The notes under the pieces: generated by a model
Seen by the model: the letters and a program-made list of their open reading frames with translations, nothing else
Told to the model about the DNA's origin: nothing
Database searches by the model: none
Assembly: GCA_046758365.1 (NCBI GenBank)
Contig: JBHIAC010000002.1
Span: 3,836-67,835 of the forward strand
DNA: 64,000 nt
Reading direction: 5' to 3'
DNA from: a bacterium
GTDB taxonomy: Bacteria > Zhuqueibacterota > Zhuqueibacteria > Oceanimicrobiales > Oceanimicrobiaceae
Part shown: positions 1 through 64,000 of the stretch, one piece after another
Numbering within the stretch: the stretch's first letter is position 1
Layout: each line of letters begins with the position of its first letter
Position numbers and translations under genes: made by a program

Positions 1-1
1 A

Positions 2-1015
2 CCGTTAGTTAAAAGTATAATGCCTGAGGGGCAAATTACCTGGCAAATAAAAGCCCCTGATGATCCAACGACAATTTTGGACATAGTTGTTGAAGTGATA
101 GACCGAAATGCTGTTGATGAAAACACGAATCAATTGCCGCCTTTAACACCGACTCCACCTGAGATTGTAATCCCTGTTCAAACACAAGCTATTGGACTTA
201 ATTTGTCGTTATTAAATGATAGAAAACCAACCACGATTGTCCGTGGAGCAACTGACGTACCAATTTTTGGTTTAAAATTTGCAAATACCAGCGATGCAGA
301 CATAGTCATTGAAAATATTAATATGAACGTGAATGATAAAGAGGGAAATAGTATTTCACCCAATTCTGTAATTACACGATTAACTGTGGTAGATTATTTT
401 AATACTAGCGTAATTTTTAGAGAGCTCGTATCATTACCTGAGACTAATCCAATGGTACTTGATTTTAGTCCAGCGATTTCTATTCTGCCAAGCCAATCTC
501 AATCCATTGAGTTTCGGGTAGATATTGCCTCACAAACCGAAACCAATAATTTTCGATTATCCATTGATTCCCCTCAAGATGATATTTTAGCTAAAGATGT
601 GGGATCCGATAGTCTTGTCACCATCAGGGATGATTCATCTGGGTTAACTATTGTTAATGTTTTAACCCCGGGTTTTTCAGTTCTAATCGATCCAAATTTA
701 GAAGCGAGTTTTTTTAATTTTCCAAATCCTTTTGGACAGAACTCAAGAGATATTACAAAATTTAACTACAACCTTACTCAAGATTCTGATATAACAATTA
801 GAATTTATACCCTCTTAGGAGAGTTGGTTTGGTCTATTTCACACAGTGCAAGTGATCCAGAAGGCAGAGTAGGAACCCACGATGGTAAGCAGCAACCCAC
901 AATTGTGTGGGATGGTACTAATGATAAAGGTCAAAAAGTCCTGAACGGGGTTTATGTTGCTGTATTAACCACAAACGACGGGAAGGCTTTAACAAAAATT
1001 GCTTTAGCAAAATAA
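2..1015 (+). CDS. C-terminal part of a large secreted protein with a T9SS type-A/FlgD Ig-like C-terminal domain (5' truncated by window edge)
   Basis: Frame is open to the window start; beta-rich repeats; ends FFNFPNPF...ITIRIYTLLGELV...IVWDGTNDKGQKVLNGVY. Confidence 0.8.
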   Translation, partial: PLVKSIMPEGQITWQIKAPDDPTTILDIVVEVIDRNAVDENTNQLPPLTPTPPEIVIPVQTQAIGLNLSLLNDRKPTTIVRGATDVPIFGLKFANTSDADIVIENINMNVNDKEGNSISPNSVITRLTVVDYFNTSVIFRELVSLPETNPMVLDFSPAISILPSQSQSIEFRVDIASQTETNNFRLSIDSPQDDILAKDVGSDSLVTIRDDSSGLTIVNVLTPGFSVLIDPNLEASFFNFPNPFGQNSRDITKFNYNLTQDSDITIRIYTLLGELVWSISHSASDPEGRVGTHDGKQQPTIVWDGTNDKGQKVLNGVYVAVLTTNDGKALTKIALAK

Positions 1016-1019
1016 TTTT

Positions 1020-3083
1020 GTGAGAAAGATGATGTTAGATAAATTTTTATACAATTTCCTAAAAAGAACCTCAGGGGTGATATTTATTTTAATAATAATT
1101 CTATTCATTTATATACCTACTAACTCTTATGCTCAATCAGGTGTAGGGGGTACCAAGAGCACATTTTTAAGTGTAGGGGCACGAGCACTGGCTTTAGGTA
1201 ATGCTTATGTTGCTCTTTCTGAGGATCCGACGGCTGTTTTCTGGAATCCGGCTGGTCTTGACTATTTAGAGAAAAAAAGCACCAGCTTTTACTATACAAG
1301 TTTGATTGCGGGTTCAAATTTTAGTTTTGTAGGATTTGTGTATCCCACGGTATCTATTGGTAGTTTTGGTTTTGGCTGGTTGAGATTAGGGACCGGGGAT
1401 ATTGAAGAAAGAGGTTCAGACGCTGAACCTGGAGCTAATTTTGATTTCAGTCAACAGCAATTTCTCTTTTCGTATGCCAAGCAACTGAAAAAGAGTTTCA
1501 GCATTGGTCTTACTGTAAAAATTGAGAGTTTCAGTTTTTCTATACAAAACCTCTCAGATTCGGGGGTTGGGGCAGATTTAGGGTTATTATATCGACCAGA
1601 TTTTGATAGTGCAATTTTACGGGACCTTTCATTAGGAATAAATATTCAAAACATCATAAATCCGAAAACTCGGTTGGTGGATATGTCTGAATCATCCCCT
1701 ATAAATTTCAAAATTGGCTTGGCTAAACCAGTTCGATTTGGGGAAGCACGCAATGCATTTACATTGCTGTTTGATATAAATAAAAGCGAAAGTGCACCTA
1801 TGATGTATAACTTGGGGGGCGAGTACTCTTTTCATAATCAAGCCATGTTACGAATAGGGGTAAATGATGGCCAAATTGCATTTGGCGCCGGCGCAAGCTA
1901 TAGTAATTTTCACATCGATTATTCTTTTGGTAAACTGTTTGATGGACCGGATTTTTCTGCAAACCATCGTTTTTCTGTTACTATTGAATTTGGTAAAGGT
2001 AAAACAGAGTTAATCCGTATTGCTCGCGAACGACGTGAAAGAGAAATGCGGCTACAAGTTGAGAATCAGATGTGGTTTTCACGGGAAATTGAATTTAACA
2101 ATAGTATGGAAGAAGGACGCGATAAATATTTTAACGGAGACTACCTGGGTGCATATGTAGACTTCTCAAATGCTTTTGAAGCAGCTAATACTCTTGTGGA
2201 AGTGGCTATGAGGTTAAGAGGTGAAAATATTCAAGACGAAAAAGCCAACATACGAGTTGAAACAGCGAATTCTGCGTTACAAGAATCCCGGACCATGTTA
2301 GAACTTGCCGATGCAAAACGTGATTCTGTTCAGAAAGAAGAGCAGAAACAAATAGTTTTGCAGGCGAAAAAATCGGCTTTGGAACAAGAACTGCAGGACT
2401 TTATTCTAGAGCATCGACAAAAAGGCAATGCCTTTTTCAAGAATGGCGACTTCACTAGAGCTATTAGAGAATGGCAACTAGCTTTAAATAGAATTGCAGC
2501 AAATAAAAGTAATAACTTACCTAACTGGGTCGAAGATGTAAGGCTGCAGATTATAAATGATATTAATACCACCGAAAAGCAACTACAAGGCAACATTAAA
2601 GAAAAGATTAGACAAGCTGACGCCTTAGCACGGAGAGGCGATTACGTTCAAGCCTTGGCTGTGTTAAATGAGTTAAGAGGTGCAGAGTTATCAGAAGAGG
2701 AACGGAGTACTATTAGGAGTAAAATTACAAAAATACAAACACAACTTAATTTTCAACAAAATTATGAGCAGGGTATTCGCCATTATGCTAATAAAGAATA
2801 CAAAAAAGCCATGGAATATTTTGAAAGGGCGCTAAGAATCAAATCCAAAGACCCGAGAGCACGTAAGTTTTTTGAAGACGCCAAAGCCCGGGCCCAGGCC
2901 AAAATTCAGGAAATGCCCCCTGATATACAAGCAAAGTATGTCCGTGCGATTCAGCTCTATCGTCAAAAAATGTTTAAAGAAGCACTGGAAATATTAGAAC
3001 AAATCCGAGTAAAGCAACCGTATAATAAACGAATTTTGGATTTGATTGATCGAGCAAAAGATCGTTTAAAGGAAAATAGATAG
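1020..3083 (+). CDS. PorV/PorQ-family outer-membrane beta-barrel fused to a C-terminal coiled-coil/TPR region
   Basis: Signal peptide, then VGARALALGNAYVALSEDPTAVFWNPAGL (PorV/FadL-like N-terminal motif); barrel ends NHRFSVTIEFG; helical TPR-like repeats follow. Confidence 0.8.
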   Translation: MRKMMLDKFLYNFLKRTSGVIFILIIILFIYIPTNSYAQSGVGGTKSTFLSVGARALALGNAYVALSEDPTAVFWNPAGLDYLEKKSTSFYYTSLIAGSNFSFVGFVYPTVSIGSFGFGWLRLGTGDIEERGSDAEPGANFDFSQQQFLFSYAKQLKKSFSIGLTVKIESFSFSIQNLSDSGVGADLGLLYRPDFDSAILRDLSLGINIQNIINPKTRLVDMSESSPINFKIGLAKPVRFGEARNAFTLLFDINKSESAPMMYNLGGEYSFHNQAMLRIGVNDGQIAFGAGASYSNFHIDYSFGKLFDGPDFSANHRFSVTIEFGKGKTELIRIARERREREMRLQVENQMWFSREIEFNNSMEEGRDKYFNGDYLGAYVDFSNAFEAANTLVEVAMRLRGENIQDEKANIRVETANSALQESRTMLELADAKRDSVQKEEQKQIVLQAKKSALEQELQDFILEHRQKGNAFFKNGDFTRAIREWQLALNRIAANKSNNLPNWVEDVRLQIINDINTTEKQLQGNIKEKIRQADALARRGDYVQALAVLNELRGAELSEEERSTIRSKITKIQTQLNFQQNYEQGIRHYANKEYKKAMEYFERALRIKSKDPRARKFFEDAKARAQAKIQEMPPDIQAKYVRAIQLYRQKMFKEALEILEQIRVKQPYNKRILDLIDRAKDRLKENR

Positions 3084-3091
3084 GTATTACA

Positions 3092-6000
3092 TTGTTTAAA
3101 AGGGTAGAAAAAGAACAATTAAAAGTACCGGCCCATATTGATTATTTGGGCGACTTACGCGATTTTGTCACCCAGGTTGGTAAAAAATATAGATTTTCAG
3201 ATAAGCTCATTAATGCATTTAAATTAGCTATAGACGAAGCCGCCACTAACATCATACGGCATGCCTACCGAGAAAATAATGGCTTTATTACTGTGCGTTC
3301 TATTGTAAAAGAGAACAGTCTTACCATATCACTCATTGACCAGGGGACTTATTTTGATCCAAAACGAGTTAAAGAACCAGATCTGAGGCGTTATATTGAT
3401 ATTGGGAAAAAAGGGGGCTTGGGCATTTTCATAATGCGCAAGGTAATGGATGAAATTGACTATCGCAGAACCGAAGAAGGTAATGAACTGAGAATAACCA
3501 AATATCGAGAAACCCCACAAAAGAAAAAACTTTTTACCACTGTGTCCTCTATTCCTCTTTCTATCAAAGCTAAATATTTCTTTCGGACTATTGCTATAAT
3601 TACTCTAATGATTACGGTGGGTTATTTTTATTTTTACATCAAAACAGATGATTATGTCATTTCTGAGTTAATTATTTCCGGCCGAGCTACCTGCAGTCAA
3701 ATAATAAACCGCATTAGTTCAGCACCAACAGAAGAGTTGGTGTTTATCGAAGATATTGTTCATCCTTTATATGAAGAAAATAAAGATAAAATCTACCGTT
3801 TATCTGTTGAAGATAGTACAGGAATTATTGTTTACAGTTCAAATTTGTCTGAAATGTTAAGGCAATTTATCCGTCCCAGTAGAGTTGAATTAATTGAACC
3901 AGGAGTTTATAGGTATTACTTAGTTCAGGGAGTAAAAGTCTTTGAATTTGAATATCCAATCAAAATAAAGGATACTAACAAATATTATGGAAAGACTCAT
4001 GTATTCCTGTCAACAGAATCGGCAGATAAAGCCATAAGTGCCATACGTCTTAATGACTTAAAATTAGCCTTGTTTATTTTAGGTCTTAGTACTACCGGTG
4101 TAGCAGTGTTGATTTATCTAGTTATGATTCCTTTCAGTAAACTCGCTGATTGGGTCAAGGAATTGGGTCACGGAGAAATTGATGATGAAATTGATATTGA
4201 TGCTTCCACTGAAATTGGAGAAATTGCTCAGGCATTTAGTGATATTACCCAAAAGTTTCGAGAATCTCAAAAAAACTTAGCTGATCAGGAACGTCTTCAG
4301 AAAGAGATGCAGGTAGCTCAAGAAATTCAACAAACCCTGCTCCCTATGGAGTTTCCTGAATTGGAAGGATATGAAATTGCCTCCTATTATGAAGCTGCGA
4401 AAGAGGTAGGCGGTGATTATTATGATTTTGTCGAGGTAGATAAAGATTCTTTGGGTATAGCGGTGGCTGACGTTTCTGGAAAAGGCGTTCCTGGGTCTCT
4501 TGTAATGACCATGATTCGAACGGCTCTTCGAACAGAAGCTCGGGGGGTTAAAGATGCTGCCGAAGTACTTTCTCGGGTAAATACATTTGTCAGTGGAGAC
4601 ATCAAAAAGGGTATGTTTGTCACTATTTTCTATTTAATAATTGACTCCAAAAAACGTCGTCTAAATTACGCCAGCGCCGGACACAACCCTATGATTTTAT
4701 ATAGAGGGAGTACGAAGAAAACTTACTATCTGAATCCAAAAGGATTTCCTATTGGAATTCAATTACCTCAAAGAGATATATTTCGTAATTATATTGAATC
4801 AGATACGATTCAATTAGCTGAAGATGATATCCTTCTGGTTTATACCGATGGTATAACAGAAGCTATGAACTCTAGACGAGAGCTTTTGGGTGAAGAACGT
4901 TTACTCAAGATATTAAGGGAATTTGGACATCTCCCAGTAAATTCTTTTGTGGACAAGCTGAAAGAAGGGATTTATTCCTTCACAGAGGGGAGTCCGCAGT
5001 TTGATGACATTACCTTAGTAGCGATTAAAGAAAAATCATCTCGAGAAAAAGATGAACTCCGAAGAGCAAAAGAAGCGCACAAATTAATTGGTGAAGAAAT
5101 GAGTATTCGAGAGGCCTGTGAAACCGTCGGTATTACAACTTACGCCTATTATAATAAATACAAACGCATCTTCGAAGAAGAAGGCATTGAATCTTTTGAA
5201 ATTGACCCAGATGTATCCGTAGAAGCAAAGCATCTTAGTATTGAAGAAAAAACCAGAATATTTGATATTATTGCCAGCCATCCGGAATATGGAGCCAGTC
5301 GAATTAGCACGGAACTTAATACAGAGAAGTATGGTTTTACCCAAATTAGCGAAAGTAAAATATACGAAGAGTTGGTAAGAAATAGACTAAACACGCGTCA
5401 ACTTAGGGAGGCATTTGTTGAGAAAGGTAAAAGGGGTCGCAGAAGACTAAAGCCACCTGGAACACCTCTGTTAACTCTTGATGGTAAGTTAATAATAGAT
5501 CGACAATTGGATATTGCAGAAAACGAAGAAAAGTTCACACCTCAAAACATTAGACCAAATGAAAAAGAGGAAACAACCGAAGATCAGGAAGTAAAAACTG
5601 ATCAACGCATTGAGACAAGTCATAAAACATTTGAACCTTCAATCACAGAAGAGAAAATTGATGAAACATCTGTTACTAATATCACGGAGTCAGAGATAGA
5701 AGCAGAAGCTCTAATTGATTCTTCCATCGAGGAGATTTTATCGAAAGATTATATAGAAGAAACAGAAACCCAAGATAAAGCGCCAGAGATGAGTACCGAA
5801 ATCATTAAAGAAGAAAACCAGAAAGAAGTTAGAGAAATGGAAGATTCTCAAGATTTAATTGAAGAATTTGTTCCAGAAACTAATTTATCTGAAGCAATTT
5901 CCGACTTAGATGAAGAACAGAATATTCTTTCACAATTTGAAGAAGAGATTCCTGAAACTTCACAAAATGATGAAATATCATTTGAAGAGCTTTTTGAAAA

Positions 6001-6727
6001 TGTCGATTTTTCAAATGATACTCATGAAGATAAGCTAAATTCTTCAGATATTGAAGAGTTGGTAGATGAAGACCTATCGACTTCTTCCGTAGAAGAATTA
6101 CTTGCCCATGATTCGATTGAGGATTTCAGTGCTAATACCGATATTACTTCTGAAGAAATAATTAGTTCTAACGTTGATAATGATGCAGATGAATTCGAGG
6201 AAGATAGTGTCTCGTTTTCCGATTTGCTCAAAACTTTAGATGATGAGATGGTCTATTTTTCAAAACAGTATGAAAATAACCAAAGTCAATCAAAGGATTT
6301 ACAAACCGTAAAGCATGATTCAGAAACAGAAGAACCTACTCAAGAGTTTGATAAATCTAGTACTCATTTAAATAAAAAAGAAATGTTATTAATAAGTGGA
6401 ATCAAATACTATAAGAATAAAGATTATGAAAATGCTATAAAAGAGTTTAAAAAAGTTATTGATATTTATCCCGATTTTAAAGAGGCTTATAGTATATTAG
6501 GAAACGCCTATTTTAGAAATCAAATGTACACCGAAGCTGCTACGGCTTATGAGAGAGTGAAGCAAATGGATCCCAATGATATAACGGCTTATGAAAATAT
6601 GGGAGTCATTCATGCAAATCGAGGAGAATATACCCAAGCGATAGAAGAATGGAAAAAAGTTCTTGAATTAAATCCAGAAAGAACCGATATAAAGAAAAAG
6701 ATCAAAAAAGCTTTACAGAAGATGTAA
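3092..6727 (+). CDS. Multidomain partner-switching protein: RsbW-like HATPase, 2 TM with periplasmic loop, HAMP, SpoIIE/PP2C phosphatase, HTH region, acidic linker, TPR
   Basis: LAIDEAATNIIRHAY, DQG, KGGLGIFIMRKVMDE (RsbW-type kinase); VGGDYYD, ADVSGKG, SAGHNP, YTDGITEA, DDITLV (PP2C); C-terminal TPRs. Confidence 0.9.
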   Translation: MFKRVEKEQLKVPAHIDYLGDLRDFVTQVGKKYRFSDKLINAFKLAIDEAATNIIRHAYRENNGFITVRSIVKENSLTISLIDQGTYFDPKRVKEPDLRRYIDIGKKGGLGIFIMRKVMDEIDYRRTEEGNELRITKYRETPQKKKLFTTVSSIPLSIKAKYFFRTIAIITLMITVGYFYFYIKTDDYVISELIISGRATCSQIINRISSAPTEELVFIEDIVHPLYEENKDKIYRLSVEDSTGIIVYSSNLSEMLRQFIRPSRVELIEPGVYRYYLVQGVKVFEFEYPIKIKDTNKYYGKTHVFLSTESADKAISAIRLNDLKLALFILGLSTTGVAVLIYLVMIPFSKLADWVKELGHGEIDDEIDIDASTEIGEIAQAFSDITQKFRESQKNLADQERLQKEMQVAQEIQQTLLPMEFPELEGYEIASYYEAAKEVGGDYYDFVEVDKDSLGIAVADVSGKGVPGSLVMTMIRTALRTEARGVKDAAEVLSRVNTFVSGDIKKGMFVTIFYLIIDSKKRRLNYASAGHNPMILYRGSTKKTYYLNPKGFPIGIQLPQRDIFRNYIESDTIQLAEDDILLVYTDGITEAMNSRRELLGEERLLKILREFGHLPVNSFVDKLKEGIYSFTEGSPQFDDITLVAIKEKSSREKDELRRAKEAHKLIGEEMSIREACETVGITTYAYYNKYKRIFEEEGIESFEIDPDVSVEAKHLSIEEKTRIFDIIASHPEYGASRISTELNTEKYGFTQISESKIYEELVRNRLNTRQLREAFVEKGKRGRRRLKPPGTPLLTLDGKLIIDRQLDIAENEEKFTPQNIRPNEKEETTEDQEVKTDQRIETSHKTFEPSITEEKIDETSVTNITESEIEAEALIDSSIEEILSKDYIEETETQDKAPEMSTEIIKEENQKEVREMEDSQDLIEEFVPETNLSEAISDLDEEQNILSQFEEEIPETSQNDEISFEELFENVDFSNDTHEDKLNSSDIEELVDEDLSTSSVEELLAHDSIEDFSANTDITSEEIISSNVDNDADEFEEDSVSFSDLLKTLDDEMVYFSKQYENNQSQSKDLQTVKHDSETEEPTQEFDKSSTHLNKKEMLLISGIKYYKNKDYENAIKEFKKVIDIYPDFKEAYSILGNAYFRNQMYTEAATAYERVKQMDPNDITAYENMGVIHANRGEYTQAIEEWKKVLELNPERTDIKKKIKKALQKM

Positions 6728-6772
6728 TTGTAAATAATTTACAAATCAATCAGAATTTATAGTTTGTTTCTA

Positions 6773-6801
6773 TTGACTTTTAATCTTAATTCTATTATAT
6801 T
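6773..6801 (+). promoter_or_regulatory. Sigma70-type promoter of the STAS gene
   Basis: TTGACT-17 nt-TATATT, then AGGAG RBS before ATG 6851. Confidence 0.6.
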
Positions 6802-6850
6802 TAAAACTATTATGTTAGTAATAATAAAATAACTTTACTAGGAGTTTTCC

Positions 6851-7546
6851 ATGGAAGGTATACAAGTATCAGTAGAAAAAGCTGGCTCGAAACAGAACAT
6901 TGCTGTAATAAAAGTTGGTGGGTATATAGATACTACCACTTCGGCTGAACTTGAGCATTCTTTATCTTCTATTTTAAAATCTAATTGTTATAATATAATT
7001 ATTGATTTAGGTAATGTGGATTACATCAGCAGTGCGGGCTGGGGATTATTTATAAGTGAAATTAAGGGTATTCGTGAAAAAGGTGGCGACCTGAAGTTGG
7101 TGCGAATGATACCTGATGTTTATGAAGTATTTGAACTTTTGGAGTTCCACTACATTCTTAAAGCCTTTGATCGGTTGCAAGAAGCTATTAGTGATTTTGA
7201 TCTTGCTGCACCATCCGAGTTGCCGCTAAAATCCCGAATCGTCAACGATAATAGAAGTAAAAGGGATGTGCATGTAGTATCCAAGACTGAAACCAATGTT
7301 TTGCAGGCGGAAGCTGATAAAGAAGCCGCTTTAGAGTCTGAAATAGAAACGATAGAAGAAAAAATCCGTCAAATTGTTATAGAAAATCCTGAAGCGGGTA
7401 CTTTGCAAATTATAAAAACACTTAACAGTCCTCGATTTGGTAATATAAAACTTGGTTGGTTTGAAATGAGAAAATATCTAAAGCAATTAAATATAGATTC
7501 CAAAAAGAAAAGACTTGCTTATTTCAAACAAAAAACTTTTAGCTAA
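6851..7546 (+). CDS. STAS anti-anti-sigma factor (RsbV/SpoIIAA-like) with an extra C-terminal HTH-like domain
   Basis: GYIDTTTS, IDLGNVDYISSAGWG (phosphoacceptor Ser motif); about 110 aa extension. Confidence 0.9.
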   Translation: MEGIQVSVEKAGSKQNIAVIKVGGYIDTTTSAELEHSLSSILKSNCYNIIIDLGNVDYISSAGWGLFISEIKGIREKGGDLKLVRMIPDVYEVFELLEFHYILKAFDRLQEAISDFDLAAPSELPLKSRIVNDNRSKRDVHVVSKTETNVLQAEADKEAALESEIETIEEKIRQIVIENPEAGTLQIIKTLNSPRFGNIKLGWFEMRKYLKQLNIDSKKKRLAYFKQKTFS

Positions 7547-7700
7547 ATATTAACATAAAAATACATCGATAGTAGCCAGTATTATTTACCTGTAAGAACC
7601 TCCTTCCTCAAATCCGCATTTAGAAAAATAGTTTGATTTTACTCTCTTTTTTTCTTAATATTAGTTTCATCTGATAATTAGGTGTCGATTTTATGTATAA

Positions 7701-9822
<2,122 letters not shown>

Positions 9823-9843
9823 ATTGCTACCCTTAAAAAGCAG

Positions 9844-9872
9844 TTGATTTGTTATACAAATATTTGTATATT
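9844..9872 (+). promoter_or_regulatory. Sigma70-type promoter of the tRNA-Ser/gltX unit
   Basis: TTGATT-17 nt-TATATT, 20 nt upstream of tRNA-Ser. Confidence 0.6.
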
Positions 9873-9892
9873 TAGATTCATTTCTAAGCAGT

Positions 9893-9976
9893 GGAGGGCT
9901 ATGTCTAATTGGTAAGACAGCGGTCTTGAAAACCGCCGCCCGAAAGGGCTTGGGGGTTCGAGTCCCTCGCCCTCCG
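9893..9976 (+). tRNA. tRNA-Ser(TGA)
   Basis: Acceptor GGAGGGC/GCCCTCC; anticodon arm GCGGT-CTTGAAA-ACCGC; long variable arm GCCC-GAAA-GGGC; GGTTCGAGTCC. Confidence 0.95.
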
Positions 9977-10052
9977 CTTAGGATACAAGGGGATCTAATG
10001 AAATAAAAAAATAAAAATTCTAATTTTGGAATTAAATTTTGACTAATCTTTC

Positions 10053-10142
<90 letters not shown>

Positions 10143-10170
10143 TTTTTTGACCATTTATTGAAAAAAGCGT

Positions 10171-11649
10171 TTGGTATTTAACTTGGAACCTTCAAAAGTT
10201 GTAAAAGTTAGAGTTCGTTTTGCGCCAAGCCCTACTGGCTATTTACATGTGGGTAGTGCTCGGACAGCTATATTTAATTGGCTGTTTGCCCGAAAATATC
10301 ATGGAAAATTCCTGCTAAGAATCGAGGACACCGATGTAGCTCGTTCTGGTGAGGAGATGGTGCAAGCCATTTTCAATGGTCTTAGATGGTTGGGCTTGGA
10401 TTGGGATGAAGAGCCGGTATTTCAATCTGAGAGATTTCACGTCTATAAGCAATATGCCGAAAGGCTTGTTGAGGAAGGCAAAGCCTATCGGTGTTATTGT
10501 ACCCAGGAGAGATTGCAGGCAGTCAGAGAAAACGCTCTCCGAGAGAAAAAAGAGGTGAAATATGATCGCTACTGCCTGAATTTAACTGAGACTGAAAAAG
10601 CTGCCCACGAAAAAGAGGATGTGCCTTATGTCATAAGATTTAAGGTTGAAGACGGTTTTACATCATTTGTGGATGAAGTCTACGGCCAGTTAAGATTTGA
10701 CAATAATCAGATTGATGATTTCGTCATACTCCGTTCTGATGGGATTCCAACCTATCACTTAGCGGTGGTGGTGGATGATAAAGAAATGAACATCACCCAT
10801 ATTATCCGAGGGGATGACCATCTTACCAATACACCTAAGCAAGTTCTTTTATATAAAGCCTTTGGTTGGGAATGTCCCGTATTTTCTCATGTCCCTTTGA
10901 TTTTAGGTCCAGATCGACAGCGCTTGAGCAAACGACATGGTGCAACGTCTATCGAGGAATATGAAAAAGCTGGTTATTTGCCGGAAGCTGTATTAAATTT
11001 TTTGGCTCTCCTCGGTTGGTCATCTGGCGATGATAGGGAACTATTCACTCGAGATGAATTAATTGAAGCATTTGATCTTTCCGGAATATCTAAAAAGAGC
11101 GCCGTGTTTGATGAAAAGAAATTGGAATGGATGAACGGCCAGTATTTGAATAAAATAGATAACGAAGAGCTTCTGCAACGAGTACAGTTGTATTTGACGG
11201 ACGCTGGATTTATTACCCCCAATTTTGTAAGTGAGAATAAAGAGTACTTATTAAGAATTGTGGGACTTCTAAAAACCAGAATTAGACGATTGACTGAATT
11301 TTCTAAGCTCTCAAGATATTTTTTCACCGAACCTGAAGAATATGAAGAAGTCGGCGTTCAGAAACATTGGAAGGACCCGATGTTAATTGAACGATTTTAC
11401 TCACTAATTGATCGACTTGCTGAAATTCAAGAATTCTCACAAGGAAACATAGAAAAAGCAATTCGCAGTCTTGCTGAGCAGATGAATATCAGTGCTGCCA
11501 AGCTGATTCATCCCATGCGATTGGCTATTACTGGCTATTCAGCAAGTCCGGGGCTGTTTGAAATCATGGAAATATTGGGCCAGGAAACTGTTCTGCGCCG
11601 TTTACGAAAAGCCATCGAATATTTGAAGGGGAGTTCTTTAGCCCTTTAG
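10171..11649 (+). CDS. gltX: Glutamate--tRNA ligase
   Basis: RVRFAPSPTGYLHVG (HIGH), LRIEDTD, IRGDDH, RLSKRHG (KMSKS). Confidence 0.97.
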   Translation: MVFNLEPSKVVKVRVRFAPSPTGYLHVGSARTAIFNWLFARKYHGKFLLRIEDTDVARSGEEMVQAIFNGLRWLGLDWDEEPVFQSERFHVYKQYAERLVEEGKAYRCYCTQERLQAVRENALREKKEVKYDRYCLNLTETEKAAHEKEDVPYVIRFKVEDGFTSFVDEVYGQLRFDNNQIDDFVILRSDGIPTYHLAVVVDDKEMNITHIIRGDDHLTNTPKQVLLYKAFGWECPVFSHVPLILGPDRQRLSKRHGATSIEEYEKAGYLPEAVLNFLALLGWSSGDDRELFTRDELIEAFDLSGISKKSAVFDEKKLEWMNGQYLNKIDNEELLQRVQLYLTDAGFITPNFVSENKEYLLRIVGLLKTRIRRLTEFSKLSRYFFTEPEEYEEVGVQKHWKDPMLIERFYSLIDRLAEIQEFSQGNIEKAIRSLAEQMNISAAKLIHPMRLAITGYSASPGLFEIMEILGQETVLRRLRKAIEYLKGSSLAL

Positions 11650-11694
11650 CCACGCAAATTGGCTGGGGTAGACTTGTTAGGTGAAAAGGTCGCA

Positions 11695-11793
11695 TGGAGT
11701 TTTGGAGTATTGGATCAATGGAGTGATGAAATGATGAATATACTTTTTCATAAATTTGCATTACTCCAAATACTCCATTATTCAATTACTCAA
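11695..11793. repeat. Palindromic intergenic element built from 8-nt units (TGGAGTAT... / ...ATACTCCA)
   Basis: tggagttt-tggagtat-tggatcaa-tggagtga mirrored by ttactcca-aatactcca-ttattcaa-ttactcaa. Confidence 0.65.
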
Positions 11794-11867
11794 CCAGTAA
11801 TAAAGATAAAACACTTTGAGGAGAAAATAAAAATAGTTTATAGCAATTCTGAGGCATTTACAAAACT

Positions 11868-11938
11868 TGGGGTGTCGTTCAACGGCAGGACACACGGCTC
11901 TGGACCGTGGAATCGGGGTTCGAATCCCTGCACCCCAG
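11868..11938 (+). tRNA. tRNA-Gln(CTG)
   Basis: Acceptor TGGGGTG/CACCCCA; CACGG-CTCTGGA-CCGTG; GGTTCGAATCC. Confidence 0.96.
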
Positions 11939-11944
11939 CTACCC

Positions 11945-12018
11945 GCGCCCGTAGCTCAATTGGATAGAGCATCTGACTTCGGATCAGAGGGTTGAGGGTT
12001 CGAGTCCTTCCGGGCGTG
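11945..12018 (+). tRNA. tRNA-Arg(TCG)
   Basis: Acceptor GCGCCCG/CGGGCGT; TCTGA-CTTCGGA-TCAGA; GGTTCGAGTCC. Confidence 0.95.
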
Positions 12019-12039
12019 CTAAAAAAAATCAATAACATA

Positions 12040-12066
12040 GGCTCACTTGTATAGTGAGCTTTTTTA
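12040..12066 (+). terminator. Intrinsic terminator after the tRNA pair
   Basis: GCTCACT-TGTAT-AGTGAGC hairpin followed by a T run. Confidence 0.8.
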
Positions 12067-12114
12067 TTTTAAAATTGAAATGTTACCAAGATATTACCAT
12101 AAAGAGAATTTTTG

Positions 12115-12212
12115 CTTGACAAATTTGTAATAATTTGACATATTAAATTCGTTTCTGATTAAGGACAAAAAGTATGGATGATGAATCAGAGTTATCTTTC
12201 CTCTGACTTGAC
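12115..12212 (+). promoter_or_regulatory. Promoter plus leader hairpin upstream of the TIR-like gene (copy 1 of a repeated element)
   Basis: TTGACA-17 nt-CATATT, then TCAGAG...CTCTGA hairpin; homologous to 56156-56235 on the minus strand. Confidence 0.6.
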
Positions 12213-12245
12213 AAACGCTTCTCCATCTGCTTATATGGTCATAAT

Positions 12246-12752
12246 ATGAAAATTCCTGTTTTTGTTTCTTGCCCGACAACGCTTAACAGAGCGCAAGAAT
12301 CGGCTCGAAAAATTATTAATCAAGAGTTAGACCAGTTAGGTATCGAGCCTCGTGCATTGGGTCGAACCGATTATCCATCCGATTTCCCATTACGGGAAGT
12401 TTTAGTCATAGCAAAACATTGTTCTAGTGGAGTTATTCTTGGATTTACTCAGTTTTCTACTGATTCAGGAATATGGAAAGAAGGAACACCTGACGCAGAA
12501 CCAAATAATGAAACTTTAGCTTTTCCTACGTCTTGGAATCAGCTTGAAGCTGGAATCTTATTCTCGTTAGGCCTCCCTCTTCTGGTATTTAAGGAAGAAA
12601 ATATTTCAGGTGGCGCCTTTGACTCAGGAGTCACGGATGTTTTTATCCATAAAATGCCGATAGGAAGATTATCTGTTGAGAATAAAAAGGCATTACGAGA
12701 AGTATTTCTCAATTGGCAAAGAAAAGTCAGAGCTCATTATTATGGTGATTAG
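12246..12752 (+). CDS. TIR-like / nucleotide-hydrolase-fold protein, possible anti-phage component
   Basis: VFVS first strand, GVILGF strand, TSWNQLEAGILFSLGLPLLVF (W-x3-E catalytic-helix pattern). Confidence 0.55.
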   Translation: MKIPVFVSCPTTLNRAQESARKIINQELDQLGIEPRALGRTDYPSDFPLREVLVIAKHCSSGVILGFTQFSTDSGIWKEGTPDAEPNNETLAFPTSWNQLEAGILFSLGLPLLVFKEENISGGAFDSGVTDVFIHKMPIGRLSVENKKALREVFLNWQRKVRAHYYGD

Positions 12753-12924
12753 GGTAATAAAATTCCAGTGACTAATTTTGTGCCTTGCACTCCGAGACGC
12801 TAGAATACCTACTGCGGGAAAAGGCGGCACCGGTGAAAGCACGCAGTCCAAATTGATCGACCAGTCTGACACCTTAACCCAGAGACTCGAGTCACCAAAT
12901 TTTTCCAAACTTCTGAAATGAAAG

Positions 12925-13398
12925 ATGGCATTTAACAAATTTGAAGAATATAAATTCATAGCTTCAAGTAACCAGCACCTTTCAGAAAGACGTCAGGAGG
13001 CCACAAAGACCTATCTGAGTGTAAATACCGCTATTTTTGTGATTATAGCCTTTCTAATCAAAGACACACAACTTCAGGATTGGTGGTTAATAATTGCGCT
13101 TTTTCCTCTAACACTCACAGGTATTCTCTCGTGCTGGATTTGGAGCAAGATAATCACTCAATACAAAAAACTGATTGGTTGGCGTTACGATGAACTCATT
13201 AAAATTGAGGAAAGCATGAAGGAAGCTCACCATTTCTACAAAAAAGAAAAGGGACAGTTTTTTAAACAGCAGAACGGTAAGGAAAAGTTTGGCTTCTCAC
13301 GTCTGGAGGCATTACTCCCTACCATGTTCATGGCCTTGTACCTCATTTATTTTTTGGGGCTGTTATTTATAATAACATACAATCAATTTTGGAGGTAG
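12925..13398 (+). CDS. Small 3-TM membrane protein resembling the RipA/Rip1-type oligomeric pore family
   Basis: FEEYK...SERRQ.A...YLSVNTA, two TMs, W..II..YK.L......IE, third TM; pattern recalled, not searched. Confidence 0.55.
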   Translation: MAFNKFEEYKFIASSNQHLSERRQEATKTYLSVNTAIFVIIAFLIKDTQLQDWWLIIALFPLTLTGILSCWIWSKIITQYKKLIGWRYDELIKIEESMKEAHHFYKKEKGQFFKQQNGKEKFGFSRLEALLPTMFMALYLIYFLGLLFIITYNQFWR

Positions 13399-13401
13399 AA
13401 A

Positions 13402-16041
13402 TTGTCCGAAAATAAATTTCGAGTAAACTTGCGATTTGCCCAATTTGGGTCAAGCTTAAAATTCAAGGATATTATATCACTAACGTTCATTGGGTACAGT
13501 CTGGGATGGCTCCTTTCTTTTTACCTGGTTGCTTCATTTGTTCACCTTAATTTTGTAATATTGATTTTATTATTCCACGGATATTTCTGGTTTAAACTGG
13601 TTAACGAAATCCTACAAAAGATTGAGCCACCTGCTGAGCTCCTGCTTATTCTTTTTCTACTGATACACTTTGTCGACCTGGCTTTTTTGCGAATAGAGTT
13701 TGCCGCCTCGACATTTTGGAATCCTGTGATACAAATGCCCAGTTCGTTTTTAGGAATTCTGCAAATTATGGTATTGGCTTTATCAATTCTTATTTTCAGC
13801 TTGATTCTGGTAAAAAACAGCCAAGGTAAAAGAGGGGTCATTGTTTGGTATGTGTTGCTTGGTTTCATTGGAATCAACTTACTCAGGGCTGAAGACGATT
13901 CCTACCTTTTACTTTTTCAGTTTGTTTTATTTATTCTTCTTTTACGAAAAACCTCCTGGTTAGAAGAACTTACAAAATTAGAGTGCTGGACAGGTTTTCT
14001 GCTATTGTTTTTACTTTTTCAAGGAGTTTCTCTACTTGATCCATTTCAAGGTGCGAATACCAATCAGCTTGCTCAACAATTTATTTGGTACAGCGCACCT
14101 TTTTATATGTACTTATTATTCAAAATATATTTACTTGCGCTTCTCGTAAAAATTCCAGTAGTGCTTGTTTACAACCACGCACAGCTTTCGCGGAAATTAC
14201 GGATTTCCAGTCTTTTTCAATCCACATTTCCACAGGTCATTCATCTAATTATGTTGCTGATTATTTTTTACTTTTTCATTGCTGTTTGGCAGGCTGAAAA
14301 TGTGCGGCAGGCATTAATCAATCAGATAGAACAGGTAAAATCTGGCAAGGCGACCCCATCTCTTACCTATTTTAAAGGGGCTAAGACTTCTATTGGCTCT
14401 ACAATTTTTTACGGTTACCAACCGATAAACTTGTCAAATGAGTTGCCCCAGCAGGGAATTCTGGCTTTAGAGCGGGCCCCATCTGGGGAACTAGCCGATT
14501 ACAAGAATATAGATTATTTCTTCTTTTTCGATGCCGCTGAGGTTGCAGACGATTCAGTCTATTTTTTCAAGATAAATTCAAATTTCTTGGCGTCAGTGAC
14601 CGAAAATATGTCCGTATTAGCTGGCACCCAACTGCTATCTTATCCGTATTTGCTTGCCCAATGGGAGACTTTTATTTACAATAGAAAAATCTTGATGCAG
14701 GATAATGAAATTAGAATATTTCCGTTCAGCTTGACTCCTCAAAAGTCAGCAAATTTTATTTCAGTCGGAGTCGAGGCTGGCACAAAACCGCGTTATGCTT
14801 TTGAAGAACGGAGGATGCGACTGGAAGACGCTGAAATAAATTTCGGCAAATTGGATGAAAATAAGTTCACGGTTGGGAGAGTTTTAGTCCCGCTTTGGAA
14901 TGCGAATTTTGAGCATGTTGGTGATTTTGCTTTTGATGTCTTGCTGGTGCCGAGTTTATCTATTTTTAATTCGCTTCTATTTAGGTATATAGTGTTTTTT
15001 ATTATTGTTTACTTATTGGTAAATCTCTTTGTCGTCCGTCGAGCTGTAAAATTTGGCGCCCGGATTAATCGCAGGATTGTGCAGAAATTTAATCAACTCA
15101 AAGACGGTATTCGGGAAATATCATCTGGTAATCTGGATTATAAGGTCAAGCTCGAGGGCGAAGATGAATTTGTGGAATTGGCCGAAAGGTTCAATCAAAT
15201 GGGGGAAAAGCTAAAACAGACCATTGAGGAAGTTCGCGAAAAAGAACGCCTTGAACATGAATTAAATATTGCCCGTCAGGTTCAGCTCAGTTTACTTCCA
15301 AGTCATCTGCCCCAGGTACAAGGATATCAAGTTGCCGCTACCCTTAAAACGGCTACAGAGGTGGGAGGTGATTTTTACGATATTATACCTTTAAATAACA
15401 ACAAATTTCTATTCACGATTGGTGACGTTTCCGGGAAAAGTACGTCGGCCGCTTTTTATATGGCACAGTGCATAAGTCTCATTCGGTATTCTCCTCAATT
15501 TACCTATGAACCTCGTGAAATTATCCTGCGTTTGAATGAGTATTTTGCAGATCCGATGGTTGATCGCCAGATGTTTGTAACTGCAATTGTCGGCATGTTG
15601 GATGCAGCCAAAAGCACCATACGGTTAGTTAGAGCCGGGCACACTATGCCGATTCTCATCCCAGGACGAAAGAAAGAAGAAATTCGTGAATTACAGCCCG
15701 GTGGTCTGGGAATTGGTTTGGCAAGAAGCGGCCAAATGCTCGAAAAAGTTCTTAAAGTGGAGCAAGTTACCATTCGTTCCGGCGATATGGTGGTGTTATA
15801 TACCGATGGTGTGGTAGAGGCCGCACGCTCGTCTGCTGAAATAGATAGTAATAATGGCGAAGATGAGGAGACTAAGCAGTTTTACGGGGAGGAGCGGTTA
15901 ATGAATTTGCTGAAGGGAATCCGCGGAAAAAGCGCCACAAAAATCATGCAGGAGCTCACCAATGATTTGGAATCATTTTATGGAGGAAACGCGCCGGTGG
16001 ATGATTATACGTTGTTGATTATTCAGAAAACGAGCAGATGA
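13402..16041 (+). CDS. Polytopic membrane sensor with HAMP and SpoIIE/PP2C phosphatase
   Basis: Many N-terminal TMs; HAMP (GEDEFVELAERFNQM); VGGDFYD, GDVSGK, RAGH, YTDGVVEA, DDYTLL. Confidence 0.9.
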   Translation: MSENKFRVNLRFAQFGSSLKFKDIISLTFIGYSLGWLLSFYLVASFVHLNFVILILLFHGYFWFKLVNEILQKIEPPAELLLILFLLIHFVDLAFLRIEFAASTFWNPVIQMPSSFLGILQIMVLALSILIFSLILVKNSQGKRGVIVWYVLLGFIGINLLRAEDDSYLLLFQFVLFILLLRKTSWLEELTKLECWTGFLLLFLLFQGVSLLDPFQGANTNQLAQQFIWYSAPFYMYLLFKIYLLALLVKIPVVLVYNHAQLSRKLRISSLFQSTFPQVIHLIMLLIIFYFFIAVWQAENVRQALINQIEQVKSGKATPSLTYFKGAKTSIGSTIFYGYQPINLSNELPQQGILALERAPSGELADYKNIDYFFFFDAAEVADDSVYFFKINSNFLASVTENMSVLAGTQLLSYPYLLAQWETFIYNRKILMQDNEIRIFPFSLTPQKSANFISVGVEAGTKPRYAFEERRMRLEDAEINFGKLDENKFTVGRVLVPLWNANFEHVGDFAFDVLLVPSLSIFNSLLFRYIVFFIIVYLLVNLFVVRRAVKFGARINRRIVQKFNQLKDGIREISSGNLDYKVKLEGEDEFVELAERFNQMGEKLKQTIEEVREKERLEHELNIARQVQLSLLPSHLPQVQGYQVAATLKTATEVGGDFYDIIPLNNNKFLFTIGDVSGKSTSAAFYMAQCISLIRYSPQFTYEPREIILRLNEYFADPMVDRQMFVTAIVGMLDAAKSTIRLVRAGHTMPILIPGRKKEEIRELQPGGLGIGLARSGQMLEKVLKVEQVTIRSGDMVVLYTDGVVEAARSSAEIDSNNGEDEETKQFYGEERLMNLLKGIRGKSATKIMQELTNDLESFYGGNAPVDDYTLLIIQKTSR

Positions 16042-16131
16042 AAACGTAGAGTATAGGTCTGAAATGCCTAATAAGCTTTCTCACATTTCTTTGTCATGTA
16101 GTCCTATTGGACATACATGACCTACATTCAT

Positions 16132-16281
16132 TCACACCACCATACTCAACGCTATCCGCTCGCGCTCCACATCCACCTTGAGCCCCTTCACATCAATTAC
16201 CTTCCCCACCGAAACCAAATCCAAAGGATTTTTAACAAATTTTTTCGACATTTGGCTTTTGTGCATTAAGTCGTCATTTTT
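16132..16281 (-). pseudogene. 3' remnant of a Tex/YhgF-like S1 domain, copy 1
   Basis: Minus strand reads KNDDLMHKSQMSKKFVKNPLDLVSVGKVIDVKGLKVDVERERIALSMVV*. Confidence 0.75.
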
Positions 16282-16369
16282 AAAACACTCTAAATTCAAT
16301 GCCATTTTATCAAGATACTTTTATATGCAAATGTCATATAATCCTTATCGGACATACATGACCTATGAT

Positions 16370-16489
16370 TCATACCACTATACTCAACCCTATCCTTTCC
16401 AGCTCTACATCGATCTTAAGCACCTTCACTTCAATCACATCCCTTACCGAAACCAGATCCAAAGGATTTTTGACTTTCAAATCTTCCAT
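16370..16489 (-). pseudogene. 3' remnant of a Tex/YhgF-like S1 domain, copy 2
   Basis: Minus strand reads MEDLKVKNPLDLVSVRDVIEVKVLKIDVELERIGLSIVV*. Confidence 0.7.
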
Positions 16490-16551
16490 TCGTAAACTGA
16501 AAGATTTTCTTCGTCCCTGGCTTTGGAAGTTAAAAGCCCCAATGCATGAAT

Positions 16552-17988
16552 TTATTCCAGCTCGAAAGCGATGAACATCAACCGTCCCTGCCGCTCGACC
16601 TGAACGACCACAGGATCAAAGACTTTGAGATTAGCTACCGCTGAACGCAATTCCGCGAGGCCTGCGACTGGGTCACCATTAATTGAATAAATTACATCAC
16701 GTGGTAATAATCCGTTTTCCCAATAGGGAGCGTTGGCAGCTCTTGTAGCCACCACAACACCTGTCTCTTTTCTAAGTGGTGGAAGCATTTTCGCGATTTT
16801 AGGGTCAAGATCAATTCCCAGAATACCCAATTTTGGGATAAGGTTTCTTTCTGGGCTGACCAAGGCTGCAAATCGTTCAGGATCATTGGCCCGTTCGATA
16901 ACCGATACTTGCATAATGAGATTTTCTGAACCTCGCAGCACTTCTAGCGTTACAAAGTCATCTATAGAACGATGGTATAGATTTACGTCAAACTGGCGGC
17001 CATTTTCCATTATTTTACCATCTATCGTTAGAATTACGTCTCCAACCTTAAGGCCTGCTTTATCGGCTGGTCCGTCTGGATAAACATCACCTAAAACGAC
17101 TCCCCAGTTCTGAGGTAGTCCAAATCCGGCTGCTAAAGCAGGCGTAATGGTCTGTGCATGCACTCCGATCAAGCCGCGTCGGACACGACCTGTTTTGCGG
17201 ATTTGTTCAAAGACATTTCGAACGATATTGCTGGGAGCCGCAAAACCAATTCCTTCGCTGCCACCAGACTGCGTGAAAATGAATGTATTAATCCCTACCA
17301 CGCGGCCCCGAGTGTCCACAAGAGGCCCCCCACTGTTTCCTGGATTAATGGGGGCATCCGTTTGGATATAAATCATCGGGTCTTCGGGTTGCAATTGGCG
17401 CGCTATGGAGCTTACAACACCCAAGGTTACTGTATTCTCCAAACCAAGAGGACTGCCAAAAGCCAATACCAAATGTCCTTGCCGAAGCTCGTCAGAATCA
17501 CCTAATTTCAGAAAGGGTAAGTTTTTTTCTTGAATTTTTAATACTGCTAGCTCGGTTTCCCTATCGATGCCCACAATTTGGGCGCCAATGATTTTACCTC
17601 TGGCTTTTAGGATGGATTGCCTCTCGACATTATCTTCCAATGAAGCTGCTAACACGACTTGGACGCGTCTTGCACCTTCTACAACATGGGCGTTGGTGAT
17701 GATGTAACCATCAGGATCAAGGATAACACCTGAACCGCTGCTACGCTGTCTTGTTATCAAATTTGAACTGGTCGAGCTAACTCCCTGAGCCGGCACATAC
17801 ATCATTGTAAAAATCTGTACTACTGATGGACTCACACGCTCTGCTAAGGCTTCGAAATCGCTGCTGAGTTTGCTCAAAGCTAATATAGAATTTTTATCTG
17901 ATGAGGATTGCGCCAAAACATCACAGTGGGGAAGGATTAAGTAGAGAATCATTAAAAAGAAAATTAGGCGATATAATTTATTCCTCAT
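16552..17988 (-). CDS. HtrA/DegQ-family serine protease with two PDZ domains
   Basis: GSGVI, ITNAHVV, IQTDAPINPGNSGGPLV, GIGFA; signal peptide. Confidence 0.95.
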   Translation of the reverse strand: MRNKLYRLIFFLMILYLILPHCDVLAQSSSDKNSILALSKLSSDFEALAERVSPSVVQIFTMMYVPAQGVSSTSSNLITRQRSSGSGVILDPDGYIITNAHVVEGARRVQVVLAASLEDNVERQSILKARGKIIGAQIVGIDRETELAVLKIQEKNLPFLKLGDSDELRQGHLVLAFGSPLGLENTVTLGVVSSIARQLQPEDPMIYIQTDAPINPGNSGGPLVDTRGRVVGINTFIFTQSGGSEGIGFAAPSNIVRNVFEQIRKTGRVRRGLIGVHAQTITPALAAGFGLPQNWGVVLGDVYPDGPADKAGLKVGDVILTIDGKIMENGRQFDVNLYHRSIDDFVTLEVLRGSENLIMQVSVIERANDPERFAALVSPERNLIPKLGILGIDLDPKIAKMLPPLRKETGVVVATRAANAPYWENGLLPRDVIYSINGDPVAGLAELRSAVANLKVFDPVVVQVERQGRLMFIAFELE

Positions 17989-18064
17989 GATTACTCCTTA
18001 TGGTATTACCACTCAATTCTTTGTTTTTTTGACAAATAAATTTGATATATTAGAAATCTTTCGT

Positions 18065-18853
18065 TTACCTTATTTGTCCTAAATAAACTTTGGTGTCATA
18101 CTTAAACTTTACTTTGTCATCTACTTGAAAATTAAGAAAAATGGTTTGTAATTCATCCATCATAGCCTCATATTTTGGCTGACCTTTCATTGGAACATAA
18201 GATGATGATAAAAGCCTGCCTTTGAATCCCTCAAAATCAACAACTTGCATATTTTCAAAAATTTTCATCTTGAAGCCATGAGGTCGAAAAAACCATCTAA
18301 AAACTTCTTCGTCTAAATTTTTATGATCCACTTTTTTGTAGTCTATGCTGAAGGTGTTTAGCAATTCTTCATACGCTTTTAGAAATGGCGTTGCATCTGT
18401 TTTTCTGTCGCTCCAGATCAGGACAACCCATCCGTTTGGTTTCAATATACGTAAAAACTCTTGCCTTGCCTTTTCTAAATGAAACCAATGAAAAGCCTGG
18501 CCAGCCGTGACGAAATCCACACTATGTTGTTCTAAAGAAGTTTCTTCCGCGGTTCCGTTGATGCTTTTGAAATTATCATATTTTAACAAGAGTTTTTCCG
18601 CAGCCTCTCGCATTTCTTTGTTTGGCTCGACAGCAAATACGCCATTTCCGTTTTTTAAAAAAAGTTCAGAAAGTATCCCGGTTCCTGAACCAACATCCGC
18701 TACGATAGAAGCACTTGTTAGCCCACAATCTTCTTTTAAAGTGTGAATAATCTTTTTTGGATAACTGGGACGATATTTGATGTAATTCGCAACTCGATTA
18801 GAAAACCGCTTTGTTGGATTTAATTGGCAAGGAGCTTGATAATCTATTTTCAC
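18065..18853 (-). CDS. Class I SAM-dependent methyltransferase
   Basis: Y.KYRPSYP, VADVGSGTG, AGQAFHWF. Confidence 0.92.
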   Translation of the reverse strand: MKIDYQAPCQLNPTKRFSNRVANYIKYRPSYPKKIIHTLKEDCGLTSASIVADVGSGTGILSELFLKNGNGVFAVEPNKEMREAAEKLLLKYDNFKSINGTAEETSLEQHSVDFVTAGQAFHWFHLEKARQEFLRILKPNGWVVLIWSDRKTDATPFLKAYEELLNTFSIDYKKVDHKNLDEEVFRWFFRPHGFKMKIFENMQVVDFEGFKGRLLSSSYVPMKGQPKYEAMMDELQTIFLNFQVDDKVKFKYDTKVYLGQIR

Positions 18854-18865
18854 TTCTTTAAAATT

Positions 18866-19561
18866 CTATTCTTCTTTTGATAGGATGATTGAAGTCATCA
18901 AGCGAGCCAGAATTTCACCACGGTTTGTGAAAAACAGCCATTTTCCAGTGTCATCAACAACAGGCAGAGAATCTAGGTGAAGTTTCTGCATCTCCTCTAA
19001 AACTTCTTTCGCAGTAGTGCCTGGTCCCACGCTGTGCTTACTAACACCGCTCATATTTTTCAATTCATCAAAACGAACTTTATCCAGGTGAGAGGGCAGC
19101 TGGGCGACAAATGAAGCTGAGTTCATCCAACCAACAAACTTGTTCCTTTGTTGGATAACCACAAAATGCAAGCCAAGCGTACTTATGTATTCTTTAAGTA
19201 GTTTTACAGAATAATTTTGAATATCATCAAGAAGAAGTAAGGTGTTTATTGTTTTTGTAGGCGATTTTGCAAGATCTGCCTGTAATTTTAAAAGAGCAGA
19301 CCTGGAACCCTTCCTCACCACACCTTCTGCCCCGCCAATTCCAGCAATTGATAGATTATCAAAAGACAATTCTCTAATTTCCGTCTTCGTTGCTGTTTCA
19401 CCCAACTTTAAAAATCCTCCGATCTCAAAGCTACCACCCGACTTAATACGGTCTAAAGAAACAGTATATATTTCACTAACCTCGCTGCGAAATATTAATA
19501 ACAAAATACCTAGAATAACGGGCCAGACTAGTTTATTAATCAGTGGAATCCAATCTTTCAT
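18866..19561 (-). CDS. Membrane-anchored CBS-domain protein
   Basis: Start MKDWIP with GGAGG RBS; N-terminal TM (LVWP motif); C-terminal CBS (LDSLPVVDDTGK). Confidence 0.7.
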   Translation of the reverse strand: MKDWIPLINKLVWPVILGILLLIFRSEVSEIYTVSLDRIKSGGSFEIGGFLKLGETATKTEIRELSFDNLSIAGIGGAEGVVRKGSRSALLKLQADLAKSPTKTINTLLLLDDIQNYSVKLLKEYISTLGLHFVVIQQRNKFVGWMNSASFVAQLPSHLDKVRFDELKNMSGVSKHSVGPGTTAKEVLEEMQKLHLDSLPVVDDTGKWLFFTNRGEILARLMTSIILSKEE

Positions 19562-19638
19562 TTTAGCCTCCAAATAATATTTCAGTGAAAGCTGACTTCT
19601 AATAATTGGAAAATTCCCTTGTAATTCTCCATGCGTGC

Positions 19639-19728
19639 TTCTAACGGCTGCGAGCTGAGCGGCGCCACACGAAAGGGTCATTTGATTTTCGTGCAGCTGG
19701 CGGCGTCCGCTACAGCGAGTCGTTAACT
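19639..19728 (-). mobile_element. Integron attC-like recombination site following the cupin gene
   Basis: Minus strand AGTTAAC-gactcgctgtagcggacgcc...ggcgccgctcagctcgcagcc-GTTAGAA; imperfect 90-bp palindrome 7 nt after the cupin stop. Confidence 0.7.
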
Positions 19729-19735
19729 GGAGAGC

Positions 19736-20101
19736 CTATATCCAGATATCGCCCTCCGCAGTTAGCTCACCACTGGCGTCTCCGGTATTGATCGTCCCTA
19801 CTGGTTCCACGAGCATGATTAGGCACTCCTGGGCCGCAAACGGCTTGTGTTCAATACCCTTTTGAACAACAAACATCTCTCCCTTGCCCAGGTGGACCTG
19901 CCCATCTCGGAATTCGATCATCATGCTGCCGTCCATCACGATGAAGACTTCGTCGGTGTCTTCATGCTTGTGCCAGACGAAGTCCCCTTGAATCTTCACC
20001 AACTTGAAGTGATAGTCGTTCATCTGCGCGATGATCTTTGGAGCCCACAGGTCGGAGAACTTGGCAAATTTTTCTGTGATGTTGACAACTTCAGTATTCA
20101 T
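19736..20101 (-). CDS. Cupin-domain protein
   Basis: [27 protein letters not shown]; GC-richer than neighbours. Confidence 0.9.
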
Positions 20102-20248
20102 GTTCGTCCAAAACTGCTCTCCTGCTAATATTAAAGTAATAGAAGATTAAAATTGTTTCAAATAATTTAAAATTAAATTTATTGTTTCAAGTTCTATGGA
20201 AGTCCACTGAGCTGACAAAATTCGGATTACAACCAGCAGGCATTTATT

Positions 20249-21703
20249 TTAAATCTGTCGTTCCTTCCAGCGACCTCGGCGGAAAATTAAGATACCCACA
20301 ATCCCTACCATTGATTCTGCTATTATAATGGCGAGAAAAACACCTCTTTCAGCGAAACCCAGCGGTAAAGCAAGTCCATAAGCAAGGGGAATCTCAAGCA
20401 GCCAAAAGCAGAAGAAATTGATAATCGTCGGGGTGGTGGTATCCCCGGCTCCGTTGAATGCTTGTGTCATGACCATGCCGTAGGCATAAAATAGATAGCC
20501 ATAACTAATAAAGCGTAAGCAATCGGCTCCAATAGCCACGACAGCAGGTTCACTGGTAAATAAACGGACTAGGAACTCAGAAAAAGAGATGAAGATAATT
20601 GCAATCATGCCTAAAAACACCATGTTGATTATGCCAGACATCCAAACTGAACGCTCGGCTCGTTCAGGTTTTTGGGCGCCAAGGTTTTGACCCACCAAAG
20701 TAGCGGCAGCATTGCTCATGCCCCAGGAGGGGAGGATTGAAAAGACAATGATGCGCACAGCAATGGTATACCCTGCCAGAGCCTCGCTTCCGAAAACTGC
20801 CATGATGCGAACTAGTCCAACCCAGCTTGATGTTGCAATCAGAAATTGTCCGATTCCTCCCAGTGAAACACGCAGTAGCCGTAGCATTACATCTGGATTT
20901 AGCCGTAGCTGACTGCGTTGTACCTGAATTCGGCTGGTGCCGCGAAAGAGTACCCACAGTTGGAAGAGAACGCCAATGCCTCGACCAATGGTTGTTGCGA
21001 CGGCTGCGCCTGTGACACCCAATTGTGGGAACGGTCCCAGCCCAAAAATGAAGCACGGATCAAGGATGATATTAATAAGATTGGCGAGCCACAGGATGCG
21101 CATAGCAATTGCGGCGTCCCCTGCACCACGGAATACGGCATTGATAATGAACAAGAGCATGATAATAGCATTACTACCGATTAAAACTGCCGTGTACTTG
21201 TATCCCGATTCAATAATACCTATTGCGGCGCCCATGAGTTGCAGAAGATTTGGTGCGAAGAAAACGGCGATAGCGGTGAATGGTAGTGACACGGCAATCC
21301 CAACGCCTATTGCTTGTACGGCAGCAATAGAAGCGCCTGCTCTATTCTTCTCACCGATTCGACGGGCGACCATAGCCGTGGTCGCCATACTGAGGCCTAC
21401 AGCAATAGCGTACACTATAGTGAGCATCGACTCGGTTAAACCAACCGTTGCCACGGCATCCGCACCAAGTTTTGACACGAAAAAGATATCCACAACCGCA
21501 AACACCGACTCCATAACCATCTCTAAAACCATTGGAATGGAGAGGAGCAAGATGGCACGGCCTATGCTGCCTTCGGTGAAATCTTGTTCTGTGCCAAGGA
21601 TTGCTTCGCGCAGGTCTTTCCATAAAGTGACCAGTCGGTTATTTGTTTTAGACTCAAGAACCGCTGACACGGTTGTGGGATTGTTGTTTAATGGCTTGTT
21701 CAT
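20249..21703 (-). CDS. MATE-family efflux transporter
   Basis: About 12 TMs; [33 protein letters not shown]. Confidence 0.95.
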
Positions 21704-22482
21704 ATTTTCCCTTTATGTTAAATGTTACTCTACGTTCTAGCATTGATGCGGGTTTCACTCCCCTAATGCTACAGAATAAATTAATTTTAGTTTTTGAAAA
21801 AAATGAAATTGAAAGGGAGGATAATTCGCTTAGAATTACTGAATTAATTCAGTGAGGATTACTTCACAAATTGTGGGTGTCAAAAAATTATTTTTGAGGA
21901 TCTTTTATAATGCAGTTTGCTTAATTTAACGATAAAAGCTTGTTGCTTTTTTAAAATTTTAACATTAAGCGAATTATCAACCCTCGTACTTTACAATTAC
22001 CGCTGGAAAATCAATTTGCATATGTAATCTCCTTCGGATTAGAACTTCATTAACTTGTTTTTTATTATTGCACTAAAAATAATAAAAAATTTTAAATAAG
22101 CAAGTCAAATTTTGAAGAAAATGAATTAATTTTTCAATTAAATGTCAAAAATACCAGTCAAAAAATTATAAATAATTAAAATTTATATAGAACGTAAAAA
22201 TAGATTTCTGTTTTGGTAAATATGTTGAGTTAATTAAACGCCACGATAATTAGTTAAATAGTCACTATCAATCTTCCGGTTGTATATTTAAGTATAACTT
22301 AATAACAATGATTCAATTGTATTAATTTAGAATCCCAAAAAATTTAAAGTGCATAATATAAATAAAGCTATATTGAGATAGATTTTTTAGTTGCATATTT
22401 TTTTATTTCTAATTAATTTAAAAGAATCCGGGCAACATTCTATAAAATTATTTTGAAAATTTGAATAATAGGTTAAAATATT

Positions 22483-23202
22483 ATGAATATTACTAATTCT
22501 GAAATCAACATAATTTCTTCTAAAGATCTAGATATAAGATTAAAAGCCTTTGAATTTGAAAAACATTTGAAAAAGTTTTTTACACTTCCTCAAATAATTC
22601 CAATGCCAGATGATTTTCATCCTGAAGCTCCGCGTATCATTTTTTCTACTCCCCATGGTCATTCAACCTTGACGATAAGTCAAGTAAATTTTAGTTTGAA
22701 AACAAGATATGATGGGGATTTTACAGAAAATTTAAATAAATGTATCGAATATCTAGATGAAAGAATTAATCTTGTTTTTTCTATGTTGAAAGAATCTCGC
22801 ATTACTCTCTATTATATTGGCGTAATTTTTAATTTTGAAATACCTTTTACGCAAAAAAATAATCCTGTTGTTGCCTTATCACAAAAGTTTCTTAATTATA
22901 AACTAAACTTCATCAATAGCCTATTTGATGTAAGCTTCAAATTCACAACTTGTTATGATAACACCTTTTATAAGAATTTAATATTTAAAAACTACAGACG
23001 GTATCAAAAGAAATCAATCCCAAAACCAAGCCCGGCATTTTTGGACTTAGAAGAAGAAGGTATTCAAGTTCAAGCAGATATTAATGATCGCTTTGCTTTT
23101 AATATAAACAAAGATTATGAAACTAATGAAGAGGTTCTTTCAAAAATTTATGATATATTAAAAAATGCATATGAAGAAATACCAAAAATGATGGAGAATT
23201 AA
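22483..23202 (+). CDS. Hypothetical protein, TIGR04255-like (gene 1 of AT-rich cassette)
   Basis: PRIIF, L.ISQ.NFSL...Y, YIGV.F, DIN motifs recalled for that family. Confidence 0.5.
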   Translation: MNITNSEINIISSKDLDIRLKAFEFEKHLKKFFTLPQIIPMPDDFHPEAPRIIFSTPHGHSTLTISQVNFSLKTRYDGDFTENLNKCIEYLDERINLVFSMLKESRITLYYIGVIFNFEIPFTQKNNPVVALSQKFLNYKLNFINSLFDVSFKFTTCYDNTFYKNLIFKNYRRYQKKSIPKPSPAFLDLEEEGIQVQADINDRFAFNINKDYETNEEVLSKIYDILKNAYEEIPKMMEN

Positions 23203-23487
23203 ATGTTAGATGTGTTAGGTGAAACAACTTCAACTTCAAACCTGTATGACAAACATTTCATCGTTTCTGCATTATCACAGCCTCCTTTTCTGTTACTAGA
23301 TTTGGATTATACTGACAAATCAATTGATTCATCAAAAATTTCTGATTCAGCATCTTTGGAATCAAATTTTGATAGTGAAAGGGAATCTAAATTAGAAATT
23401 CTCATGTCAATTTTTCCGGGTATAAGAGAAATGACGGAAAAAGAGGCTGAAGAGTATCAGGAATTTTTAGAAGCGTATTTTGACTGA
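23203..23487 (+). CDS. Small acidic hypothetical protein (gene 2, antitoxin-like)
   Basis: ATG directly follows the gene 1 stop; Ser/Asp/Glu rich; 3' end overlaps gene 3. Confidence 0.55.
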   Translation: MLDVLGETTSTSNLYDKHFIVSALSQPPFLLLDLDYTDKSIDSSKISDSASLESNFDSERESKLEILMSIFPGIREMTEKEAEEYQEFLEAYFD

Positions 23488-24040
23488 GCAAGGTATGTTG
23501 AAATCAATAGGGCGAATTATTGAAGAAATGATCCCTTCTGTTTCAGCAGAAACCCTTAAGGAATTCAAAAGAGATTTTCAAAGATTTAAATTCGACTCAA
23601 GCGCTTTTACTTCTATGCCAAAAGGCAATGTAATTTTTCAAGGTGATATAATTAAAGATATGCCTTTTACTTTTTATAATAAAGAGGGTGTTCAAAAAAA
23701 TAGAAATTCCTGTGGTATGATGTTATCACACACATGTGACATGGCAAATCTTAAGAAGAATGTAATATTTGCCTTTTGTATGCCTGCGTCCCATTATAAA
23801 TTATCCAATTTCGAAGATGCGAAAAATCAACGTATAACAAATTTGATGTTTTTACCTACTCAACCTATATTAGGTGATGATTTGTTAGTTGATTTTAATT
23901 TAGTCACCACTTATTCGAGTCAATTCGTAAATGGAATTATTAAAAATAATAATCACTTAGCAACATTAAAAGATTTAGGAAATTTTCTCTTCCTAATGAA
24001 ACTAACAATTCACTTTTTTCGTGTTGAATTCCCGCATTGA
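23480..24040 (+). CDS. Hypothetical protein with MazF/PemK-like pattern (gene 3)
   Basis: QGDII.D.PF, GMMLSHTCD, VIFA, LLVDFNLVTT, LATL. Confidence 0.55.
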   Translation: MTEQGMLKSIGRIIEEMIPSVSAETLKEFKRDFQRFKFDSSAFTSMPKGNVIFQGDIIKDMPFTFYNKEGVQKNRNSCGMMLSHTCDMANLKKNVIFAFCMPASHYKLSNFEDAKNQRITNLMFLPTQPILGDDLLVDFNLVTTYSSQFVNGIIKNNNHLATLKDLGNFLFLMKLTIHFFRVEFPH

Positions 24041-24043
24041 GCT

Positions 24044-27000
24044 TTAAACCTCATGCAAATATTTTTCCTTTTCCAGTGCTTTGCCATCAGGCTCGGGTGC
24101 GATCTCAAGTGCACGCCTTTCTCTGGTAATAATTCGACCTTTTTCATCCATGAAGCGTTTACCCATTATGGAGCGCTTGATATCTCCGAGAATAGCATAG
24201 AGACAGGGAACCAAAAAGAGGGTCAAAATCGTTCCCACTGAAAGGCCCCAAACCATAACATTAGCTAAAGGTCCCCAAACATCTGATTTACCGCCAATAC
24301 CGATGGCCATGGGAAGCAGGCCGAAAACTGTGGTGATGGTAGTCAAAAGGATAGGACGGAGGCGGAGTTTGCCAGCCATAAGAATCGAATGCCAGCGCCG
24401 TACCCTGCGTGCTCGAGCTTCGTTGATAAAACTAATGAATACCAACGCATCATTTACCGCCACACCTGCCAGGGCTACCAGACCGTAAAGATTGTTGATG
24501 TTGAACGGACTGCCAATAAAGAGCAGACCCATGGTGGCGCCCCAAAAGGCAAAGATGATAGCCATGAAAATAATGAGCGGCTGGAAAAAAGATTTGAACT
24601 GCCCACCTAAAATGATATACATCAGTATAAGTCCCACCAGAAAAAGCTGGCCGAGGTCGCTGAAGGCTTGTTTGAATTCTTCAAATTGGCCTCGGAAGAC
24701 TAAATCGTAACCGGAGTATCGTTTACTGATATCGAAAAATCTGCGTTGAAGCTCCTTATTAACTTTCAACGCCGTGGTTTTGGATTTGTCGATATCCGCT
24801 TTGACGGTTATGGCCCGTTTGAGTTCATCGTGTTTGATAGAAGTATAACCCTGTTTTGTATTTAGCCGCGCCACGTCTTTTAAAGTAACCAGATGACCGA
24901 AAGGGGTCGCAATTTTCATGTTTTCCAAATCGGAAATATTTTGACGGCTGTCTTCTTTGTATTTTACTACCACGTCGATTTCCTCATCGCCATCTCGAAA
25001 TTCCGTAGCTACGCCGCCATCAAAGGCATAGTGTACGGTGGAGGCGATTTGAGCTACATTCAAACCCACCAGAGCCGCTTTCTCCTCATCCACAACGATT
25101 TGCAGCTCCCTTTTGCCCGGCACAAAATCATCGCGGACATCGAATACACCAATCATGCTTTTCAGCTCATTTTTTATCAACTCAGCCACCTCTTCCAACT
25201 CATCAAGATAGTTGCCGCGGACTTTAACCTCCACAGGTGCCCCGGTGGGTGGGCCGTGATCAAATACTTTAAATTCAAGAGATTTGATACCAGCGATAGA
25301 ATTTATTTGTCCCCTTAAATCTGCAATGATGTCATCAATACTACGCTTGCGTTTTTCTTTGTTTGTCAATTCCACTATGAGCTGCCCGACCGACGGTTTG
25401 AAAAACCACTCATCCTCTCTTTGCTGCAATCCAGAATTAGCCACCACATTTACTAATTCTGTCTCGGATAACGCAGAGATTATTTTTTCAACTTTTTGAA
25501 TGACTTCATCAGTGATTTCTAATTTAGTTCCTTCAGGTAAATCAACAAATATGAACACTCGCGGAATTTCTTCACTGGCAAACATGTCAATGCCCACCAC
25601 CCAAATCAATGGAATACTGACTAAAATGATGAGGGTTGTAATGCCCAAAACCTGATAGCGGTATCGTAGAAACTTAACTAGATATTTTATATAGAGTCTT
25701 CTGAGCTTGTTAAATCTAATGAACCCTTCTCTAATATGGTTATGTTTACGGCTCCACTCGGCAATATGGGAAGGTAAGATGAAGAATGCTTCGAATAGCG
25801 AAGCCAACAGAGCTAATGTTACGACAATAGGGACAATTTTTAGAAATTGCCCGATAATTCCGCCCATGAGCATTAGAGGCAGGAAAGCGGCGATGGTGGT
25901 CAAAGAAGAGGAAATCACAGGCATAGCCACCTGCTTTGTCCCAATTATAACCGCCTCCTTGGGTGGGTGGCCTTCTTGCATGTGGCGGTAACAGTTTTCA
26001 ATGATGACAATAGCATCATCTACAATCATACCCAGAACCAGCACGAGGCCAAACAGAGCACTCCCACTTAAGCTGGTGCTGGTGTATTTCATAAACAGAA
26101 ATGTGAACATGAAGGTAACCGGGATGCCAATGGCCGCAAAAATAGCGTTTCTTAGCCCTAAAAAGAAATAAAGGCAGACCACCACTAAAATCATGCCAAG
26201 CCAAGCGTTGTTACGAAGGACGTTCAGGATTTCTTTGATGCGGATGGACGTGTCATTGATTACATTGATGGAAACATTCGCTGGCAAACCCCGAGTTTCC
26301 CATTGGGGCAGGCGTTCCCTGCGGTATTTTTCAACTAAATCTTTAATTTCATCAATAATTTTAATAGAATTGCCCTGCTTCTTTTTTGCCACTGTGAGCG
26401 TTACACTTGGTTCGCAATTAAAACGTGAAATGACTTCGGACTCCTCAAAGGTGTCGCGCACTTCGGCAATGTCTTCCACTCGCACATGGTGACCCATTGG
26501 ATTGGCACGTAAGATGATTTTCTTTACTTGTTCGATCTTATCAATTTCGCCAACCGTTCTCACGATATATTCCCAACGTCCCATTTTGATGTCGCCAGCC
26601 GACAGATCCAGATTTTTGCCGCGAATGGCCTCCATGACTTGCGAAAGAGCTAAGTCGTAGCTTTGCAATTTCTCGGGGTCTACCTCCACCCAGATTTCTC
26701 GATCCCGCACCCCTGCAATTAAACACTTGGAAACATTATTAATTTCTAAAATATCGTCTCGCAGATCCTCGGCAAGTTTTTTCATTTCTATTTCGGAGAT
26801 ATTTCCACTCAGCACCACATTCACCATAGGAATATGATCCTGAGTGGTGAACTCGGTTATAATCGGGTCTTCGGCCCCTTCCGGCAGCTCTACTTTTTCA
26901 ACTTCTGTGCGCACGTCCTGCAGTCGTTTATCAAGCTCATCATCGGACATAGTCTCAAATTTTATCCACACAAAGGAAGCATTTTCCCGTGAAATGGAGG

Positions 27001-27241
27001 TGATATTGTCAATGCCTTCTACATCCCTTACCTCTTTTTCAACTTCATTGGTAATCAATTTTTCAGTATCTTCTGGCGATAAACCCGGGGCAGGTGTCCA
27101 GACGAAAATCCACGGGAAAGAAACTTCTGGCATCATCTCCCGCGGCAGGGTAAACAACGAATAGCTGCCGAGTACAATCACAGCAATCATGATCATGTTC
27201 ACCAGAACGGGATTTTTAATGGAAAACTTTGCTATGGACAT
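24044..27241 (-). CDS. RND efflux permease (AcrB family)
   Basis: Start MSIAKFSIKNPV; GMIVDDAIVIIEN; RLRPILLTTITT. Confidence 0.95.
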   Translation of the reverse strand: MSIAKFSIKNPVLVNMIMIAVIVLGSYSLFTLPREMMPEVSFPWIFVWTPAPGLSPEDTEKLITNEVEKEVRDVEGIDNITSISRENASFVWIKFETMSDDELDKRLQDVRTEVEKVELPEGAEDPIITEFTTQDHIPMVNVVLSGNISEIEMKKLAEDLRDDILEINNVSKCLIAGVRDREIWVEVDPEKLQSYDLALSQVMEAIRGKNLDLSAGDIKMGRWEYIVRTVGEIDKIEQVKKIILRANPMGHHVRVEDIAEVRDTFEESEVISRFNCEPSVTLTVAKKKQGNSIKIIDEIKDLVEKYRRERLPQWETRGLPANVSINVINDTSIRIKEILNVLRNNAWLGMILVVVCLYFFLGLRNAIFAAIGIPVTFMFTFLFMKYTSTSLSGSALFGLVLVLGMIVDDAIVIIENCYRHMQEGHPPKEAVIIGTKQVAMPVISSSLTTIAAFLPLMLMGGIIGQFLKIVPIVVTLALLASLFEAFFILPSHIAEWSRKHNHIREGFIRFNKLRRLYIKYLVKFLRYRYQVLGITTLIILVSIPLIWVVGIDMFASEEIPRVFIFVDLPEGTKLEITDEVIQKVEKIISALSETELVNVVANSGLQQREDEWFFKPSVGQLIVELTNKEKRKRSIDDIIADLRGQINSIAGIKSLEFKVFDHGPPTGAPVEVKVRGNYLDELEEVAELIKNELKSMIGVFDVRDDFVPGKRELQIVVDEEKAALVGLNVAQIASTVHYAFDGGVATEFRDGDEEIDVVVKYKEDSRQNISDLENMKIATPFGHLVTLKDVARLNTKQGYTSIKHDELKRAITVKADIDKSKTTALKVNKELQRRFFDISKRYSGYDLVFRGQFEEFKQAFSDLGQLFLVGLILMYIILGGQFKSFFQPLIIFMAIIFAFWGATMGLLFIGSPFNINNLYGLVALAGVAVNDALVFISFINEARARRVRRWHSILMAGKLRLRPILLTTITTVFGLLPMAIGIGGKSDVWGPLANVMVWGLSVGTILTLFLVPCLYAILGDIKRSIMGKRFMDEKGRIITRERRALEIAPEPDGKALEKEKYLHEV

Positions 27242-27266
27242 CTGTCTTGCTTCTAAAATAATATTT

Positions 27267-27352
27267 TTTGGCACACGGATTTTCACGGATTAGTAAATGA
27301 TTAAAAGTTTAATCCGTGTTCATCCGTTCAATCTGCGTGCATTCGTGTGCTA
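27267..27352. repeat. Palindromic intergenic element (CACGGAT repeats)
   Basis: gcacacggattttcacggatt ... aatccgtgttcatccgtt...tcgtgtgc. Confidence 0.6.
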
Positions 27353-28510
27353 TAATTTTTTCTTTACAGTTACTTCAACACCATCAGTTAGATTTTCTTG
27401 TCCCAAAATGACCACATCATCTCCTGCTTCGGCTCCGTCTAAAAGGACGATTTTATTGCTGCTTTCCAGACCTAATTTCGGGATTCGCTTTTGAGCTTTG
27501 CCATTTTTTATCACAAAAATAATCGTTTGACCGGAACGTTCCAGTAAGGCGCTTTTTGGTAGCAACGGAACATTCTGAAGGATTTGCGTTGTTACTTCTA
27601 CTTTTGCAACCATGCCTGCTTTTAAGCGGTAGTCTGGATTTTTAACTAAAATTTCAACTGGAAACGCTCGGCTAGACAGGTCGGCCTGAGGGCCTACGGC
27701 GCTTACTGTTCCTTCAAATATTTCATTAGGAAAAGAATCTACAGTAATAGTTGCGGTCTGTCCTTTTCGAATTTTAACAATATCTTTTTCGGCAACGCCA
27801 AATTTGACTTTTATTTGACTGATATCTACCACTTTAGCAATGGGAGTGCCTGGTGCGACCGTGGTGCCTAATTCCACAATGCGTGCGGCCACAAAGCCAT
27901 TTACTGGACTTACGATGCGGGTGTCTTTAAGTTGTCGCTTAGCCATTTTCACGTTGGCTTGAGCTGTCAAATAAGCGGCCTCAGCGGATTCCTTTTGCAG
28001 CCGAGCATTCTCAAAAACGTACTCTGATATATCTCGGGTTTCGTACAACTTTTGGTTTCTTTCAAAGTCTCTCTTGGCTTTTTTGTAGGCGGCTTTTGCT
28101 TCAATTAATCGAGCTTCTGCCTGTTCCAGTGAAAGTTGCTTTAACTCCTGATCAATCTGAACTAAGGGTGTACCTTTTTTCACCTGTTCTCCCACTTCTA
28201 CGTAAACTTGGGTTATGGTTCCGGCTGTCTCCGAAGAAACCAGGACGTCGTGTAAAGGAACGATAGTGCCAGTTGCTCTAACTTTATCCGCCACCTTTCC
28301 AGTTTGGATTGCATAAGTTTCCACAGGTACGGCCTGAACGGAATCTACTTCAGTTCCATTATTCCCACCTTTAGATTGTTCGCCATCTCCGCAGGCTATC
28401 TGAAATAAAGTCAACGTTAAAATGAAATAAATTAAGAATAGAATCTCAAATTTTTGTTTATACATTTCATTCTCCAATTCAATATTTTGCTTATGTCCAG
28501 GCAGCGCCAA
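27350..28510 (-). CDS. RND periplasmic adaptor (membrane fusion protein); true start probably slightly downstream
   Basis: Lipobox QIAC; VEVGEQVKKG; IVSPVNG; LKAGM. Confidence 0.93.
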   Translation of the reverse strand: MALPGHKQNIELENEMYKQKFEILFLIYFILTLTLFQIACGDGEQSKGGNNGTEVDSVQAVPVETYAIQTGKVADKVRATGTIVPLHDVLVSSETAGTITQVYVEVGEQVKKGTPLVQIDQELKQLSLEQAEARLIEAKAAYKKAKRDFERNQKLYETRDISEYVFENARLQKESAEAAYLTAQANVKMAKRQLKDTRIVSPVNGFVAARIVELGTTVAPGTPIAKVVDISQIKVKFGVAEKDIVKIRKGQTATITVDSFPNEIFEGTVSAVGPQADLSSRAFPVEILVKNPDYRLKAGMVAKVEVTTQILQNVPLLPKSALLERSGQTIIFVIKNGKAQKRIPKLGLESSNKIVLLDGAEAGDDVVILGQENLTDGVEVTVKKKL

Positions 28511-28552
28511 TCAGAGAGCCTAAAACTTGGCCGAACAGTTCCATAAAAAACT

Positions 28553-29953
28553 TTATTCCATCAAAATACCCATAGCCCGGTCTAACTGAGCCTTAGCAAT
28601 CCAATAATTATAGCGGGTGTTAATGAGCTCAGCTTGAGCGCGTGTGTGCACCACCTGGGCATCCAGAACATCAATATTGGCTGCCAATCCGACTTCATAG
28701 GTATTATTAATGACACGAAGATTTTCTTCCGCTTGTTCCACAGCTTTCTTGGCAATATGAAATCTTTTTATGGCTGATTCAACGTTTAATCTTGCACGAA
28801 TCACTTCCAGAGTCAAGACACGATCAGAATCTTCTTTTAATTCTTCTAAGCGATTCAGTTCCGCTTTTGCTTCCTGCAAATTGGTAATGTTACTAAAGCT
28901 GTGAAATATTGGAATATTAACAGAGAGACTAGCGCTCCAAAAGGAAAAGCTGTCTAAAGCCAAAGTATTATTTTGTTCCCAACCTATTTGATAAACAAAA
29001 TTAATTTTTGGCTGAAAGGCCGAGCACGCTAGTCGAACACCTGCTCTTTGCGCATCAACTGAAGCCTCAACTGATTTTAGGCCGGGGTGCTGAGTTTTGG
29101 TTTGCTTTATTTGTTCATTCAAACTTTGAGTTAAAGGGACGGGATCAAAAGGCAACGGACTAATTGCTAAGTCATGTTCATAAGGAATTCCCATGACCTG
29201 CTTAAGAGCTGCAAAAGCAATTTCTAAGTTATTTTCCATTTCCACCAGACGGCCTTCATCATTAGCTTTTTGTACCGCCCAGCGCAGGACATCAGTTCTG
29301 CTGCGTAGCCCGACATCTAGCATTTTTTGGGAACTACTCAAATGTTCTTGCGAGGACTCTAAACTTTTCTGCGCCAATACCACTAACTCTTGGGCTTGAA
29401 GTATCTGTAAGTAGCGAGTTTTAACCTCTAAAATCACTTGTTGTTTGGTGTCTTCTAAGTAGTACTCACTGCCTGATTCCTGTGCCCGGGCAAGGCTCAC
29501 CGCCGCCCAGTTGGCCCCCCCATTGTAAATGGGTTGCACTACTTGAAAGGTTGTAGAAAAGTTATTATCATAAGCGCCTGGCCGAATATCATTTGGATCT
29601 CCCGTACCAAAAGTATCTACTAAAGCACGTCCTACATCTACAAATACATTTCCTCTACGTACTGTTCGAGGGTCTAATCTAGCATAATTGAATTGAAGAT
29701 CCGCTTTGGGGAATAAGTCTAATCGTGATTTCTTAACTTTGTAATTGGCGACCCGGAGTCCTTGTTGCGCGGCCTTCAAAGATGCATTATTTTGCAGAGC
29801 AATTTTAATGGCTTCGTTTAAAGAAATAAGCTTGCCATTTTTTTGTTTGGCGAATGATTTCACAGTCAAAGCAGGAACGTTTAAACCAGAAATTAATAAA
29901 CCAATAAATACCCAAATACCAAATACTCTTTTAATCTTGTACGAAACTACCAT
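28553..29953 (-). CDS. TolC-family outer-membrane efflux protein
   Basis: LNEAIKIALQNN, QPIYNGG, YEVGLAANIDVLDAQ, AQLDRAMG. Confidence 0.93.
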   Translation of the reverse strand: MVVSYKIKRVFGIWVFIGLLISGLNVPALTVKSFAKQKNGKLISLNEAIKIALQNNASLKAAQQGLRVANYKVKKSRLDLFPKADLQFNYARLDPRTVRRGNVFVDVGRALVDTFGTGDPNDIRPGAYDNNFSTTFQVVQPIYNGGANWAAVSLARAQESGSEYYLEDTKQQVILEVKTRYLQILQAQELVVLAQKSLESSQEHLSSSQKMLDVGLRSRTDVLRWAVQKANDEGRLVEMENNLEIAFAALKQVMGIPYEHDLAISPLPFDPVPLTQSLNEQIKQTKTQHPGLKSVEASVDAQRAGVRLACSAFQPKINFVYQIGWEQNNTLALDSFSFWSASLSVNIPIFHSFSNITNLQEAKAELNRLEELKEDSDRVLTLEVIRARLNVESAIKRFHIAKKAVEQAEENLRVINNTYEVGLAANIDVLDAQVVHTRAQAELINTRYNYWIAKAQLDRAMGILME

Positions 29954-29975
29954 TTATGAAATACCTCCTGAATCA

Positions 29976-30545
29976 TTATTTACTCACAAATTTATTCCCT
30001 TTAATAAAAAAGCGCCACTCCAAGTCTGAGGCTTTGGAAATCCCTATACGAGGGCTGGTGCTAATTTCAAAATTATTTGAATTTTGATAAAGCTCCAATT
30101 GAATGGTTTTACCAATCACTTCTCCATGGATCACAGGATCAAATCCGAATGCTTGAAAGAGTTTTCCCGGACCGTTGGCTAATCTAACTAAATTGTTTGT
30201 CTTGCGTCGCTGTTTCATGATATCGAGTCCAGATATTGGCTCTATTGCTCGGATCAGCACTGCCCCCGCGCCTTCTTTTTCTGTGGTGAAATTCAGACAG
30301 TGGTACATGCCGTAAATGAAAAAAATATAAATATGTCCATAGGTTTCCCGCAGCAAAGCACCTTTTTTAGGTTTGGTTACGGCATGGGAAGCGTCATCGT
30401 CCCGATACGCTTCAGTTTCCACGATAATACCTTCGCACCCCTGGTACGTCAATTTTGTGCCCAACAGATTCCGAGCAACTGTTAAGGTGTCTCTTGCGAA
30501 AAAGTCTTGGTTAATTTTATTGGACATACAAGTTATTGGATACAA
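29976..30545 (-). CDS. DNA-3-methyladenine glycosylase (MPG/AAG family)
   Basis: IVETEAY, IYGMYHCLN, AVLIRAIEP, NGPGKL, PRIGIS. Confidence 0.95.
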   Translation of the reverse strand: MYPITCMSNKINQDFFARDTLTVARNLLGTKLTYQGCEGIIVETEAYRDDDASHAVTKPKKGALLRETYGHIYIFFIYGMYHCLNFTTEKEGAGAVLIRAIEPISGLDIMKQRRKTNNLVRLANGPGKLFQAFGFDPVIHGEVIGKTIQLELYQNSNNFEISTSPRIGISKASDLEWRFFIKGNKFVSK

Positions 30546-30695
30546 GTTGTTTTAAAGTATAAATATAAAGAGAAGCATTTCGAATTTCAAGATAATTAAA
30601 TTACTATTAAAGAAAAACTTTGTACTTTATCTAAATTTTTTTAAATTTTAAGTAATAATTTTAGGACTCTTACAATATTAATTTTTTAATTTCTT

Positions 30696-31682
30696 ATGAA
30701 TATACAAACTATCCCAATAAAAGAAATCCAACTAGAGGGGCCCAATTTCGATGATTTCATTTTTACCTATCCGTTGAATTCAAGGGACTTGGTGGATTCC
30801 ATCAAAAAGGTTGGACTTCTGCATCCTGTCTGTTTGAGAACTTATATGGAGGGCTGGCAAATTGTTTATGGGGCAAAGAGAATTCTTGCTTGTAAAGAAT
30901 TGGGATGGCATGAAATTCCGGCTCAAATAGTATCCGTAGAAGAAGTTTCGGACATGCGGGCACTCGAAATGAGTTTGGCAGAAGACATCCTGCAGAGAGC
31001 GTTGAATCCCATTGAGAAGGCCATGGTGTTTTATAAATATCAGATTTTGGGAAATTGGCAAATCTCAAGATTAGTCAATGAACTGGCACCCCAATTGGGT
31101 CTACCCCAATCCGTTGAAATGGTGCAAAATTATATTTCTCTTTTAAAATTAGAAAAGGAAATCAAAATAGCCGTTGCTCATGGCAGCCTCACCCCGGCCC
31201 ACGCCTTTTTATTGCTACCATTAAAGCCAGCCGAAAGAATAACTATTTTTAAAGAAGTGTTTAAAAAGTGCAATCCAAATTTAAATGAAGGCCGTGAAGT
31301 GATAAATAATTTAATAGATTTAAAAGCCATATTTAAAGAAAGTATTGCTGAAATCTTATCAAATAAAACCATGGAAGATTTTTTAAATTCTCCAACAAAA
31401 AGCCCTCGTGAAAAATGTGGATTGTTAAGAATGGAACTTAAAAAACTACGGTACCCCCGGCTCAGTAATCTTGAAAGTAAATTCTATCAAGCCCTCAATA
31501 ATCTATCTCTAAAAAATAACATTCAGGTTCGCCCATCTCCTTATTTTGAAGAAAACCATCTCGATATTGCTTTTCGAATAAAAGACCCGGCCGATTTAAA
31601 ACAGACATTGGACAGTTTAACAGGAGCATCAAAAAATGGGGGAATAGATAAGCTTTTTGAAATTGTTAAAGGAGAGTTATGA
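30696..31682 (+). CDS. ParB/Srx N-terminal-domain protein with no adjacent parA
   Basis: LVDSIKKVGLLHPV, IVYGAKR, LNPIEKA. Confidence 0.8.
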   Translation: MNIQTIPIKEIQLEGPNFDDFIFTYPLNSRDLVDSIKKVGLLHPVCLRTYMEGWQIVYGAKRILACKELGWHEIPAQIVSVEEVSDMRALEMSLAEDILQRALNPIEKAMVFYKYQILGNWQISRLVNELAPQLGLPQSVEMVQNYISLLKLEKEIKIAVAHGSLTPAHAFLLLPLKPAERITIFKEVFKKCNPNLNEGREVINNLIDLKAIFKESIAEILSNKTMEDFLNSPTKSPREKCGLLRMELKKLRYPRLSNLESKFYQALNNLSLKNNIQVRPSPYFEENHLDIAFRIKDPADLKQTLDSLTGASKNGGIDKLFEIVKGEL

Positions 31683-31814
31683 GGTTTTTTCAATCACAAA
31701 TTCTCACCATTGAAAAAGCAATAATGCATCACCCTACCACAAAACTATCTTGGAAGAATTGCATGGTAATGGAATTCAGAGGAGTTTACTATTAATACTG
31801 TTAAATTATCCTTT

Positions 31815-33293
31815 GTGTTAACAATAGTACTTTTGTACCTGACAATGGTACTCGCTAATCCTGACAGTGGAGAATCTAAATTACAAAATGTCTCCCTTGT
31901 TAACGCATTTCCTAATTTAACCTTCGTCAAGCCTGTATTTTTGACCCATAGTAACGATGGCACAAATCGTATTTTTGTAGTGGAACAACCCGGTAGAATA
32001 AAAGTTTTCCCAAATGACGCTGAGGTTACGAGAGCCGAGTTATTTTTAGATTTTCAGAATAGAGTTAACGATCGTTTTACTGAAATGGGGCTTTTGGGTC
32101 TCGCATTTCATCCAGATTTTGGAAATAATGGGTTCTTTTATGTCAATTATACTACCGGCGACTTTTTGGAACGAAGAACAGTGATTTCTCGCTTTTCGAT
32201 GGATATCAATAATCCCAATCTAGCCGATCCCAATAGCGAATTTATATTGTTAGAGATTCTCCAGCCATTCACAAATCACAATGGCGGTATGCTTCAATTT
32301 GGTCCAGAAGACGGATATTTATACATTGGGTTGGGAGATGGTGGTAGTGGGGGCGATCCTGAAAATCATGGTCAAAATCGAGCAACCCTCCTCGGGGCTA
32401 TATTGCGTATTGACGTTGATAATCCAACAGGAAAGTTGAATTACGGAATCCCTCCCGATAATCCCTTTGTAGGTAATACACAGGGCCTCAAAGAAGAAAT
32501 TTGGGCCTATGGTCTTCGTAATCCCTGGAGATTTAGTATTGATCCTGTTACAGGTGAATTGTGGGTGGGTGATGTTGGGCAAAATTTATGGGAAGAAGTT
32601 GACCTGATTGAAAAAGGTAAAAATTATGGATGGAGAATTATGGAAGGATTTCATTGTTTCAATCCTTCAAATTGCGATCCGACGGGATTAGCTCTCCCAA
32701 TTGTAGAGTATGGGCACAATTTGGGATGTTCTATTACAGGCGGATACATTTATCGTGGTAGTTTACAGCCAGAACTGGAAGGCGCTTATATTTACGGAGA
32801 TTATTGTAGTGGCAGAATCTGGATGCTAAGACATGAAAATAACCAATTGATGGCAGATTCTTTATTAATCGAACCTGAATTTGATCTCGCTATTTCATCC
32901 TTTGGCGTGGACGAAGAAAATGAATTATTCATAATTGATCACAATGGGAAAATATATCGTTTTGCTGGCAGTCCGCCAACCGATGTCCAGGATGATGACG
33001 TGGTTAACATTCCTGATACTTTTTCCTTGGAACAAAACTATCCAAATCCGTTCAATCCTGAAACATTAATCAGCTATCAACTTGCCGTTGTCAGCGATGT
33101 AGAATTAACAATTTATAATTTCTTAGGTCAAAAGATTCGAACACTGGTATACGAGAGACAAAGAACTGGAACTTATAAGGTGTATTGGGATGGCAGGAAT
33201 GATGCCGGGGTTCAAGTTTCAAGCGGTGTTTATCTATATCGGTTGAGAGTTGGGAGATTTGTTCAAACCCGCAAAATGATTTTGAGAAAGTAA
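31815..33293 (+). CDS. PQQ-dependent sugar dehydrogenase (GSDH) with T9SS/FlgD C-terminal domain
   Basis: GLLGLAFHPDF, NHNGG, GDGG, YGLRNPWRFS; LEQNYPNPFNPET...WDG.N..G..VSSGVYLY. Confidence 0.92.
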   Translation: MLTIVLLYLTMVLANPDSGESKLQNVSLVNAFPNLTFVKPVFLTHSNDGTNRIFVVEQPGRIKVFPNDAEVTRAELFLDFQNRVNDRFTEMGLLGLAFHPDFGNNGFFYVNYTTGDFLERRTVISRFSMDINNPNLADPNSEFILLEILQPFTNHNGGMLQFGPEDGYLYIGLGDGGSGGDPENHGQNRATLLGAILRIDVDNPTGKLNYGIPPDNPFVGNTQGLKEEIWAYGLRNPWRFSIDPVTGELWVGDVGQNLWEEVDLIEKGKNYGWRIMEGFHCFNPSNCDPTGLALPIVEYGHNLGCSITGGYIYRGSLQPELEGAYIYGDYCSGRIWMLRHENNQLMADSLLIEPEFDLAISSFGVDEENELFIIDHNGKIYRFAGSPPTDVQDDDVVNIPDTFSLEQNYPNPFNPETLISYQLAVVSDVELTIYNFLGQKIRTLVYERQRTGTYKVYWDGRNDAGVQVSSGVYLYRLRVGRFVQTRKMILRK

Positions 33294-33366
33294 AGAAAAC
33301 TTTATTCAAATTTCAGTTGATTATTTAAAGAACATCTCGGTTTCTCGATAATTTAACAAGCGGTGG

Positions 33367-33600
33367 CTAGTTTTCATCATCTTCTGGTATGAGACTTTTA
33401 AGAATAGATAAAATATCGTCTCTCCACTCTATAGGCGCTTCGATATGCCCCCAACCTTTCTGACTTTGAAAAAGACCGTCATAAGCTAAATCATGATAAC
33501 TTCGTATTTGATGAGGAATGCCTTTTTCTTTGAGCAAACCTTCCAACACTTGGGCTTGAAATTCATTGTCAAGAATGGCGATTTTTTCATATTTCTTCAT
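33367..33600 (-). CDS. Small DUF2007-like putative signal-transducing protein
   Basis: NEFQAQVLEGLLKEKGIP, YDGLFQ..KGWG. Confidence 0.75.
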   Translation of the reverse strand: MKKYEKIAILDNEFQAQVLEGLLKEKGIPHQIRSYHDLAYDGLFQSQKGWGHIEAPIEWRDDILSILKSLIPEDDEN

Positions 33601-33871
33601 TTTAGTATCCCTTTGATTTCTAACATATTATATTAACCTGCAACCCACCATTTATTTCTATATCTGGCAGACCGCAGTCTAATTACTTAGAATGCAATCC
33701 GAAGTATAAGAACAGAATATTCGCACGCTTTCTAATGACTATAAATGACAGCGAAGCGTTATGACTTAATGACTTCATTATTTTTTATCTAAACGTACGA
33801 ATAAGCAAATCCCTACAATTCTGAAATTTGCGGCTTCGCCGCGCTAAGTTAATTAATGAACATTTGTGTTA

Positions 33872-35086
33872 TTATTCTCCAGTTCCAACTACTTTAATCA
33901 GCGTGACTTCAGCGGGTGCATGATAGCGGAATGGAGCAAAAGTGAAACCTAGTCCATTGTTTATGCTCACCAACATACGATCCACAAAGTAAAATCCTTT
34001 AAAAAATGGAGATTCAAATTGGGTAGGTGTAAATATGAACCCAAATGGTCTAAAAACAATTTGTCCACCGTGGGTGTGTCCAGCCAAAAATAAATGATAG
34101 CCTCTTTCAGCAGCTAATTCTATTACAGATTCTGACGGTTGGTGGGTTACTAAAATATCAAGAGCCCCTCGAGGCTGAGAACCCATTAAAGAATACAACT
34201 GATCCATTCTCGGACGATGAGAATAGACATTTGTTATAAAAGTAACCAAAAAACTGTCATATCCAACATGAATAAATTGATTTGTGTTTTCTAATATTAC
34301 AATATTATTAGATTTCAAGCTATTGGTTATACTGTGAGGCTCAGCCCAAATATCGTGATCACCCAAACATGCATATACGCCATAATGGGCCTCAATAGTT
34401 CCTAGAATTTTAGATCCCAAATCAATATATTTTGTACCAGAAGTCACTAGATCTCCAGTAAAGAATACCAGATCGGGTTTAAGTTTATTGACTTTTTTTA
34501 CATATCGTTTCATTTTTCTTTGTTTGGTTCGAGAGTCTGCCTGCAGATCACTTATATGGACGATTTTTAATCCTTCTAATGTTGTGGGTAAATGTGGAAC
34601 GTAGAGCTCAACTTCAGAAACACGTATTCGATTTGTGTCGATAAGTATGCGAAATAGGATATAAATTGTGAGCAACGCCATGATAACGACGATTACTCTT
34701 GATTCCACCTCTAACCATGTGGTTTTATATTTTTTATAAAGTGGGAAAAAAGGAAGCTTTATAAAATCAATAGTCAATAGCCATGGTAAAATCTCAACTA
34801 TTAATATGAGTCCCATCCAAAAGGGATATGTAAAAAGTATGTCCCAAAGTTTTTGACCTTCTCGAATCGATTTAGTAAAATTTTCAAATCCTAATTGATG
34901 GAGTCCTAAAAGTAAGAAGGGATGTAAATTCAGATAAGCTATCCCAGCTACAATAAACAATCTAATTTGATCATTGGGCCAAATAAATATTTTGCTGAGA
35001 GCGTAATATAGTTTCCATCCTGAATAGAGGTAGGCAAGTAATAAAGCAGGCAAGAGCGTGAGAATTGTTCTTAAAATCCAGGGCAT
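33872..35086 (-). CDS. Membrane-anchored metallophosphoesterase
   Basis: HISDLQ, TGDLV, LGDHD, THQP, AGHTHGGQ. Confidence 0.9.
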   Translation of the reverse strand: MPWILRTILTLLPALLLAYLYSGWKLYYALSKIFIWPNDQIRLFIVAGIAYLNLHPFLLLGLHQLGFENFTKSIREGQKLWDILFTYPFWMGLILIVEILPWLLTIDFIKLPFFPLYKKYKTTWLEVESRVIVVIMALLTIYILFRILIDTNRIRVSEVELYVPHLPTTLEGLKIVHISDLQADSRTKQRKMKRYVKKVNKLKPDLVFFTGDLVTSGTKYIDLGSKILGTIEAHYGVYACLGDHDIWAEPHSITNSLKSNNIVILENTNQFIHVGYDSFLVTFITNVYSHRPRMDQLYSLMGSQPRGALDILVTHQPSESVIELAAERGYHLFLAGHTHGGQIVFRPFGFIFTPTQFESPFFKGFYFVDRMLVSINNGLGFTFAPFRYHAPAEVTLIKVVGTGE

Positions 35087-35141
35087 TTAATTGAGCTATC
35101 CTTTTAAAGTATATAGGGTAGGTTATATTTAAACTTTATTG

Positions 35142-35687
35142 TTACTGAGGCCAATAAGGCTCCAACTCAACCCCCAAACCGTCGGCCAGCCGATTGACAA
35201 AATTATAATAACCTGTGATTTGGTTAATATCCAAAATTGCGGCATCGCTAAAACCCTCCTCCCGTAGTTTTTCCACATCCGCTTCTTCCATTTTCCATGT
35301 TGTGAGGGTTAGTTTAACGGCATAATCCAGCATGGCCAGGTCAGCACTCGAAAGGGGGGCTTGCCGGTAATCGCGCTTGAGATGCTCTATCAGTGCTTCA
35401 TTTTTGGTAAGTCTGCGGAGACCCGCTCCGTGGTGAGTTATTCAGTAGTGACATTTATTGGTTACCGAGACTACCACTGCAATCATCTCCCTCTGGACTC
35501 GGCTTAAGTCGGATTTACCAAACATCAGAGTTCGATACAATTGGTAGTGACCTTTCAAGGACGGGGGATTAAGACTGTGGATTTTTAAAATATTATCCAC
35601 CATACCGGAAGGAGTGGCATGATTGTCATAGAACTCTTTCAGGGAATTTTGAGCTTCCTGTTCTTTTATTACTTTTATCCAAGCCAT
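35142..35687 (-). CDS. AhpD/CMD-family peroxidase-related selenoprotein (CxxU), 181 aa; merges two ORFs of the track
   Basis: ORFs 35442..35687 and 35142..35333 are in one frame, split only by TGA 35444-35442: ...VSVTNKCHY-U-ITHHGAGLRRLTKNEAL...AMLDYAVKLT...NFVNRLADGLGV. Confidence 0.88.
35414..35441 (-). promoter_or_regulatory. Candidate bacterial SECIS hairpin
   Basis: UGA-AUAACUCACCA-CGGAG-CGGGU-CUCCG: stem starts 11 nt after UGA, G-containing apical loop. Confidence 0.6.
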
Positions 35688-35807
35688 TTTTTATGTACCT
35701 AAGATATTGATATAATTAGCATTCATGGAATAGTTAAATTCCTTTAATTAGGACTAAGTTTGTTATTCATTTATCATCAAGTCAATTCGCTTCTATGTGA
35801 ACCAAAA

Positions 35808-37940
35808 TTATTTTTTATGCTGATTTAAATTGTTAATGTTATTTAGACTGGCTTGAGAACCCATTATCAAGATCGAATCACCGTATTTGAAACGATAATC
35901 CGGTTTGGGTGGAATTACATTCTGTTTTTCTTTTTTTTCAGCATCATAGTTCTGCTTGATCAGTACTACTTCTGTACCAAAACGACTGCGTAAATTTAAC
36001 TCTCGCAGTGTTTTATTTACAAACTCTCCCGGAATCTCAATCTCACATAAGATTTGTCCATCCAGCAATTCAATCCGCTTGAACTTACGTAGAGAACCAA
36101 TGTAACTGGAAACGGAGGTAACCATGTCTCGTTTAAATACTTCTTTGTTATAGACCTCAATCACATCATTTTTAGAAATTGTTCCAATTAACTGCTTTTC
36201 ATTCTTTCCACTTACGACCGGTAATTCATCAATATTCATTTCACCAAAAGCTTTCATAACAATGTCAAGCGTATCATTAGGGGTAAAGTAATGGCGTATT
36301 GGCGTCAATAGATCATAGGCAACCAGAACATGTTCAAGTACATCGGATTCATAGATAATTCTTCGCACATCATGGATGGAAATCACGCCTAATAAATGAT
36401 TTTGACTGTCAACCACAAAAAAGTTCGGGTGAGGGCTGCTGACGGTTAAATCCATTAATTTGCGGAATGGGGTATCTGCATGGACTCGCTCGTAATCTGA
36501 TTTCATTACTTTTGCCACTTGCAGCGAATTTAATACATTGATTTCTTGACCTTGGAAAATATTGATACCCCGGCGGGATAGTTTTAGAGTATAAATAGAA
36601 TCTTTTTTCAATCGAGTAGTAATTAAAGCGCTGATGATGCAGGTAATCATCAGAGGAAGAATTATTCGATAATCATTGGTTAATTCAAAAATAATCAGGA
36701 TTGATGTAATAGGGGCGTGCATGGCCCCGGCGGCTACGGCCCCCATTCCCACCAATGCATAAGCGCCGGAGGATGCCGTATGCATGGGAACAAGCGTATG
36801 AACAATGGTCCCCATGAAACCACCGAGGTTTGCACCTAAAAATAAAGAAGGAGCAAAAATCCCTCCCGATCCACCGGAACCAATAGTAATTGAGGTAGCA
36901 ACGACCTTCAGAGCGACTAGGAACAATAAAAAATACCAGACCAATTGACCGTTCAATGCCAGGCTTATGGTATCGTAACCAACTCCGAATATATGCGGGA
37001 AATAAATCGCTATTAGTCCAATGAGTAAGCCTCCAAGTACAGGTTTTAAGAATTCTGGTATGCGAAGGATTTCAAATATATCTTCGGTTTTATATAACAG
37101 ATTGATAAAAGCCAGGGCCACGAATGCCGCCAAAACCCCTAAGATTACATAAGGAATCATTTCGAAGATGCTTACCAGTTCATAATGGGGAATCACAAAG
37201 GCGGAAAAATCACCTAAAAAATGACGTGATACCACAGTAGCAGTAACTGATGAAACCACAATTGGGCTGAATTGAGAAATGCCAAAATCACTGAGAATAA
37301 TTTCCATCGCGAAAAGAGCACCGGCTATCGGCGCATTAAAAGTAGCTGCAATCCCGGCAGCCGTTCCACAAGCCACAAAAGTCCGCAAACGGGAACCGGT
37401 CACTTTGAGAACCTGCCCTAACATGGAACCAATAGCAGAACCAATCTGAACGATTGGCCCTTCACGTCCAACCGAGCCACCCGACCCAATACATACCGCT
37501 GATGCGGTGACTTTGGCAAACATCACACGAGGACGAATAGCGCCTCCACGCAGCACAATCGACTCCATAACCTCAGGTACCCCATGACCTTTTGCCTCCC
37601 GCGCAAAATAAAACACAATTGGGCCAACAATTAATCCGCCCATTGCTGGTGCAATAAGCTTAACATACCAGGGTAGTTGTAACGAATACTCCAAGGTATA
37701 TTGCCAGGAGCCAAAAAAGACTCCTTGAAAAAATCGAATGGCAAAGCGAAAAAAGATTGCTCCAAATCCACCCATAATTCCAATTACTACGGCAACCACC
37801 ACCATAAAGGTATGTTCAGTCATGCGTAATCGTTGTAGTTCATCTACAATAAAATGTTGCCAGAACTTCGTAAACGTGTGAATATGAGAAGATATTGACA
37901 TCTCAAATATCTTAATTGAAATAAAATGTTGATAAATCAA
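35808..37940 (-). CDS. ClC chloride channel/antiporter with CBS pair and TrkA-C domain
   Basis: GHGVPEV, GREGP, GGIFAP, IYTLKL; CBS pair; C-terminal RCK-C. Confidence 0.95.
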   Translation of the reverse strand: MIYQHFISIKIFEMSISSHIHTFTKFWQHFIVDELQRLRMTEHTFMVVVAVVIGIMGGFGAIFFRFAIRFFQGVFFGSWQYTLEYSLQLPWYVKLIAPAMGGLIVGPIVFYFAREAKGHGVPEVMESIVLRGGAIRPRVMFAKVTASAVCIGSGGSVGREGPIVQIGSAIGSMLGQVLKVTGSRLRTFVACGTAAGIAATFNAPIAGALFAMEIILSDFGISQFSPIVVSSVTATVVSRHFLGDFSAFVIPHYELVSIFEMIPYVILGVLAAFVALAFINLLYKTEDIFEILRIPEFLKPVLGGLLIGLIAIYFPHIFGVGYDTISLALNGQLVWYFLLFLVALKVVATSITIGSGGSGGIFAPSLFLGANLGGFMGTIVHTLVPMHTASSGAYALVGMGAVAAGAMHAPITSILIIFELTNDYRIILPLMITCIISALITTRLKKDSIYTLKLSRRGINIFQGQEINVLNSLQVAKVMKSDYERVHADTPFRKLMDLTVSSPHPNFFVVDSQNHLLGVISIHDVRRIIYESDVLEHVLVAYDLLTPIRHYFTPNDTLDIVMKAFGEMNIDELPVVSGKNEKQLIGTISKNDVIEVYNKEVFKRDMVTSVSSYIGSLRKFKRIELLDGQILCEIEIPGEFVNKTLRELNLRSRFGTEVVLIKQNYDAEKKEKQNVIPPKPDYRFKYGDSILIMGSQASLNNINNLNQHKK

Positions 37941-38058
37941 CTATAAATAAAACTTAACATCCTCTTTTCTATCTTTGTACATGATATCGTAAATGACAGC
38001 GATTTTATCAAACTCGTTCATTTTAGATTTAGCTAAATTGTTTAGATAAAAAAGTAAT

Positions 38059-38167
38059 TAATGACGTAGGTGCAATTAAGGTAAGACGCTAAATATTTTA
38101 ATTTGAAAATATTGACTTTACAATTGCTAATAGTTGAAATTATTCCGTTTTTGCACCAACGTCATTA
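38059..38167. mobile_element. MITE-like element, copy A
   Basis: Terminal inverted repeats TAATGACGTAGGTGCAA / TTGCACCAACGTCATTA; homologous to the reverse complement of 48932-49024. Confidence 0.65.
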
Positions 38168-38334
38168 ATGAATTATTTTTCTAAAACATACTAATAAAAT
38201 TTAAAATATCAAAATAAAATTTACTACTAGATATGAGACTTTCTACCCTATTTTGAAGGATCTCAGGTTTTGTAAGTTTTGGAAAACAATTATTGTTCTT
38301 TAAAAGAGTCCTGCCTGGTTAGCATGGTTTGAAT

Positions 38335-41300
38335 TTACTTCCGCACTACCACGTCATATACCATAGGAATTACTACCAATGTGAGGAGGGTGCCCACAAG
38401 TAAACCGCCGATAACAGTAATAGCCATAGGGGTGCGCAGTTCCGCACCTTCGCCGAAACCCAGAGCCATGGGTAAAAGGCCGAGTACGGTGGTGAGGGTG
38501 GTCATGAGAATGGGCCGCAAACGAACCTGGCCAGCTTGTTTAATGGCCTCGCGTTTGGCCAGGCCCTGCTTTCGCAGCTTGTTGATATAGTCAATTAGGA
38601 CAATGGCATTGTTTACCACAATCCCAGCCAGCATGATGAGTCCAATGAGCACAACGACACTGATGGGTGTCCTGGTTATAAGCAGTGTGAGGATTACACC
38701 GATAAGGGCAAAGGGTATAGTGAACATAATGATGAACGGCTGCACCAGCGACTCAAACTGCGAAGCCATGACTAAATAGACCAGAAAAATAGCCAGAGCT
38801 ATGGCCAGTTTCATGCTGTCGAACGAGGTCACCATTTCCCGCTGCTGTCCGCCGATGCGCACACGGAAATCGGGCGGCAGTTCCAGTTTATCGATGATTT
38901 TTTGAATGTCCTCGGAGACACTCCCCAGGTCTCGCCCTTTGAGATTAGCCGTCACCAGCGCTACCCGTTCCTGATCAATGCGTCGGATTTCACTTGGCCC
39001 GCGTTCCAATTTCACATCTGCCACCGTAGATAGAGGAATGGGCACGGAGCCCGTGGAATTGACCACCAGTCGGCGCAGATCTTCCACGTTGTTGCGGTCC
39101 TCTTCGCGGGCGCGCACACGGATATCTACTTTGCGGTCCTGGCGATTTAACTCGGTTGAAACTTCTCCCAGAACTTTATTGCGCACAATGTTACCAATGG
39201 TTGCGATGTCCAGACCGGCCTGAGCCACCCGACGACGGTTGAAAACGATCTGCACCTCGGGATTGCCGCCTTCGGTGCTGGATTTGACGTCACGCAAGCC
39301 TGGGAGGTTTCGAATCTCCTGCGCCAAGGTCAGACTCAGCCGCTCTAATTCCTGCAAATTATAGCCGCGAACTTCCACTTCAACCGGGGTTTTGAAACTG
39401 AAAAGGGTGGGACGGGATATTTTATATTCAACACCTGGTAAAGCTATAAATTTGTTTCGCAAATCATCCATGACCCGTTGCTCAGCTTCACGGTCGTTTC
39501 TCCGCAGCAGACGGATATGCAATTGCCCAAGATTTTCACGCAATTCCGTCGCGCTGAACCCCATCTGTGCGGCGGTCCCGGAAACCGTATAGACGTTGGA
39601 AACGCCCGGCACTTCCTGCGCCCTGGAGGCCATCTGAGCCACTACCTCTTCGGTTTTCTCCAGCGGCGTCCCAATAGGCAAAAGAATATCCACGAAAAAT
39701 TCACCCTGACTCATCTCAGGGATAAGCTCACTACCGAGAAATGGCACACTGACCAGAGCAAGAATAAAAAGCAGCAACGTGCTTCCCAGAAACTTCGCAC
39801 GTTGCTGGAGTACATTATCAAGAAATCTGGGATAGCGCTTGGTCAAAAGCTGCAAAGCTGCGTCAAAAGCCGCGTAAACGGGTTTCAGCAGCCGGTTTAG
39901 AACTTGTCCCACAGTTGCAAAAATTCCTCGAATCTGGTTGTAAAGGAAGGCCGGGGTATCGAGGGAAATGCGTGCCCAAAATTTTTTAATTTTACCTTTA
40001 CTCTCAGATGTGGTTTCAACGTACGCTTGATCCGGAGACAGCATGGGTTGAAATTGCCGGGAGGCTAACATGGGAATAAATGTCAAGGCCACCAGAAGAG
40101 AAGCCGTCAGGGAAAAGGTTACGGTGAGCGCCTGATCATTAAACAATTGTCCAGCGATGCCTTCCACAAAAATAATCGGCACAAACACACACACCGTGGT
40201 CAGAGTCGAGGCGATGACCGCCTGGCCGACCTCACATGTGCCCTTATCGGCGGCGTCTGCCTGGGCATGCTCGCGCTTGCGATATCGGTCGATCGATTCC
40301 AGCACCACAATGGCATTATCCACCAGCATCCCCACACCTAAGGCCAATCCCCCTAACGACATGATGTTGAGCGAGACATTGGCCAGATACATGAAAAAGA
40401 AAGTCGCGACAATGGAAATCGGAATGACCAAACTGATGATAAGGGTGCTTTTCAGACTGCGAAGGAAAAGATACAGCACCAGCATCGCGAGAATGCCTCC
40501 CCAGATAGCCGTGTTTAAAACTTCATCCACCGAGTTCTCAATAAAAAGGGATTGATCGTTCACGATGGTCATGGTTAAAGGTACATTGAATTGCTGGAAC
40601 TCCTGCATGATTTCCTGCAGTCGCTCTTTCACCCGCTTTGCTACCGTGACCGTATTTTTATCAGCTTCTTTGTAGACCGCGATCTCCACCGACTCTTTGC
40701 CGTTGAGATGGGTGATCACTTTCCGTTCCTTATGGCCTTTACGAATTTCTGCCACATCTTTCAGCAAGATAGGTACCTGACTGCGCATACCAACGACAAT
40801 ATCTCGCATTTCGTCGACGTTCTGGAATTCGTTCAGGGTGCGGACCAGGAATTCGGCTTCACCCTCCTTGAGTGTGCCGCCTGTGAGATTGACGTTTTCT
40901 TGCGCCATGCGCTGCGTAACCAGGGTAATGGGTATACCGAGAGTTGCGAGCCGGCTTTCATGAACGTTTATTTGAATTTCCTCTTCTAATCCTCCAGATA
41001 CCTGAATGGAAGCTACCCCATCCAATGATTCTAATTCTTGTTTGATACGCTCTTCAGCGAACAATCTCAGGGCGATCAGGCTTTCCTCGCCCGCAAGTCC
41101 GATGCGCATAATGGGATCCAACGATGGATCGAAGCGTAACAGGATAGGAGGTTCGGCATCCTTGGGAAGTACGAGCATATCTAACTTTTCACGTACATCC
41201 AAAGAGGCAAAATCCATGTCGGTTTTCCAGTCGAACTCTATGATAACATCAGACATACCAGGACGGGAGATAGAACTGGTGCGCACCACACCTGAAATAA

Positions 41301-41517
41301 CGCCGACCGCCTCTTCAATCGGTTCAGAAAGGAGATTTTCGACTTCGCCCGGAGCGGTTCCCGGGTATTCTGTGCGAATGGTCAAGGTTGGGTAGGAAAT
41401 ATCCGGCAGAAGATTTATGGGCAGCCGGTCAAAGGCCACAAAGCCAAATACCCCGGCTGCCACCATAAACATTAATATTGTAACCGGACGAGTTATTGAG
41501 AAGTTTACTATTTTCAT
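38335..41517 (-). CDS. RND efflux permease
   Basis: LPINLLPDISYP, GMLVDNAIVVLES, RLRPILMT. Confidence 0.95.
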   Translation of the reverse strand: MKIVNFSITRPVTILMFMVAAGVFGFVAFDRLPINLLPDISYPTLTIRTEYPGTAPGEVENLLSEPIEEAVGVISGVVRTSSISRPGMSDVIIEFDWKTDMDFASLDVREKLDMLVLPKDAEPPILLRFDPSLDPIMRIGLAGEESLIALRLFAEERIKQELESLDGVASIQVSGGLEEEIQINVHESRLATLGIPITLVTQRMAQENVNLTGGTLKEGEAEFLVRTLNEFQNVDEMRDIVVGMRSQVPILLKDVAEIRKGHKERKVITHLNGKESVEIAVYKEADKNTVTVAKRVKERLQEIMQEFQQFNVPLTMTIVNDQSLFIENSVDEVLNTAIWGGILAMLVLYLFLRSLKSTLIISLVIPISIVATFFFMYLANVSLNIMSLGGLALGVGMLVDNAIVVLESIDRYRKREHAQADAADKGTCEVGQAVIASTLTTVCVFVPIIFVEGIAGQLFNDQALTVTFSLTASLLVALTFIPMLASRQFQPMLSPDQAYVETTSESKGKIKKFWARISLDTPAFLYNQIRGIFATVGQVLNRLLKPVYAAFDAALQLLTKRYPRFLDNVLQQRAKFLGSTLLLFILALVSVPFLGSELIPEMSQGEFFVDILLPIGTPLEKTEEVVAQMASRAQEVPGVSNVYTVSGTAAQMGFSATELRENLGQLHIRLLRRNDREAEQRVMDDLRNKFIALPGVEYKISRPTLFSFKTPVEVEVRGYNLQELERLSLTLAQEIRNLPGLRDVKSSTEGGNPEVQIVFNRRRVAQAGLDIATIGNIVRNKVLGEVSTELNRQDRKVDIRVRAREEDRNNVEDLRRLVVNSTGSVPIPLSTVADVKLERGPSEIRRIDQERVALVTANLKGRDLGSVSEDIQKIIDKLELPPDFRVRIGGQQREMVTSFDSMKLAIALAIFLVYLVMASQFESLVQPFIIMFTIPFALIGVILTLLITRTPISVVVLIGLIMLAGIVVNNAIVLIDYINKLRKQGLAKREAIKQAGQVRLRPILMTTLTTVLGLLPMALGFGEGAELRTPMAITVIGGLLVGTLLTLVVIPMVYDVVVRK

Positions 41518-41736
41518 ATTTGTTAAGCCTTTATTTTATATTTGGTATAACCAATCAAATCTTCGTTTCTTTTGCATAAATATTTTGTTTTTAATACTCA
41601 TTGCTCAACTGTTCCATTGCTCTATTGTTAAATTGTTTGTGTAGTAACAATGCAACATTGCAGCTCGCTACTCTATGTTTATTCAAACCTTTACCCATAT
41701 ACCCTCCATACTATTTGACTTCTTGTATCCTTGATA

Positions 41737-44700
41737 CTATGATTCCGTTACTTTCCCCAAACCAGTGCGCATAGCCAGAGCCTTTGCCCAAATGCGGGAA
41801 ATCCAATGAACGAGATCATCTAGCATGACATACACAATTGGCATGAGGAAAAGCGTCAGCGGTGTACTGGTTAACAGTCCGCCGACAACTGCTAAACCAA
41901 CAGGTGAGTACATGGCGGCGCGTCCTTCCTGTGGGCCAAAAATGCCAGGAAACATGGCTGGAATAACCAACGGCATAAGACCAATTATAGTGGTTAGGGT
42001 AGTCATTAAAATTGGCCGTAGACGATTCCGACCTCCAATTCGGATGGCCTCACTGCGAGGCAGCCCTTTGCGCCGCAATTTGTTGATGGCATCTATCAGG
42101 ATGATGCCGTTATTTACCACCAGCCCACATACAACAATAATTCCTAAATAAGCCATATTTGTTAAATTCGTATTCGTCGCCCAGAACATAAAGAGCACGC
42201 CAATGATGGCAAAAGGGACCGTGAATAAAATAGTGAAAGGATGTATCAAGGATTCAAATAGCGAAGCCATAACGATATAAACCAATATAAGTGCAATGAT
42301 AATCGCAAAAGATGATTCAGACTCCATTTGTCGCATCAGCATCCAGTTACGGCCTAAACTCCAGGCGTACCCCGGGGGTAGTTTAATAGAGGCCATGCGG
42401 GCACTAATTTCCTGACTCACGCTCCACATCCCGCTTCGGTCTGTGTTAGCAAATACTGAAATCGTGGTTTGTCGGTCTTCCCGCTTAATAGACTCTGGGC
42501 CTTTGCGTAGATTAAAATTAGCCACTGACCCTAGCTGAACCATTTCATCCCGACTGTTTTGGAAGGCCATATTTTCTAACTGCTGCAGACTCATCCGATC
42601 TTCTTCCGCTAATTGCACAAGAATATCCACCTCTTTGTCCTGGGTTTTAAATCGCGAGTTTGCTCGACTGCTCAAAGCAGAGGCCACTGATCTGGCCACT
42701 TGTTGCGCAGAAAGGCCATACTTTTGTGCTCGTACTCGATCCACGCTGATGCGGACTTCTTCATCACCTCTTTCCATGGATGTGTCAATGTCTTTGATTC
42801 CCGGGACATCCTGGAGAAGAGTTTTAATTTCTTCGGCATAGGTCGCCAGAATTGCGGCGTTTTTACCCTTCAATTCAACGCTCACACCCATCTCATTACC
42901 CCCATGACCGTGCATACGACCAACTTTGAACTGCACACCAGGAATCTCTGGTAGCACGGCACGAACATCATCGTATAATTCGGTGGTGTTCTTTTTAGCC
43001 TGCTCTTCAGGGGTAAAATAAACGGTCAATCGGCCACGGTTTTTTCTGAAGTTGCTGGCGACTTGATAAATTTCTAAACTGTCTTTTTTAGCCAGGAGGA
43101 TAGATTCCACGGTATCATAAAGTGCTTGTACTTCCTCTATTGAAAAACTTCGCGGCATTTCCACATTCAAATCCATTCGGCGTTCGGGTGTGCGTGGTAT
43201 CCAATCGCGATCAATACTCCCGTAGAGTTTCCAGGCACCCCAGCCAATTGCAAAGAAAACCAGCAGGGCTGCAAAGCGATATTTGATTACCTTTTGGATA
43301 CTGAGGCCATAAGCATCGCCCATACGAACTAAAAAGTGAGCTCGCGGCTTTTCTTTACCAGTAAAGATGTGTGATGCTGCTAATGGGATCAAAGTAAGGC
43401 TGATTATCAAGCTTGCCAGAGTTGCGGTAACAATAGCAACGCCAAAGTCATTCATAAAACGCCCCATACCTGAATTAGACATAAAAACGAGCGGTACAAA
43501 AACAATAACGGTGGTAAACGTAGCTGAAATTACTGCGACCGAGACTTCCTGCGCTCCAACAATAGCTGCTTTGCGGGCCTCCAATCCCTCCTCCTGTTTA
43601 TGGCGGAAAATGTTTTCCAATACCACAACCGCCGGATCTACCAACATGCCAACGGCAAACATGAGACCGGAGAGAGATACTAGGTTCAAAGTAATCTGGG
43701 AGTTGAATGGGACAAGTCGTAAAATATACATGAGTAAAAACGTGGTAATCACCGAAATCGGGATCGCAACTCCAATGATTACTGTACTGCGAATCTTACG
43801 TAAAAACAGGAATAGCATTAATGTTGCTAATAAAGCTCCAAAAAGTCCCGCCCAGGTCAGATTTTTCAAGCTATCCAAAATGTCCTCCGATTGATCACGA
43901 AATATCTGCATATTGAGACGGCTAAACTCGGGCTCGCTCTGTAATCTCTTTAACAATTTTTTGACACTCTGGGCGACATCTACCACGTTGGCCGTAGAAG
44001 ATTTGTAAACACTGAGCACAACCGCATCATGTCGGTTCAGATGCTGAAAACTCTTTTTTTCCGGGTAATCAAACTTGACCTCGGCCACATCTCTTAACAC
44101 GAGATTTGTGTTTTCAATGGGGACTTGCGAAATCTCCTCGATGGTCTGAAACTCACCCATTGTGCGAACTGTGTATTTGCGTCCGGCATCAATGACGTAC
44201 CCTCCAGCAATGTTGATGTTATTGGAACGCAGACTTCGGGATAAATTATAGACATCGATATGGTGCGCTCGCATGCGCTCCAAATCGAGTTCAACCAGCA
44301 CCTGACGTTCGTCCATTCCGCCAATTTCTACATTTGCTACGCCATCGACACGCTGAATTCTGGGTACAATGATTTTATTTACCAGATCGTACAACTCATC
44401 GTTTGGACCCCCCCAGGCCAGGCTGAATTGTAAAATCGGTATATCGGTTGTTTGCCAGCGCCGAATTTGAATGCGATCTACATCATCAGGTAGTTGCGGA
44501 CGAACCCGGTCCAGACGATCGCGCACTTCCACCGAAGCTAAACCCATATCTGTACCATCCAAAAATTCCAGACGAATGCTGCTGTTGTTTGCGGAGGAAG
44601 TTGAGCTAATTTCATCAAGATTTGAAACCGTCCCCATGATTTCTTCAATTGGACGAGTGATAAGACTTTCAACTTCCTGAGGAGAAGAAGAAACATAAGG

Positions 44701-44847
44701 AACAGATATTCTCAAATGAGATGAGGAAAAATCTGGTAGAAACGTGAGCGGTAGCCGCTGCAATGCTAAAGCCCCGAGGACGATGATGCTCAAGATTGCC
44801 ATGAGCATGGTAATAGGCTTTTTTACTGAAAATTCAGATATATTCAT
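41737..44847 (-). CDS. RND efflux permease, second subunit of a probable heteromeric pair
   Basis: MNISEFSVKKP, GMLVDPAVVVLEN, RLRPILMT. Confidence 0.95.
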   Translation of the reverse strand: MNISEFSVKKPITMLMAILSIIVLGALALQRLPLTFLPDFSSSHLRISVPYVSSSPQEVESLITRPIEEIMGTVSNLDEISSTSSANNSSIRLEFLDGTDMGLASVEVRDRLDRVRPQLPDDVDRIQIRRWQTTDIPILQFSLAWGGPNDELYDLVNKIIVPRIQRVDGVANVEIGGMDERQVLVELDLERMRAHHIDVYNLSRSLRSNNINIAGGYVIDAGRKYTVRTMGEFQTIEEISQVPIENTNLVLRDVAEVKFDYPEKKSFQHLNRHDAVVLSVYKSSTANVVDVAQSVKKLLKRLQSEPEFSRLNMQIFRDQSEDILDSLKNLTWAGLFGALLATLMLFLFLRKIRSTVIIGVAIPISVITTFLLMYILRLVPFNSQITLNLVSLSGLMFAVGMLVDPAVVVLENIFRHKQEEGLEARKAAIVGAQEVSVAVISATFTTVIVFVPLVFMSNSGMGRFMNDFGVAIVTATLASLIISLTLIPLAASHIFTGKEKPRAHFLVRMGDAYGLSIQKVIKYRFAALLVFFAIGWGAWKLYGSIDRDWIPRTPERRMDLNVEMPRSFSIEEVQALYDTVESILLAKKDSLEIYQVASNFRKNRGRLTVYFTPEEQAKKNTTELYDDVRAVLPEIPGVQFKVGRMHGHGGNEMGVSVELKGKNAAILATYAEEIKTLLQDVPGIKDIDTSMERGDEEVRISVDRVRAQKYGLSAQQVARSVASALSSRANSRFKTQDKEVDILVQLAEEDRMSLQQLENMAFQNSRDEMVQLGSVANFNLRKGPESIKREDRQTTISVFANTDRSGMWSVSQEISARMASIKLPPGYAWSLGRNWMLMRQMESESSFAIIIALILVYIVMASLFESLIHPFTILFTVPFAIIGVLFMFWATNTNLTNMAYLGIIVVCGLVVNNGIILIDAINKLRRKGLPRSEAIRIGGRNRLRPILMTTLTTIIGLMPLVIPAMFPGIFGPQEGRAAMYSPVGLAVVGGLLTSTPLTLFLMPIVYVMLDDLVHWISRIWAKALAMRTGLGKVTES

Positions 44848-45056
44848 ATTTCTCCATTGGTATTATGATTTTTAAGAAATATTTTGACTTTCTCATCAAT
44901 ACCTTGATTCTCTTCGAGCTTCTGCGACAATACAGGATTAACTAAAAAACTTATACTTAGAAATAAAGAAATAATCAGGAAATTAAAGTTAATTTCTTTT
45001 TTCATTTTAATCTCCAATCGAACTATCAGTTTTCAACTTGCTTAAGACTAGCATAG

Positions 45057-47369
45057 TTACTTACGCCAGAAGAACGTAGCTTTTAACATAAACGTTCGAT
45101 TGCTGATCTCATCGTTCCCTGGTCCTATCAGTCGTCCATCGTTGTAAACTAAATATAGATTACTTGTCGGTGAATAGATCCATCTCAACAGAAAGTTGGC
45201 GATGATTTTCTCTTTACCGTCGTAATTAAGTCTGTCGTCATTCCATTGAACATAAGCCTTAAAATAAAGCTCTGTAGAAAAAAAGTAAAACATTCGAAGT
45301 CCGAGTGTATTGGTCCGGAAACTACCCTCTGGAAGATCTACAAAATTATGATTGTAGTCTATCTCAATCCTCAGCGGGGTGATGTTAGTCACGCTTCCTC
45401 CAAAACCAAAGCGCATGTTACGACCTGTATAGTAATTTCCATAATTTAAGTTGATCCGACCTGCAACGGTACGGCTCTCGTCGCTGTTTGTGCGAATGTA
45501 GGATTCGTAACCAGAGTAAGTCCCTATGGGAATGAGGAATCCTTCGCGTACCTCCCAATCCTCATCGATGAACTCATTTTCTCTTTTAACCCCGATGGTG
45601 AAGCGCGCACTGTTCTGGAAGCGAATTCCGAATGAGGCATTGATCGCACTATCTAACATTCTATTGCTATGATCTGTACGATAATTACCTTCTAACTTGT
45701 AAGTGAATTGACGGATAACCGGCGATTTTTTAGGTCGCGGAGAAAATTCCACCGAAGCTTTGTTGAGACGATAGTCCGTGCGGCGGATAAATCCCATTTC
45801 CGGATTGAATTGCGCCCCCACGTCTTGGTACGATGCCGAGAATTCCCAGAGATCGCTATCGTATCTCAGACTGAGCTTACCAGCTAAATTTTGCTTGTTC
45901 ATATTGATGATTTTTCCATCTTCCTCTTCATTAGGACCGAAGGTACCCGCAAAATAGCCGGAGATAGTGAAATAATCAGTTAACGGCAGGTTAATGTCGA
46001 GTCCCATTGATCGATTATAGCCCGACGAATGTATTTCTTCCTTATTGAGTAACATCAAACCTATCGTACCGCGCTTGAGAATGTCTCGACGCATCCTGAG
46101 TACCGAAAAATTGGCAGAGCTGACTTTGGTTGTTTCATCATCTTCTTCAATGGTTACTTTATCAGTCAATATATTCATCACACCGACCTGATACCGCCCT
46201 ATTTTGCCGACCATTTTGGCTCCGCCAAGTATGGGTGTTTCGAGTCCATTGACAAGGCCAAGCCTACGGCTATAAAAAAGATTCAAATCAGCGCCTCTGC
46301 CGTGCCAGTAACGACGCCCACTACCACCGAATGAGAAGACCTCAGCACCTTCAAGAAAAAACTCACGCTTTTCAGGATAGTAAAGGGAGAATCGAGTCAG
46401 GTTGACCTGTTCTTGGTCGGCTTCTACCTGGGCAAAATCAGTGTTCACGGTGAGATCTAAAGCTAAGTTAGGAGTTAATGCCACTCTGGCATCTACACCG
46501 GTGTCATTCATTCGATCGGTGGCGAAATCTGTATTCAAGTCGTTTTCCAAACCGCCTAAAAAATAGGGCCTGAGTTCCAGGTTACCGCCCATTCGTAGAT
46601 CGGTCATGCCGTGCAGCGTACCCGCCTCAGAAAGACGAAACAACCCAAAATATCCAAAATCGCGAGGAATGAGTTGCCAAAATACGTGTTCATTCTTTCG
46701 ACGTACCATGCGAGCGAAGTTAATGCCCCAGACTGCTGAGTCTTCCACATTGAATCGTAATGTTTTCCAGGGTATAGCAATCTCGGCAAACCAGCCATCA
46801 GTGGTAATCCGGGCCTTACACCACCAGACACCTTCCCAGGCAGAATTAAAGTCACGTCCCTCATTTGCTATAACCGCATCACGTTTAGCTCCATTTGGAT
46901 TGGTGACGAAATAATAACCGCTGCGGTGATCGTGGTAGGTATCAAGAATCAACGCAAAGAAGTCATCATCATTCATGCGAGCGTCACGCCGCATTTCCCG
47001 GGCGATAATCTTGTCCGGTTCGGAATCGTAACACTTGAGGCCAAAGTAAAGATTTTGCTCGTCATAAAGCACTCCCACTTCAGTCTTTTCGGTCGCTGGT
47101 GTCCCTTCTTCGGGTTCGCGTTGTGTAAAGTGCTCTTGAAATTGGGCGGTTTCCCAGGCCGGATCGTTCAAGTAACCGTCGATGTCTGGCTTATGTTCCG
47201 TACGTACAGCGGTGATAAAGCGCTTGCCATCCTTGTCGATAAGCACACCGTTCTTGCTATCACCATTTTTTTCGGAATCGATACTCCAGACTCTGCCGGT
47301 CAAAACCATCAGAGACATGACAAAGAGTGTCTGACGAAAAACATTTTTATAACACTGAATTCGCATCAT
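45057..47369 (-). CDS. CBM9-like sugar-binding domain plus DUF5916 predicted outer-membrane barrel
   Basis: PDIDGYLNDPAW, LDTYHD, AEIAIPWKTLRF, TVNTDFAQVEAD, EKREFFLEG, LFYSRR. Confidence 0.85.
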   Translation of the reverse strand: MMRIQCYKNVFRQTLFVMSLMVLTGRVWSIDSEKNGDSKNGVLIDKDGKRFITAVRTEHKPDIDGYLNDPAWETAQFQEHFTQREPEEGTPATEKTEVGVLYDEQNLYFGLKCYDSEPDKIIAREMRRDARMNDDDFFALILDTYHDHRSGYYFVTNPNGAKRDAVIANEGRDFNSAWEGVWWCKARITTDGWFAEIAIPWKTLRFNVEDSAVWGINFARMVRRKNEHVFWQLIPRDFGYFGLFRLSEAGTLHGMTDLRMGGNLELRPYFLGGLENDLNTDFATDRMNDTGVDARVALTPNLALDLTVNTDFAQVEADQEQVNLTRFSLYYPEKREFFLEGAEVFSFGGSGRRYWHGRGADLNLFYSRRLGLVNGLETPILGGAKMVGKIGRYQVGVMNILTDKVTIEEDDETTKVSSANFSVLRMRRDILKRGTIGLMLLNKEEIHSSGYNRSMGLDINLPLTDYFTISGYFAGTFGPNEEEDGKIINMNKQNLAGKLSLRYDSDLWEFSASYQDVGAQFNPEMGFIRRTDYRLNKASVEFSPRPKKSPVIRQFTYKLEGNYRTDHSNRMLDSAINASFGIRFQNSARFTIGVKRENEFIDEDWEVREGFLIPIGTYSGYESYIRTNSDESRTVAGRINLNYGNYYTGRNMRFGFGGSVTNITPLRIEIDYNHNFVDLPEGSFRTNTLGLRMFYFFSTELYFKAYVQWNDDRLNYDGKEKIIANFLLRWIYSPTSNLYLVYNDGRLIGPGNDEISNRTFMLKATFFWRK

Positions 47370-47477
47370 ACGTTTGTGGATAACCCTTTCTCTAATCTGT
47401 TCAAATAATGTAATTTAAGCTTTGCAATACCTTCTTTTTACAATTTACTCATTATTCTTGTTTTCTATATAGGAACC

Positions 47478-48848
47478 CTATTGCATCTCCCGCATCTTCT
47501 GAAACATCTCCCGAAAGAAAGCCATCTTTTTCTGGGGGTTGTTTTTCATATCTGGGTCTTCTTTAAGACGCTTTTCGTACTCTTTCCGCACAGCGGGGAT
47601 TTGTAGTAAGCGATCTTCCATCCGTTTCAAGCGTTCGAGATCAGGCGTGCCGTGAGCGCCCATGCGCCTGGATTGTCTTCTCTGACCAGACCTATTGGCC
47701 GCCAGTTCTGTAGCTGCGGTAGTATCCTTGGTGCTGCGAGTCAAGGTCTGATCCTGATCAGGAATTCTGATGGGTAAACCTTCTCTTAAGCCTTCCTGAC
47801 CTACCGTCACCACTAGATCGCCTTCTTTTAATCCAGAGAGGACTTCTACGTTATCGCCGGAGGTAAAGCCAAGTTTCAAGTTGGCCTTATGGGCGTTGCC
47901 ATTTTCGTACACATAAACCTGATCCGCTTCGCTTTCCAAGACCAGGGCTTTTTTGGGTATTATTAAAGTATTTTTATGGGTTTCAGTAGAAATGAACACG
48001 GAGGCAAACATGCCAGGTTTGAGTTTACCTTGATCATCCTTTATATCGATCGTTACCTTGGCCGTGCCACTGGTAGGATCCACAACCGGGCTAATCATTT
48101 TTACTACTCCTGAAAACTCTAAGCCAGGTTCGGATTCGATAGTAATCTTAGCCTGCTGGCCTTCAAAAATCCGCCCCATATCTTTTTCCGGTACATAGAT
48201 CTTGGCTCGCAGCGGATTAAAATCCGCGACTTGAAACAGGGCATCATTAACATTTACTCGCTGTCCAAGTTCAATATTGCGGGCCGTAACCACGCCGTCA
48301 ATAGGAGAACGTACGCTGGTGTATTCCAACTTAAGGCGGGCAGCTTCATAGGATGCCTTGGAACTCTCATACTGCAGCCGGGTTGTTTCATAATTCTCTT
48401 CAGCGATAAGGTTTTTTTCCAGCATCTTTTTTGCCCGTTCAAAAGTCGCTTTGTCGGTTTCCATGCCAACTTTGGCCTGCAAAAATTCGATTTGTAATTC
48501 AGCTTCATCCAACTGGGCCAGCAAATCACCCTTTTTGACCTTAACGCCTTCTTCGGCAGGTAATTTTACTACCTGGCCTGCTACTTTTGTTATTATGTCC
48601 ACCTGCCTTTCTGCCTCAATGGTAGTGGTCTGTAAAAGAAACATTGAAATATCACCCCTTTTTACCGACGCCACCTGCACGGGGATAGCGGCAGACATCT
48701 GAGAGGTTCTATTATCTGACATCCCCCGAGCCCCTTGTCCGAAGTTATGGCTGTTGGCGTCATCTTTTCCACATCCAAGAAGTGCTAAACTCATTGTCAA
48801 AAATAAACCAGTAAGTTTTATGCAATATTTATTAAAAAAATTACGCAT
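47478..48848 (-). CDS. RND periplasmic adaptor (membrane fusion protein)
   Basis: Lipobox LLGC; EEGVKVKKGDLLAQLD; VRSPIDG; LKPGMF. Confidence 0.93.
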   Translation of the reverse strand: MRNFFNKYCIKLTGLFLTMSLALLGCGKDDANSHNFGQGARGMSDNRTSQMSAAIPVQVASVKRGDISMFLLQTTTIEAERQVDIITKVAGQVVKLPAEEGVKVKKGDLLAQLDEAELQIEFLQAKVGMETDKATFERAKKMLEKNLIAEENYETTRLQYESSKASYEAARLKLEYTSVRSPIDGVVTARNIELGQRVNVNDALFQVADFNPLRAKIYVPEKDMGRIFEGQQAKITIESEPGLEFSGVVKMISPVVDPTSGTAKVTIDIKDDQGKLKPGMFASVFISTETHKNTLIIPKKALVLESEADQVYVYENGNAHKANLKLGFTSGDNVEVLSGLKEGDLVVTVGQEGLREGLPIRIPDQDQTLTRSTKDTTAATELAANRSGQRRQSRRMGAHGTPDLERLKRMEDRLLQIPAVRKEYEKRLKEDPDMKNNPQKKMAFFREMFQKMREMQ

Positions 48849-48931
48849 ACGTTTTCTCCCTTCTTCTTAGAACATAAAATATAATAAATAAAATAAAGAT
48901 AAATGCCATGTAAAGCCGTTGGGTTATTCAT

Positions 48932-49024
48932 TTATGACGTTGGTGCAAAAACAGAAAAATTTTAACTTTTATCCCGAACCAGTTAAGGTTTTTAGCAACC
49001 TACCTTTTTGTACCCACGTCATTT
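48932..49024. mobile_element. MITE-like element, copy B, inverted relative to copy A
   Basis: ATGACGTTGGTGCAAAA ... TTTTGTACCCACGTCAT. Confidence 0.65.
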
Positions 49025-49034
49025 ATTGTTTTAC

Positions 49035-50159
49035 CTAATGCATCGTTTCCAGACTCTCTGCCATCTCAGCTAATTCTGCCCGTGGTATTTCACCAAGGAT
49101 GTTATAGGCGATGTTATCCTGTTTTCCGCGGATAATGACAAATGGACCATGATGCTCAGCCTTTTTTAGGTACCCTTTCTCGTGTGATGGTTCACGTTCT
49201 TTTTCCCTCTTTTTTCTTTTACGCTTGTCCCCTTTCTTGTGTAATGGCTCACCATCCTCTTTACTTTGAAATAAGGAGATAAAGGTAAGGCCATCTCCAT
49301 ATAAAAAGTGTAAAAATGATTTTTCCTTCCTTTGAATGGATTTGATTTGGAGTAGGGTGAATCCATCAGGGACTTTTTTCGGGATAAGTACTTCACCTTT
49401 ATATGAAGTCATCAATTTAGTAAGGTCTGAATAAATTTTCGCTTTCCGTGTCTTTTTGATGAGTTTAGTTTCAGACCAGGCACGTGTAAATATTGTCGTA
49501 TCAGGTTCTTCATAAGAAATTTCTAAAAATTGACTTATTTCCGCAAGGCTGTCACTGGCAAATCCATCTTGTAAACGTTTGGTCTGTAGTAACAGACCAC
49601 TTTGTGTATCTACCAACGCTTGCAAAGCTGGTCGGCCCGGGTGTCGGGGTGTCACGTTGAGTGAAATCGTTGTTTGGTCTACAAATATTGGCCCGGGTGA
49701 GACAGTTACATGGTAATTCCGTCGTAATAAAGCGATTTCCTTAAAGATTTGACCATTTTTTAGCAAATCCTTAGGGGCACCATAACGAAACTTTTTTCTA
49801 ACGTGTCGGTTGCGGCGATATTTAACTTGATCGCCTTTGAGGACAAGCGTAGAATTGCGCAAGTCTTCTGGTGCAAGAAAAATGACCACGGTACGTTCTG
49901 GATGCCAGTGATATTCCTGCCAGCGTAATTCTAAGGCTTTACCCCTATGTCTAACAATGCGTATTTGCACTCCAGAATAGCTAACTCTTTCAGATACGCG
50001 GCTGATGCGCACTAGCAGACTATCGATAGCCACGGAATCCGCAGGAACCGTGAACGAGTGTAAAGCACTCTGTCCTACAACCGGTCTCCAAAGCGAGGTT
50101 CCAAGGAGAACCACAACAAAAATAGTTTGGTAAATGAATTGTAGTATGTGAAATAACAT
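49035..50159 (-). CDS. MucB/RseB-like periplasmic regulator
   Basis: SYSG, VDTQSGLLLQ, VPDGF, HFLYGDGLTFISLF, ILGEIP; follows anti-sigma gene. Confidence 0.8.
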   Translation of the reverse strand: MLFHILQFIYQTIFVVVLLGTSLWRPVVGQSALHSFTVPADSVAIDSLLVRISRVSERVSYSGVQIRIVRHRGKALELRWQEYHWHPERTVVIFLAPEDLRNSTLVLKGDQVKYRRNRHVRKKFRYGAPKDLLKNGQIFKEIALLRRNYHVTVSPGPIFVDQTTISLNVTPRHPGRPALQALVDTQSGLLLQTKRLQDGFASDSLAEISQFLEISYEEPDTTIFTRAWSETKLIKKTRKAKIYSDLTKLMTSYKGEVLIPKKVPDGFTLLQIKSIQRKEKSFLHFLYGDGLTFISLFQSKEDGEPLHKKGDKRKRKKREKEREPSHEKGYLKKAEHHGPFVIIRGKQDNIAYNILGEIPRAELAEMAESLETMH

Positions 50160-50659
50160 TATTCTTGTTCTGTCGTAGTTACAAGGTTCGCGTACTGGGT
50201 ATTGCTTTGAAAAATTCCACTATCCATAGCCATGGTATGTTCTTCCAGTAAAATTTCAATATCGTTTCTGGTTTGTACGTTGGTGGCTTCTGGTGTATTC
50301 GGCTTGGTTAGTCGAAGAACAATGACCAGACTTGCAGTGATCAAAGCGCCTGTGATAAATACCCGCTCCCAACGTAACGCCTTGATAATATCTGATAAAA
50401 TATACCAAAAAGATGGTTGGGCAGATTTATTTCGCGGAGCAATTTTCTCAACAATGCGATGTGTAAGTAAAGTTTCTGCCCGGGACGAAAGTTTGGGTAT
50501 TGGGGCTTTTCGAGCAGCATTTTGCAAATTCAACATGTGTGTGTGAATCAGACGACAGCTTTCACAGCTTTGTCTATGCCTTTCGGCAGCAGCAGGCAAT
50601 GTCTCTACGCTGTTATCTAACATGGTTTGCAAGTTCTCAATAAATTGTTGACACTTCAT
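50159..50659 (-). CDS. Zinc-binding (ZAS) single-TM anti-sigma factor
   Basis: MKC...HRQSCESC (HxxxCxxC); one TM. Confidence 0.8.
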   Translation of the reverse strand: MKCQQFIENLQTMLDNSVETLPAAAERHRQSCESCRLIHTHMLNLQNAARKAPIPKLSSRAETLLTHRIVEKIAPRNKSAQPSFWYILSDIIKALRWERVFITGALITASLVIVLRLTKPNTPEATNVQTRNDIEILLEEHTMAMDSGIFQSNTQYANLVTTTEQE

Positions 50660-50673
50660 GGCACACTCCTAAT

Positions 50674-51255
50674 TTAAAGATAATCAAGCAATTGTTTACG
50701 CAATGAAAGGCGTGCATGGTGCAAGCGCGAGGTAACCGTGCCCTCTGGTATGTCTAGCATGGCCGCGATTTCCTTGGTTTTGTACTCTTCCATTTCAAAT
50801 AAAATAAATACGAGGCGTTGTCGCTTTGGAAGTTTAGCTATTGCACGTAAAAGCATCGTTTGTAATTCCAATTTTTGTAACTCATCTTCCGGTGTTGTGC
50901 TATCCAGGTCTTCAAAAAATTCTGATCTTATTGGTTTATCCTGAGAGCGCCAAAAATAATTTTTTGCCCGTCTTAGACCTCGACGAAAATTCGAAAGTCG
51001 ATTCAAAAGAATACGTGTCAGCCAGGTGGAAAACTGATACGCAAAATTAAATGTTGGCAGTCCTTGATAAGCGGCCATAAAAGTATCTTGAACTATATCT
51101 GCGGCGTCTTCTGGTGAAAGGCCGTAGCGTCTGGCAATGCGATAGCAGTGTGGCATATGTCGTGTGATAAGTGAATCAAAAGCCTTCCTTTCGCCTGCTA
51201 AGGCCTGCTCTACCAAAGCCGTATCGTCCAAGGATAGTGCATTATCCTTTTTCAT
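50674..51255 (-). CDS. ECF sigma factor
   Basis: DAADIVQDTF, FSTWLTRI, EIAAMLDIPEGTVTSRLHHAR. Confidence 0.95.
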   Translation of the reverse strand: MKKDNALSLDDTALVEQALAGERKAFDSLITRHMPHCYRIARRYGLSPEDAADIVQDTFMAAYQGLPTFNFAYQFSTWLTRILLNRLSNFRRGLRRAKNYFWRSQDKPIRSEFFEDLDSTTPEDELQKLELQTMLLRAIAKLPKRQRLVFILFEMEEYKTKEIAAMLDIPEGTVTSRLHHARLSLRKQLLDYL

Positions 51256-51431
51256 ATAGTATTATACACCGAAAATGGGTTTTTCATCAATAATTTTTTT
51301 TAAAAAAATCAATAAGGTTCTTTCTTGATTGATTTTTGAGAAAATTACTATAAATTTCTCTTGCTTTTTTGCAGTATTATTATTAACCAAGTTTATGTAA
51401 TAAATGATTCAATTAATGAGGGAGGAAATTT

Positions 51432-52604
51432 ATGCCGAAATTTCCCAATTTTTCCCAGCGAGTTCTCCAAATCACTGGCTCTGTTTTTGAAAAATTCCAT
51501 GCGAAGATGGTAGCGCAAGGAGATAATTTAATCAAGCTGCACATCGGGGATACCTACCTGTCGCCGAAATATCCTCTGCCCGTGGATTCTGCTGTTATTG
51601 AAAAACACTGTGATTTCAATCGTTACTGCAATACCTTTGGTGTGGACCTTTTACGGGATGTTCTAGTGGCAAAACTGCAAACAGATAATAATCTGCGAGT
51701 GGGAAAAGACCATGTTTTAATTACCAACGGCGCTACTAATGCGCTCAGTATTAGTGTCAAGAGTTTAGTAGACCCAGGTGAAGACGTTTTGATTCTTACC
51801 CCCGCTTGGCCATTTTTCTTCGGCATGGTAAAAGTGGCTGGTGGCAAGAACCTCGAAGTGCCACTTTATGTACGGCTTTATGAAGCACCACAATTGGATA
51901 TACAGGATTATCTTAGCCAATTTCTTACACCCAAAACCGTAGCATTGTATCTTAATACCCCCAACAATCCAAGTGGTAAGGTACTCAATCAGGAACAGTT
52001 GCAGCAAATTGCCGAATTTGCTAGAAAGCACCAACTGTGGATCATTTCCGATGAAGCGTATGATGGTCTAACATTCGATAATCGTCCTCATATTTCTATT
52101 GCCAGTTTGCCCGTGATGTTTGAGCAAACGCTCAGCGTTTTCACCTTCTCCAAAAGTTTTATGTTTGCAGGATTGCGGTTAGGTTATATCGTTGCAAACA
52201 AAATGACTGTGAAGAATCTCAACAAAATCATGGTGCATCAGCTCTACAGTCCTTCTACTCTTGCCCAGTACATGATGGTTGAACCTGTCAAGACCCGCCA
52301 GCAATGGATACATTCGGTGCAAAAACATTATCAAGACCTGCGTGATTTATTCGTAGAGAATTTAAAAATTGATGTTTGGAAACCAGAGGGCGCCTACTTT
52401 GTGTTTTTTTCTGCAACAAAATATTTGAAAGGTCGAGATTATTGGGAGCTCATCGAGACTTGTCTTGATGAAGGAGTTTCCGTAGCCCCCGGTGATAGTT
52501 TTGGTAAGGACTTTATCCAATATATCCGACTTTGTTTTACTGGGGAATCTCCAGAAAGACTCATTCAGGGGATTGAGCGGTTGAATAAGATATTTTTATC
52601 TTGA
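51432..52604 (+). CDS. PLP-dependent aminotransferase class I/II
   Basis: NTPNNPSG, DEAY, FSKSFMFAGLRLGY, YIRLCF. Confidence 0.93.
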   Translation: MPKFPNFSQRVLQITGSVFEKFHAKMVAQGDNLIKLHIGDTYLSPKYPLPVDSAVIEKHCDFNRYCNTFGVDLLRDVLVAKLQTDNNLRVGKDHVLITNGATNALSISVKSLVDPGEDVLILTPAWPFFFGMVKVAGGKNLEVPLYVRLYEAPQLDIQDYLSQFLTPKTVALYLNTPNNPSGKVLNQEQLQQIAEFARKHQLWIISDEAYDGLTFDNRPHISIASLPVMFEQTLSVFTFSKSFMFAGLRLGYIVANKMTVKNLNKIMVHQLYSPSTLAQYMMVEPVKTRQQWIHSVQKHYQDLRDLFVENLKIDVWKPEGAYFVFFSATKYLKGRDYWELIETCLDEGVSVAPGDSFGKDFIQYIRLCFTGESPERLIQGIERLNKIFLS

Positions 52605-52728
52605 GATTTGCCGATTGAGATGTATAGCCGCCTACCCCGCCTGCAAAGAAGAAATTTTTGAATAGAAATGGACTTTCAATAAATAAGCAAAACGATATTC
52701 ACGACCTTACAGGCGGGGTTAAGCATTC

Positions 52729-53424
52729 TTATTCACTACCAGAAAGTGTAGACTCACTAATCTCAGCGCCAGTATTCACCAAGTTCATATCCTTACCATG
52801 GTCGCTGAAGTTGCCAGTGGTTGAGCCGATAGTTATCTCCTTAGCTGGGAAGGGATAAACAGGATTCAAAACTTTCTGTGGTGTAGCTGGGTCATTACCA
52901 TAGACTAATGCTACTGAAAATTCTCCAAGGTCTCCTAGAGCAAGAGTATAATTTTTATTCTCATCCGTTGGTTTCTCGATCTTGATCGATGTTTCTTTTA
53001 TTCCCAATTGTTCACCCATGGTTGAGAAAGGAGCCGCAGAGAGGATTTCACGCAGGGCACTTTTCTGAGCTTCGGTAGCATTGCTGTCTATGTAGTAAGC
53101 TGAGTATTCAAATTGTGGTGCCGTGGATTTTCCAGTGAATTCACTAAAGAAAGCCCAGTTTACTCCGTCAAGTGATGTACCTTTATGATTGCCCTCTACG
53201 ATATGGACCGCACCAATAAACCGACAGTATCCATGATTTGGCTCTTGACCGAAGAGGCAGGGACAGGAAACAGAACAGTTATCGACCACCACCATTTCAG
53301 TTTTCATGTTCCAGGCAGCTTCTTCACTAACAACTTCAGGCTTTTCTTCAGATGGCTGTTTTGCGCAGGTTATAAATAGCATCAACAACAGAGACAGCAT
53401 GAGACCCACTCCTTTTCTAATCAT
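52729..53424 (-). CDS. DUF1326-family lipoprotein
   Basis: Lipobox FITC; NCSVSCPC..G..P.HG.C; HI.EG....L.G; YYIDSNAT..Q..AL..I. Confidence 0.75.
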   Translation of the reverse strand: MIRKGVGLMLSLLLMLFITCAKQPSEEKPEVVSEEAAWNMKTEMVVVDNCSVSCPCLFGQEPNHGYCRFIGAVHIVEGNHKGTSLDGVNWAFFSEFTGKSTAPQFEYSAYYIDSNATEAQKSALREILSAAPFSTMGEQLGIKETSIKIEKPTDENKNYTLALGDLGEFSVALVYGNDPATPQKVLNPVYPFPAKEITIGSTTGNFSDHGKDMNLVNTGAEISESTLSGSE

Positions 53425-53674
53425 TTAAAACACCTCCTTTAAAGTATAGATTGGTTATTTATCGAAAGTGCTATGATGTATATTCTAGTAGAATAAAGTT
53501 GTAGCTTCATAAAATCTTCATACAATCAAAGATCATCACCTCCTTTCTCTATTCTTAAATATTGAATTTAAGATTGCTTCAGGCCGTTGGATACTTCCCG
53601 TAAGATATTTATCCAACGGGATAGAAATCCTACGTCCTAGAAGTTGAAATTATCTTGTTTTTGCACAACATCAT

Positions 53675-54637
53675 TCATTTTGTTTCAGAATCCCTGATTT
53701 GTATAACCGCATTGGGTTCACGGTTAACAGTAAATTTGAAGACATCGGGTCTAGCATAGTGTCCCGCCACATCGAATATCCATTTTGAGGCCGGGATGAG
53801 TTTATAGTCGATTTCTGCATACAGAATTTCTTCTTTCATTTTTACGGGACCGGCAATGAATTCACCTTTGGGATTGATAATGCAGCTATTTCCGGGATTA
53901 ATCCATTCCTTGCCTTCAGGATATAGTGTTTTAAATTTGTAACGATTGGGGATGTCTTTCATATGAATAGCCATGCAGCATCCGATAACGAACATACCAC
54001 CTTCTCTTGCTATATGCCGTAGGCTCATTAGCCAGCTTTCACTTGAATCCCAGGTTGGAGCGACATAGATTTGCGTACCCCAGGCATACATGGCATTGCG
54101 GGCCAGTGGCATGTAATTTTCCCAACAAATTAATCCACCGAGTTTGCCGAAAGGAGTATCAAAAGCATTCAGTGTACTGCCGTCACCTTGTGCCCACATC
54201 AAACGTTCACCTCCTGTTGGTACCAGTTTGCGATGCTTGCCCAAGATATTTCCTCGTGCATCGATATAGAGAAGTGTATTAAAAAGACTCGCATTGCTGG
54301 CTTCTGTGTTGCGTTCGTTTATCCCAATCACTACATGAATCTTGGAGTTCTTTGCAGCCCGGCAAAGCTGATTCGTTGCTTCATCCGGGATGGTCACAGC
54401 GTTTTCAATTAACTCAGCATATAGCTCATTAAAAATGGCTTTCTTGCTGCCAGGCACGACCCAAACCCAGTCAGGATAAGTCGGGATAAAAACCTCTGGA
54501 AAAACAATTAATTTAGCATCTTTGCGTCCTGCTTCATTAATAAATTCGCATGCTTTTTCAACCGTAGCTTTTTGATCTAGAAACACAGGTGCGGCCTGTG
54601 CAGCAGCGACTATGAATGTTTTTTGGTTCTTTTTCAC
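53675..54637 (-). CDS. Nitrilase (carbon-nitrogen hydrolase)
   Basis: E-K-C triad: FPEVF, HRKLVPT, LICWEN; DVAGHYARPDVF. Confidence 0.95.
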   Translation of the reverse strand: MKKNQKTFIVAAAQAAPVFLDQKATVEKACEFINEAGRKDAKLIVFPEVFIPTYPDWVWVVPGSKKAIFNELYAELIENAVTIPDEATNQLCRAAKNSKIHVVIGINERNTEASNASLFNTLLYIDARGNILGKHRKLVPTGGERLMWAQGDGSTLNAFDTPFGKLGGLICWENYMPLARNAMYAWGTQIYVAPTWDSSESWLMSLRHIAREGGMFVIGCCMAIHMKDIPNRYKFKTLYPEGKEWINPGNSCIINPKGEFIAGPVKMKEEILYAEIDYKLIPASKWIFDVAGHYARPDVFKFTVNREPNAVIQIRDSETK

Positions 54638-54910
54638 TTCCTTCCCTCATTCTTTATTGTTGCGACAAAGTTTTTATTTACCATTTGATACATACATTTT
54701 ATAATTTTCCTCTATATAAATTAAGAAAAATGAAAGGGAAAATTTTGAATAATTTCTCATTTTTCTTCTCCTTTTCTATTTTAAGAGAAACCTAAAGACC
54801 AAGCTCAGTCGCCGCTAACAATGCTGGCCACGGTGACTCGAATTACACCGAGTTTTTTACCGAGTACTGCTTGACAACTATTTACTCATCTACGTAGTGT
54901 ACAAAATCAC

Positions 54911-55676
54911 TTAATCAAGATTATAAATACGAACTGCATTATCATGACCAACTTTCTTTGCCAGCTCGGGCGGTAGCTGATCCAAAACAGACCATGTCTC
55001 CTTGAACGATTGGGGCATGCGTCGCGTAACTCCTGGAATCCCAACGAATTGGTCGCTGCCAATCATGAAGCGAGCAGGAAAATCACTGATAAATTTCTTC
55101 CACTCCGGAAGGATCTTCCAGTCATTATCGACTATTCGGTTCGGCATCGGGTTTCCAGCCATATCGAACAAACGTTCTTCAAACCTGAGGGCTAGATAGA
55201 GATTAGGGTGGGCCTCGAGCAGCGACTGCAAGAGGTCAATTGTCATATATCCGGTATTATCCCACCCAATGTATTGCCAAACAATATTGGCTTTCCGGTT
55301 ATGCAATAGTAAACGCTTTGGTTCCATGGATAAGTGGATTCAGGGTTGCGCCGCCTGCAACAAGATAGAGTCGGTTTGAATATTTCTCCACCGGCTCTAG
55401 ATTATGCTGGTAATTGTAATTTACTTTTTCCATTTGTATTGAAACTTGGGGCGGGGGCATGATAAGTGCTTTGCCAACGCCATACTGGTCCATCAAATCT
55501 ATCAGATTCTTCGCAGCTTCACCGTAGTCCTTCATCTGGTCAAACCCAGATTGACGGCCGCCTTGCTCTCCTATTCGCTGAAACTCTGGACTGTCCATCA
55601 TCAAATGCAATCCAGTAAATTTTATTAGACGGGACATACAAGATATTACAGGATTATTTCTTATCAGATAATACAC
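54911..55676 (-). pseudogene. Disrupted amidohydrolase_2-family gene (frameshift and apparent internal deletion)
   Basis: N-part LIDLMDQYGVGKALIMPPP and C-part HPNLY, FMIGSD, LAKKVGHDNAVRIY lie in different frames overlapping at 55299-55327. Confidence 0.7.
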
Positions 55677-56155
55677 GTACTTTACGTTTTATCTCTACCC
55701 CATTCTGACCAAAATTTAGAATTCTGCAAAATAGGGTGTACAACCTTTAGGTTGAGATTGTCATAGGCAGGCTGAAGTCTGTACACCCAATGAATAAGCA
55801 GATGAAGTCTCAAATTTTGAAGACAAAATAATTCAATGTCTTTTGAACCAATCATTTTGCCATTAATTATTTTGCCTTGATTAATCAAATCATGAAAATC
55901 CTGTCCATCTTGTCTAAATTTTTAGCCGAGAGTCTTCTCTTCATTATTATGATCTGGATGAAAGCAACTTCTCATTTGTTTGAACATTTGATTACCGATG
56001 GTGTATACAAAATTGTAGGGGCGTATAAAAAAAACATAATCGGAGGGTGAATGAACAACTCCTTTGTACTTTTCAATATAAAAATTGGATATAATAATTA
56101 TTTGTCTGGTAATTATTCTATATTGGAAATACCTAAGCAGATAGAAAAGTATTAA

Positions 56156-56235
56156 TCGAGTCAGCAGGAGAGATTTCCTGATTTAGTATCCGTACTCTTT
56201 ATGTTAATATGTCAAATTATAACAAAAATGTCAAG
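56156..56235 (-). promoter_or_regulatory. Promoter plus leader, copy 2 of the element at 12115-12212
   Basis: Minus strand CTTGACATTTTTGTTATAATTTGACATATTAA...AAGAGTACGGATACTAAATCAGGAAATCTCTCCTGCTGACTCGA. Confidence 0.55.
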
Positions 56236-56717
56236 TGAAAATTTCAAATCACACGAAAGCCAACAACAAAAGACTGAAAGGTTTTTCTAAGGGCCTGCGC
56301 CAGAAATGCAGCGTTGCTATCTGGAGAAAATGCGAGAACTGTATGCCTTGAGGCGTGGCTGAAAACTTCAGTTTTGGAAATCCACAAATTCTAATATATT
56401 GTTTTTTAGTTCATTTTTTTCCAAATATCGACTTTTCGGCTACGCCTCTAAGATCTGTCGTTTGTTACAGTGATATTAATGGTTTTATTAGGTGTCGCTG
56501 CCTATATAAGATGTCCAGAGTTTTTTCGACCGCTTCATAGGATCGCGACTCACCTTGACACAACAATCCAATCCTTGATTTATTTTTAAATGTTTGTTAC
56601 ATTCTTCTTTTGGGGGTATTAATAATATTAGTCAGCTTTGTAGATATGGGTAGAATTAATTTTAAAATTAAAAAAGTCGAATCAAGAGTTCCATTGAAAA
56701 CTGTTTACAAATAATTC

Positions 56718-57467
56718 ATGCCAGAACTATTCAAACTGATATTGCTTGCTCTGCTTGGGATTTTCGCTGGTTTCTTAAATATCACAGCGGGCGGGGGCTC
56801 TTTGTTAACTCTACCTTTTCTAATTTTCCTTGGGCTGCCGGTGTCTGTAGCTAATGGTACCAACCGAATTGCCATACTCATCCAAAACATTTTCGCCACC
56901 GCACGATTTTATCAGTTTAAAGTCATTCCCCAAGGCACGACTCTCGTTGCGGTTGTTCCAGCTTTAGCCGGCTCGATAATAGGGGCGCATCTTGCGGTGG
57001 ATATCAACGAACTTCTTTTTAAGCGCATTCTTGCTGGCATCATGATTTTAGTGTTAGCTATTATGCTCTTTAATCCGGGTAGAAAAGTTCCCAATATCAC
57101 CGTGTCTTTAAATACAAGTAGAAAGTTCTTTATGGCGCTCTCATTTTTTGGAATTGGCATTTATGGCGGGTTCATTCAAGCGGGCATTGGCTTTCTAATT
57201 ATTATGATTTTAACAGCGGTTGGATACGATTTAGTAAGAACCAATGCTTTAAAAGTTTTGGTGGTTCTTATTTTCACACCTGTCGTATTATTTATTTTTA
57301 TTTTAGAAGGTCAGGTTGATTTTGTTAAAGGCTTAGTCCTGGCAGCAGGCAGCACTTTAGGCGGCTGGATTGCTACTCGTTTTGTGGTCGAAAAAGGCCA
57401 TCGGTTTATTCGGTGGATTGTGATGGTGGCGGGGGTAGGGTTTGCTGTGAAGTTGTTTTTAGGGTGA
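56718..57467 (+). CDS. TauE/SafE sulfite-exporter family permease
   Basis: AGGGSLLTLP.L...GLP..VANGTNR; GIYGGFIQAGIG. Confidence 0.92.
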   Translation: MPELFKLILLALLGIFAGFLNITAGGGSLLTLPFLIFLGLPVSVANGTNRIAILIQNIFATARFYQFKVIPQGTTLVAVVPALAGSIIGAHLAVDINELLFKRILAGIMILVLAIMLFNPGRKVPNITVSLNTSRKFFMALSFFGIGIYGGFIQAGIGFLIIMILTAVGYDLVRTNALKVLVVLIFTPVVLFIFILEGQVDFVKGLVLAAGSTLGGWIATRFVVEKGHRFIRWIVMVAGVGFAVKLFLG

Positions 57468-57522
57468 AACATAAATTTATTACAAATTTTCACTGATCTA
57501 ATTCCATGAAGTAAAAATGATG

Positions 57523-58509
57523 CTAATGATTGGAAGACGTATGTCCATGTAATGTGAGCAAATAAGCCATGAGATCATCCAACTGTTTCTCCGTTAATAA
57601 TTCCGGGTAATTGCTAGGCATGAATGAAATGGTTTGAGTTTTATAGGTAACAATGTCATTTGTTCTAATTACAAAACGTTCATTGCTTTTGTTCTCCAAA
57701 ATTAATTCATCCCCAGTTTCCTCTTTTATTATCCCAATGAAAATCCGGCCAGTTTTTGTTTTTACTAACGATTCTTCATAGCCGCTAATGATGTTAGAAT
57801 TCGGTTGTACGATTTTATTGAAAATGTGCTGTGGGGTTCGAAAGCTGGCAATGGCAGTTAAATCCGGTCCAAGGTCGCTGCCTTGCGGCTGTCCTTCTGC
57901 ATTTATTCCGATATGACAAGCCGAACAGGCCGCCGATCCTTCCGGATCGAAAAATAATTTGCGACCAGCTTCGACATCCCCCTCTATCTTGAATTTAAAT
58001 GATTCAACAGGCTTTTCATAAGTGGTTAGTATTTTTTTTGGCAATTGGATTTCGTCAGGATTGGCTTCCCCTCCTAAATTTTCAAGGTAACAAATCACGG
58101 CTTTAATTTCAGACGGAGTTAAAGCAATAGGTGCCTTAAAAACTTCAGGCATTTCATCTTTGTACCCTGGTACAACAAATGCCCCCGGTTCAGCAATGCT
58201 TTGAACTAAATATTCGGTTCCGTTGTCAAGTGCCAATTTGGTAGCTCTTTGCTGGGCTCTAATGGCCATCATTGCGCCTTCTTTTCCTTCGCCTAAATTG
58301 GGGCCGCGCAAGGCATAGCCACGCTCCCCAACCCGATGGCACACATGGCAGCGCCCTTTTCCCCAAAAGATAGATTCACCTGTTTCTACACTAATCTCTG
58401 GAGTAGTTAGAGAAATATCTGCTACTTCAGGTAACGTCTTTATCCATTTATAAATAAAAAATGTGAGAATTAAAACTACCAGAAAAAGGGTGGCAATCTT
58501 TTTGAACAC
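57523..58509 (-). CDS. Membrane-anchored diheme cytochrome c
   Basis: CHVCH and CSACH; GPNL/GPDLT; MP axial-Met motifs. Confidence 0.88.
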   Translation of the reverse strand: MFKKIATLFLVVLILTFFIYKWIKTLPEVADISLTTPEISVETGESIFWGKGRCHVCHRVGERGYALRGPNLGEGKEGAMMAIRAQQRATKLALDNGTEYLVQSIAEPGAFVVPGYKDEMPEVFKAPIALTPSEIKAVICYLENLGGEANPDEIQLPKKILTTYEKPVESFKFKIEGDVEAGRKLFFDPEGSAACSACHIGINAEGQPQGSDLGPDLTAIASFRTPQHIFNKIVQPNSNIISGYEESLVKTKTGRIFIGIIKEETGDELILENKSNERFVIRTNDIVTYKTQTISFMPSNYPELLTEKQLDDLMAYLLTLHGHTSSNH

Positions 58510-58512
58510 GGC

Positions 58513-58596
58513 TTAATAGCAATTAAAACCAATTTTTCTTAAAGTGGCGCCGAGTTCGCTGTGTATATCTTTGTCGATGAAGAGTTTGATTTTCAT
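58513..58596 (-). pseudogene. Truncated DUF5615/PIN-like toxin
   Basis: MKIKLFIDKDIHSELGATLRKIGFNCY*; ATGA overlap with the DUF433 stop. Confidence 0.65.
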
Positions 58597-58901
58597 TTCG
58601 TTATTTCATATTTACCATAAGGATAATTTTTTTCCCAATATTCTTCATCGTTGTTAAGCTTGAGTTGTTCGTCGATCTCATCTTTATGATCATAATAATA
58701 AGATAGCGCATCATAAACTTGAGCGTGCGTAATGTGAGGAATGATCTCAATAATTTGATCAATGGAATATTTGAGATTAAAATGGTATCCGACAATCGCC
58801 CAAACGGGAACTCGAGTGCCAATAATGATGGGTTTTCCACCACAAACACCCTTGACTTGAGTGATGTAAGGATGTTTAATTTTTCTTGCAGCTTGTCCCA
58901 T
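58593..58901 (-). CDS. DUF433-family antitoxin
   Basis: GVCGGKPIIIGTRVPV, AQVYDALSYYYDH.DEID; own TTGACT-17-TATATT promoter upstream. Confidence 0.9.
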   Translation of the reverse strand: MGQAARKIKHPYITQVKGVCGGKPIIIGTRVPVWAIVGYHFNLKYSIDQIIEIIPHITHAQVYDALSYYYDHKDEIDEQLKLNNDEEYWEKNYPYGKYEITK

Positions 58902-59224
58902 GTAATCTAACTCCTTTTACAAGTACAATTCACTTATTTTCAAATAGGTTTTCAATATAAACTATTTTGCAAAAACAGTCAAGAAAATCATAAAGCTAGA
59001 AATCCGGTCGGAAAATAGATCTTTGGCGTATTGTATCTCACCACTTTGTCACGCTTCTTAACTCAGCGGTCTGTCAGGAGGAATCTTTTTAATTGAAAAG
59101 ATTACCACTAAAATAAAGATTAAACCTACATTTGGTAAACTGACTGTAGAGCTGTGGTGTTATTGGCAGCTTTTCCCATTGATTTGGGAAGATTCTTGCA
59201 GAATGACACCCATAAAAAGAGTAA

Positions 59225-59255
59225 AGGGTGTGTTCCTTATTAATGGAAACACACC
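59225..59255 (-). terminator. Hairpin terminator after the cupredoxin-like gene
   Basis: GGGTGTGTTCC-loop-GGAAACACACCC. Confidence 0.65.
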
Positions 59256-59292
59256 CATTCTTGATAACTTTTAATCTAATGTGGCAAGATGA

Positions 59293-60102
59293 TTAGAGTG
59301 AAGCACTAGCGGTTCCGGCAGCAAATTCAAAGTTAGCTTCAACAACAGCCCCTTCTGTTACTGTGACTTCTGCCGTTCGGGTGCCTAATGTCTCTTGCCA
59401 ATACTCTAAAGTATAGGTACCAGCAGGTACATCGGTCAGTTCGAAATTACCATTCTCATTGGTGACGGCATAATATGGATGCTCTACTACAATAATGTAA
59501 CTATCCATCCAGTTATGAACGTCGCAGGCTACACGGATGACTTCAGGTTCATTAAAAGTTTGAGTCATCTTCTTTTTAAAGCCCGGCTGAGCTACGTTTA
59601 TAGGGGTATTTTTTTCACTGAAGGTATGAATATTATGCAATATACCATCACTGTTTAATATAGTAAGATCGGTTCCTGTCGGAACTATAACAACATGAGG
59701 TTTAAAAGTACAGCCATTTTGATCTAACTCAAATTTATTTCCCAAAACATCCATCGATTTTCCTTTGTTAAGAGTCGTAATGCTGACTACTACATTTGCG
59801 ACACCTTTGTTGCGGGAGACTACCAAATCTTCTTTATAATGTGGCATTTTTCCACAAACGTTTACATCTTTGGTTATTTCAAGCTTTTGTTTGGGTGGAA
59901 TGGTGCCAGCAAACGTAACAGTGCCTTTAATAGTGCCTCCATTCGTTACAGTCATGGCTTGATAACCACCGGCTTCAGCCATTGTCTCAACTTCTTCAGT
60001 CACTTCTTCACTTGGTTTTTCAGCTTTCTTCTCACCTCCCCCGCAACCAATGAGAAAAGAGATGAAAGCAAGTACAATCAACAGGGATAAAATTTTTTTC
60101 AT
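59293..60102 (-). CDS. Lipoprotein with cupredoxin-like and carboxypeptidase-regulatory-like domains
   Basis: Lipobox LIGC; LDQNGCTFKPHV; LHNIH and CDVHNWM (type-1 Cu ligands H, C, H, M). Confidence 0.8.
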   Translation of the reverse strand: MKKILSLLIVLAFISFLIGCGGGEKKAEKPSEEVTEEVETMAEAGGYQAMTVTNGGTIKGTVTFAGTIPPKQKLEITKDVNVCGKMPHYKEDLVVSRNKGVANVVVSITTLNKGKSMDVLGNKFELDQNGCTFKPHVVIVPTGTDLTILNSDGILHNIHTFSEKNTPINVAQPGFKKKMTQTFNEPEVIRVACDVHNWMDSYIIVVEHPYYAVTNENGNFELTDVPAGTYTLEYWQETLGTRTAEVTVTEGAVVEANFEFAAGTASASL

Positions 60103-60139
60103 AATGTTCCTCCTCTTACCTATAAATGTATTGTATTAT

Positions 60140-62788
60140 TTATCGTTTGCTTACAAATTTTCGAATATTCATAAGATAATCTCGTGAGGCTTCGACTTGT
60201 TTCTCCGGATCACCATCTAATATGTCTGGTGGGGCTGCGTCTGGATAAAAACTTGGCATTCTTGTACCAGGCTGTAATGCTTGAGGGTCTGATATCCAGT
60301 CATAAACCCAATCTGGGTTTAGCCGATCAGGTGCTAATAAAAAGTCCGGCGCCCAACCGGATGGAGGACCTTCTGGTTTTTTTCTTCCAACTTGGTGACA
60401 ACTAAAGCAGCTTAAATAATCCTCTGAAAAAAGCTTTTCTGCCGCTTTAATTTCCTTTTTAGTCAATTCAATGTCTATGTCTATAAATGGCTCACTCATA
60501 CCTTCTAAGGCTTGAAAATACTCGATAAGCTGGTTGACTTCTTCATCGCTAAATCCAAAAGTAGGCATCCGTACATTCAACCAGGATCTTATTTTAATAA
60601 TTGGATTTTTTAGAAATTCAAAAAGCCATGTTGGTTGAACTTTTCTACCTTCCCCGATTAAGTCAGGAGGGACAAACGAAAGGGCTTCATCAACAGACCG
60701 TCCTTCTTCTTTAAAAGCTTCAATCAAAGTTGGACGAATGAAGCCACCCTCACCTTCAATAATATGACATCCAATGCAGTTGTATTGGCGCACCAATCTT
60801 CGCCCTTTTTCAATAGAATCCCCGATCCGGCCCATATCATGTATATAATCTGTGCTAATCATCCGACCATCCCAGCTTTTCAGAGGGATTGCCAAAGTTT
60901 TAGCATCTTCTTCGGCAAATGCAAAATTGGGCATGCGCTGAATGACAGCTTCGGTCGCATACTGTCGGGAATTCTTCAATTTACCCAAAGTCCAGGCCTC
61001 CCATGTTTCTTCTGGCACAGCACCATCGGCTAAAGCATCTCCAAAAAATAGTTCTTCGGGAGTTTTTGCTCCAAATTCGTTTAGAGATACACTAACCTTT
61101 CCTTCACCTTCCATACCCTTAATGTCATGGCAGCCATGACATCCAAAATTTCGTATAATCGCTTTCCCTTCCGCTAAAAACTCTTCCGACTCTAAATCTG
61201 CAGAATCAAAGTTGTATTCGCTTTTATCGGTTTCTTTCAGACTCATCAGGTAAGCCACGATGTCTTTTGCTTCAGAATTCGTTAAACGTAAATTGGGCAT
61301 GGTTGTATTGGAATTGTATTGTTTTGGATTTTTAATCCAAGCGAGGAGCCAGTCTGGATTGACTTTACTTCCAATTTTGGTTAATTCAGGCGCAACGTCA
61401 TAAGGCACATCTGTTTTGCGGACCTCTCTATCCTTCAATGTCACTACGTGGCACCCCTTGCATCCAATCGACTTAACTAATTTCCGACCTCGTTTTACCG
61501 AACCATCAAGTGAAGCCTTGGGTAATTTATAATCGCTCTCTTTACTAATACGAGTAAGATAGGCTGTAACTGCTAATGCCTCCTTATGGGTAAATTGAGG
61601 ATTCGGCATTCGGGTATGTTTTCTAAAAGATTTGGTATCTCGAACCCATCGATATAAGAAATTCGGGTTGGTTTTTGAAGTAATGGCATTTAAAGGGGGA
61701 CCAATTTTACGCGCATTCTCGTATCCGGTAATTTCATGGCAACCGTAACAGCCTAAATCAAATATCATACGCTTTGCCTTGGAAAGCTTAGGTGCATGGT
61801 CAACAGATAATTCCTTGCTATGGCATTTATTACAACCCGCCTCTACAAAATTTTCTAATAGTAAAGGATGTTCCCAGAATTGTACAAATCCGTGAGCCGG
61901 CTCTTTCTGTAAAGCTGGCCCCTGACCTTCATGACAGGGGGTACAGGCAAACTGGTTATAAGGGTGTATTTTTAAATAAAAATCACGATTAGGATGAGAT
62001 TGATAGGGCGGAACGTAATCCTCATACCCATCTTTATCAGCATTTACATGACAACTTGTACAACGGTCAACCCGGTCTAAAAAGTTCTCAAAATTGCCTC
62101 GCACAAATTTCGGTAGTACTATCTGTTCAATTTTAATCTTTCGATTTTCAATAAGGCTCAATTTAGTTTTTAAATTTTTAATAGGAACCTCTAACTTATC
62201 GATTTCCATTTTAAGGCTATCAGCCGTAGCACGATAACGAGCTAACCGCGTTTCAACCTTATCCTTTTCTGCTTCTGCTTTGTCCCACTCTAATTTGAGT
62301 TTTGCAACTTCTTTTTTTCTTTCATCAACGATTGGACGTAATTTATTTATTTTTTTTTCATCTCGATGATGTTCTGCTTCTTTATATTCGTACCAAAGCG
62401 CATCATATTCACTTTTGGCAAAGCGGTAATTTTGCATCGTCTTTTGGATGTTAAATTGAGCACTATCTAACTCTTTTTTAATTTCTTGATAGGCTGGACC
62501 TTGCAAATTTGCTTCAGCTTGCTTTAATTCTTCTTTTAATTTATTAAACTGGTCTTGGTGGTCTGAATCAAATTCTTCCTTCGCCGCTTCGTATTGCGTC
62601 TTGACATTTTCGTACTCTAATTTATTCAACCGCATCTGATACCTTTGCCATGGGGCTCGAAAACTGATCATGTCTAAGATCGCCCAAAATGTTGTAAGGG
62701 CAAGAAGACCTGCCAAGATAAAGTAAAAATGGCCGTATTTTCTTTCTTCTAGTGGAATTTCAGAACGCTTAGGCATTAAACGCTCCAT
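60140..62788 (-). CDS. Membrane-anchored octaheme cytochrome c with coiled-coil stalk
   Basis: CTSCH, CTPCH, CNKCH, CYGCH, CKGCH, CHGCH, CIGCH, CFSCH; N-terminal TM and long coiled coil. Confidence 0.92.
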   Translation of the reverse strand: MERLMPKRSEIPLEERKYGHFYFILAGLLALTTFWAILDMISFRAPWQRYQMRLNKLEYENVKTQYEAAKEEFDSDHQDQFNKLKEELKQAEANLQGPAYQEIKKELDSAQFNIQKTMQNYRFAKSEYDALWYEYKEAEHHRDEKKINKLRPIVDERKKEVAKLKLEWDKAEAEKDKVETRLARYRATADSLKMEIDKLEVPIKNLKTKLSLIENRKIKIEQIVLPKFVRGNFENFLDRVDRCTSCHVNADKDGYEDYVPPYQSHPNRDFYLKIHPYNQFACTPCHEGQGPALQKEPAHGFVQFWEHPLLLENFVEAGCNKCHSKELSVDHAPKLSKAKRMIFDLGCYGCHEITGYENARKIGPPLNAITSKTNPNFLYRWVRDTKSFRKHTRMPNPQFTHKEALAVTAYLTRISKESDYKLPKASLDGSVKRGRKLVKSIGCKGCHVVTLKDREVRKTDVPYDVAPELTKIGSKVNPDWLLAWIKNPKQYNSNTTMPNLRLTNSEAKDIVAYLMSLKETDKSEYNFDSADLESEEFLAEGKAIIRNFGCHGCHDIKGMEGEGKVSVSLNEFGAKTPEELFFGDALADGAVPEETWEAWTLGKLKNSRQYATEAVIQRMPNFAFAEEDAKTLAIPLKSWDGRMISTDYIHDMGRIGDSIEKGRRLVRQYNCIGCHIIEGEGGFIRPTLIEAFKEEGRSVDEALSFVPPDLIGEGRKVQPTWLFEFLKNPIIKIRSWLNVRMPTFGFSDEEVNQLIEYFQALEGMSEPFIDIDIELTKKEIKAAEKLFSEDYLSCFSCHQVGRKKPEGPPSGWAPDFLLAPDRLNPDWVYDWISDPQALQPGTRMPSFYPDAAPPDILDGDPEKQVEASRDYLMNIRKFVSKR

Positions 62789-62839
62789 TACTTAAAGGCT
62801 AATATTAAATTTAACGCTGAAATAAGACTAGCATTTTGC

Positions 62840-63718
62840 TTAAACATTAAACCAAGGGGTAACCCAGATATATTTAATATTTAACGTCCATCGAAGAATC
62901 ATTTTAATGGGTAATCCTATCATAGTTAAAAATAAGAATGCTATGATGGAATATCGGACTACCCCCAACTTTTTTATGGTTTCTGAATTTTTTTTCCAAA
63001 AATAAAAAATTACCCCTATTGAATAATAAGCCGTTAATATAAACCCTCCAAAAAAGAAGGCTATCAATGGACTGTGAATTCCAAATTCTTCATGGAGATC
63101 CACATTGGTCATCGCTACTACTTTATGGGCATCCCATTTTTCCCAAGGCATAAAAAAGTTCCAGCCGGGTCCGCGTAAAAATGTTCCTACAAAGATTAAT
63201 GAAATCCATAAAATAATAAATCCAAATAGAAAGATAGTTATTGCAAATTTTCTCTCTTGCCAGGTGTAATATCCATTGCCTTTGGGATTTTTGTCAATAT
63301 AGGGAATCGCCATAAGCCCCACAATAATCAGAGTCGGAAAAACGACCCCAGCAATCCATGGGTCAAAATAAACTAACATCTCTTGAAGGCCGAGGAAATA
63401 CCAAGGTGCTTTGGATGGATTCGGAGTCTTCGTAGGGTTGGCAGGTTCTTCAAGGGGTGCATTGACTACAATGGACCAGACCGTTAAAATTGCCATAACT
63501 AAAATCGCCGATAGAAACTCATTTCGCGTAAGATAAGGCCATACAAAGATTCGGTCCTTACCTTCTTCTCGCATGTTATCAAATTCACCTGCAGAAATCC
63601 TGTGATCATTTACAAAAGCTTGTCGAAAAGCAAGCCAGGTAAAAAAAGCTATAAAGAATAGCAGTCCCACAATAGGTATATTATCAGGTTTACTTAATAT
63701 AGCTAGTAGACTTTCCAT
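62840..63718 (-). CDS. Cytochrome b/b6 C-terminal subunit (subunit IV/PetD-like) of a Rieske/cyt b complex
   Basis: APLEEPANP..TPNPSKAPWYFLGLQE (PEWY-equivalent); multiple TMs. Confidence 0.88.
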   Translation of the reverse strand: MESLLAILSKPDNIPIVGLLFFIAFFTWLAFRQAFVNDHRISAGEFDNMREEGKDRIFVWPYLTRNEFLSAILVMAILTVWSIVVNAPLEEPANPTKTPNPSKAPWYFLGLQEMLVYFDPWIAGVVFPTLIIVGLMAIPYIDKNPKGNGYYTWQERKFAITIFLFGFIILWISLIFVGTFLRGPGWNFFMPWEKWDAHKVVAMTNVDLHEEFGIHSPLIAFFFGGFILTAYYSIGVIFYFWKKNSETIKKLGVVRYSIIAFLFLTMIGLPIKMILRWTLNIKYIWVTPWFNV

Positions 63719-63919
63719 ATAATTTCCATCCTTTATTTAATCTCTTGATTCTCCAATAATTTCAAAATGGGAATCTAATAAGTATTAAGTCCTTGTTTTT
63801 AAGTATAGGCATTGAGATATAAAAGGCTCTGAATGACAGAAGGACTAAGTATCATTCAAAGAGAAATGCTCAATGGATCGATAAATCTAATTAACAAGAA
63901 GCATTTATTTTAAAATAAA

Positions 63920-64000
63920 TTATAGAGGTCCTGATATGCCACCGTCTTTTCTAATTCGCCAAAAATGTACAGCAGTAAAGATAGCTAAAAATAAAGGTAA
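63920..64000 (-). CDS. 3' end of cytochrome b6-like N-terminal subunit (truncated by window edge)
   Basis: Minus strand reads LPLFLAIFTAVHFWRIRKDGGISGPL*, the typical cyt b6 C-terminus. Confidence 0.85.
   Translation of the reverse strand, partial: LPLFLAIFTAVHFWRIRKDGGISGPL

Follow-up and report, generated by a model that had tools for sequence, protein, structure and literature searches.

Two adjacent genes in the window, that is, the whole 64,000-nucleotide stretch analyzed here, encode what is, by sequence, a conserved partner-switching module that has no sigma factor gene next to it and occurs in the Calditrichota/KSB1 lineage as well as in neighboring candidate phyla. The two products, identified from open reading frames and domain searches, are a 1211-aa bifunctional sensor (3092..6727, + strand, as are all features below) and a 231-aa STAS-HTH protein, STAS-1 (6851..7546). 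Both reading frames were recovered as given in a preliminary description of this DNA, and the peptides named there lie at 5099-5416, which is aa 670-775 in the sensor, and at 7349-7543, which is aa 167-231 in STAS-1. The transposase-type HTH on both partners may let the switch run without a sigma factor. For the explanation as a whole, a partner switch with the HTH-bearing STAS protein as its own regulator, we see about an even chance.

The large protein has the domain order kinase, TM, sensor, TM, HAMP, PP2C, HTH1, HTH2, acidic linker, and TPR. Its RsbW/SpoIIAB-type Ser kinase domain (HATPase_c_2, aa 13-137, 3128..3502; E 1.9e-26, 93 bits, cut-off 27.4) also matches the RsbW models (E 2.8e-24), under the equivalog cut-off. 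Two hydrophobic helices, read by eye in the translation (aa ~163-183 and ~324-348, 3578..4135), surround a presumed extracytoplasmic sensor region of ~140 aa, and the equivalent region in relatives matches sCache_3_2. The HAMP domain (aa 347-382, 4130..4237) is weak here (E 2.2e-4, 21.9 bits, cut-off 25) and scores over the cut-off in relatives. The PP2C Ser phosphatase domain (SpoIIE, aa 451-646, 4442..5029; E 2e-49, 168.6 bits, cut-off 25) has the Asp-containing motifs GGDYYDF, ADVSGKG, YTDG, and DDIT, all invariant in the alignment. The bipartite HTH (aa ~651-781) consists of a leading helix with the first sub-domain (aa 651-702, 5042..5197), HTH_28/HTH_23-like by AF2 helices and orthologue matches, and the second sub-domain (aa 714-781, 5231..5434), HTH_32/HTH_21-like by profiles and AF2. 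It is followed by a basic tail (aa 782-797, 5435..5482; net charge +7 across model positions 121-141) with an invariant K-PPG-P motif (columns K140, P142, G143, and P145), by a long acidic low-complexity linker evident in the translation (aa ~798-1090, 5483..6361), which has the lowest GC of the region and no family match in the domain search, and by three TPR repeats (aa 1095-1205, 6374..6706; TPR_2, E 5.1e-20).

STAS-1 contains a STAS domain (aa 14-112, 6890..7186; E 7.5e-18, 64.7 bits, cut-off 22.6), whose phosphorylation loop carries two serines, S60 and S61, invariant in 40 aligned sequences. Despite passing the Pfam cut-off for STAS, the protein misses the SpoIIAA equivalog cut-off of NCBIfam. 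A poorly conserved linker (aa 120-165, 7208..7345), disordered in the AF2 model (pLDDT < 50 throughout) and with no alignment consensus, leads to a C-terminal four-helix HTH2-like domain (aa 166-231, 7346..7543), supported by BLASTP, hhalign, AF2, and structure neighbors. This domain is strongly basic (median net charge +8, pI 10.2 in 22 sequences) and corresponds to the second HTH sub-domain only, with no counterpart of the first. The gene is preceded by a candidate sigma-70-like promoter (TTGACT, 17 nt, TATATT; 6773..6801; 10/12 matches), one of seven promoter-type sites in the region, which is no excess over shuffles (5.7 +/- 2.2). A similar TTGAC/TATATT pair was read by eye at the corresponding place between the two genes in other genomes.

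Both proteins had been described as carrying IS481-like HTH domains; a transposase-type HTH is indeed found in both, with IS481 as merely the best sub-threshold match. Segment 5033-5500 aligns with positions 2-121 of the 284-position NCBIfam IS481 transposase model (E 5.2e-9, 36 bits, cut-off 224), and also with the NCBIfam IS3 transposase (E 8.9e-8), Pfam HTH_32 (E 6.5e-5, 23.8 bits, cut-off 33.7), and HTH_21 (E 4.5e-3), every family match of the window's own HTH being below its curated cut-off. Among 30 enzyme orthologues, 13 match HTH_28, seven HTH_23, and 21 HTH_32 at E<=0.01, and relatives in other phyla match HTH_28/HTH_23 over the Pfam cut-offs (for instance, P0178 matches HTH_28 at 36.0 bits vs 25). 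The families matched by relatives, HTH_28, HTH_23, HTH_29, and HTH_32, are general rather than IS481-specific, being shared by transposases of the IS3, IS481, and IS630 families with many proteins that are not transposases. By itself, the STAS C-terminus gives no family match at E<=0.1 in the Pfam and NCBIfam searches, and three of 22 STAS C-termini match HTH_21.

The proposed kinship of the STAS C-terminus with the second half of the enzyme's HTH segment was borne out by BLASTP (25% identity over 80 aa, E 2e-6), by profile-profile comparison with the enzyme HTH2 in hhalign (probability 97.5%, E 5.6e-12, 80 columns), and by the same four-helix pattern in the AlphaFold2 models. The HTH segments of the two proteins are, on these alignments, paralogues. 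Helices of the first sub-domain lie at positions 4-20, 25-32, and 36-50 of the 150-aa AF2 model. Atlas structure neighbors of STAS residues 160-231 fall into HTH_32/HTH_28 and rve/IS481 clusters (TM 0.69-0.77, leads only); Foldseek gave nothing at E<=1e-3, its top match being the Tc3 bipartite DNA-binding domain (E 1.1), and the best VIA Z, 6.1, is in the range that the tool rates as a common helical arrangement. The sub-cut-off matches of the window's own HTH and the weak fold searches count against a nucleic-acid output.

Each of the two HTH domains is present in 41/41 relatives, and the domain occurs in 161/167 genomes of the phylum and in all 105 high-quality ones (159/165 and 104/104 without two unpublished genomes, G158 and G162), with a mean column identity of 76% for the enzyme HTH; the fusions are thus no one-off insertion. 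Beyond the phylum, the enzyme-HTH fusion was found in all of the best 80 loci, which represent several candidate phyla, and 48 of these have a STAS-HTH2 neighbor. In 15 of the 80, three STAS domains are fused behind the enzyme HTH and the downstream free STAS proteins carry no HTH. In nine loci, the HTH-bearing enzyme adjoins a plain short STAS (a tenth, L120, is cut by a contig end and is not counted), and four of the best 80 have no STAS gene within reach. To judge from the sequences, this distribution shows that both HTH fusions are ancient and were inherited together, the domain having passed vertically across phyla.

In agreement with the preliminary description, no DDE/rve domain was found in the large protein by the domain search, and among 13 pairs of inverted repeats (14-27 nt, 70-86% complementary) none is convincing as IS ends and none brackets the HTH. 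From the best named matches, which are transposase models, and from the estimated bin contamination of 8.17%, one might suspect that the HTH was left behind by a recent IS481/IS3 insertion, arose through misassembly or faulty gene calling, or belongs to contaminating sequence binned with the genome. Against the absence of rve and of terminal repeats around the HTH, a frame open through all 1211 aa, a domain found in its own genome in three partner-switch copies only, synteny kept in 6/6 distant genomes, and HTH orthologues of 51-86% identity in the 41 relatives, such an origin has a negligible probability, and it was rejected on the conservation data. The suggestion of a domesticated transposase module stands as regards the type of HTH; descent from a transposase is something we only infer, since rve was absent at E<=1e-4 from the 45 distant profile matches scanned, of 150 listed.

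The closest functional analogue appears to be SypE/SypA of Vibrio (Aliivibrio) fischeri. The preliminary description set the pair against canonical RsbU/RsbV/RsbW proteins and did not mention the N-terminal RsbW-type kinase; because the large protein has this domain as well, the bifunctional SypE is a nearer model than RsbU. SypE is described as having an RsbW-type Ser kinase at its N-terminus and a PP2C phosphatase at its C-terminus and as controlling the STAS protein SypA via a conserved Ser, with a known output that is not a sigma factor and is tied to a polysaccharide locus (PMC10120452, PMC8256260). The present system has in common with it the kinase and PP2C in one protein, the STAS partner with a conserved Ser, and a polysaccharide link, here via a second STAS protein, STAS-2, before Wza/Wzc. 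In the same accounts SypE is a soluble protein with a receiver domain at its center, and SypA, 105 aa long, consists of a STAS domain only. Here, TM-sensor-TM-HAMP lies between the enzymes, the HTH pair, acidic linker, and TPRs follow, and the STAS protein bears HTH2; the likeness is drawn from architecture. Since SypA is described as acting below the level of transcription (PMC10120452), the analogy in itself predicts no DNA binding. In the partner-switching-like module HenR/All4160 of Anabaena, similarly, formation of the polysaccharide layer is controlled by phosphorylation of a STAS domain and involves no sigma factor, but the kinase is a different protein from the phosphatase, and an HTH is not mentioned in the abstract (preprint 10.64898/2026.04.08.717354).

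The Bacillus switches RsbW/RsbU/RsbV and SpoIIAB/SpoIIE/SpoIIAA share with this module the HATPase_c_2, SpoIIE/PP2C, and STAS domains, all over the Pfam cut-offs. Unlike in these switches, kinase and phosphatase are fused, both partners carry an HTH, the NCBIfam RsbW and SpoIIAA equivalog cut-offs are missed, and no gene for a sigma factor was found, as had been noted before, among the neighboring genes examined. At the N-termini of IS481/IS3 transposases (HTH_28/HTH_23 and HTH_32/HTH_21), two HTH sub-domains follow each other in the order seen here; the present module differs in having no DDE/rve, convincing terminal repeats, or multiple copies, in scoring 36 bits vs 224, and in its vertical inheritance. 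Finally, in Mycobacterium tuberculosis Rv1364c a single polypeptide carries phosphatase, kinase, and STAS modules, as do the variants with three fused STAS domains (15/80 loci), but the domain order is different and the protein is not known to have an HTH.

In this lineage, the STAS HTH2 has a median charge of +8 vs -1.5 for the enzyme HTH2 core; both enzyme HTH cores are acidic to neutral, and the STAS domain has a net charge of -9.5. In a comparison across phyla, a basic enzyme HTH2 goes with a STAS that has no HTH (+8 in 15 fused loci, +6 in the nine with short STAS), and a near-neutral one (+3, core 0; n=48) with a STAS that bears a basic copy (+8); the comparison covers a few related lineages that are not independent samples. 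This pattern fits a polyanion-binding role that would have passed to the STAS copy. For the enzyme, the membrane anchor and the non-basic HTH cores are both unusual in a DNA binder. The basic HTH2 copy on STAS could equally bind the acidic STAS domain or the acidic linker of the enzyme rather than nucleic acid.

By analogy with SypE and SypA, the enzyme very probably determines whether the STAS protein(s) are phosphorylated, its kinase and phosphatase responding to an envelope signal. We suggest tentatively, with a little less than even confidence, that the output is the basic HTH2 on STAS, its nucleic-acid binding being gated by STAS phosphorylation. With the STAS domain free, HTH2 would bind nucleic acid, with the promoters of envelope or exopolysaccharide genes as its most likely target; with STAS phosphorylated or held by the kinase domain, it would be silenced. 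The STAS protein itself would then be the regulator, and a sigma factor would be unneeded. In lineages without STAS-HTH, the enzyme's own basic HTH2 could play the output part, and the kinase domain might restrain it in cis until STAS takes its place.

Nucleic-acid binding is favored because the STAS copy is strongly basic; the other use of the domain would be docking, in which the paralogous HTH2s, or the STAS HTH2 and another enzyme part (the acidic linker, for example, or the TPRs), keep the substrate bound to the kinase/phosphatase, nucleic-acid binding having been lost and the output being a protein target of the STAS domain. The paralogy, joint inheritance, and opposite charges of the two copies in this lineage are in line with docking, as are the 15 loci in which fusion of three STAS domains may replace a tether and the proposal that SypA acts on a protein target (PMC10120452). 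We consider docking unlikely: the enzyme HTH cannot exist solely to dock STAS-HTH, because nine loci pair it with a plain short STAS, and these, with the four without STAS in reach, indicate a role independent of STAS-HTH; moreover, the first sub-domain is unmatched in STAS, and the STAS domain can in any case dock on the kinase domain at the textbook site. A switch in cis seems more improbable still. Here the enzyme's bipartite HTH would be a sequestered effector replacing the sigma factor, held by the RsbW-type domain until unphosphorylated STAS displaces it, with STAS-HTH2 as a later modulator or competitor. Three observations would suit such a switch: every one of the best loci has the enzyme HTH but only some have STAS-HTH, no gene for a sigma factor lies next to the module, and the enzyme HTH2 carries a basic charge in lineages where STAS-HTH is missing. 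Yet the kinase-HTH contact is pure conjecture, a membrane-anchored protein would have to bind DNA, and the enzyme HTH cores are not basic in the window's lineage.

The second STAS-HTH paralogue bears on the favored reading, with STAS-HTH2 as the output, in two ways. Against it, no DNA motif common to both STAS loci was found, and the sole conserved upstream element seen is at STAS-2, where it could belong to a sigma-54 activator. In its favor, STAS-2 heads a Wza/Wzc polysaccharide cluster, and the order STAS-2, Wza, Wzc, epimerase, WbaP is kept in 7/7 genomes.

We conclude that both proteins of the partner-switching pair contain a transposase-type HTH module. The membrane kinase-phosphatase (the enzyme; 3092-6727, forward strand, an uninterrupted frame of 1211 aa) carries both halves of the module, HTH1 and HTH2, and the STAS protein STAS-1 (6851-7546, forward strand, 231 aa) carries the second half only. 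The coordinates and quoted peptides of the preliminary description are correct for both proteins, and the RsbW-type kinase domain of the enzyme, absent from that description, completes the set of modules known from the RsbW/RsbU/RsbV type of partner switching: a STAS domain with a phosphorylatable serine, an HATPase_c_2 kinase, and a SpoIIE-type PP2C phosphatase. In the enzyme, the RsbW/SpoIIAB-type HATPase_c_2 domain (aa 13-137; 93 bits against a Pfam cut-off of 27.4) covers profile positions 2-127 of 127. It is followed by two hydrophobic stretches, read by eye from the translation at aa ~163-183 and ~324-348, which flank a region of about 140 aa whose counterpart in relatives matches sCache_3_2. 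Further downstream are a weak Pfam HAMP match (aa 347-382), the SpoIIE domain (aa 451-646; 168.6 bits against a Pfam cut-off of 25), and three Pfam TPRs (aa 1095-1205); the interval between the phosphatase and the TPRs consists of the HTH segment and an acidic low-complexity stretch of about 290 aa. In STAS-1, the STAS domain (aa 14-112; 64.7 bits against a Pfam cut-off of 22.6) precedes a linker and a C-terminal extension. The metal-binding and catalytic Asp motifs of the phosphatase are invariant in the enzyme alignment, and the Ser-Ser pair of the STAS loop (S60, S61) is invariant in 40 sequences.

The identification of the HTH module is based on family matches, profile alignment, AlphaFold2 models, and fold comparisons taken together. 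The best match of the enzyme segment 5033-5500 is to the N-terminal positions 2-121 of the NCBIfam IS481 transposase model (E = 5.2e-9), with a score of 36 bits, well below the curated cut-off of 224. Matches to the NCBIfam IS3 model (E = 8.9e-8) and Pfam HTH_21 (E = 4.5e-3) also are well below the curated cut-offs, and the match to Pfam HTH_32 (E = 6.5e-5) scores 23.8 bits against 33.7. Among 30 orthologous segments, HTH_32 is matched at E<=0.01 in 21, HTH_28 in 13, HTH_21 in 8, and HTH_23 in 7, and distant relatives from other phyla score above the Pfam cut-offs for HTH_28 and HTH_23 (for instance, 36.0 and 29.3 bits, respectively, in the database protein P0178). The STAS-1 C-terminus alone matches no Pfam or NCBIfam family, and among the C-termini of 22 orthologues HTH_21 is found in three and HTH_Tnp_Tc3_2 in one. 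The proposed relationship between the two segments was borne out both by BLASTP (25% identity over 80 residues, E = 2e-6) and by comparison of the enzyme and STAS HTH profiles (hhalign probability 97.5%, E = 5.6e-12), which maps the STAS C-terminus to the second sub-domain of the enzyme module. Thus, of the IS481-type HTH assignment made in the preliminary description, the transposase-type HTH stands in both proteins, and IS481 is the best label for the module, not an established membership.

The AlphaFold2 model of the enzyme segment (pLDDT 79) contains, in order, a leading helix, a unit of three helices, and one of four, the HTH sub-domains having three to four helices each at pLDDT of about 88-93. 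In the STAS-1 model (pLDDT 75), four helices at residues 168-229, arranged as in the enzyme HTH2, follow a disordered linker (120-165). In the Atlas structure search with STAS residues 160-231, the enzyme family was on top (TM 0.83), and the next neighbours, at TM 0.69-0.77, were clusters of HTH_32/HTH_28 and transposase clusters that bear rve or are named IS481. Foldseek produced no match to PDB at E<=1e-3, the top entry being the bipartite DNA-binding domain of Tc3 transposase (E = 1.1). A wide VIA search returned nothing at Z>=8; its best hits (up to Z = 6.1, a range common for helical folds) were mostly DNA-binding three-helix and winged-helix domains. These fold comparisons inform the HTH identity only weakly. 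Sequence-profile searches of PDB with alignments of the enzyme HTH region and of the STAS C-terminal domain gave chance-level matches only (an acetyltransferase at E = 0.051 and SYK kinase at E = 0.14). For the enzyme HTH, the Atlas feature search pointed to small HTH_23/28/29/32 clusters (scores 0.88-0.90), which we treat as leads only, and for the STAS C-terminus it gave no usable match.

Two short motifs accompany the enzyme module. Cys 676 in the REAC motif of HTH1 (5117-5119) is invariant in the 30 orthologues and the four distant relatives aligned. The K-PPG-P motif after the basic tail (5435-5482) is invariant in the 30 orthologues aligned at the class level and cannot be made out in the four distant relatives.

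The absence of a DDE core and of IS ends, noticed from the sequence, was confirmed: Pfam finds no rve/DDE catalytic domain in the enzyme or STAS-1, and no inverted repeats bracket the HTH, the only pairs being 14-27 nt long and 70-86% complementary in AT-rich DNA. In the own genome of the bacterium, the HTH domain is confined to three partner-switch proteins, the enzyme, STAS-1, and a second STAS-HTH paralogue, STAS-2. An actual IS481 transposase, from which the segment differs in having no rve core, no bracketing terminal repeats, and no additional copies, was therefore rejected. A one-off fusion had been named as one of the outcomes that would speak against a domesticated module; instead, each HTH domain was found in all 41 relatives up to the class level, the enzyme HTH segments of orthologues being 51-86% identical to that in the window and the columns of their alignment 76% identical on average. 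At the phylum level, the domain is present in 161 of 167 genomes and in all 105 high-quality ones (159 of 165 and 104 of 104 when two unpublished genomes, G158 and G162, are set aside); the six genomes with no match are 70-85% complete.

The family extends to other phyla. When 1.84 billion representative proteins were searched with a profile, only 258 matched at E<=1e-3. Domains were scanned in 45 of the 150 matches listed, picked by us from the more distant matches: 17 contain SpoIIE, four contain STAS without SpoIIE, seven are glycosyltransferases with tandem HTH, 16 are HTH-only, and one is uninformative, with rve at E<=1e-4 in none of these 45. With one genome scanned per species, at least 587 of 600 candidate stretches were confirmed as relatives. 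The best 80 loci of these, on records labelled Zixibacteria, Krumholzibacteriota, FCPU426, Eisenbacteria, KSB1, Calditrichota, and others, were assigned to locus types. HMMs built from our alignments detect the enzyme HTH region in 80 of 80, and a STAS-HTH2 protein adjoins the enzyme in 48. Since every enzyme has the HTH and 48 loci have a STAS-HTH2 neighbour, the enzyme-HTH fusion is the constant feature of the family, and the STAS-HTH is a frequent addition. Three STAS domains are fused behind the enzyme HTH in 15 loci, 12 of which have two plain STAS genes downstream (in the other three the downstream DNA is out of view). A further ten loci have a short STAS only, one of them (L120) being cut by the contig end, and in seven no STAS ORF was seen, three of these having less than 900 bases of room. 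The fused proteins (loci L087-L101, L111, L114, and L146, on Krumholzibacteriota-labelled or unlabelled records) are about 1400-1500 aa long and have the order kinase-Cache-HAMP-PP2C-HTH-STAS-STAS-STAS, with the two plain STAS genes about 2 kb downstream.

The origin of the STAS copy was addressed with a tree of HTH2 segments, in which one branch (SH-aLRT 88) separates the 80 enzyme copies from the 50 STAS copies, and similar lineage groupings repeat on both sides. A better-supported branch (95) places five Eisenbacteria-type STAS copies with those of the enzyme. The tree is compatible with one ancient duplication of HTH2, and with 130 rows, only 69 columns, and a quick method it does not separate one duplication from two.

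The copies differ in charge. In this lineage, the HTH2 of STAS has a median charge of +8 and a pI of 10.2, which makes it strongly basic, and the HTH1 and HTH2 cores of the enzyme have charges of -1 and -1.5 and are followed by a +7 tail. Across phyla, an enzyme HTH2 that is paired with a basic HTH2 copy on STAS (+8; 48 loci) is near neutral (+3, core 0), and one without an HTH counterpart on STAS is basic (+8 for the 15 fused forms, +6 for nine short-STAS loci). This pattern would fit the transfer of a polyanion-binding role to the STAS copy after duplication, and is to be read as a hint, not a test, because the lineages compared are few and related to each other.

As the PP2C Asp motifs, the coverage of the HATPase_c_2 profile, and the STAS Ser-Ser pair are all kept, we take the enzyme to be the kinase and phosphatase of the STAS proteins, which it would phosphorylate and dephosphorylate as SypE does with SypA. 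The module probably works like a partner switch and is most like SypE/SypA. In RsbW/RsbU/RsbV systems, the switched partner is a sigma factor, usually encoded nearby, whereas no sigma factor gene occurs among the genes of window 1-16041, in agreement with the earlier statement that none is adjacent. According to two reports, SypE consists of a Ser kinase at the N-terminus, a receiver in the middle, and a phosphatase at the C-terminus (PMC10120452, PMC8256260), and the target of its substrate SypA is still unknown (PMC10120452). The enzyme likewise combines an N-terminal kinase and a PP2C phosphatase in one polypeptide; unlike SypE, it has no Pfam match to Response_reg at E<=1, and TM helices and HAMP occupy that place. 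SypA is a STAS-only substrate in a polysaccharide locus; here, STAS-2 heads a Wza/Wzc cluster, but STAS-1 and STAS-2 both have an extra domain, and STAS-1 adjoins the enzyme. Phosphorylation-controlled STAS modules that govern polysaccharide synthesis with no sigma factor are described for SypA (PMC10120452, PMC8256260) and for HenR/All4160 of Anabaena (preprint 10.64898/2026.04.08.717354).

The output of the switch could be the STAS-HTH itself, binding nucleic acid under control of STAS phosphorylation. We favour this reading at somewhat below even confidence, charge being the one observation that discriminates between the readings. A docking role, in which the paralogous domains of the two partners would serve to bring them together, seems to us unlikely: docking alone is insufficient because it leaves unexplained the nine loci that pair an HTH-bearing enzyme with a plain STAS. 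Still less probable is a switch in cis, with the kinase domain holding the enzyme's own HTH. The phosphorylation-gated STAS-HTH can be taken further, as a tentative proposal, to a sigma-independent switch in which STAS is a phosphorylation-gated DNA-binding regulator, with an HTH duplicated from the bipartite HTH of the enzyme, that now directly controls envelope and exopolysaccharide genes. The membrane enzyme would then have carried the bipartite HTH since before several candidate phyla of the FCB group diverged, and the STAS protein would have taken over nucleic-acid binding from the enzyme after the duplication.

To our knowledge, the output of partner switches outside Firmicutes is often not known, and the candidate phyla with this module are almost unstudied experimentally. 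Here, a candidate output domain is built into both partners and kept across whole candidate phyla, and the pair clearly exemplifies the lasting use of a transposase-type HTH module in signalling. In a search of the open-access literature, the titles and opening lines of the abstracts listed gave no description of partner-switch proteins with an HTH.

The gene order in the window, a protein of about 1150 aa, a TPR protein of about 650 aa, the enzyme, and the STAS-HTH protein, is kept in six of six distant genomes examined. The first upstream gene (2-1015, forward strand) encodes the C-terminal part of the ~1150-aa protein, with weak matches resembling T9SS sorting domains, and the second (1020-3083, forward strand) encodes a protein of 687 aa that has TPRs and, at its N-terminus, a weak resemblance to PorV/UPF0164; the gaps between these genes and the enzyme gene are 4 and 8 bases. 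Downstream of STAS-1 are obg, dprA, tRNAs, and gltX, the latter flanked by tRNA-Ser (tga), tRNA-Ser (gct), tRNA-Gln (ctg), and tRNA-Arg (tcg) genes (9893-12019). A second PP2C phosphatase is encoded at 13402-16041 (forward strand; 879 aa, many hydrophobic segments); it matches HAMP (45 bits) and SpoIIE (120.8 bits) and has neither the kinase domain nor the HTH.

STAS-2 (236 aa, with the conserved Ser-Ser loop) is encoded on contig C1 of the own genome, at 5013-5720 of locus L072. It follows a glycogen synthase gene and precedes Wza-like, Wzc-like, epimerase, and WbaP-like genes (5782-11362 of the same locus). It heads the Wza/Wzc cluster, whose gene order and sizes repeat in seven of seven genomes, the Pfam names being those of the own-genome locus. 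About 70 bp before STAS-2 lies a TGGCAT-N5-TTGT element, which resembles a sigma-54 -24/-12 promoter, and about 130 bp further upstream is a TGTTTCA-N7-GAACAATGTTTC element (C1:45812 and C1:45942; about 4812-4960 of L072). Elements like these can be made out in most of the seven regions upstream of the orthologous genes, and by the pattern used the upstream element occurs once in the own genome. A DNA motif common to the upstream regions of STAS-1 and STAS-2 was looked for, and none was found.

Some relatives contain a second enzyme paralogue of about 1640-1990 aa, with the order kinase-HAMP-PP2C-HTH-linker-TPR and no adjacent STAS (for instance, 6203-12172 of locus L067 in genome G005, with similar open frames in G001, G009, G011, G004, and G017); it was not seen in the own genome. 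In the database proteins P0203, P0220, P0226, P0235, P0240, P0244, and P0253, tandem HTH_28/HTH_32 domains are fused to family-2 glycosyltransferases, which is another non-transposase use of the HTH module. Three of these proteins have labelled records, three reading Patescibacteria/Microgenomates and one Bathyarchaeia; since they come from these groups and the own genome has none, the idea that such fusions are partners of the switch was dropped. Finally, two metagenome STAS proteins of 383-386 aa (P0231 and P0214) each have two copies of an HTH2-like domain, with a long charged stretch of coiled-coil-like character between them, and the last copy resembles the enzyme type.

What the first reader, a model, noticed from the sequence alone, without database searches (positions are those of the whole stretch)
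12246..13398. TIR-like enzyme plus 3-TM pore-like protein directly downstream of a tRNA cluster: candidate two-gene anti-phage system
Seen: two small co-oriented genes right after the tRNA-Arg terminator, with their own promoter. The first has a TIR-like VFVS...SWNQLEAG pattern; the second resembles small oligomeric membrane pore proteins (RipA/Rip1 type, from recall). Established: TIR domains make or destroy nucleotide signals in Thoeris, CBASS and Pycsar, and small TM proteins are common death effectors. No SIR2/SLOG, Macro or cyclase gene is present, so the pair does not fit those systems as I know them. Inference: signal generator plus membrane effector.
Basis: partly seen in the sequence, partly recalled or inferred. 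Interest (0 to 1): 0.72.

Follow-up and report, generated by a model that had tools for sequence, protein, structure and literature searches.

The report
TIR-like enzyme with membrane-pore partner
Two small adjacent genes encode an unannotated enzyme-like protein with a TIR/nucleoside-glycosidase fold and a three-helix membrane protein of a family that elsewhere sits beside bacterial TIR immune genes, so the pair looks like a new variant of Thoeris-type anti-phage signalling, though no function has been tested.

Summary
Both genes are real and intact: ORF-A at 12246-12752 (168 aa) and ORF-B at 12925-13398 (157 aa), just after the tRNA-Arg terminator.

**ORF-A.** It matches no Pfam, NCBIfam or PADLOC model. 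It belongs to a large family spread across many phyla (1646 hits). Its model has a TIR/NDT-type fold; the best PDB match is the MilB CMP N-glycosidase, followed by NDT, DNPH1, SARM1 and TIR-STING. It carries an invariant WxxxE motif (W97, E101).

**ORF-B.** It is a clear member of Pfam 8xMP (PF24838).

**Linkage.**
- On 4 of 6 plasmid loci, an 8xMP gene lies directly after a ThsB-type TIR gene.
- In 80 genome loci, ORF-A relatives lie within 2 kb of a SLATT/DUF4231 membrane effector in 15 and of 8xMP in 1. They are often next to ThsB TIR, caspase or CHAT genes, and are sometimes fused to SLATT, TIR or CHAT.
- At least six ORF-A+SLATT pairs sit among housekeeping genes with no canonical TIR, as the pair does here.

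**Reading.** The best fit is a Thoeris-like two-gene cassette in which ORF-A takes the TIR's place. Whether ORF-A generates a signal, acts as an effector or senses one is not settled. The exact ORF-A+8xMP pairing is rare. Defence has not been shown.

The parts
11868..12019 (+). tRNA-Gln(CTG) and tRNA-Arg(TCG), the upstream boundary of the pair
   Evidence: ARAGORN; Rfam tRNA at 55 and 66 bits
12039..12070 (+). Terminator-like hairpin plus T-run that closes the tRNA unit
   Evidence: 9-pair stem with 4 GC pairs and a TTTTATTTTA tail
12116..12144 (+). Promoter-like site (TTGACA, 17 nt, CATATT, extended TG) 100 nt upstream of ORF-A
   Evidence: 10 of 12 matches. The number of such sites in the region is not above shuffles.
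12246..12752 (+). ORF-A, 168 aa: a single-domain TIR/NDT-fold protein of an unannotated family. Invariant residues are F6, S8, G66, W97, E101, P111, G123 and F125. A variable beta-hairpin insert spans residues 70-93.
   Evidence: no family or PDB sequence match; family size; conservation; AF2 pLDDT 86.8; fold matches; ESM Atlas; entropy by segment
12753..12924 (+). 172-bp spacer between the two genes, with no terminator-like site and no Rfam family
12925..13398 (+). ORF-B, 157 aa: a member of Pfam PF24838 (8xMP, octameric membrane protein family). It has an N-terminal cytosolic helix, a TM1-TM2 hairpin, a conserved basic cytosolic segment and a C-terminal TM3.
   Evidence: E 1.6e-21, 77 bits against a cut-off of 30; 21 close relatives, all PF24838; AF2 pLDDT 80.2; no PDB fold match
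13402..16041 (+). Context gene: a membrane HAMP-SpoIIE (PP2C) phosphatase. Its TTG start lies 4 nt after the ORF-B stop, with a GGAGG inside the end of ORF-B. It is possibly co-transcribed and is not shown to belong to the system.

Best explanation
The pair is a self-contained, horizontally spread two-gene conflict (anti-phage) cassette of the Thoeris type.

ORF-A is a divergent member of the TIR / nucleoside-2-deoxyribosyltransferase assemblage of Rossmann-like N-glycosidases. It occupies the place that a ThsB TIR protein holds upstream of 8xMP genes elsewhere.

Inferred mechanism:
- On infection, ORF-A uses its WxxxE glutamate (E101) to cleave or rearrange NAD+ or a related nucleotide into a small signal. 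The variable hairpin (residues 70-93) would serve as the sensing surface.
- The signal binds the conserved basic cytosolic segments of ORF-B.
- ORF-B is an oligomeric three-helix 8xMP membrane protein. Once bound, it opens or disrupts the inner membrane and stops the infected cell.

What is shown: the fold class, the conserved motif, the family memberships, and recurrent gene neighbourhoods and fusions.

What is inferred: catalysis, the nature of the signal, direct activation of ORF-B, and defence itself.
For: **ORF-A fold and motif.**
- AF2 model: pLDDT 86.8, pTM 0.81.
- Foldseek against the PDB: the best matches are MilB/BcmB CMP N-glycosidases (E 8e-5, TM 0.57-0.62). These are followed by NDT, DNPH1, TIR-STING and SARM1 TIR (E about 1e-3, TM about 0.5).
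- ESM Atlas: the nearest named clusters are 'putative nucleoside 2-deoxyribosyltransferase' (0.97), CAP12-PCTIR_TIR (0.90) and TIR_2 (0.85).
- W97 and E101 are invariant in 40 of 40 sequences, at the start of the third helix. A C-helix WxxxE with a catalytic Glu is the TIR NADase motif (PMC10641520, passages read).
- The beta3 and WxxxE segments are the most conserved (0.98 and 1.04 bits of entropy). The hairpin is among the most variable (2.99 bits).

**ORF-B.**
- Pfam 8xMP at 77 bits.
- Of 6 plasmid 8xMP loci, 4 have a ThsB_TIR gene immediately upstream: L083, L084, L085 and L081. One more (L087) has a TIR 2.5 kb away.

**Linkage of ORF-A to membrane effectors.**
- In 80 genome loci, a DUF4231/SLATT gene lies within 2 kb in 15 and nowhere in the outer flanks (0 hits in 520 kb of outer flank against 299 kb of inner flank). 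Pfam confirmed 11 of the 11 tested.
- 8xMP lies 433 bp away in L069.
- On Halorubrum plasmid pHLAC01, an ORF-A homologue (hhalign probability 100%), two ThsB_TIR genes and an 8xMP gene lie within 2.7 kb.
- Six ORF-A+SLATT pairs (L005, L010, L014, L044, L053, L062), and also L069, have no Pfam TIR within 3.5 kb and mostly housekeeping neighbours. They are two-gene cassettes like the one in the window.
- On the ORF-A tree, the TM-partner label needs 17 changes for 18 rows, and at least 8 are forced by well-supported branches. The juxtaposition has therefore been gained or lost many times.

**Fusions.** ORF-A is found fused to DUF4231 (P0153, P0292), TIR_2 (P0144, P0221), CHAT, trypsin and pentapeptide repeats.

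**Precedent.** TIR+SLATT is the validated type VII Thoeris, which signals through cADPR. Type V uses a ring-forming effector with three TM helices (bioRxiv 10.64898/2025.12.03.692087, sections 5, 6 and 8 read).
Against: - ORF-A matches no sequence profile of TIR, ThsB_TIR, NDT or DUF4062: 0 Pfam families at E<=1 for ORF-A and for all 40 members; hhalign to neighbouring ThsB_TIRs gave probability 3%; hhalign to a DUF4062 neighbour gave 0.3%.
- The fold-search scores are moderate. Low-TM caspase hits are interleaved with the NDT and TIR hits.
- The exact ORF-A+8xMP pairing occurs in only 1 of 80 genome loci. The three nearest relatives of the window's ORF-A (L001-L003) lack 8xMP.
- By my tally, 48 of 80 loci show no conflict-type neighbour. 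ORF-A therefore often stands alone.
- The two genes are 172 bp apart, while ORF-B abuts the SpoIIE phosphatase gene by 4 nt.
- The window is not a defence island, and PADLOC finds nothing.
- In six loci a canonical ThsB_TIR is present as well.
- Published CMP-hydrolase-like domains in this setting are effectors: ThsI and the NIR NADase. Fusion to proteases is also typical of sensor domains. ORF-A may therefore not be the signal generator.
Confidence: 0.45

Rival explanations
1. ORF-A is not the signal generator. It is either an effector or a signal receptor of TIR signalling. As an effector it would be a NADase or nucleotide glycosidase, like the CMP-hydrolase-like ThsI of type VIII Thoeris or the NIR/DUF4062 domain. 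As a receptor it would resemble SLOG in ThsA. On this view the window holds two downstream components, ORF-A and the 8xMP pore. They would depend on a TIR encoded elsewhere in the genome, or would be an orphaned remnant.
For: - The best structural match is to CMP N-glycosidases, the same annotation that is given to ThsI. ThsI and SLATT respond to the same signal and occasionally share one TIR operon (preprint section 8).
- TIR-SLATT-ORF-A triads of exactly that layout occur in L015, L028, L037 and L064, and with a different gene order or orientation in L071 and L079.
- DUF4062 'CMP hydrolase' domains proved to be NADase effectors with a TIR-like Glu.
- ORF-A is fused to CHAT, trypsin, SLATT and TIR_2, as sensor domains of effectors usually are.
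Against: - At least six ORF-A+SLATT pairs, plus L069 and the window, have no canonical TIR nearby. Two output modules without an input is the less economical reading.
- ORF-A lacks the TPR part described for ThsI and matches no DUF4062 profile.
- A lone receptor cannot explain the 48 loci where ORF-A stands alone.
Confidence: 0.25
2. The adjacency in this window is incidental. ORF-A is a stand-alone mobile gene, as it is in most genomes. ORF-B is an independent membrane protein, perhaps expressed together with the downstream HAMP-SpoIIE phosphatase.
For: - 8xMP is absent from 79 of 80 ORF-A loci.
- The nearest ORF-A relatives have other neighbours.
- There is a 172-bp gap before ORF-B but only 4 nt between ORF-B and the SpoIIE gene, with a GGAGG in between.
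- There is no composition anomaly and there are no att-like repeats of the tRNA end.
Against: - ORF-A and 8xMP lie close together in two further unrelated replicons: L069 (an actinomycete MAG) and the Halorubrum plasmid.
- Both families independently associate with ThsB TIR genes.
- ORF-A has a strong, distance-dependent association with the analogous SLATT effectors.
- No terminator-like site separates the two genes.
Confidence: 0.2
3. ORF-A is a housekeeping nucleotide-salvage enzyme, a nucleoside deoxyribosyltransferase or nucleotide N-glycosidase, with no role in conflict.
For: - The fold matches MilB, NDT and DNPH1.
- One Atlas cluster is auto-named 'putative nucleoside 2-deoxyribosyltransferase'.
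- Many neighbours are housekeeping genes.
Against: - ORF-A proteins share 52-76% identity across archaeal MAGs and more than a dozen bacterial phyla. The tree does not follow taxonomy: the window groups with Thermoplasmata and Paludibacter MAGs, with SH-aLRT support of 96.
- By my tally, 32 of 80 loci have SLATT, 8xMP, TIR, caspase, CHAT, Shedu or SIR2-type neighbours.
- ORF-A is fused to TIR, SLATT and CHAT.
- There is no Pfam NDT match.
Confidence: 0.1

Closest known systems
Type VII Thoeris: ThsB TIR + ThsH SLATT, cADPR signal (Yirmiya et al., bioRxiv 10.64898/2025.12.03.692087; abstract and sections 5, 6 and 8 read)
   Same: A small Rossmann-like protein with a WxxxE-type glutamate lies next to a small oligomerising membrane effector. 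ORF-A relatives sit within 2 kb of SLATT/DUF4231 genes in 15 of 80 loci, and six of those loci also carry a ThsB_TIR.
   Different: ORF-A is not a Pfam TIR. The partner here is 8xMP, which shows no profile similarity to DUF4231 (hhalign probability 0.5%). No canonical TIR is present in the window.
Type VIII Thoeris effector ThsI (CMP-hydrolase-like domain + TPR), same preprint
   Same: It has a MilB-like 'CMP hydrolase' fold annotation. It is reported to share operons with TIR and SLATT in rare cases, as ORF-A does here.
   Different: ORF-A is a single 168-aa domain without TPR. I had no ThsI sequence to compare, and the preprint's supplements are closed. ThsI is an effector, not a generator.
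NIR / DUF4062 NADase domain (bioRxiv 10.64898/2026.09.04.749371; passages read)
   Same: Its structural neighbours are CMP hydrolase, ribosyltransferases and TIRs, and it has a conserved catalytic Glu. It was formerly annotated as CMP hydrolase.
   Different: 0 of 40 ORF-A members match PF13271 at E<=1. hhalign to a DUF4062-bearing neighbour gave probability 0.3%. NIR is described as the effector domain of Avs2, Vulcan and Vesta, not as a free 168-aa protein.
ThsB_TIR (PF08937) + 8xMP (PF24838) two-gene cassettes on plasmids
   Same: The membrane partner belongs to the same family, in the same order and with the same spacing logic (TIR then 8xMP, overlapping or adjacent) in L083, L084, L085 and L081.
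   Different: There the upstream gene is a bona fide ThsB_TIR. I found no paper that names this cassette: searches for '8xMP', 'PF24838' and 'octameric membrane protein' gave nothing relevant. It may be among the untested effector types of Figure 1C and Table S1 of the Thoeris preprint, which I could not see.
Type V Thoeris effector ThsF (DUF2270, three TM helices, predicted ring)
   Same: Analogous to ORF-B: a small protein with three TM helices, predicted to form a homo-oligomeric ring with basic pockets.
   Different: ORF-B gives no DUF2270 hit at E<=1. It is a different Pfam family.
MilB / BcmB CMP N-glycosidases and DNPH1 (NDT superfamily)
   Same: These are the best PDB fold matches to the ORF-A model.
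   Different: 12-13% identity, and no sequence-profile match to any PDB chain. They act in antibiotic biosynthesis or nucleotide catabolism.
Rip1 ring-interacting pore
   Same: A small protein that forms membrane pores in phage defence.
   Different: In the review passage I read (PMC13434031), Rip1 is a single protein that acts as both sensor and effector. It has an N-terminal amphipathic helix, and its C-terminal half binds phage terminase or portal rings. It is mostly encoded on prophages in Proteobacteria. ORF-B is a three-helix 8xMP protein. Homology could not be tested because I had no Rip1 sequence.

Membership tests
TIR domain (Pfam TIR, TIR_2, ThsB_TIR, CAP12-PCTIR_TIR) | Match to a TIR sequence profile | tested here: not met
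   0 Pfam families at E<=1 for ORF-A and for all 40 aligned members. hhalign against 9 neighbouring ThsB_TIRs gave probability 3%, with only beta1 aligned.
TIR domain (Pfam TIR, TIR_2, ThsB_TIR, CAP12-PCTIR_TIR) | Flavodoxin-like beta-alpha fold resembling solved TIR domains | tested here: met
   AF2 model with pLDDT 86.8. Matches to TIR-STING 9lmq and SARM1 TIR 6o0v/8gni at E about 5e-4 to 1.6e-3, TM 0.5-0.6. NDT-family hits score slightly better.
TIR domain (Pfam TIR, TIR_2, ThsB_TIR, CAP12-PCTIR_TIR) | C-helix WxxxE motif with a catalytic Glu | tested here: met
   W97-N-Q-L-E101 lies at the start of helix 96-107 and is invariant in 40 of 40 sequences. The motif definition comes from PMC10641520. 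A structural superposition of E101 on a known catalytic Glu was not available.
TIR domain (Pfam TIR, TIR_2, ThsB_TIR, CAP12-PCTIR_TIR) | NAD+ cleavage or cyclase activity | not testable with these tools
   Needs an enzyme assay.
Nucleoside 2-deoxyribosyltransferase superfamily (MilB, NDT, DNPH1) | Fold similarity to solved members | tested here: met
   Top PDB matches are 4jem, 4ohr and 4jel (MilB) at E 8e-5 to 1.5e-4 and TM 0.57-0.63. Also 4jen (BcmB), 2a0k and 8qc0 (NDT) and 9i9q (DNPH1).
Nucleoside 2-deoxyribosyltransferase superfamily (MilB, NDT, DNPH1) | Match to the Pfam Nuc_deoxyrib_tr profile or to PDB sequences | tested here: not met
   no hit.
NIR / DUF4062 | Match to PF13271 | tested here: not met
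   0 of 40 members. hhalign to the DUF4062 N-terminus of L075:7734-8333 gave probability 0.3%.
8xMP (PF24838) | Pfam score above the gathering threshold over the whole domain | tested here: met
   77 bits against a cut-off of 30, covering residues 6-147 of 157 and profile positions 1-135 of 136. All 21 close relatives carry PF24838.
8xMP (PF24838) | Octameric assembly in the membrane | not tested
   Eight copies exceed the size limit of the complex tool. Only the monomer was modelled.
SLATT / DUF4231 | Profile similarity of ORF-B to SLATT-clan proteins | tested here: not met
   No SLATT or DUF4231 hit at E<=1. hhalign of A4 against A5 gave probability 0.5%.
Thoeris system | A ThsB TIR gene adjacent to an effector gene | tested here: not met
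   No Pfam or HMM TIR anywhere in the 64-kb window. ORF-A is only TIR-like.
Thoeris system | The effector family is a recurrent neighbour of ThsB TIR genes | tested here: met
   8xMP lies directly after ThsB_TIR in 4 of 6 plasmid loci.
Thoeris system | Phage defence through a TIR-made ADPR-derived signal | not testable with these tools
   Needs phage challenge and metabolite analysis.
Known defence systems in PADLOC-DB v2.0.0 | Match to any PADLOC model | tested here: not met
   0 families at E<=1 for ORF-A, ORF-B and the SpoIIE gene. The library dates from 2023, before Thoeris types V-XI.
Rip1 | Homology to Rip1 | not testable with these tools
   No Rip1 sequence or model was on hand. The architecture described in PMC13434031 differs.

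The most novel reading that the evidence does not exclude
The ORF-A family is an unrecognised sister lineage to the TIR and NIR immune domains, with no model in the Pfam, NCBIfam or PADLOC libraries scanned here. It is widespread: more than 1600 sequences, from Halobacteria and Thermoplasmata MAGs to Acidobacteriota, Actinomycetota, Planctomycetota and Nitrospirota. On its own it would replace ThsB as the infection-triggered maker of a nucleotide signal, possibly a new molecule. That signal would gate interchangeable small membrane effectors (SLATT, 8xMP and others). This would define a TIR-less branch of Thoeris-type immunity.
Probability: 0.3. Interest if true: 0.8.

Novelty: new variant of a known kind. 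Interest (0 to 1): 0.62.

Why it matters
TIR-based signalling was recently reported to be present in about 8% of prokaryotic genomes. Its catalogue is built by starting from recognisable TIR genes.

A family that has the TIR/NDT fold and the WxxxE motif, but escapes every TIR profile, would be invisible to such screens. It keeps the same company as TIR genes (SLATT, 8xMP, caspase and CHAT neighbours and fusions).

If ORF-A makes or senses a signal, three things follow:
- the set of immune nucleotide enzymes grows;
- the uncharacterised 8xMP family gains a function;
- very compact two-gene cassettes become available for study (about 1.15 kb here).

If ORF-A is instead a NADase or nucleotide-glycosidase effector, it adds another branch beside TIR, SIR2, SEFIR and NIR.

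Tried and rejected
- **Complex prediction.** The ORF-A + ORF-B complex job returned 'no answer' with score 0.00. It is neither evidence for nor against binding.
- **Sequence searches of the PDB.** ORF-A alone and the 40-sequence profile gave nothing. ORF-B gave only chance-level hits.
- **Fold search of the ORF-B model.** No match better than E 0.4.
- **Profile comparisons that found no relation:**
  - ORF-A against ThsB_TIR.
  - 8xMP against DUF4231.
  - ORF-A against the third gene of the Novosphingobium cassette.
  - ORF-A against the TPR-S/MAP3K_TRAF_bd neighbour in L078.
  - ORF-A against a DUF4062 neighbour.
  - ORF-A against an NDT-motif protein next to L001. That alignment did place E on E and G on G, but at probability 0.5%.
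- **Phage genomes.** No ORF-A homologue in 50,697 records. The only 8xMP hit is the Haematospirillum plasmid, filed there as well. A phage-borne counter-defence role is therefore not supported.
- **Signs of insertion.** There are no att-like repeats of the tRNA 3' end and no GC anomaly, so a recent insertion at the tRNA is not visible.
- **The 172-bp spacer.** Rfam found nothing in it.
- **Literature.** Searches for '8xMP', 'octameric membrane protein' and 'PF24838' found no paper on the family.
- **Rhodococcus pRHL1 (L088).** This locus has no annotation, and I did not resolve its neighbours.
Full report
**1. The observation.**

The window holds two co-oriented intact ORFs: ORF-A at 12246-12752 (168 aa) and ORF-B at 12925-13398 (157 aa).
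- They follow tRNA-Gln and tRNA-Arg and a terminator-like hairpin at 12039-12061.
- A good sigma-70-like site lies at 12116-12144. However, such sites are no more frequent here than in shuffles (4 against 5.1 +/- 2.2).
- Both N-termini coincide with those of their families.
- The rest of the 64-kb window is housekeeping: Obg, DprA, GltX, partner-switching SpoIIE/STAS genes, DegP, RND efflux pumps and cytochromes.
- The window holds no TIR, SIR2, SLOG, Macro or cyclase gene.
- There is no GC anomaly and there are no att-like repeats.

**2. ORF-A.**

*Annotation and family size.*
- It matches nothing in Pfam, NCBIfam or PADLOC at E<=1, and no PDB sequence.
- It nevertheless has 1646 relatives at E<=1e-3 in the 90%-clustered protein collection. 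The best 120 are 61-100% identical, carry no precomputed Pfam domain, and are named only 'hypothetical protein' where a name is given.
- It also has 812 cluster representatives at the 50% identity level.
- A genome scan found 169 loci, and the best 80 were kept. They come from Thermoplasmata MAGs, Bacteroidota, Acidobacteriota, Verrucomicrobiota, Planctomycetota, Chloroflexota, Actinomycetota, Nitrospirota, Pseudomonadota, Ignavibacteriota and others, at 52-76% identity.
- The protein tree does not follow taxonomy. The window's copy groups with two Thermoplasmata MAGs and a Paludibacter MAG (SH-aLRT 96).

*Conservation.*
- Across 40 members down to 30% identity, the invariant residues are F6, S8, G66, W97, E101, P111, G123 and F125.
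- The beta3 and WxxxE segments are the most conserved. A beta-hairpin insert (residues 70-93) and a loop (138-153) are the most variable.

*Structure.*
- The AF2 model (pLDDT 86.8) is a beta-alpha Rossmann-like domain.
- Its best PDB matches are the CMP N-glycosidases MilB and BcmB (E 8e-5 to 4e-4, TM 0.5-0.6).
- NDT, DNPH1, TIR-STING and SARM1 TIR follow at E about 1e-3. Low-TM caspase hits also appear.
- The ESM Atlas places it nearest to clusters named 'putative nucleoside 2-deoxyribosyltransferase', CAP12-PCTIR_TIR and TIR_2.
[quoted passage not shown] In that motif the Glu is catalytic (PMC10641520, passages).
- Profile comparison with neighbouring ThsB_TIR proteins, a DUF4062 protein and an NDT-motif protein is not significant.
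- ORF-A is therefore a separate family inside the TIR/NDT fold class. It is not a detectable member of any named family.

**3. ORF-B.**
- It is a clear member of Pfam PF24838, '8xMP, octameric membrane protein family' (77 bits against a cut-off of 30).
- Only 21 close relatives were found through the word index, and all of them carry PF24838.
- The model (pLDDT 80.2) shows a long N-terminal helix running into TM1, then TM2 running into a cytosolic helix, then a conserved loop (GKEKFGFSRLE), then TM3.
- The conserved residues include R22, R23, K10, K81, R87, K119 and K121. That these could line an anion-binding pocket is my inference.
- No solved structure resembles the model.
- It shows no profile similarity to DUF4231/SLATT.
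- I found no paper on the family.

**4. Are the two linked?**

*The exact pairing is rare.* Among 80 ORF-A loci, only L069 has an 8xMP gene, 433 bp away and divergent.

*Three lines of evidence still tie the families together.*

(a) 8xMP pairs with ThsB-type TIR genes on plasmids.
- tblastn of ORF-B found 5 records.
- In Synechococcus, Novosphingobium and Haematospirillum plasmids, a 130-137-aa ThsB_TIR gene directly precedes the 8xMP gene. The two are 1 nt apart or overlap.
- In Acaryochloris a TIR gene lies 2.5 kb upstream. In the Megaera plasmid there is none.

(b) All three families occur together on one archaeal plasmid. On Halorubrum lacusprofundi pHLAC01, a true ORF-A homologue (hhalign probability 100%, E 1e-46) lies in one 2.7-kb cluster with two ThsB_TIR genes and an 8xMP gene.

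(c) ORF-A relatives associate strongly with SLATT/DUF4231, the analogous small membrane effector.
- There are 15 of 80 loci with SLATT/DUF4231, all within 2 kb. None lies in the 520 kb of outer flanks. Pfam confirmed 11 of the 11 tested.
- Six loci form ThsB_TIR / SLATT / ORF-A triads: L015, L028, L037, L064, L071 and L079.
- Three have a SLOG-like-SLATT protein next to ORF-A (L041, L062) or fused to it (L075, which is P0292).
- Six SLATT loci (L005, L010, L014, L044, L053, L062), and also L069, have no Pfam TIR within 3.5 kb. They sit among tRNA synthetases, shikimate and haem genes, TonB receptors and the like. These are TIR-less two-gene cassettes like the one in the window.

*Evidence from the tree.* On the ORF-A tree, the 18 copies with a TM partner need 17 changes of state, and at least 8 are forced by well-supported branches. 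The arrangement has therefore formed or dissolved many times and is not one inherited block.

*Other recurrent neighbours.*
- Caspase: 9 loci, 9 of 9 confirmed by Pfam.
- CHAT: 7 loci confirmed by Pfam, plus L069.
- Single cases of Shedu SduA_C, SIR2_2-TPR, a RelA/SpoT-type protein, TPR-S and FRG.
- By my tally, 32 of 80 loci have a conflict-type neighbour and 48 do not. MutS/MutL, SOD, EF-P, TsaD and iPGM are typical of the latter group.

**5. Fusions.**
- Of the 30 longest representatives scanned, 2 add a C-terminal TIR_2, 1 a DUF4231/SLATT, 2 an N-terminal CHAT and 2 pentapeptide repeats. One has a weak HTH hit, and 22 have no Pfam partner.
- A search for longer proteins gave 10 results: 1 TIR, 1 SLOG-like-SLATT (seen on 2 contigs), 5 pentapeptide, 2 CHAT and 1 trypsin-like.

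**6. What is known.**
- The preprint by Yirmiya et al. (abstract and sections 5, 6 and 8 read) validates Thoeris types V-XI.
- Type VII is TIR + SLATT (ThsH). Type VIII is TIR + a 'CMP hydrolase'-TPR effector (ThsI). Both respond to canonical cADPR, and rare operons contain both effectors.
- Type V uses a ring-forming effector with three TM helices (DUF2270).
- The preprint also lists untested effector types, including various TM proteins. These appear in a figure and tables that I could not see.
- A second preprint (passages read) shows that DUF4062 'CMP hydrolase' domains are NADases (NIR) with a TIR-like catalytic Glu. Their structural neighbours are CMP hydrolase, ribosyltransferases and TIRs, the same profile I obtain for ORF-A.
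This is a different architecture.

**7. Interpretation.**

ORF-A behaves, in fold, motif, neighbours and fusions, like a TIR-class domain that sequence profiles miss. ORF-B belongs to a family that partners with ThsB TIRs. The most economical reading of the TIR-less two-gene cassettes, the window's included, is a Thoeris-like module in which ORF-A supplies the nucleotide chemistry and the membrane protein executes (confidence 0.45).

The same data allow three other readings:
- ORF-A is an effector or receptor downstream of a TIR encoded elsewhere (0.25). The triads, the ThsI and NIR precedents and the protease fusions point this way.
- The adjacency here is incidental (0.2). This fits the rare exact pairing, the 172-bp gap, and the fact that ORF-B abuts the SpoIIE gene.
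- ORF-A is a housekeeping salvage enzyme (0.1).

Catalysis, the signal, gating of ORF-B and defence are all inferred.

**8. Limits.**
- Gene calls in the fetched loci are my own crude longest-ORF calls, which are noisy in high-GC MAGs.
- Neighbour counts depend on HMMs built from few sequences and on Pfam at E<=1e-4.
- No structural alignment was available to place E101 on a known catalytic residue.
- The bioRxiv supplements that may already list these families were not readable.

Noticed in passing
window 13385-13410: The HAMP-SpoIIE phosphatase gene (13402-16041) starts at a TTG 4 nt after the ORF-B stop, with a GGAGG inside the last codons of ORF-B. ORF-B and the phosphatase may therefore be co-transcribed or translationally coupled.
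   Followed up: partly
window 3092-7543: There is a partner-switching set upstream: a 1211-aa HATPase_c_2 / SpoIIE / TPR protein and a STAS-domain protein. With the SpoIIE gene after ORF-B, two PP2C-type phosphatases flank the tRNA/ORF-A/ORF-B stretch.
   Followed up: no
window 16100-16500: The intergenic stretch between the SpoIIE and DegP-like genes has strongly negative GC skew (-0.35 to -0.39). Overlapping ORFs there encode near-repeated peptides (...PHRNQIQRIF...), which suggests a direct repeat.
   Followed up: no
L003 5507-6004: In the Paludibacter MAG, one of the window's nearest ORF-A relatives, the gene overlapping the ORF-A start by 4 nt encodes a 165-aa coiled-coil protein with a single C-terminal TM helix and no Pfam hit. 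This may be another kind of small membrane partner. Two GmrSD genes lie downstream.
   Followed up: partly
L001 6768-7829: The gene 261 bp after the closest ORF-A homologue (76% identity) encodes a 353-aa protein. Its C-terminal part carries a classic NDT-like motif (...NPNVMFELGYAQGCGKP...) yet has no Pfam hit. hhalign to ORF-A is not significant, although it aligns E with E101.
   Followed up: partly
L075 5128-7725 (P0292): This is an 865-aa ORF joining an ORF-A domain, a SLOG-like domain and a SLATT-like TM region. It is followed by a DUF4062-TIR_2-SPOR protein. The ORF-A part loses its usual C-terminal helix at the junction, so a frameshift artefact cannot be excluded, though the protein is recorded on 2 contigs.
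   Followed up: partly
L037 3563-6516; L077 2371-4744: These are long operons that combine ThsB_TIR + caspase (a type IV Thoeris-like layout) with further modules and end in ORF-A. L037 reads TIR-caspase-TIR-SLATT-ORF-A. L077 reads TIR-caspase-SLOG-like-ORF-A.
   Followed up: partly
L081 (Halorubrum lacusprofundi pHLAC01) 2757-6280: This archaeal plasmid cluster reads 8xMP <- ThsB_TIR | ThsB_TIR (282 aa) -> ORF-A homologue -> a short protein with a weak adenylate/guanylate cyclase match (Pfam E 1e-3), next to an ISH3 transposase.
   Followed up: partly
L084 (Novosphingobium plasmid p4) 5465-5938: A third conserved-looking gene (157 aa, no Pfam hit, unrelated to ORF-A by hhalign) directly follows the ThsB_TIR-8xMP pair. 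A further TIR_2 gene and a HEPN gene flank the cassette.
   Followed up: partly
L041 8250-12405: Next to the SLOG-like-SLATT gene that converges on ORF-A lie a REC + CAP12-PCTIR_TIR protein and a multi-GAF histidine kinase. This is a two-component-regulated TIR.
   Followed up: no

Follow-up and report, generated by a model that had tools for sequence, protein, structure and literature searches.

The three-gene cassette found in the window, meaning the whole 64,000-nucleotide stretch of bacterial DNA that was analysed, is best explained by horizontal acquisition: it would be one copy of a widespread module of three genes, as yet uncharacterised, that travels in the accessory slots of prophages and in defence islands. 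The three genes do form a conserved unit and are packed closely together. Its conservation had been set beforehand as a test of the initial annotation, and an identical three-gene layout is kept in 18 of the 19 genome loci gathered with an 18-sequence gene 3 alignment; the remaining locus is cut by an IS3-family transposase.

The cassette consists of three tightly packed + strand genes encoding 239, 94 and 181 aa, and lies in an islet of 29% GC bounded by a MatE gene on one side and an AcrB/HlyD/OEP operon on the other (Table 1). As first described, the genes are AT-rich (GC 0.294 vs 0.400 for the whole window) and run on the strand opposite both neighbours, MatE and AcrB. GC3 is 0.20-0.24 in the cassette genes vs 0.47-0.48 in MatE and AcrB. 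The probability of a 239-codon open frame by chance is 1.4e-9 (stop-codon probability 0.082), and the longest open frame in 1000 shuffles of the region reached 131 codons. The upstream DNA, originally put at about 750 nt, AT-rich and non-coding, has a GC of 0.239 over 779 nt, and one ORF of at least 40 aa touches it (21673..21855). This spacer is presumably the promoter region of the cassette; it holds 23 promoter-like sites, a modest excess over the shuffle mean of 14.4. An Rfam scan of the spacer gave no match at E <= 1, searching the islet for repeats and terminators turned up nothing notable, and a comparison of the islet DNA with phage sequences gave no match. In the window no mobile or defence gene adjoins the cassette, its neighbours being efflux genes, and no recognisable prophage surrounds it.

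Table 1. Positions in the window of the cassette genes, their noted segments and the flanking features
Feature	Position	Strand	Remarks
MatE neighbour	20249..21703	-	
Upstream spacer	21704..22482	.	779 nt, AT-rich, GC 0.239
Gene 1	22483..23202	+	239 aa ORF; phrog_22817
Gene 2	23203..23487	+	94 aa ORF, acidic
Gene 2 conserved C-terminal segment, residues 66-94	23398..23484	+	predicted gene 3 interface
Gene 3	23495..24040	+	181 aa from ATG 23495; phrog_4575
Gene 3 core, residues 41-181	23615..24037	+	colinear with whole MazF/PemK domain
AcrB-family (RND) neighbour	24044..27286	-	

The gene junctions had been called abutting and overlapping. The first of these descriptions stands, as the gene 2 ATG comes directly after the gene 1 TAA. 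Overlap of genes 2 and 3 occurs only if TTG 23480 is used as the start, giving an ORF at 23480..24040 of 186 aa; the homologues favour ATG 23495. Five close gene 3 homologues are 180-183 aa long and align from an ML or MF start that matches this ATG, which leaves a 7-nt spacer after gene 2 and has AAGG ahead of it. At the far end the TGA of gene 3 closes at 24040, 3 nt from the RND stop codon on the - strand (24044-24046), exactly as noted at the outset.

Across the 19 loci a gene 1 homologue lies directly upstream in 16 (phmmer E 3e-13 to 1e-43), the first-gene slot holds a true TIGR04255 protein in 2, and 1 locus is truncated; 18 loci have a middle ORF, 82-122 aa long. Junction spacings range from -17 to +19 nt, with genes 1 and 2 overlapping in 15 of 19 rows, usually by 4 nt, and the GC of the trio is at least 0.05 below that of its flanks in 12 of 19 rows. 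The trio is found across several phyla, in prophages and defence islands. Defence or mobile genes lie within four genes of it in 12 of 19 loci, a raw count taken without a background rate and covering prophage lysis genes, integrases, transposases, GmrSD, HepT, type I R-M, SIR2 and AAA_15/21. A plasmid search with gene 1 and with one gene 3 homologue gave no match.

Three phage genomes also carry the trio: Pseudomonas phages VW-6S and Dobby and a Leptospira LE1-type phage. In VW-6S it follows the CI repressor and sits between this gene and the integrase, and in the P2-like phage Dobby it adjoins the portal gene. The portal-side position in Dobby is the cos-proximal defence hotspot between gpA and gpQ that PMC9122126 describes. 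The positions in Dobby and VW-6S resemble those of prophage defence hotspot cargo (P2 old/tin; the lambda-type immunity region). The trio differs from such cargo in matching no PADLOC 2.0.0 system and, for the window copy, in lying outside a recognisable prophage.

The first gene matches phrog_22817 (E 2.4e-23), a PHROG family of unknown function, and has no Pfam, NCBIfam or PADLOC match. Nineteen members of its family gave no meaningful match to Pfam and no SecB-like chaperone among them. Nine residues are invariant in all 18 aligned sequences: P42, P50, R51, D77, C87, Y90, N165, N201 and Y212. Profile searches of the PDB with the gene 1 family and with TIGR04255 returned chance-level matches only, and a Foldseek search of PDB and BFVD with a low-confidence AlphaFold2 model of gene 1 (pLDDT 49.5) returned none at E <= 0.001.

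Gene 1 had been called TIGR04255-like, a claim that fails at the level of sequence and survives at the level of the locus. The window protein does not match NCBIfam TIGR04255 (cut-off 30 bits) at E <= 1, and 19 family sequences plus one fragment yielded a single score of 15.4 bits, out of register. By hhalign the two families reach a probability of 0.2%, or 0.9% with a wider TIGR04255 profile. A two-lobe duplication common to both was also considered and set aside, as half-domain comparisons gave 4.9% or less. True TIGR04255 proteins nevertheless occupy the gene 1 slot elsewhere, namely in two Halanaerobium loci, whose first genes score 108 and 116 bits against the same 30-bit cut-off, and in phages VW-6S and Dobby. 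These proteins are like gene 1 in slot, in length (241-250 aa) and in the pair that follows them; they differ in lacking a sequence relation to the gene 1 family and in having other neighbours elsewhere, for example on the Thermus plasmid pTB1, where the gene next to TIGR04255 is not gene 3. A tree of gene 3 requires at least two switches of first-gene type. Gene 1 is probably the accessory component, for which a TIGR04255 protein can stand in.

The third gene belongs to a large family, with at least 462 cluster representatives (50% identity) at E <= 0.001, and matches phrog_4575 (E 6.3e-20), again a PHROG family of unknown function. No family name, domain, structure or literature for it was found in the searches made. 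Six residues, Q49, D51, C81, G162, K169 and R176, are common to all 82 sequences. The protein is acidic in 18 of 19 rows (pI 4.7-6.7), the window copy alone having a pI of 9.0, and an RNA-binding toxin is less expected on account of this acidity. PDB profile searches with gene 3 gave no sequence relative, and no MazF, Kid or CcdB chain at E <= 10. Gene 3 and 82 family members have no peptidase or modification-enzyme family match. BpuJI_N was rejected as a candidate (E 0.002, 17.9 bits against a cut-off of 25, in 1 of 82 members), and the match to P0102, a 1398-aa repetitive surface-type protein with six matched stretches, was judged spurious. A stand-alone AlphaFold2 model built from five sequences had a pLDDT of 33.8 and a pTM of 0.20. 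An Atlas search with gene 3 returned unnamed clusters only (0.94-0.95), and one with residues 41-181 returned no usable named match.

Likeness of gene 3 to MazF/PemK, also part of the initial annotation, was recovered as a profile similarity in the register described. An hhalign comparison of the gene 3 family with an 11-sequence MazF/PemK alignment gave a probability of 83.5%, with a score of 38.8 and P 8.3e-6 over 47 columns. The highest of 120 column shuffles fell short of this score at 17.1; a reversed profile reached 21.6, and none of four unrelated alignments exceeded 24.7. Across eight random halves of the gene 3 family the probability was 14.7-85.6%, with the register unchanged. The probability drops to 1.4% with the five-sequence subfamily of the window protein and to 8.5% against MazF rows 1-6. 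The confident part equates gene 3 residues 45-96 with MazF 4-51; the remainder is colinear in the extended alignment only. Shared elements are a GD-I strand, a hairpin with G, a hydrophobic-LS strand and an (A/V)P strand. Taken together, these comparisons point to a likeness that is reproducible and of moderate strength.

The same comparison also separates the two families. Gene 3 is extended at the N-terminus by about 45 residues and carries an insertion at 97-117, and the Pfam PemK model matches neither gene 3 (E <= 1) nor 82 family members (E <= 0.01). The catalytic Arg and Thr of MazF are R29 and T52 in E. coli. In the hhalign alignment the MazF ‘RP’ ahead of the LS strand falls opposite unconserved gene 3 positions followed by G, the ‘T’ past the conserved P likewise falls opposite unconserved positions, and equivalents of R29 and T52 are not kept in the gene 3 family. 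Because its conserved residues are its own, gene 3 probably does not use MazF RNase chemistry.

The product of gene 2 is short and acidic, as first noted, with 94 aa, a pI of 4.1 and a net charge of -14; across the family a pI of 5.0 or below is found in only 11 of 19 rows. Members differ at the front, where several loci encode a hydrophobic, signal-like stretch, and share a conserved motif at the C-terminus. The majority residues of this motif (n=18) are F71 (15/18), R75 (16/18), E81 (18/18) and Y85 (14/18), and position 77 is F in 15/18, where the window protein has M. No AbrB-type or other DNA-binding domain was found against Pfam, the window protein has no PHROG match, and profile searches of the PDB with the family gave chance-level matches only. 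A resemblance of the motif to the N-terminal ‘LFPSI..YT.E’ of gene 3 was discarded as not significant (hhalign P 0.06); in the motif-likeness test 7 of 82 sequences scored above zero, vs 0-4 in 20 shuffle rounds.

When gene 3 was modelled together with residues 50-94 of gene 2, the complex scored 0.82 and the best control 0.00. Of 80 solved complexes 58 attain this mark, as do 2 of 110 mismatched pairs; with the alignments made for this analysis these rates apply only approximately. Runs agreed in at least 90% of contacts, with a pLDDT of 75-76 for the partner and 83-84 for gene 3. The predicted interface comprises gene 2 residues 59, 62-63, 66-77, 81, 84-86, 88-90 and 92-94 and on the gene 3 side includes F58, 112-116, K169 and R176. 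The gene 2 C-terminal motif is thereby predicted to sit on invariant residues of gene 3. Gene 3 is proposed to be a toxin-like effector, and gene 2 its antitoxin-like partner.

In its arrangement the pair resembles MazE-MazF and PemI-PemK, where a small partner gene lies tight against a downstream toxin-sized gene and the C-terminal part of the partner lies on the toxin, as is predicted here. The cassette differs in its constant third gene and in a gene 2 without a DNA-binding domain, and gene 3 differs from MazF/PemK in the residues it keeps invariant (Q, D, C, K and R) and in having no PemK model match. The cassette is like TAC systems in being an operon of three genes, with an accessory protein and a small antitoxin gene in the middle or alongside. 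Against this likeness, gene 1 has no match to SecB-like or any other Pfam family, the order is accessory-antitoxin-toxin, and the toxin is not of the ADP-ribosyltransferase, HigB or MqsR type. In CmdTAC the chaperone detects a capsid protein of the phage and, on its release, the antitoxin is lost (PMC11618068). Sensing of this kind is a workable model for gene 1. The initial annotation could not assign the cassette to a named system, and this holds against PADLOC-DB 2.0.0, where none of the three window proteins matches at E <= 1 and 60 of 61 family members have no match at E <= 0.01. The JetD match of one 95-aa family member (E 4.6e-4) was taken as chance. No name for the three-gene system was found in the searched catalogues or literature.

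The function we favour, at about even chances, is a three-part toxin-antitoxin-like system acting in abortive infection or phage exclusion; the toxicity and target of gene 3, the role of gene 1 and the anti-phage effect are what we infer. Gene 3 would be the effector, with an N-terminal extension of about 45 residues and a core distantly like the MazF/PemK barrel, in which Q49, G50, D51, C81, D82, K169 and R176 would form a set of its own. Gene 2 would keep this effector from acting, its conserved C-terminal segment covering the conserved surface of gene 3. Gene 1 would be the accessory and may stabilise or control gene 2, or may sense infection like the TAC/CmdTAC chaperone; in other lineages a TIGR04255 protein would take the gene 1 position. 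A more specific proposal, an anti-phage system of three parts, so far undescribed, in which an interchangeable sensor (the gene 1 family or TIGR04255) would control an antitoxin-like gene 2 clamp seated on a MazF-fold effector with a new active site, is tentative and somewhat improbable. On this anti-phage reading the new effector active site (Q, D, C-D, K, R) would imply a new target or chemistry.

Three other explanations bear on how the genes are to be divided and what they do. Genes 2 and 3 may form an ordinary two-part toxin-antitoxin module for addiction or stabilisation of mobile DNA, with a separate job for gene 1. In favour of a self-sufficient pair, gene 2 is modelled as bound to gene 3 in the absence of gene 1, an unrelated family can take the place of the first gene, and the pTB1 gene for TIGR04255 has a neighbour other than gene 3. 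This division is unlikely, however, given that every one of the 18 intact genome loci and 3 phage copies has a first gene, about 240 aa in length and in most cases with a 4-nt overlap onto gene 2, and that the sole gene 3 copy lacking one is an exact (100%) repeat of 598 nt next to a complete trio. The surroundings of the trio bear on a further possibility, which is that it is a prophage accessory module for lysogeny control or host takeover that neither kills the host nor excludes phages. The trio does adjoin lysis cassettes, a CI repressor and integrases, every matching PHROG family is of unknown function, and no defence catalogue model matches. Many copies nevertheless lie outside recognisable prophages, for example inside type I R-M loci or beside GmrSD, and the window copy stands alone between housekeeping genes, which makes such a role improbable.

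A different view of the proteins themselves is to regard gene 3 as a cysteine-based enzyme using the invariant Q49, D51, C81, K169 and R176, gene 2 as its substrate or precursor peptide with a recognition tail, and gene 1 as a helper, the MazF likeness then coming from a small barrel common to both or from a motif that arose by chance. Such an enzyme would agree with the invariant Cys-Asp pair, with the MazF catalytic residues being absent and with the acidity of gene 3 in 18 of 19 rows. The variable front of gene 2, its signal-like stretch in several loci and its conserved tail would suit a precursor, as would the predicted placement of that tail on the conserved surface of gene 3. Against these points stand the lack of a peptidase or modification-enzyme family match, a conserved unit without export or immunity genes, and genomic contexts that are those of defence cargo; an enzyme and its substrate are accordingly considered rather unlikely.

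The observations join a large gene 3 family to a three-gene unit that is carried by phages in defence slots. On the more specific anti-phage proposal, a first function would be available for the TIGR04255 proteins and for PHROGs 22817 and 4575. If the trio is a defence system, it would be a widespread addition to the catalogue, a MazF-like barrel would have been re-used with different chemistry, and TIGR04255, a sporadic family, would gain a role. The swap of the first gene while genes 2 and 3 stay constant would then be a natural experiment in sensor exchange between systems.

The three open reading frames that the initial annotation had proposed for the cassette were all found on the plus strand at its coordinates (see table). 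The TAA stop of gene 1 is followed by the ATG of gene 2 with zero nucleotides between them, as described, and the proposed overlap of genes 2 and 3 probably does not hold. The nearest five gene 3 relatives are 180-183 aa long, and the ML/MF start from which they align matches ATG 23495 in the window, so the second junction is likely a 7-nt spacer with AAGG before it. Counted with the window proteins themselves, gene 3 has five close relatives and gene 1 has four. The gene 3 stop ends at 24040, and the stop codon of the convergent RND gene starts at 24044. The cassette is AT-rich, as claimed, with a GC content of 0.294 (0.400 for the whole window and 0.239 for the 779-nt upstream spacer), and GC3 is 0.20-0.24 in the trio versus 0.47-0.48 in MatE and AcrB. 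The chance of a 239-codon open frame at the local stop-codon frequency is p = 1.4e-9, and the longest open frame in 1000 shuffles of the region has 131 codons. The islet looks foreign, and the trio that it carries are genuine genes. Four tRNA genes (Ser-TGA, Ser-GCT, Gln-CTG, and Arg-TCG; window 9893-12019) lie ∼10 kb from the cassette, with no apparent link to it.

Genes of the cassette and its flanks in the window, and features recorded in genome loci (L001-L019) and a phage locus (L032) that carry gene 3 relatives
Feature	Position or locus	Strand	Description
Gene 1	22483..23202	+	ORF, 239 aa
Gene 2	23203..23487	+	ORF, 94 aa
Gene 3	23480..24040	+	ORF, 186 aa counted from TTG; likelier start ATG 23495
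Flanking genes		-	MatE exporter on one side; AcrB-family pump, HlyD-type adaptor, and outer-membrane factor on the other
Prophage lysis cassettes	L001, L013		
Integrases	L003, L004, L017-L019		
Transposases	L003, L007, L008		
GmrSD	L002, L015		
HepT-like RNase	L006		
AAA_15/AAA_21 and PD-(D/E)XK genes	L008		
Type I R-M genes	L017-L019		SIR2 too in L019
Gene 2-type ORFs with hydrophobic stretch	L007:4680-5003, L015:5657-5980, L013:5670-6011, L032 about 3150-3456		

The cassette recurs as a unit. With 18 aligned gene 3 sequences as query, a one-pass scan of species-representative genomes returned 19 loci from Bacillota, Spirochaetota, and one acidobacterial (Holophagales) MAG, and the three-gene layout is present in all 18 intact loci. 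A gene 1 homologue lies directly upstream in 16/19 loci (E 3e-13 to 1e-43), a TIGR04255 protein fills this slot in two (Halanaerobium L005 and L008; 108 and 116 bits, cut-off 30), and a middle ORF of 82-122 aa separates the first gene from gene 3 in 18/18 intact loci. Junction spacings range from -17 to +19 nt, with an overlap of genes 1 and 2 in 15/19 rows, mostly of 4 nt. The sole broken copy, L003, lacks genes 1 and 2, and an adjoining IS3-family transposase gene (E 1.4e-31; L003:3955-5022) has removed the first ∼42 residues of its gene 3 homologue. Robertmurraya andreesenii has a second gene 3 copy after the trio as a 598-nt repeat (L007:5003-5600 and L007:5980-6577); its 100% identity to the first copy points either to tandem duplication in the very recent past or to an artefact of assembly.

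Trio GC is below that of the flanks by at least 0.05 in 12/19 rows, and defence or mobile genes (listed in the table) lie within four genes of the trio in 12/19 loci, a count made without a matched background. In three rumen Treponema-type spirochaete MAGs (two Treponema, one Spirochaetaceae; L017, L018, and L019, about 1-9500 each), the trio sits within a type I R-M locus, where hsdS genes lie on one side of it and a tyrosine recombinase on the other. Several additional copies of hsdS are present, an arrangement that resembles a specificity shufflon, and L019 has a SIR2-like gene further on. The trio of one Bacillota MAG (L012:3183-4497) comes after a run of yycI/MBL-fold/SPOUT-methyltransferase (rlmH-type) genes; in staphylococci, mobile elements are known to insert at the 3' end of rlmH.

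Three phage genomes carry the unit, and no copy was detectable among the plasmids in PLSDB. The Leptospira LE1-type phage encodes proteins of 248, 99, and 216 aa, directly upstream of hxsA-D radical-SAM His-Xaa-Ser genes (L031:4295-7570). The copy in Pseudomonas phage VW-6S is flanked by CI repressor and integrase, and that in the P2-like Pseudomonas phage Dobby, whose gp03 is a match to the gene 3 profile (E 4.5e-31), adjoins the portal gene. PMC9122126 locates the defence hotspot of P2 close to cos, between gpA and the portal gpQ. Existing phage annotation gives short or misnamed ORFs at L032:3146-3456 and L034:1483-1854 (in VW-6S an 'integrase' of 46 aa, in Dobby a shortened gp01); upstream starts yield a gene 2-like protein of ∼105 aa and a TIGR04255 protein of ∼250 aa.

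Gene 1 had been labelled TIGR04255-like. A family-model search of the window protein gave no match to TIGR04255, and hhalign comparison of the two families yields 0.2% with an 11-sequence TIGR04255 alignment, 0.9% with a wider one, and at most 4.9% for half-domains; by sequence, the families are unrelated. The first genes of VW-6S and Dobby, read from their true ORF starts, are TIGR04255 (E 2.2e-11 and 2.6e-8 with our TIGR04255 profile). TIGR04255-linked copies occupy two separate places in the gene 3 tree, so the first gene was exchanged at least twice; long window and phage branches make deeper placements unsure. The label thus puts gene 1 in the wrong family but does identify a real functional slot, which TIGR04255 fills in Halanaerobium, VW-6S, and Dobby. 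On Thermus plasmid pTB1, a TIGR04255 gene has a different neighbour, with VapC, methylase, and cas6 nearby.

Gene 3 belongs to a large family. At E ≤ 0.001, a full HMMER search with its profile finds 462 cluster representatives, of which 127 pass E ≤ 1e-10; almost all are 185-220 aa long. In the 82-sequence alignment, Q49, D51, C81, G162, K169, and R176 are invariant, and P14, G50, D82, and an Asn at 111/112 are conserved in 75-79 sequences. None of the 82 members has a real Pfam match, sequence comparison with the PDB finds no relative, and family members, where sources name them, are called 'hypothetical protein'.

Gene 3 shows a moderate profile likeness to MazF/PemK in the register that had been proposed; a family-model search of the window protein finds no match to PemK. 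Against an 11-sequence comparison alignment (mazF of E. coli K-12 plus ten genes annotated on plasmids), hhalign aligns gene 3 residues 45-96 with MazF residues 4-51 (probability 83.5%, P 8.3e-6, score 38.8, 47 columns). Controls score lower: shuffling the columns of the MazF alignment 120 times gives a mean of 11.6 and a maximum of 17.1, the reversed profile gives 21.6, and four unrelated alignments give at most 24.7. The probability is 14.7-85.6% for eight random halves of the gene 3 family (register unchanged), 91% for the PemK-rich half of the comparison set, 8.5% for MazF rows 1-6 only, and just 1.4% for the window's own 5-sequence subfamily alone. Under relaxed settings gene 3 aligns colinearly with the whole MazF domain, leaving ∼45 residues as an extension at the N-terminus and residues 97-117 as an insertion. 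Arg and Thr, the catalytic pair of MazF, align opposite unconserved positions of gene 3. The gene 3 core is probably a distant MazF/CcdB-type domain with a different functional surface; this likeness does not amount to membership of the MazF/PemK family.

Gene 2 is less readily recognized, as only four middle ORFs are matched directly with it as query (E 1e-4 to 9e-4). In an 18-sequence alignment the front is variable and a C-terminal motif is common: F71, R75, F at 77 (M in the window protein), E81 (18/18), and Y85. The N-terminal part often has a hydrophobic stretch resembling a signal peptide, with a maximum 15-residue hydropathy of 1.9-2.0 (window copy lower at 1.37). A likeness by eye between the gene 2 tail (..LFP..R.FT.EE..; window 23398-23484) and the gene 3 N-terminal segment (..LFPSI.PYT.E..; 23495-23600) is not significant, although 6 of 7 weak matches fall at gene 3 residues 3-7.

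Complex prediction from the 82-row gene 3 and 18-row gene 2 alignments supports binding of the two proteins. Gene 3 with gene 2 residues 50-94 scores 0.82 (best control 0.00), a mark reached by 58/80 solved complexes and 2/110 mismatched pairs, counts only roughly valid here because our own alignments were the input. At least 90% of contacts agree between runs, and partner pLDDT is 75-76. The model places gene 2 residues 66-77 and 81-94 against the gene 3 hairpin 58-70, residues 96-116 and 136, and the C-terminal helix 168-176, with the invariant K169 and R176 as contacts. The predicted geometry is that expected of an antitoxin masking an active surface.

The trio matches no catalogued system among the resources searched. 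Pfam, NCBIfam, and PADLOC give no meaningful match for any window protein (PADLOC 2.0.0, 0/3), and a lone PADLOC 2.0.0 match among 61 relatives is taken as chance. PHROGs assigns gene 1 to phrog_22817 and gene 3 to phrog_4575, both of unknown function there. Full-text literature searches found nothing on TIGR04255, its InterPro names, or either phrog, and none of the papers listed for three-part toxin-antitoxin systems, phage defence, and MazF describes the trio, though an earlier description may exist. The passages of PMC13586616 consulted mention neither MazF nor PemK.

The most likely mechanism, to which we give about an even chance, is a three-part toxin-antitoxin-like exclusion module patterned on TAC systems such as CmdTAC, in which chaperone loss leads to antitoxin degradation (PMC11618068). 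In such a module, gene 3 would be the effector, gene 2 would act as a clamp on it, and gene 1 or TIGR04255 would serve as the accessory, either stabilizing the clamp or sensing infection. We rate the trio as a toxin-antitoxin-type module plus accessory gene. Several observations weigh against this mechanism: gene 3 lacks both a PemK match and the MazF catalytic residues, its proteins are acidic in 18/19 rows, the unit contains no DNA-binding domain, and the window neighbourhood consists of plain efflux genes. Nor is gene 2 acidic throughout (pI ≤ 5.0 in 11/19 rows).

There are three rival readings. Genes 2 and 3 could form a two-part pair, as their predicted complex would allow, with gene 1 unrelated to them; the recurrent first-gene slot bears on the other side. 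Alternatively, gene 3 could be an enzyme that relies on its invariant cysteine, with gene 2 as its substrate, or the trio could be a non-defensive prophage accessory module.
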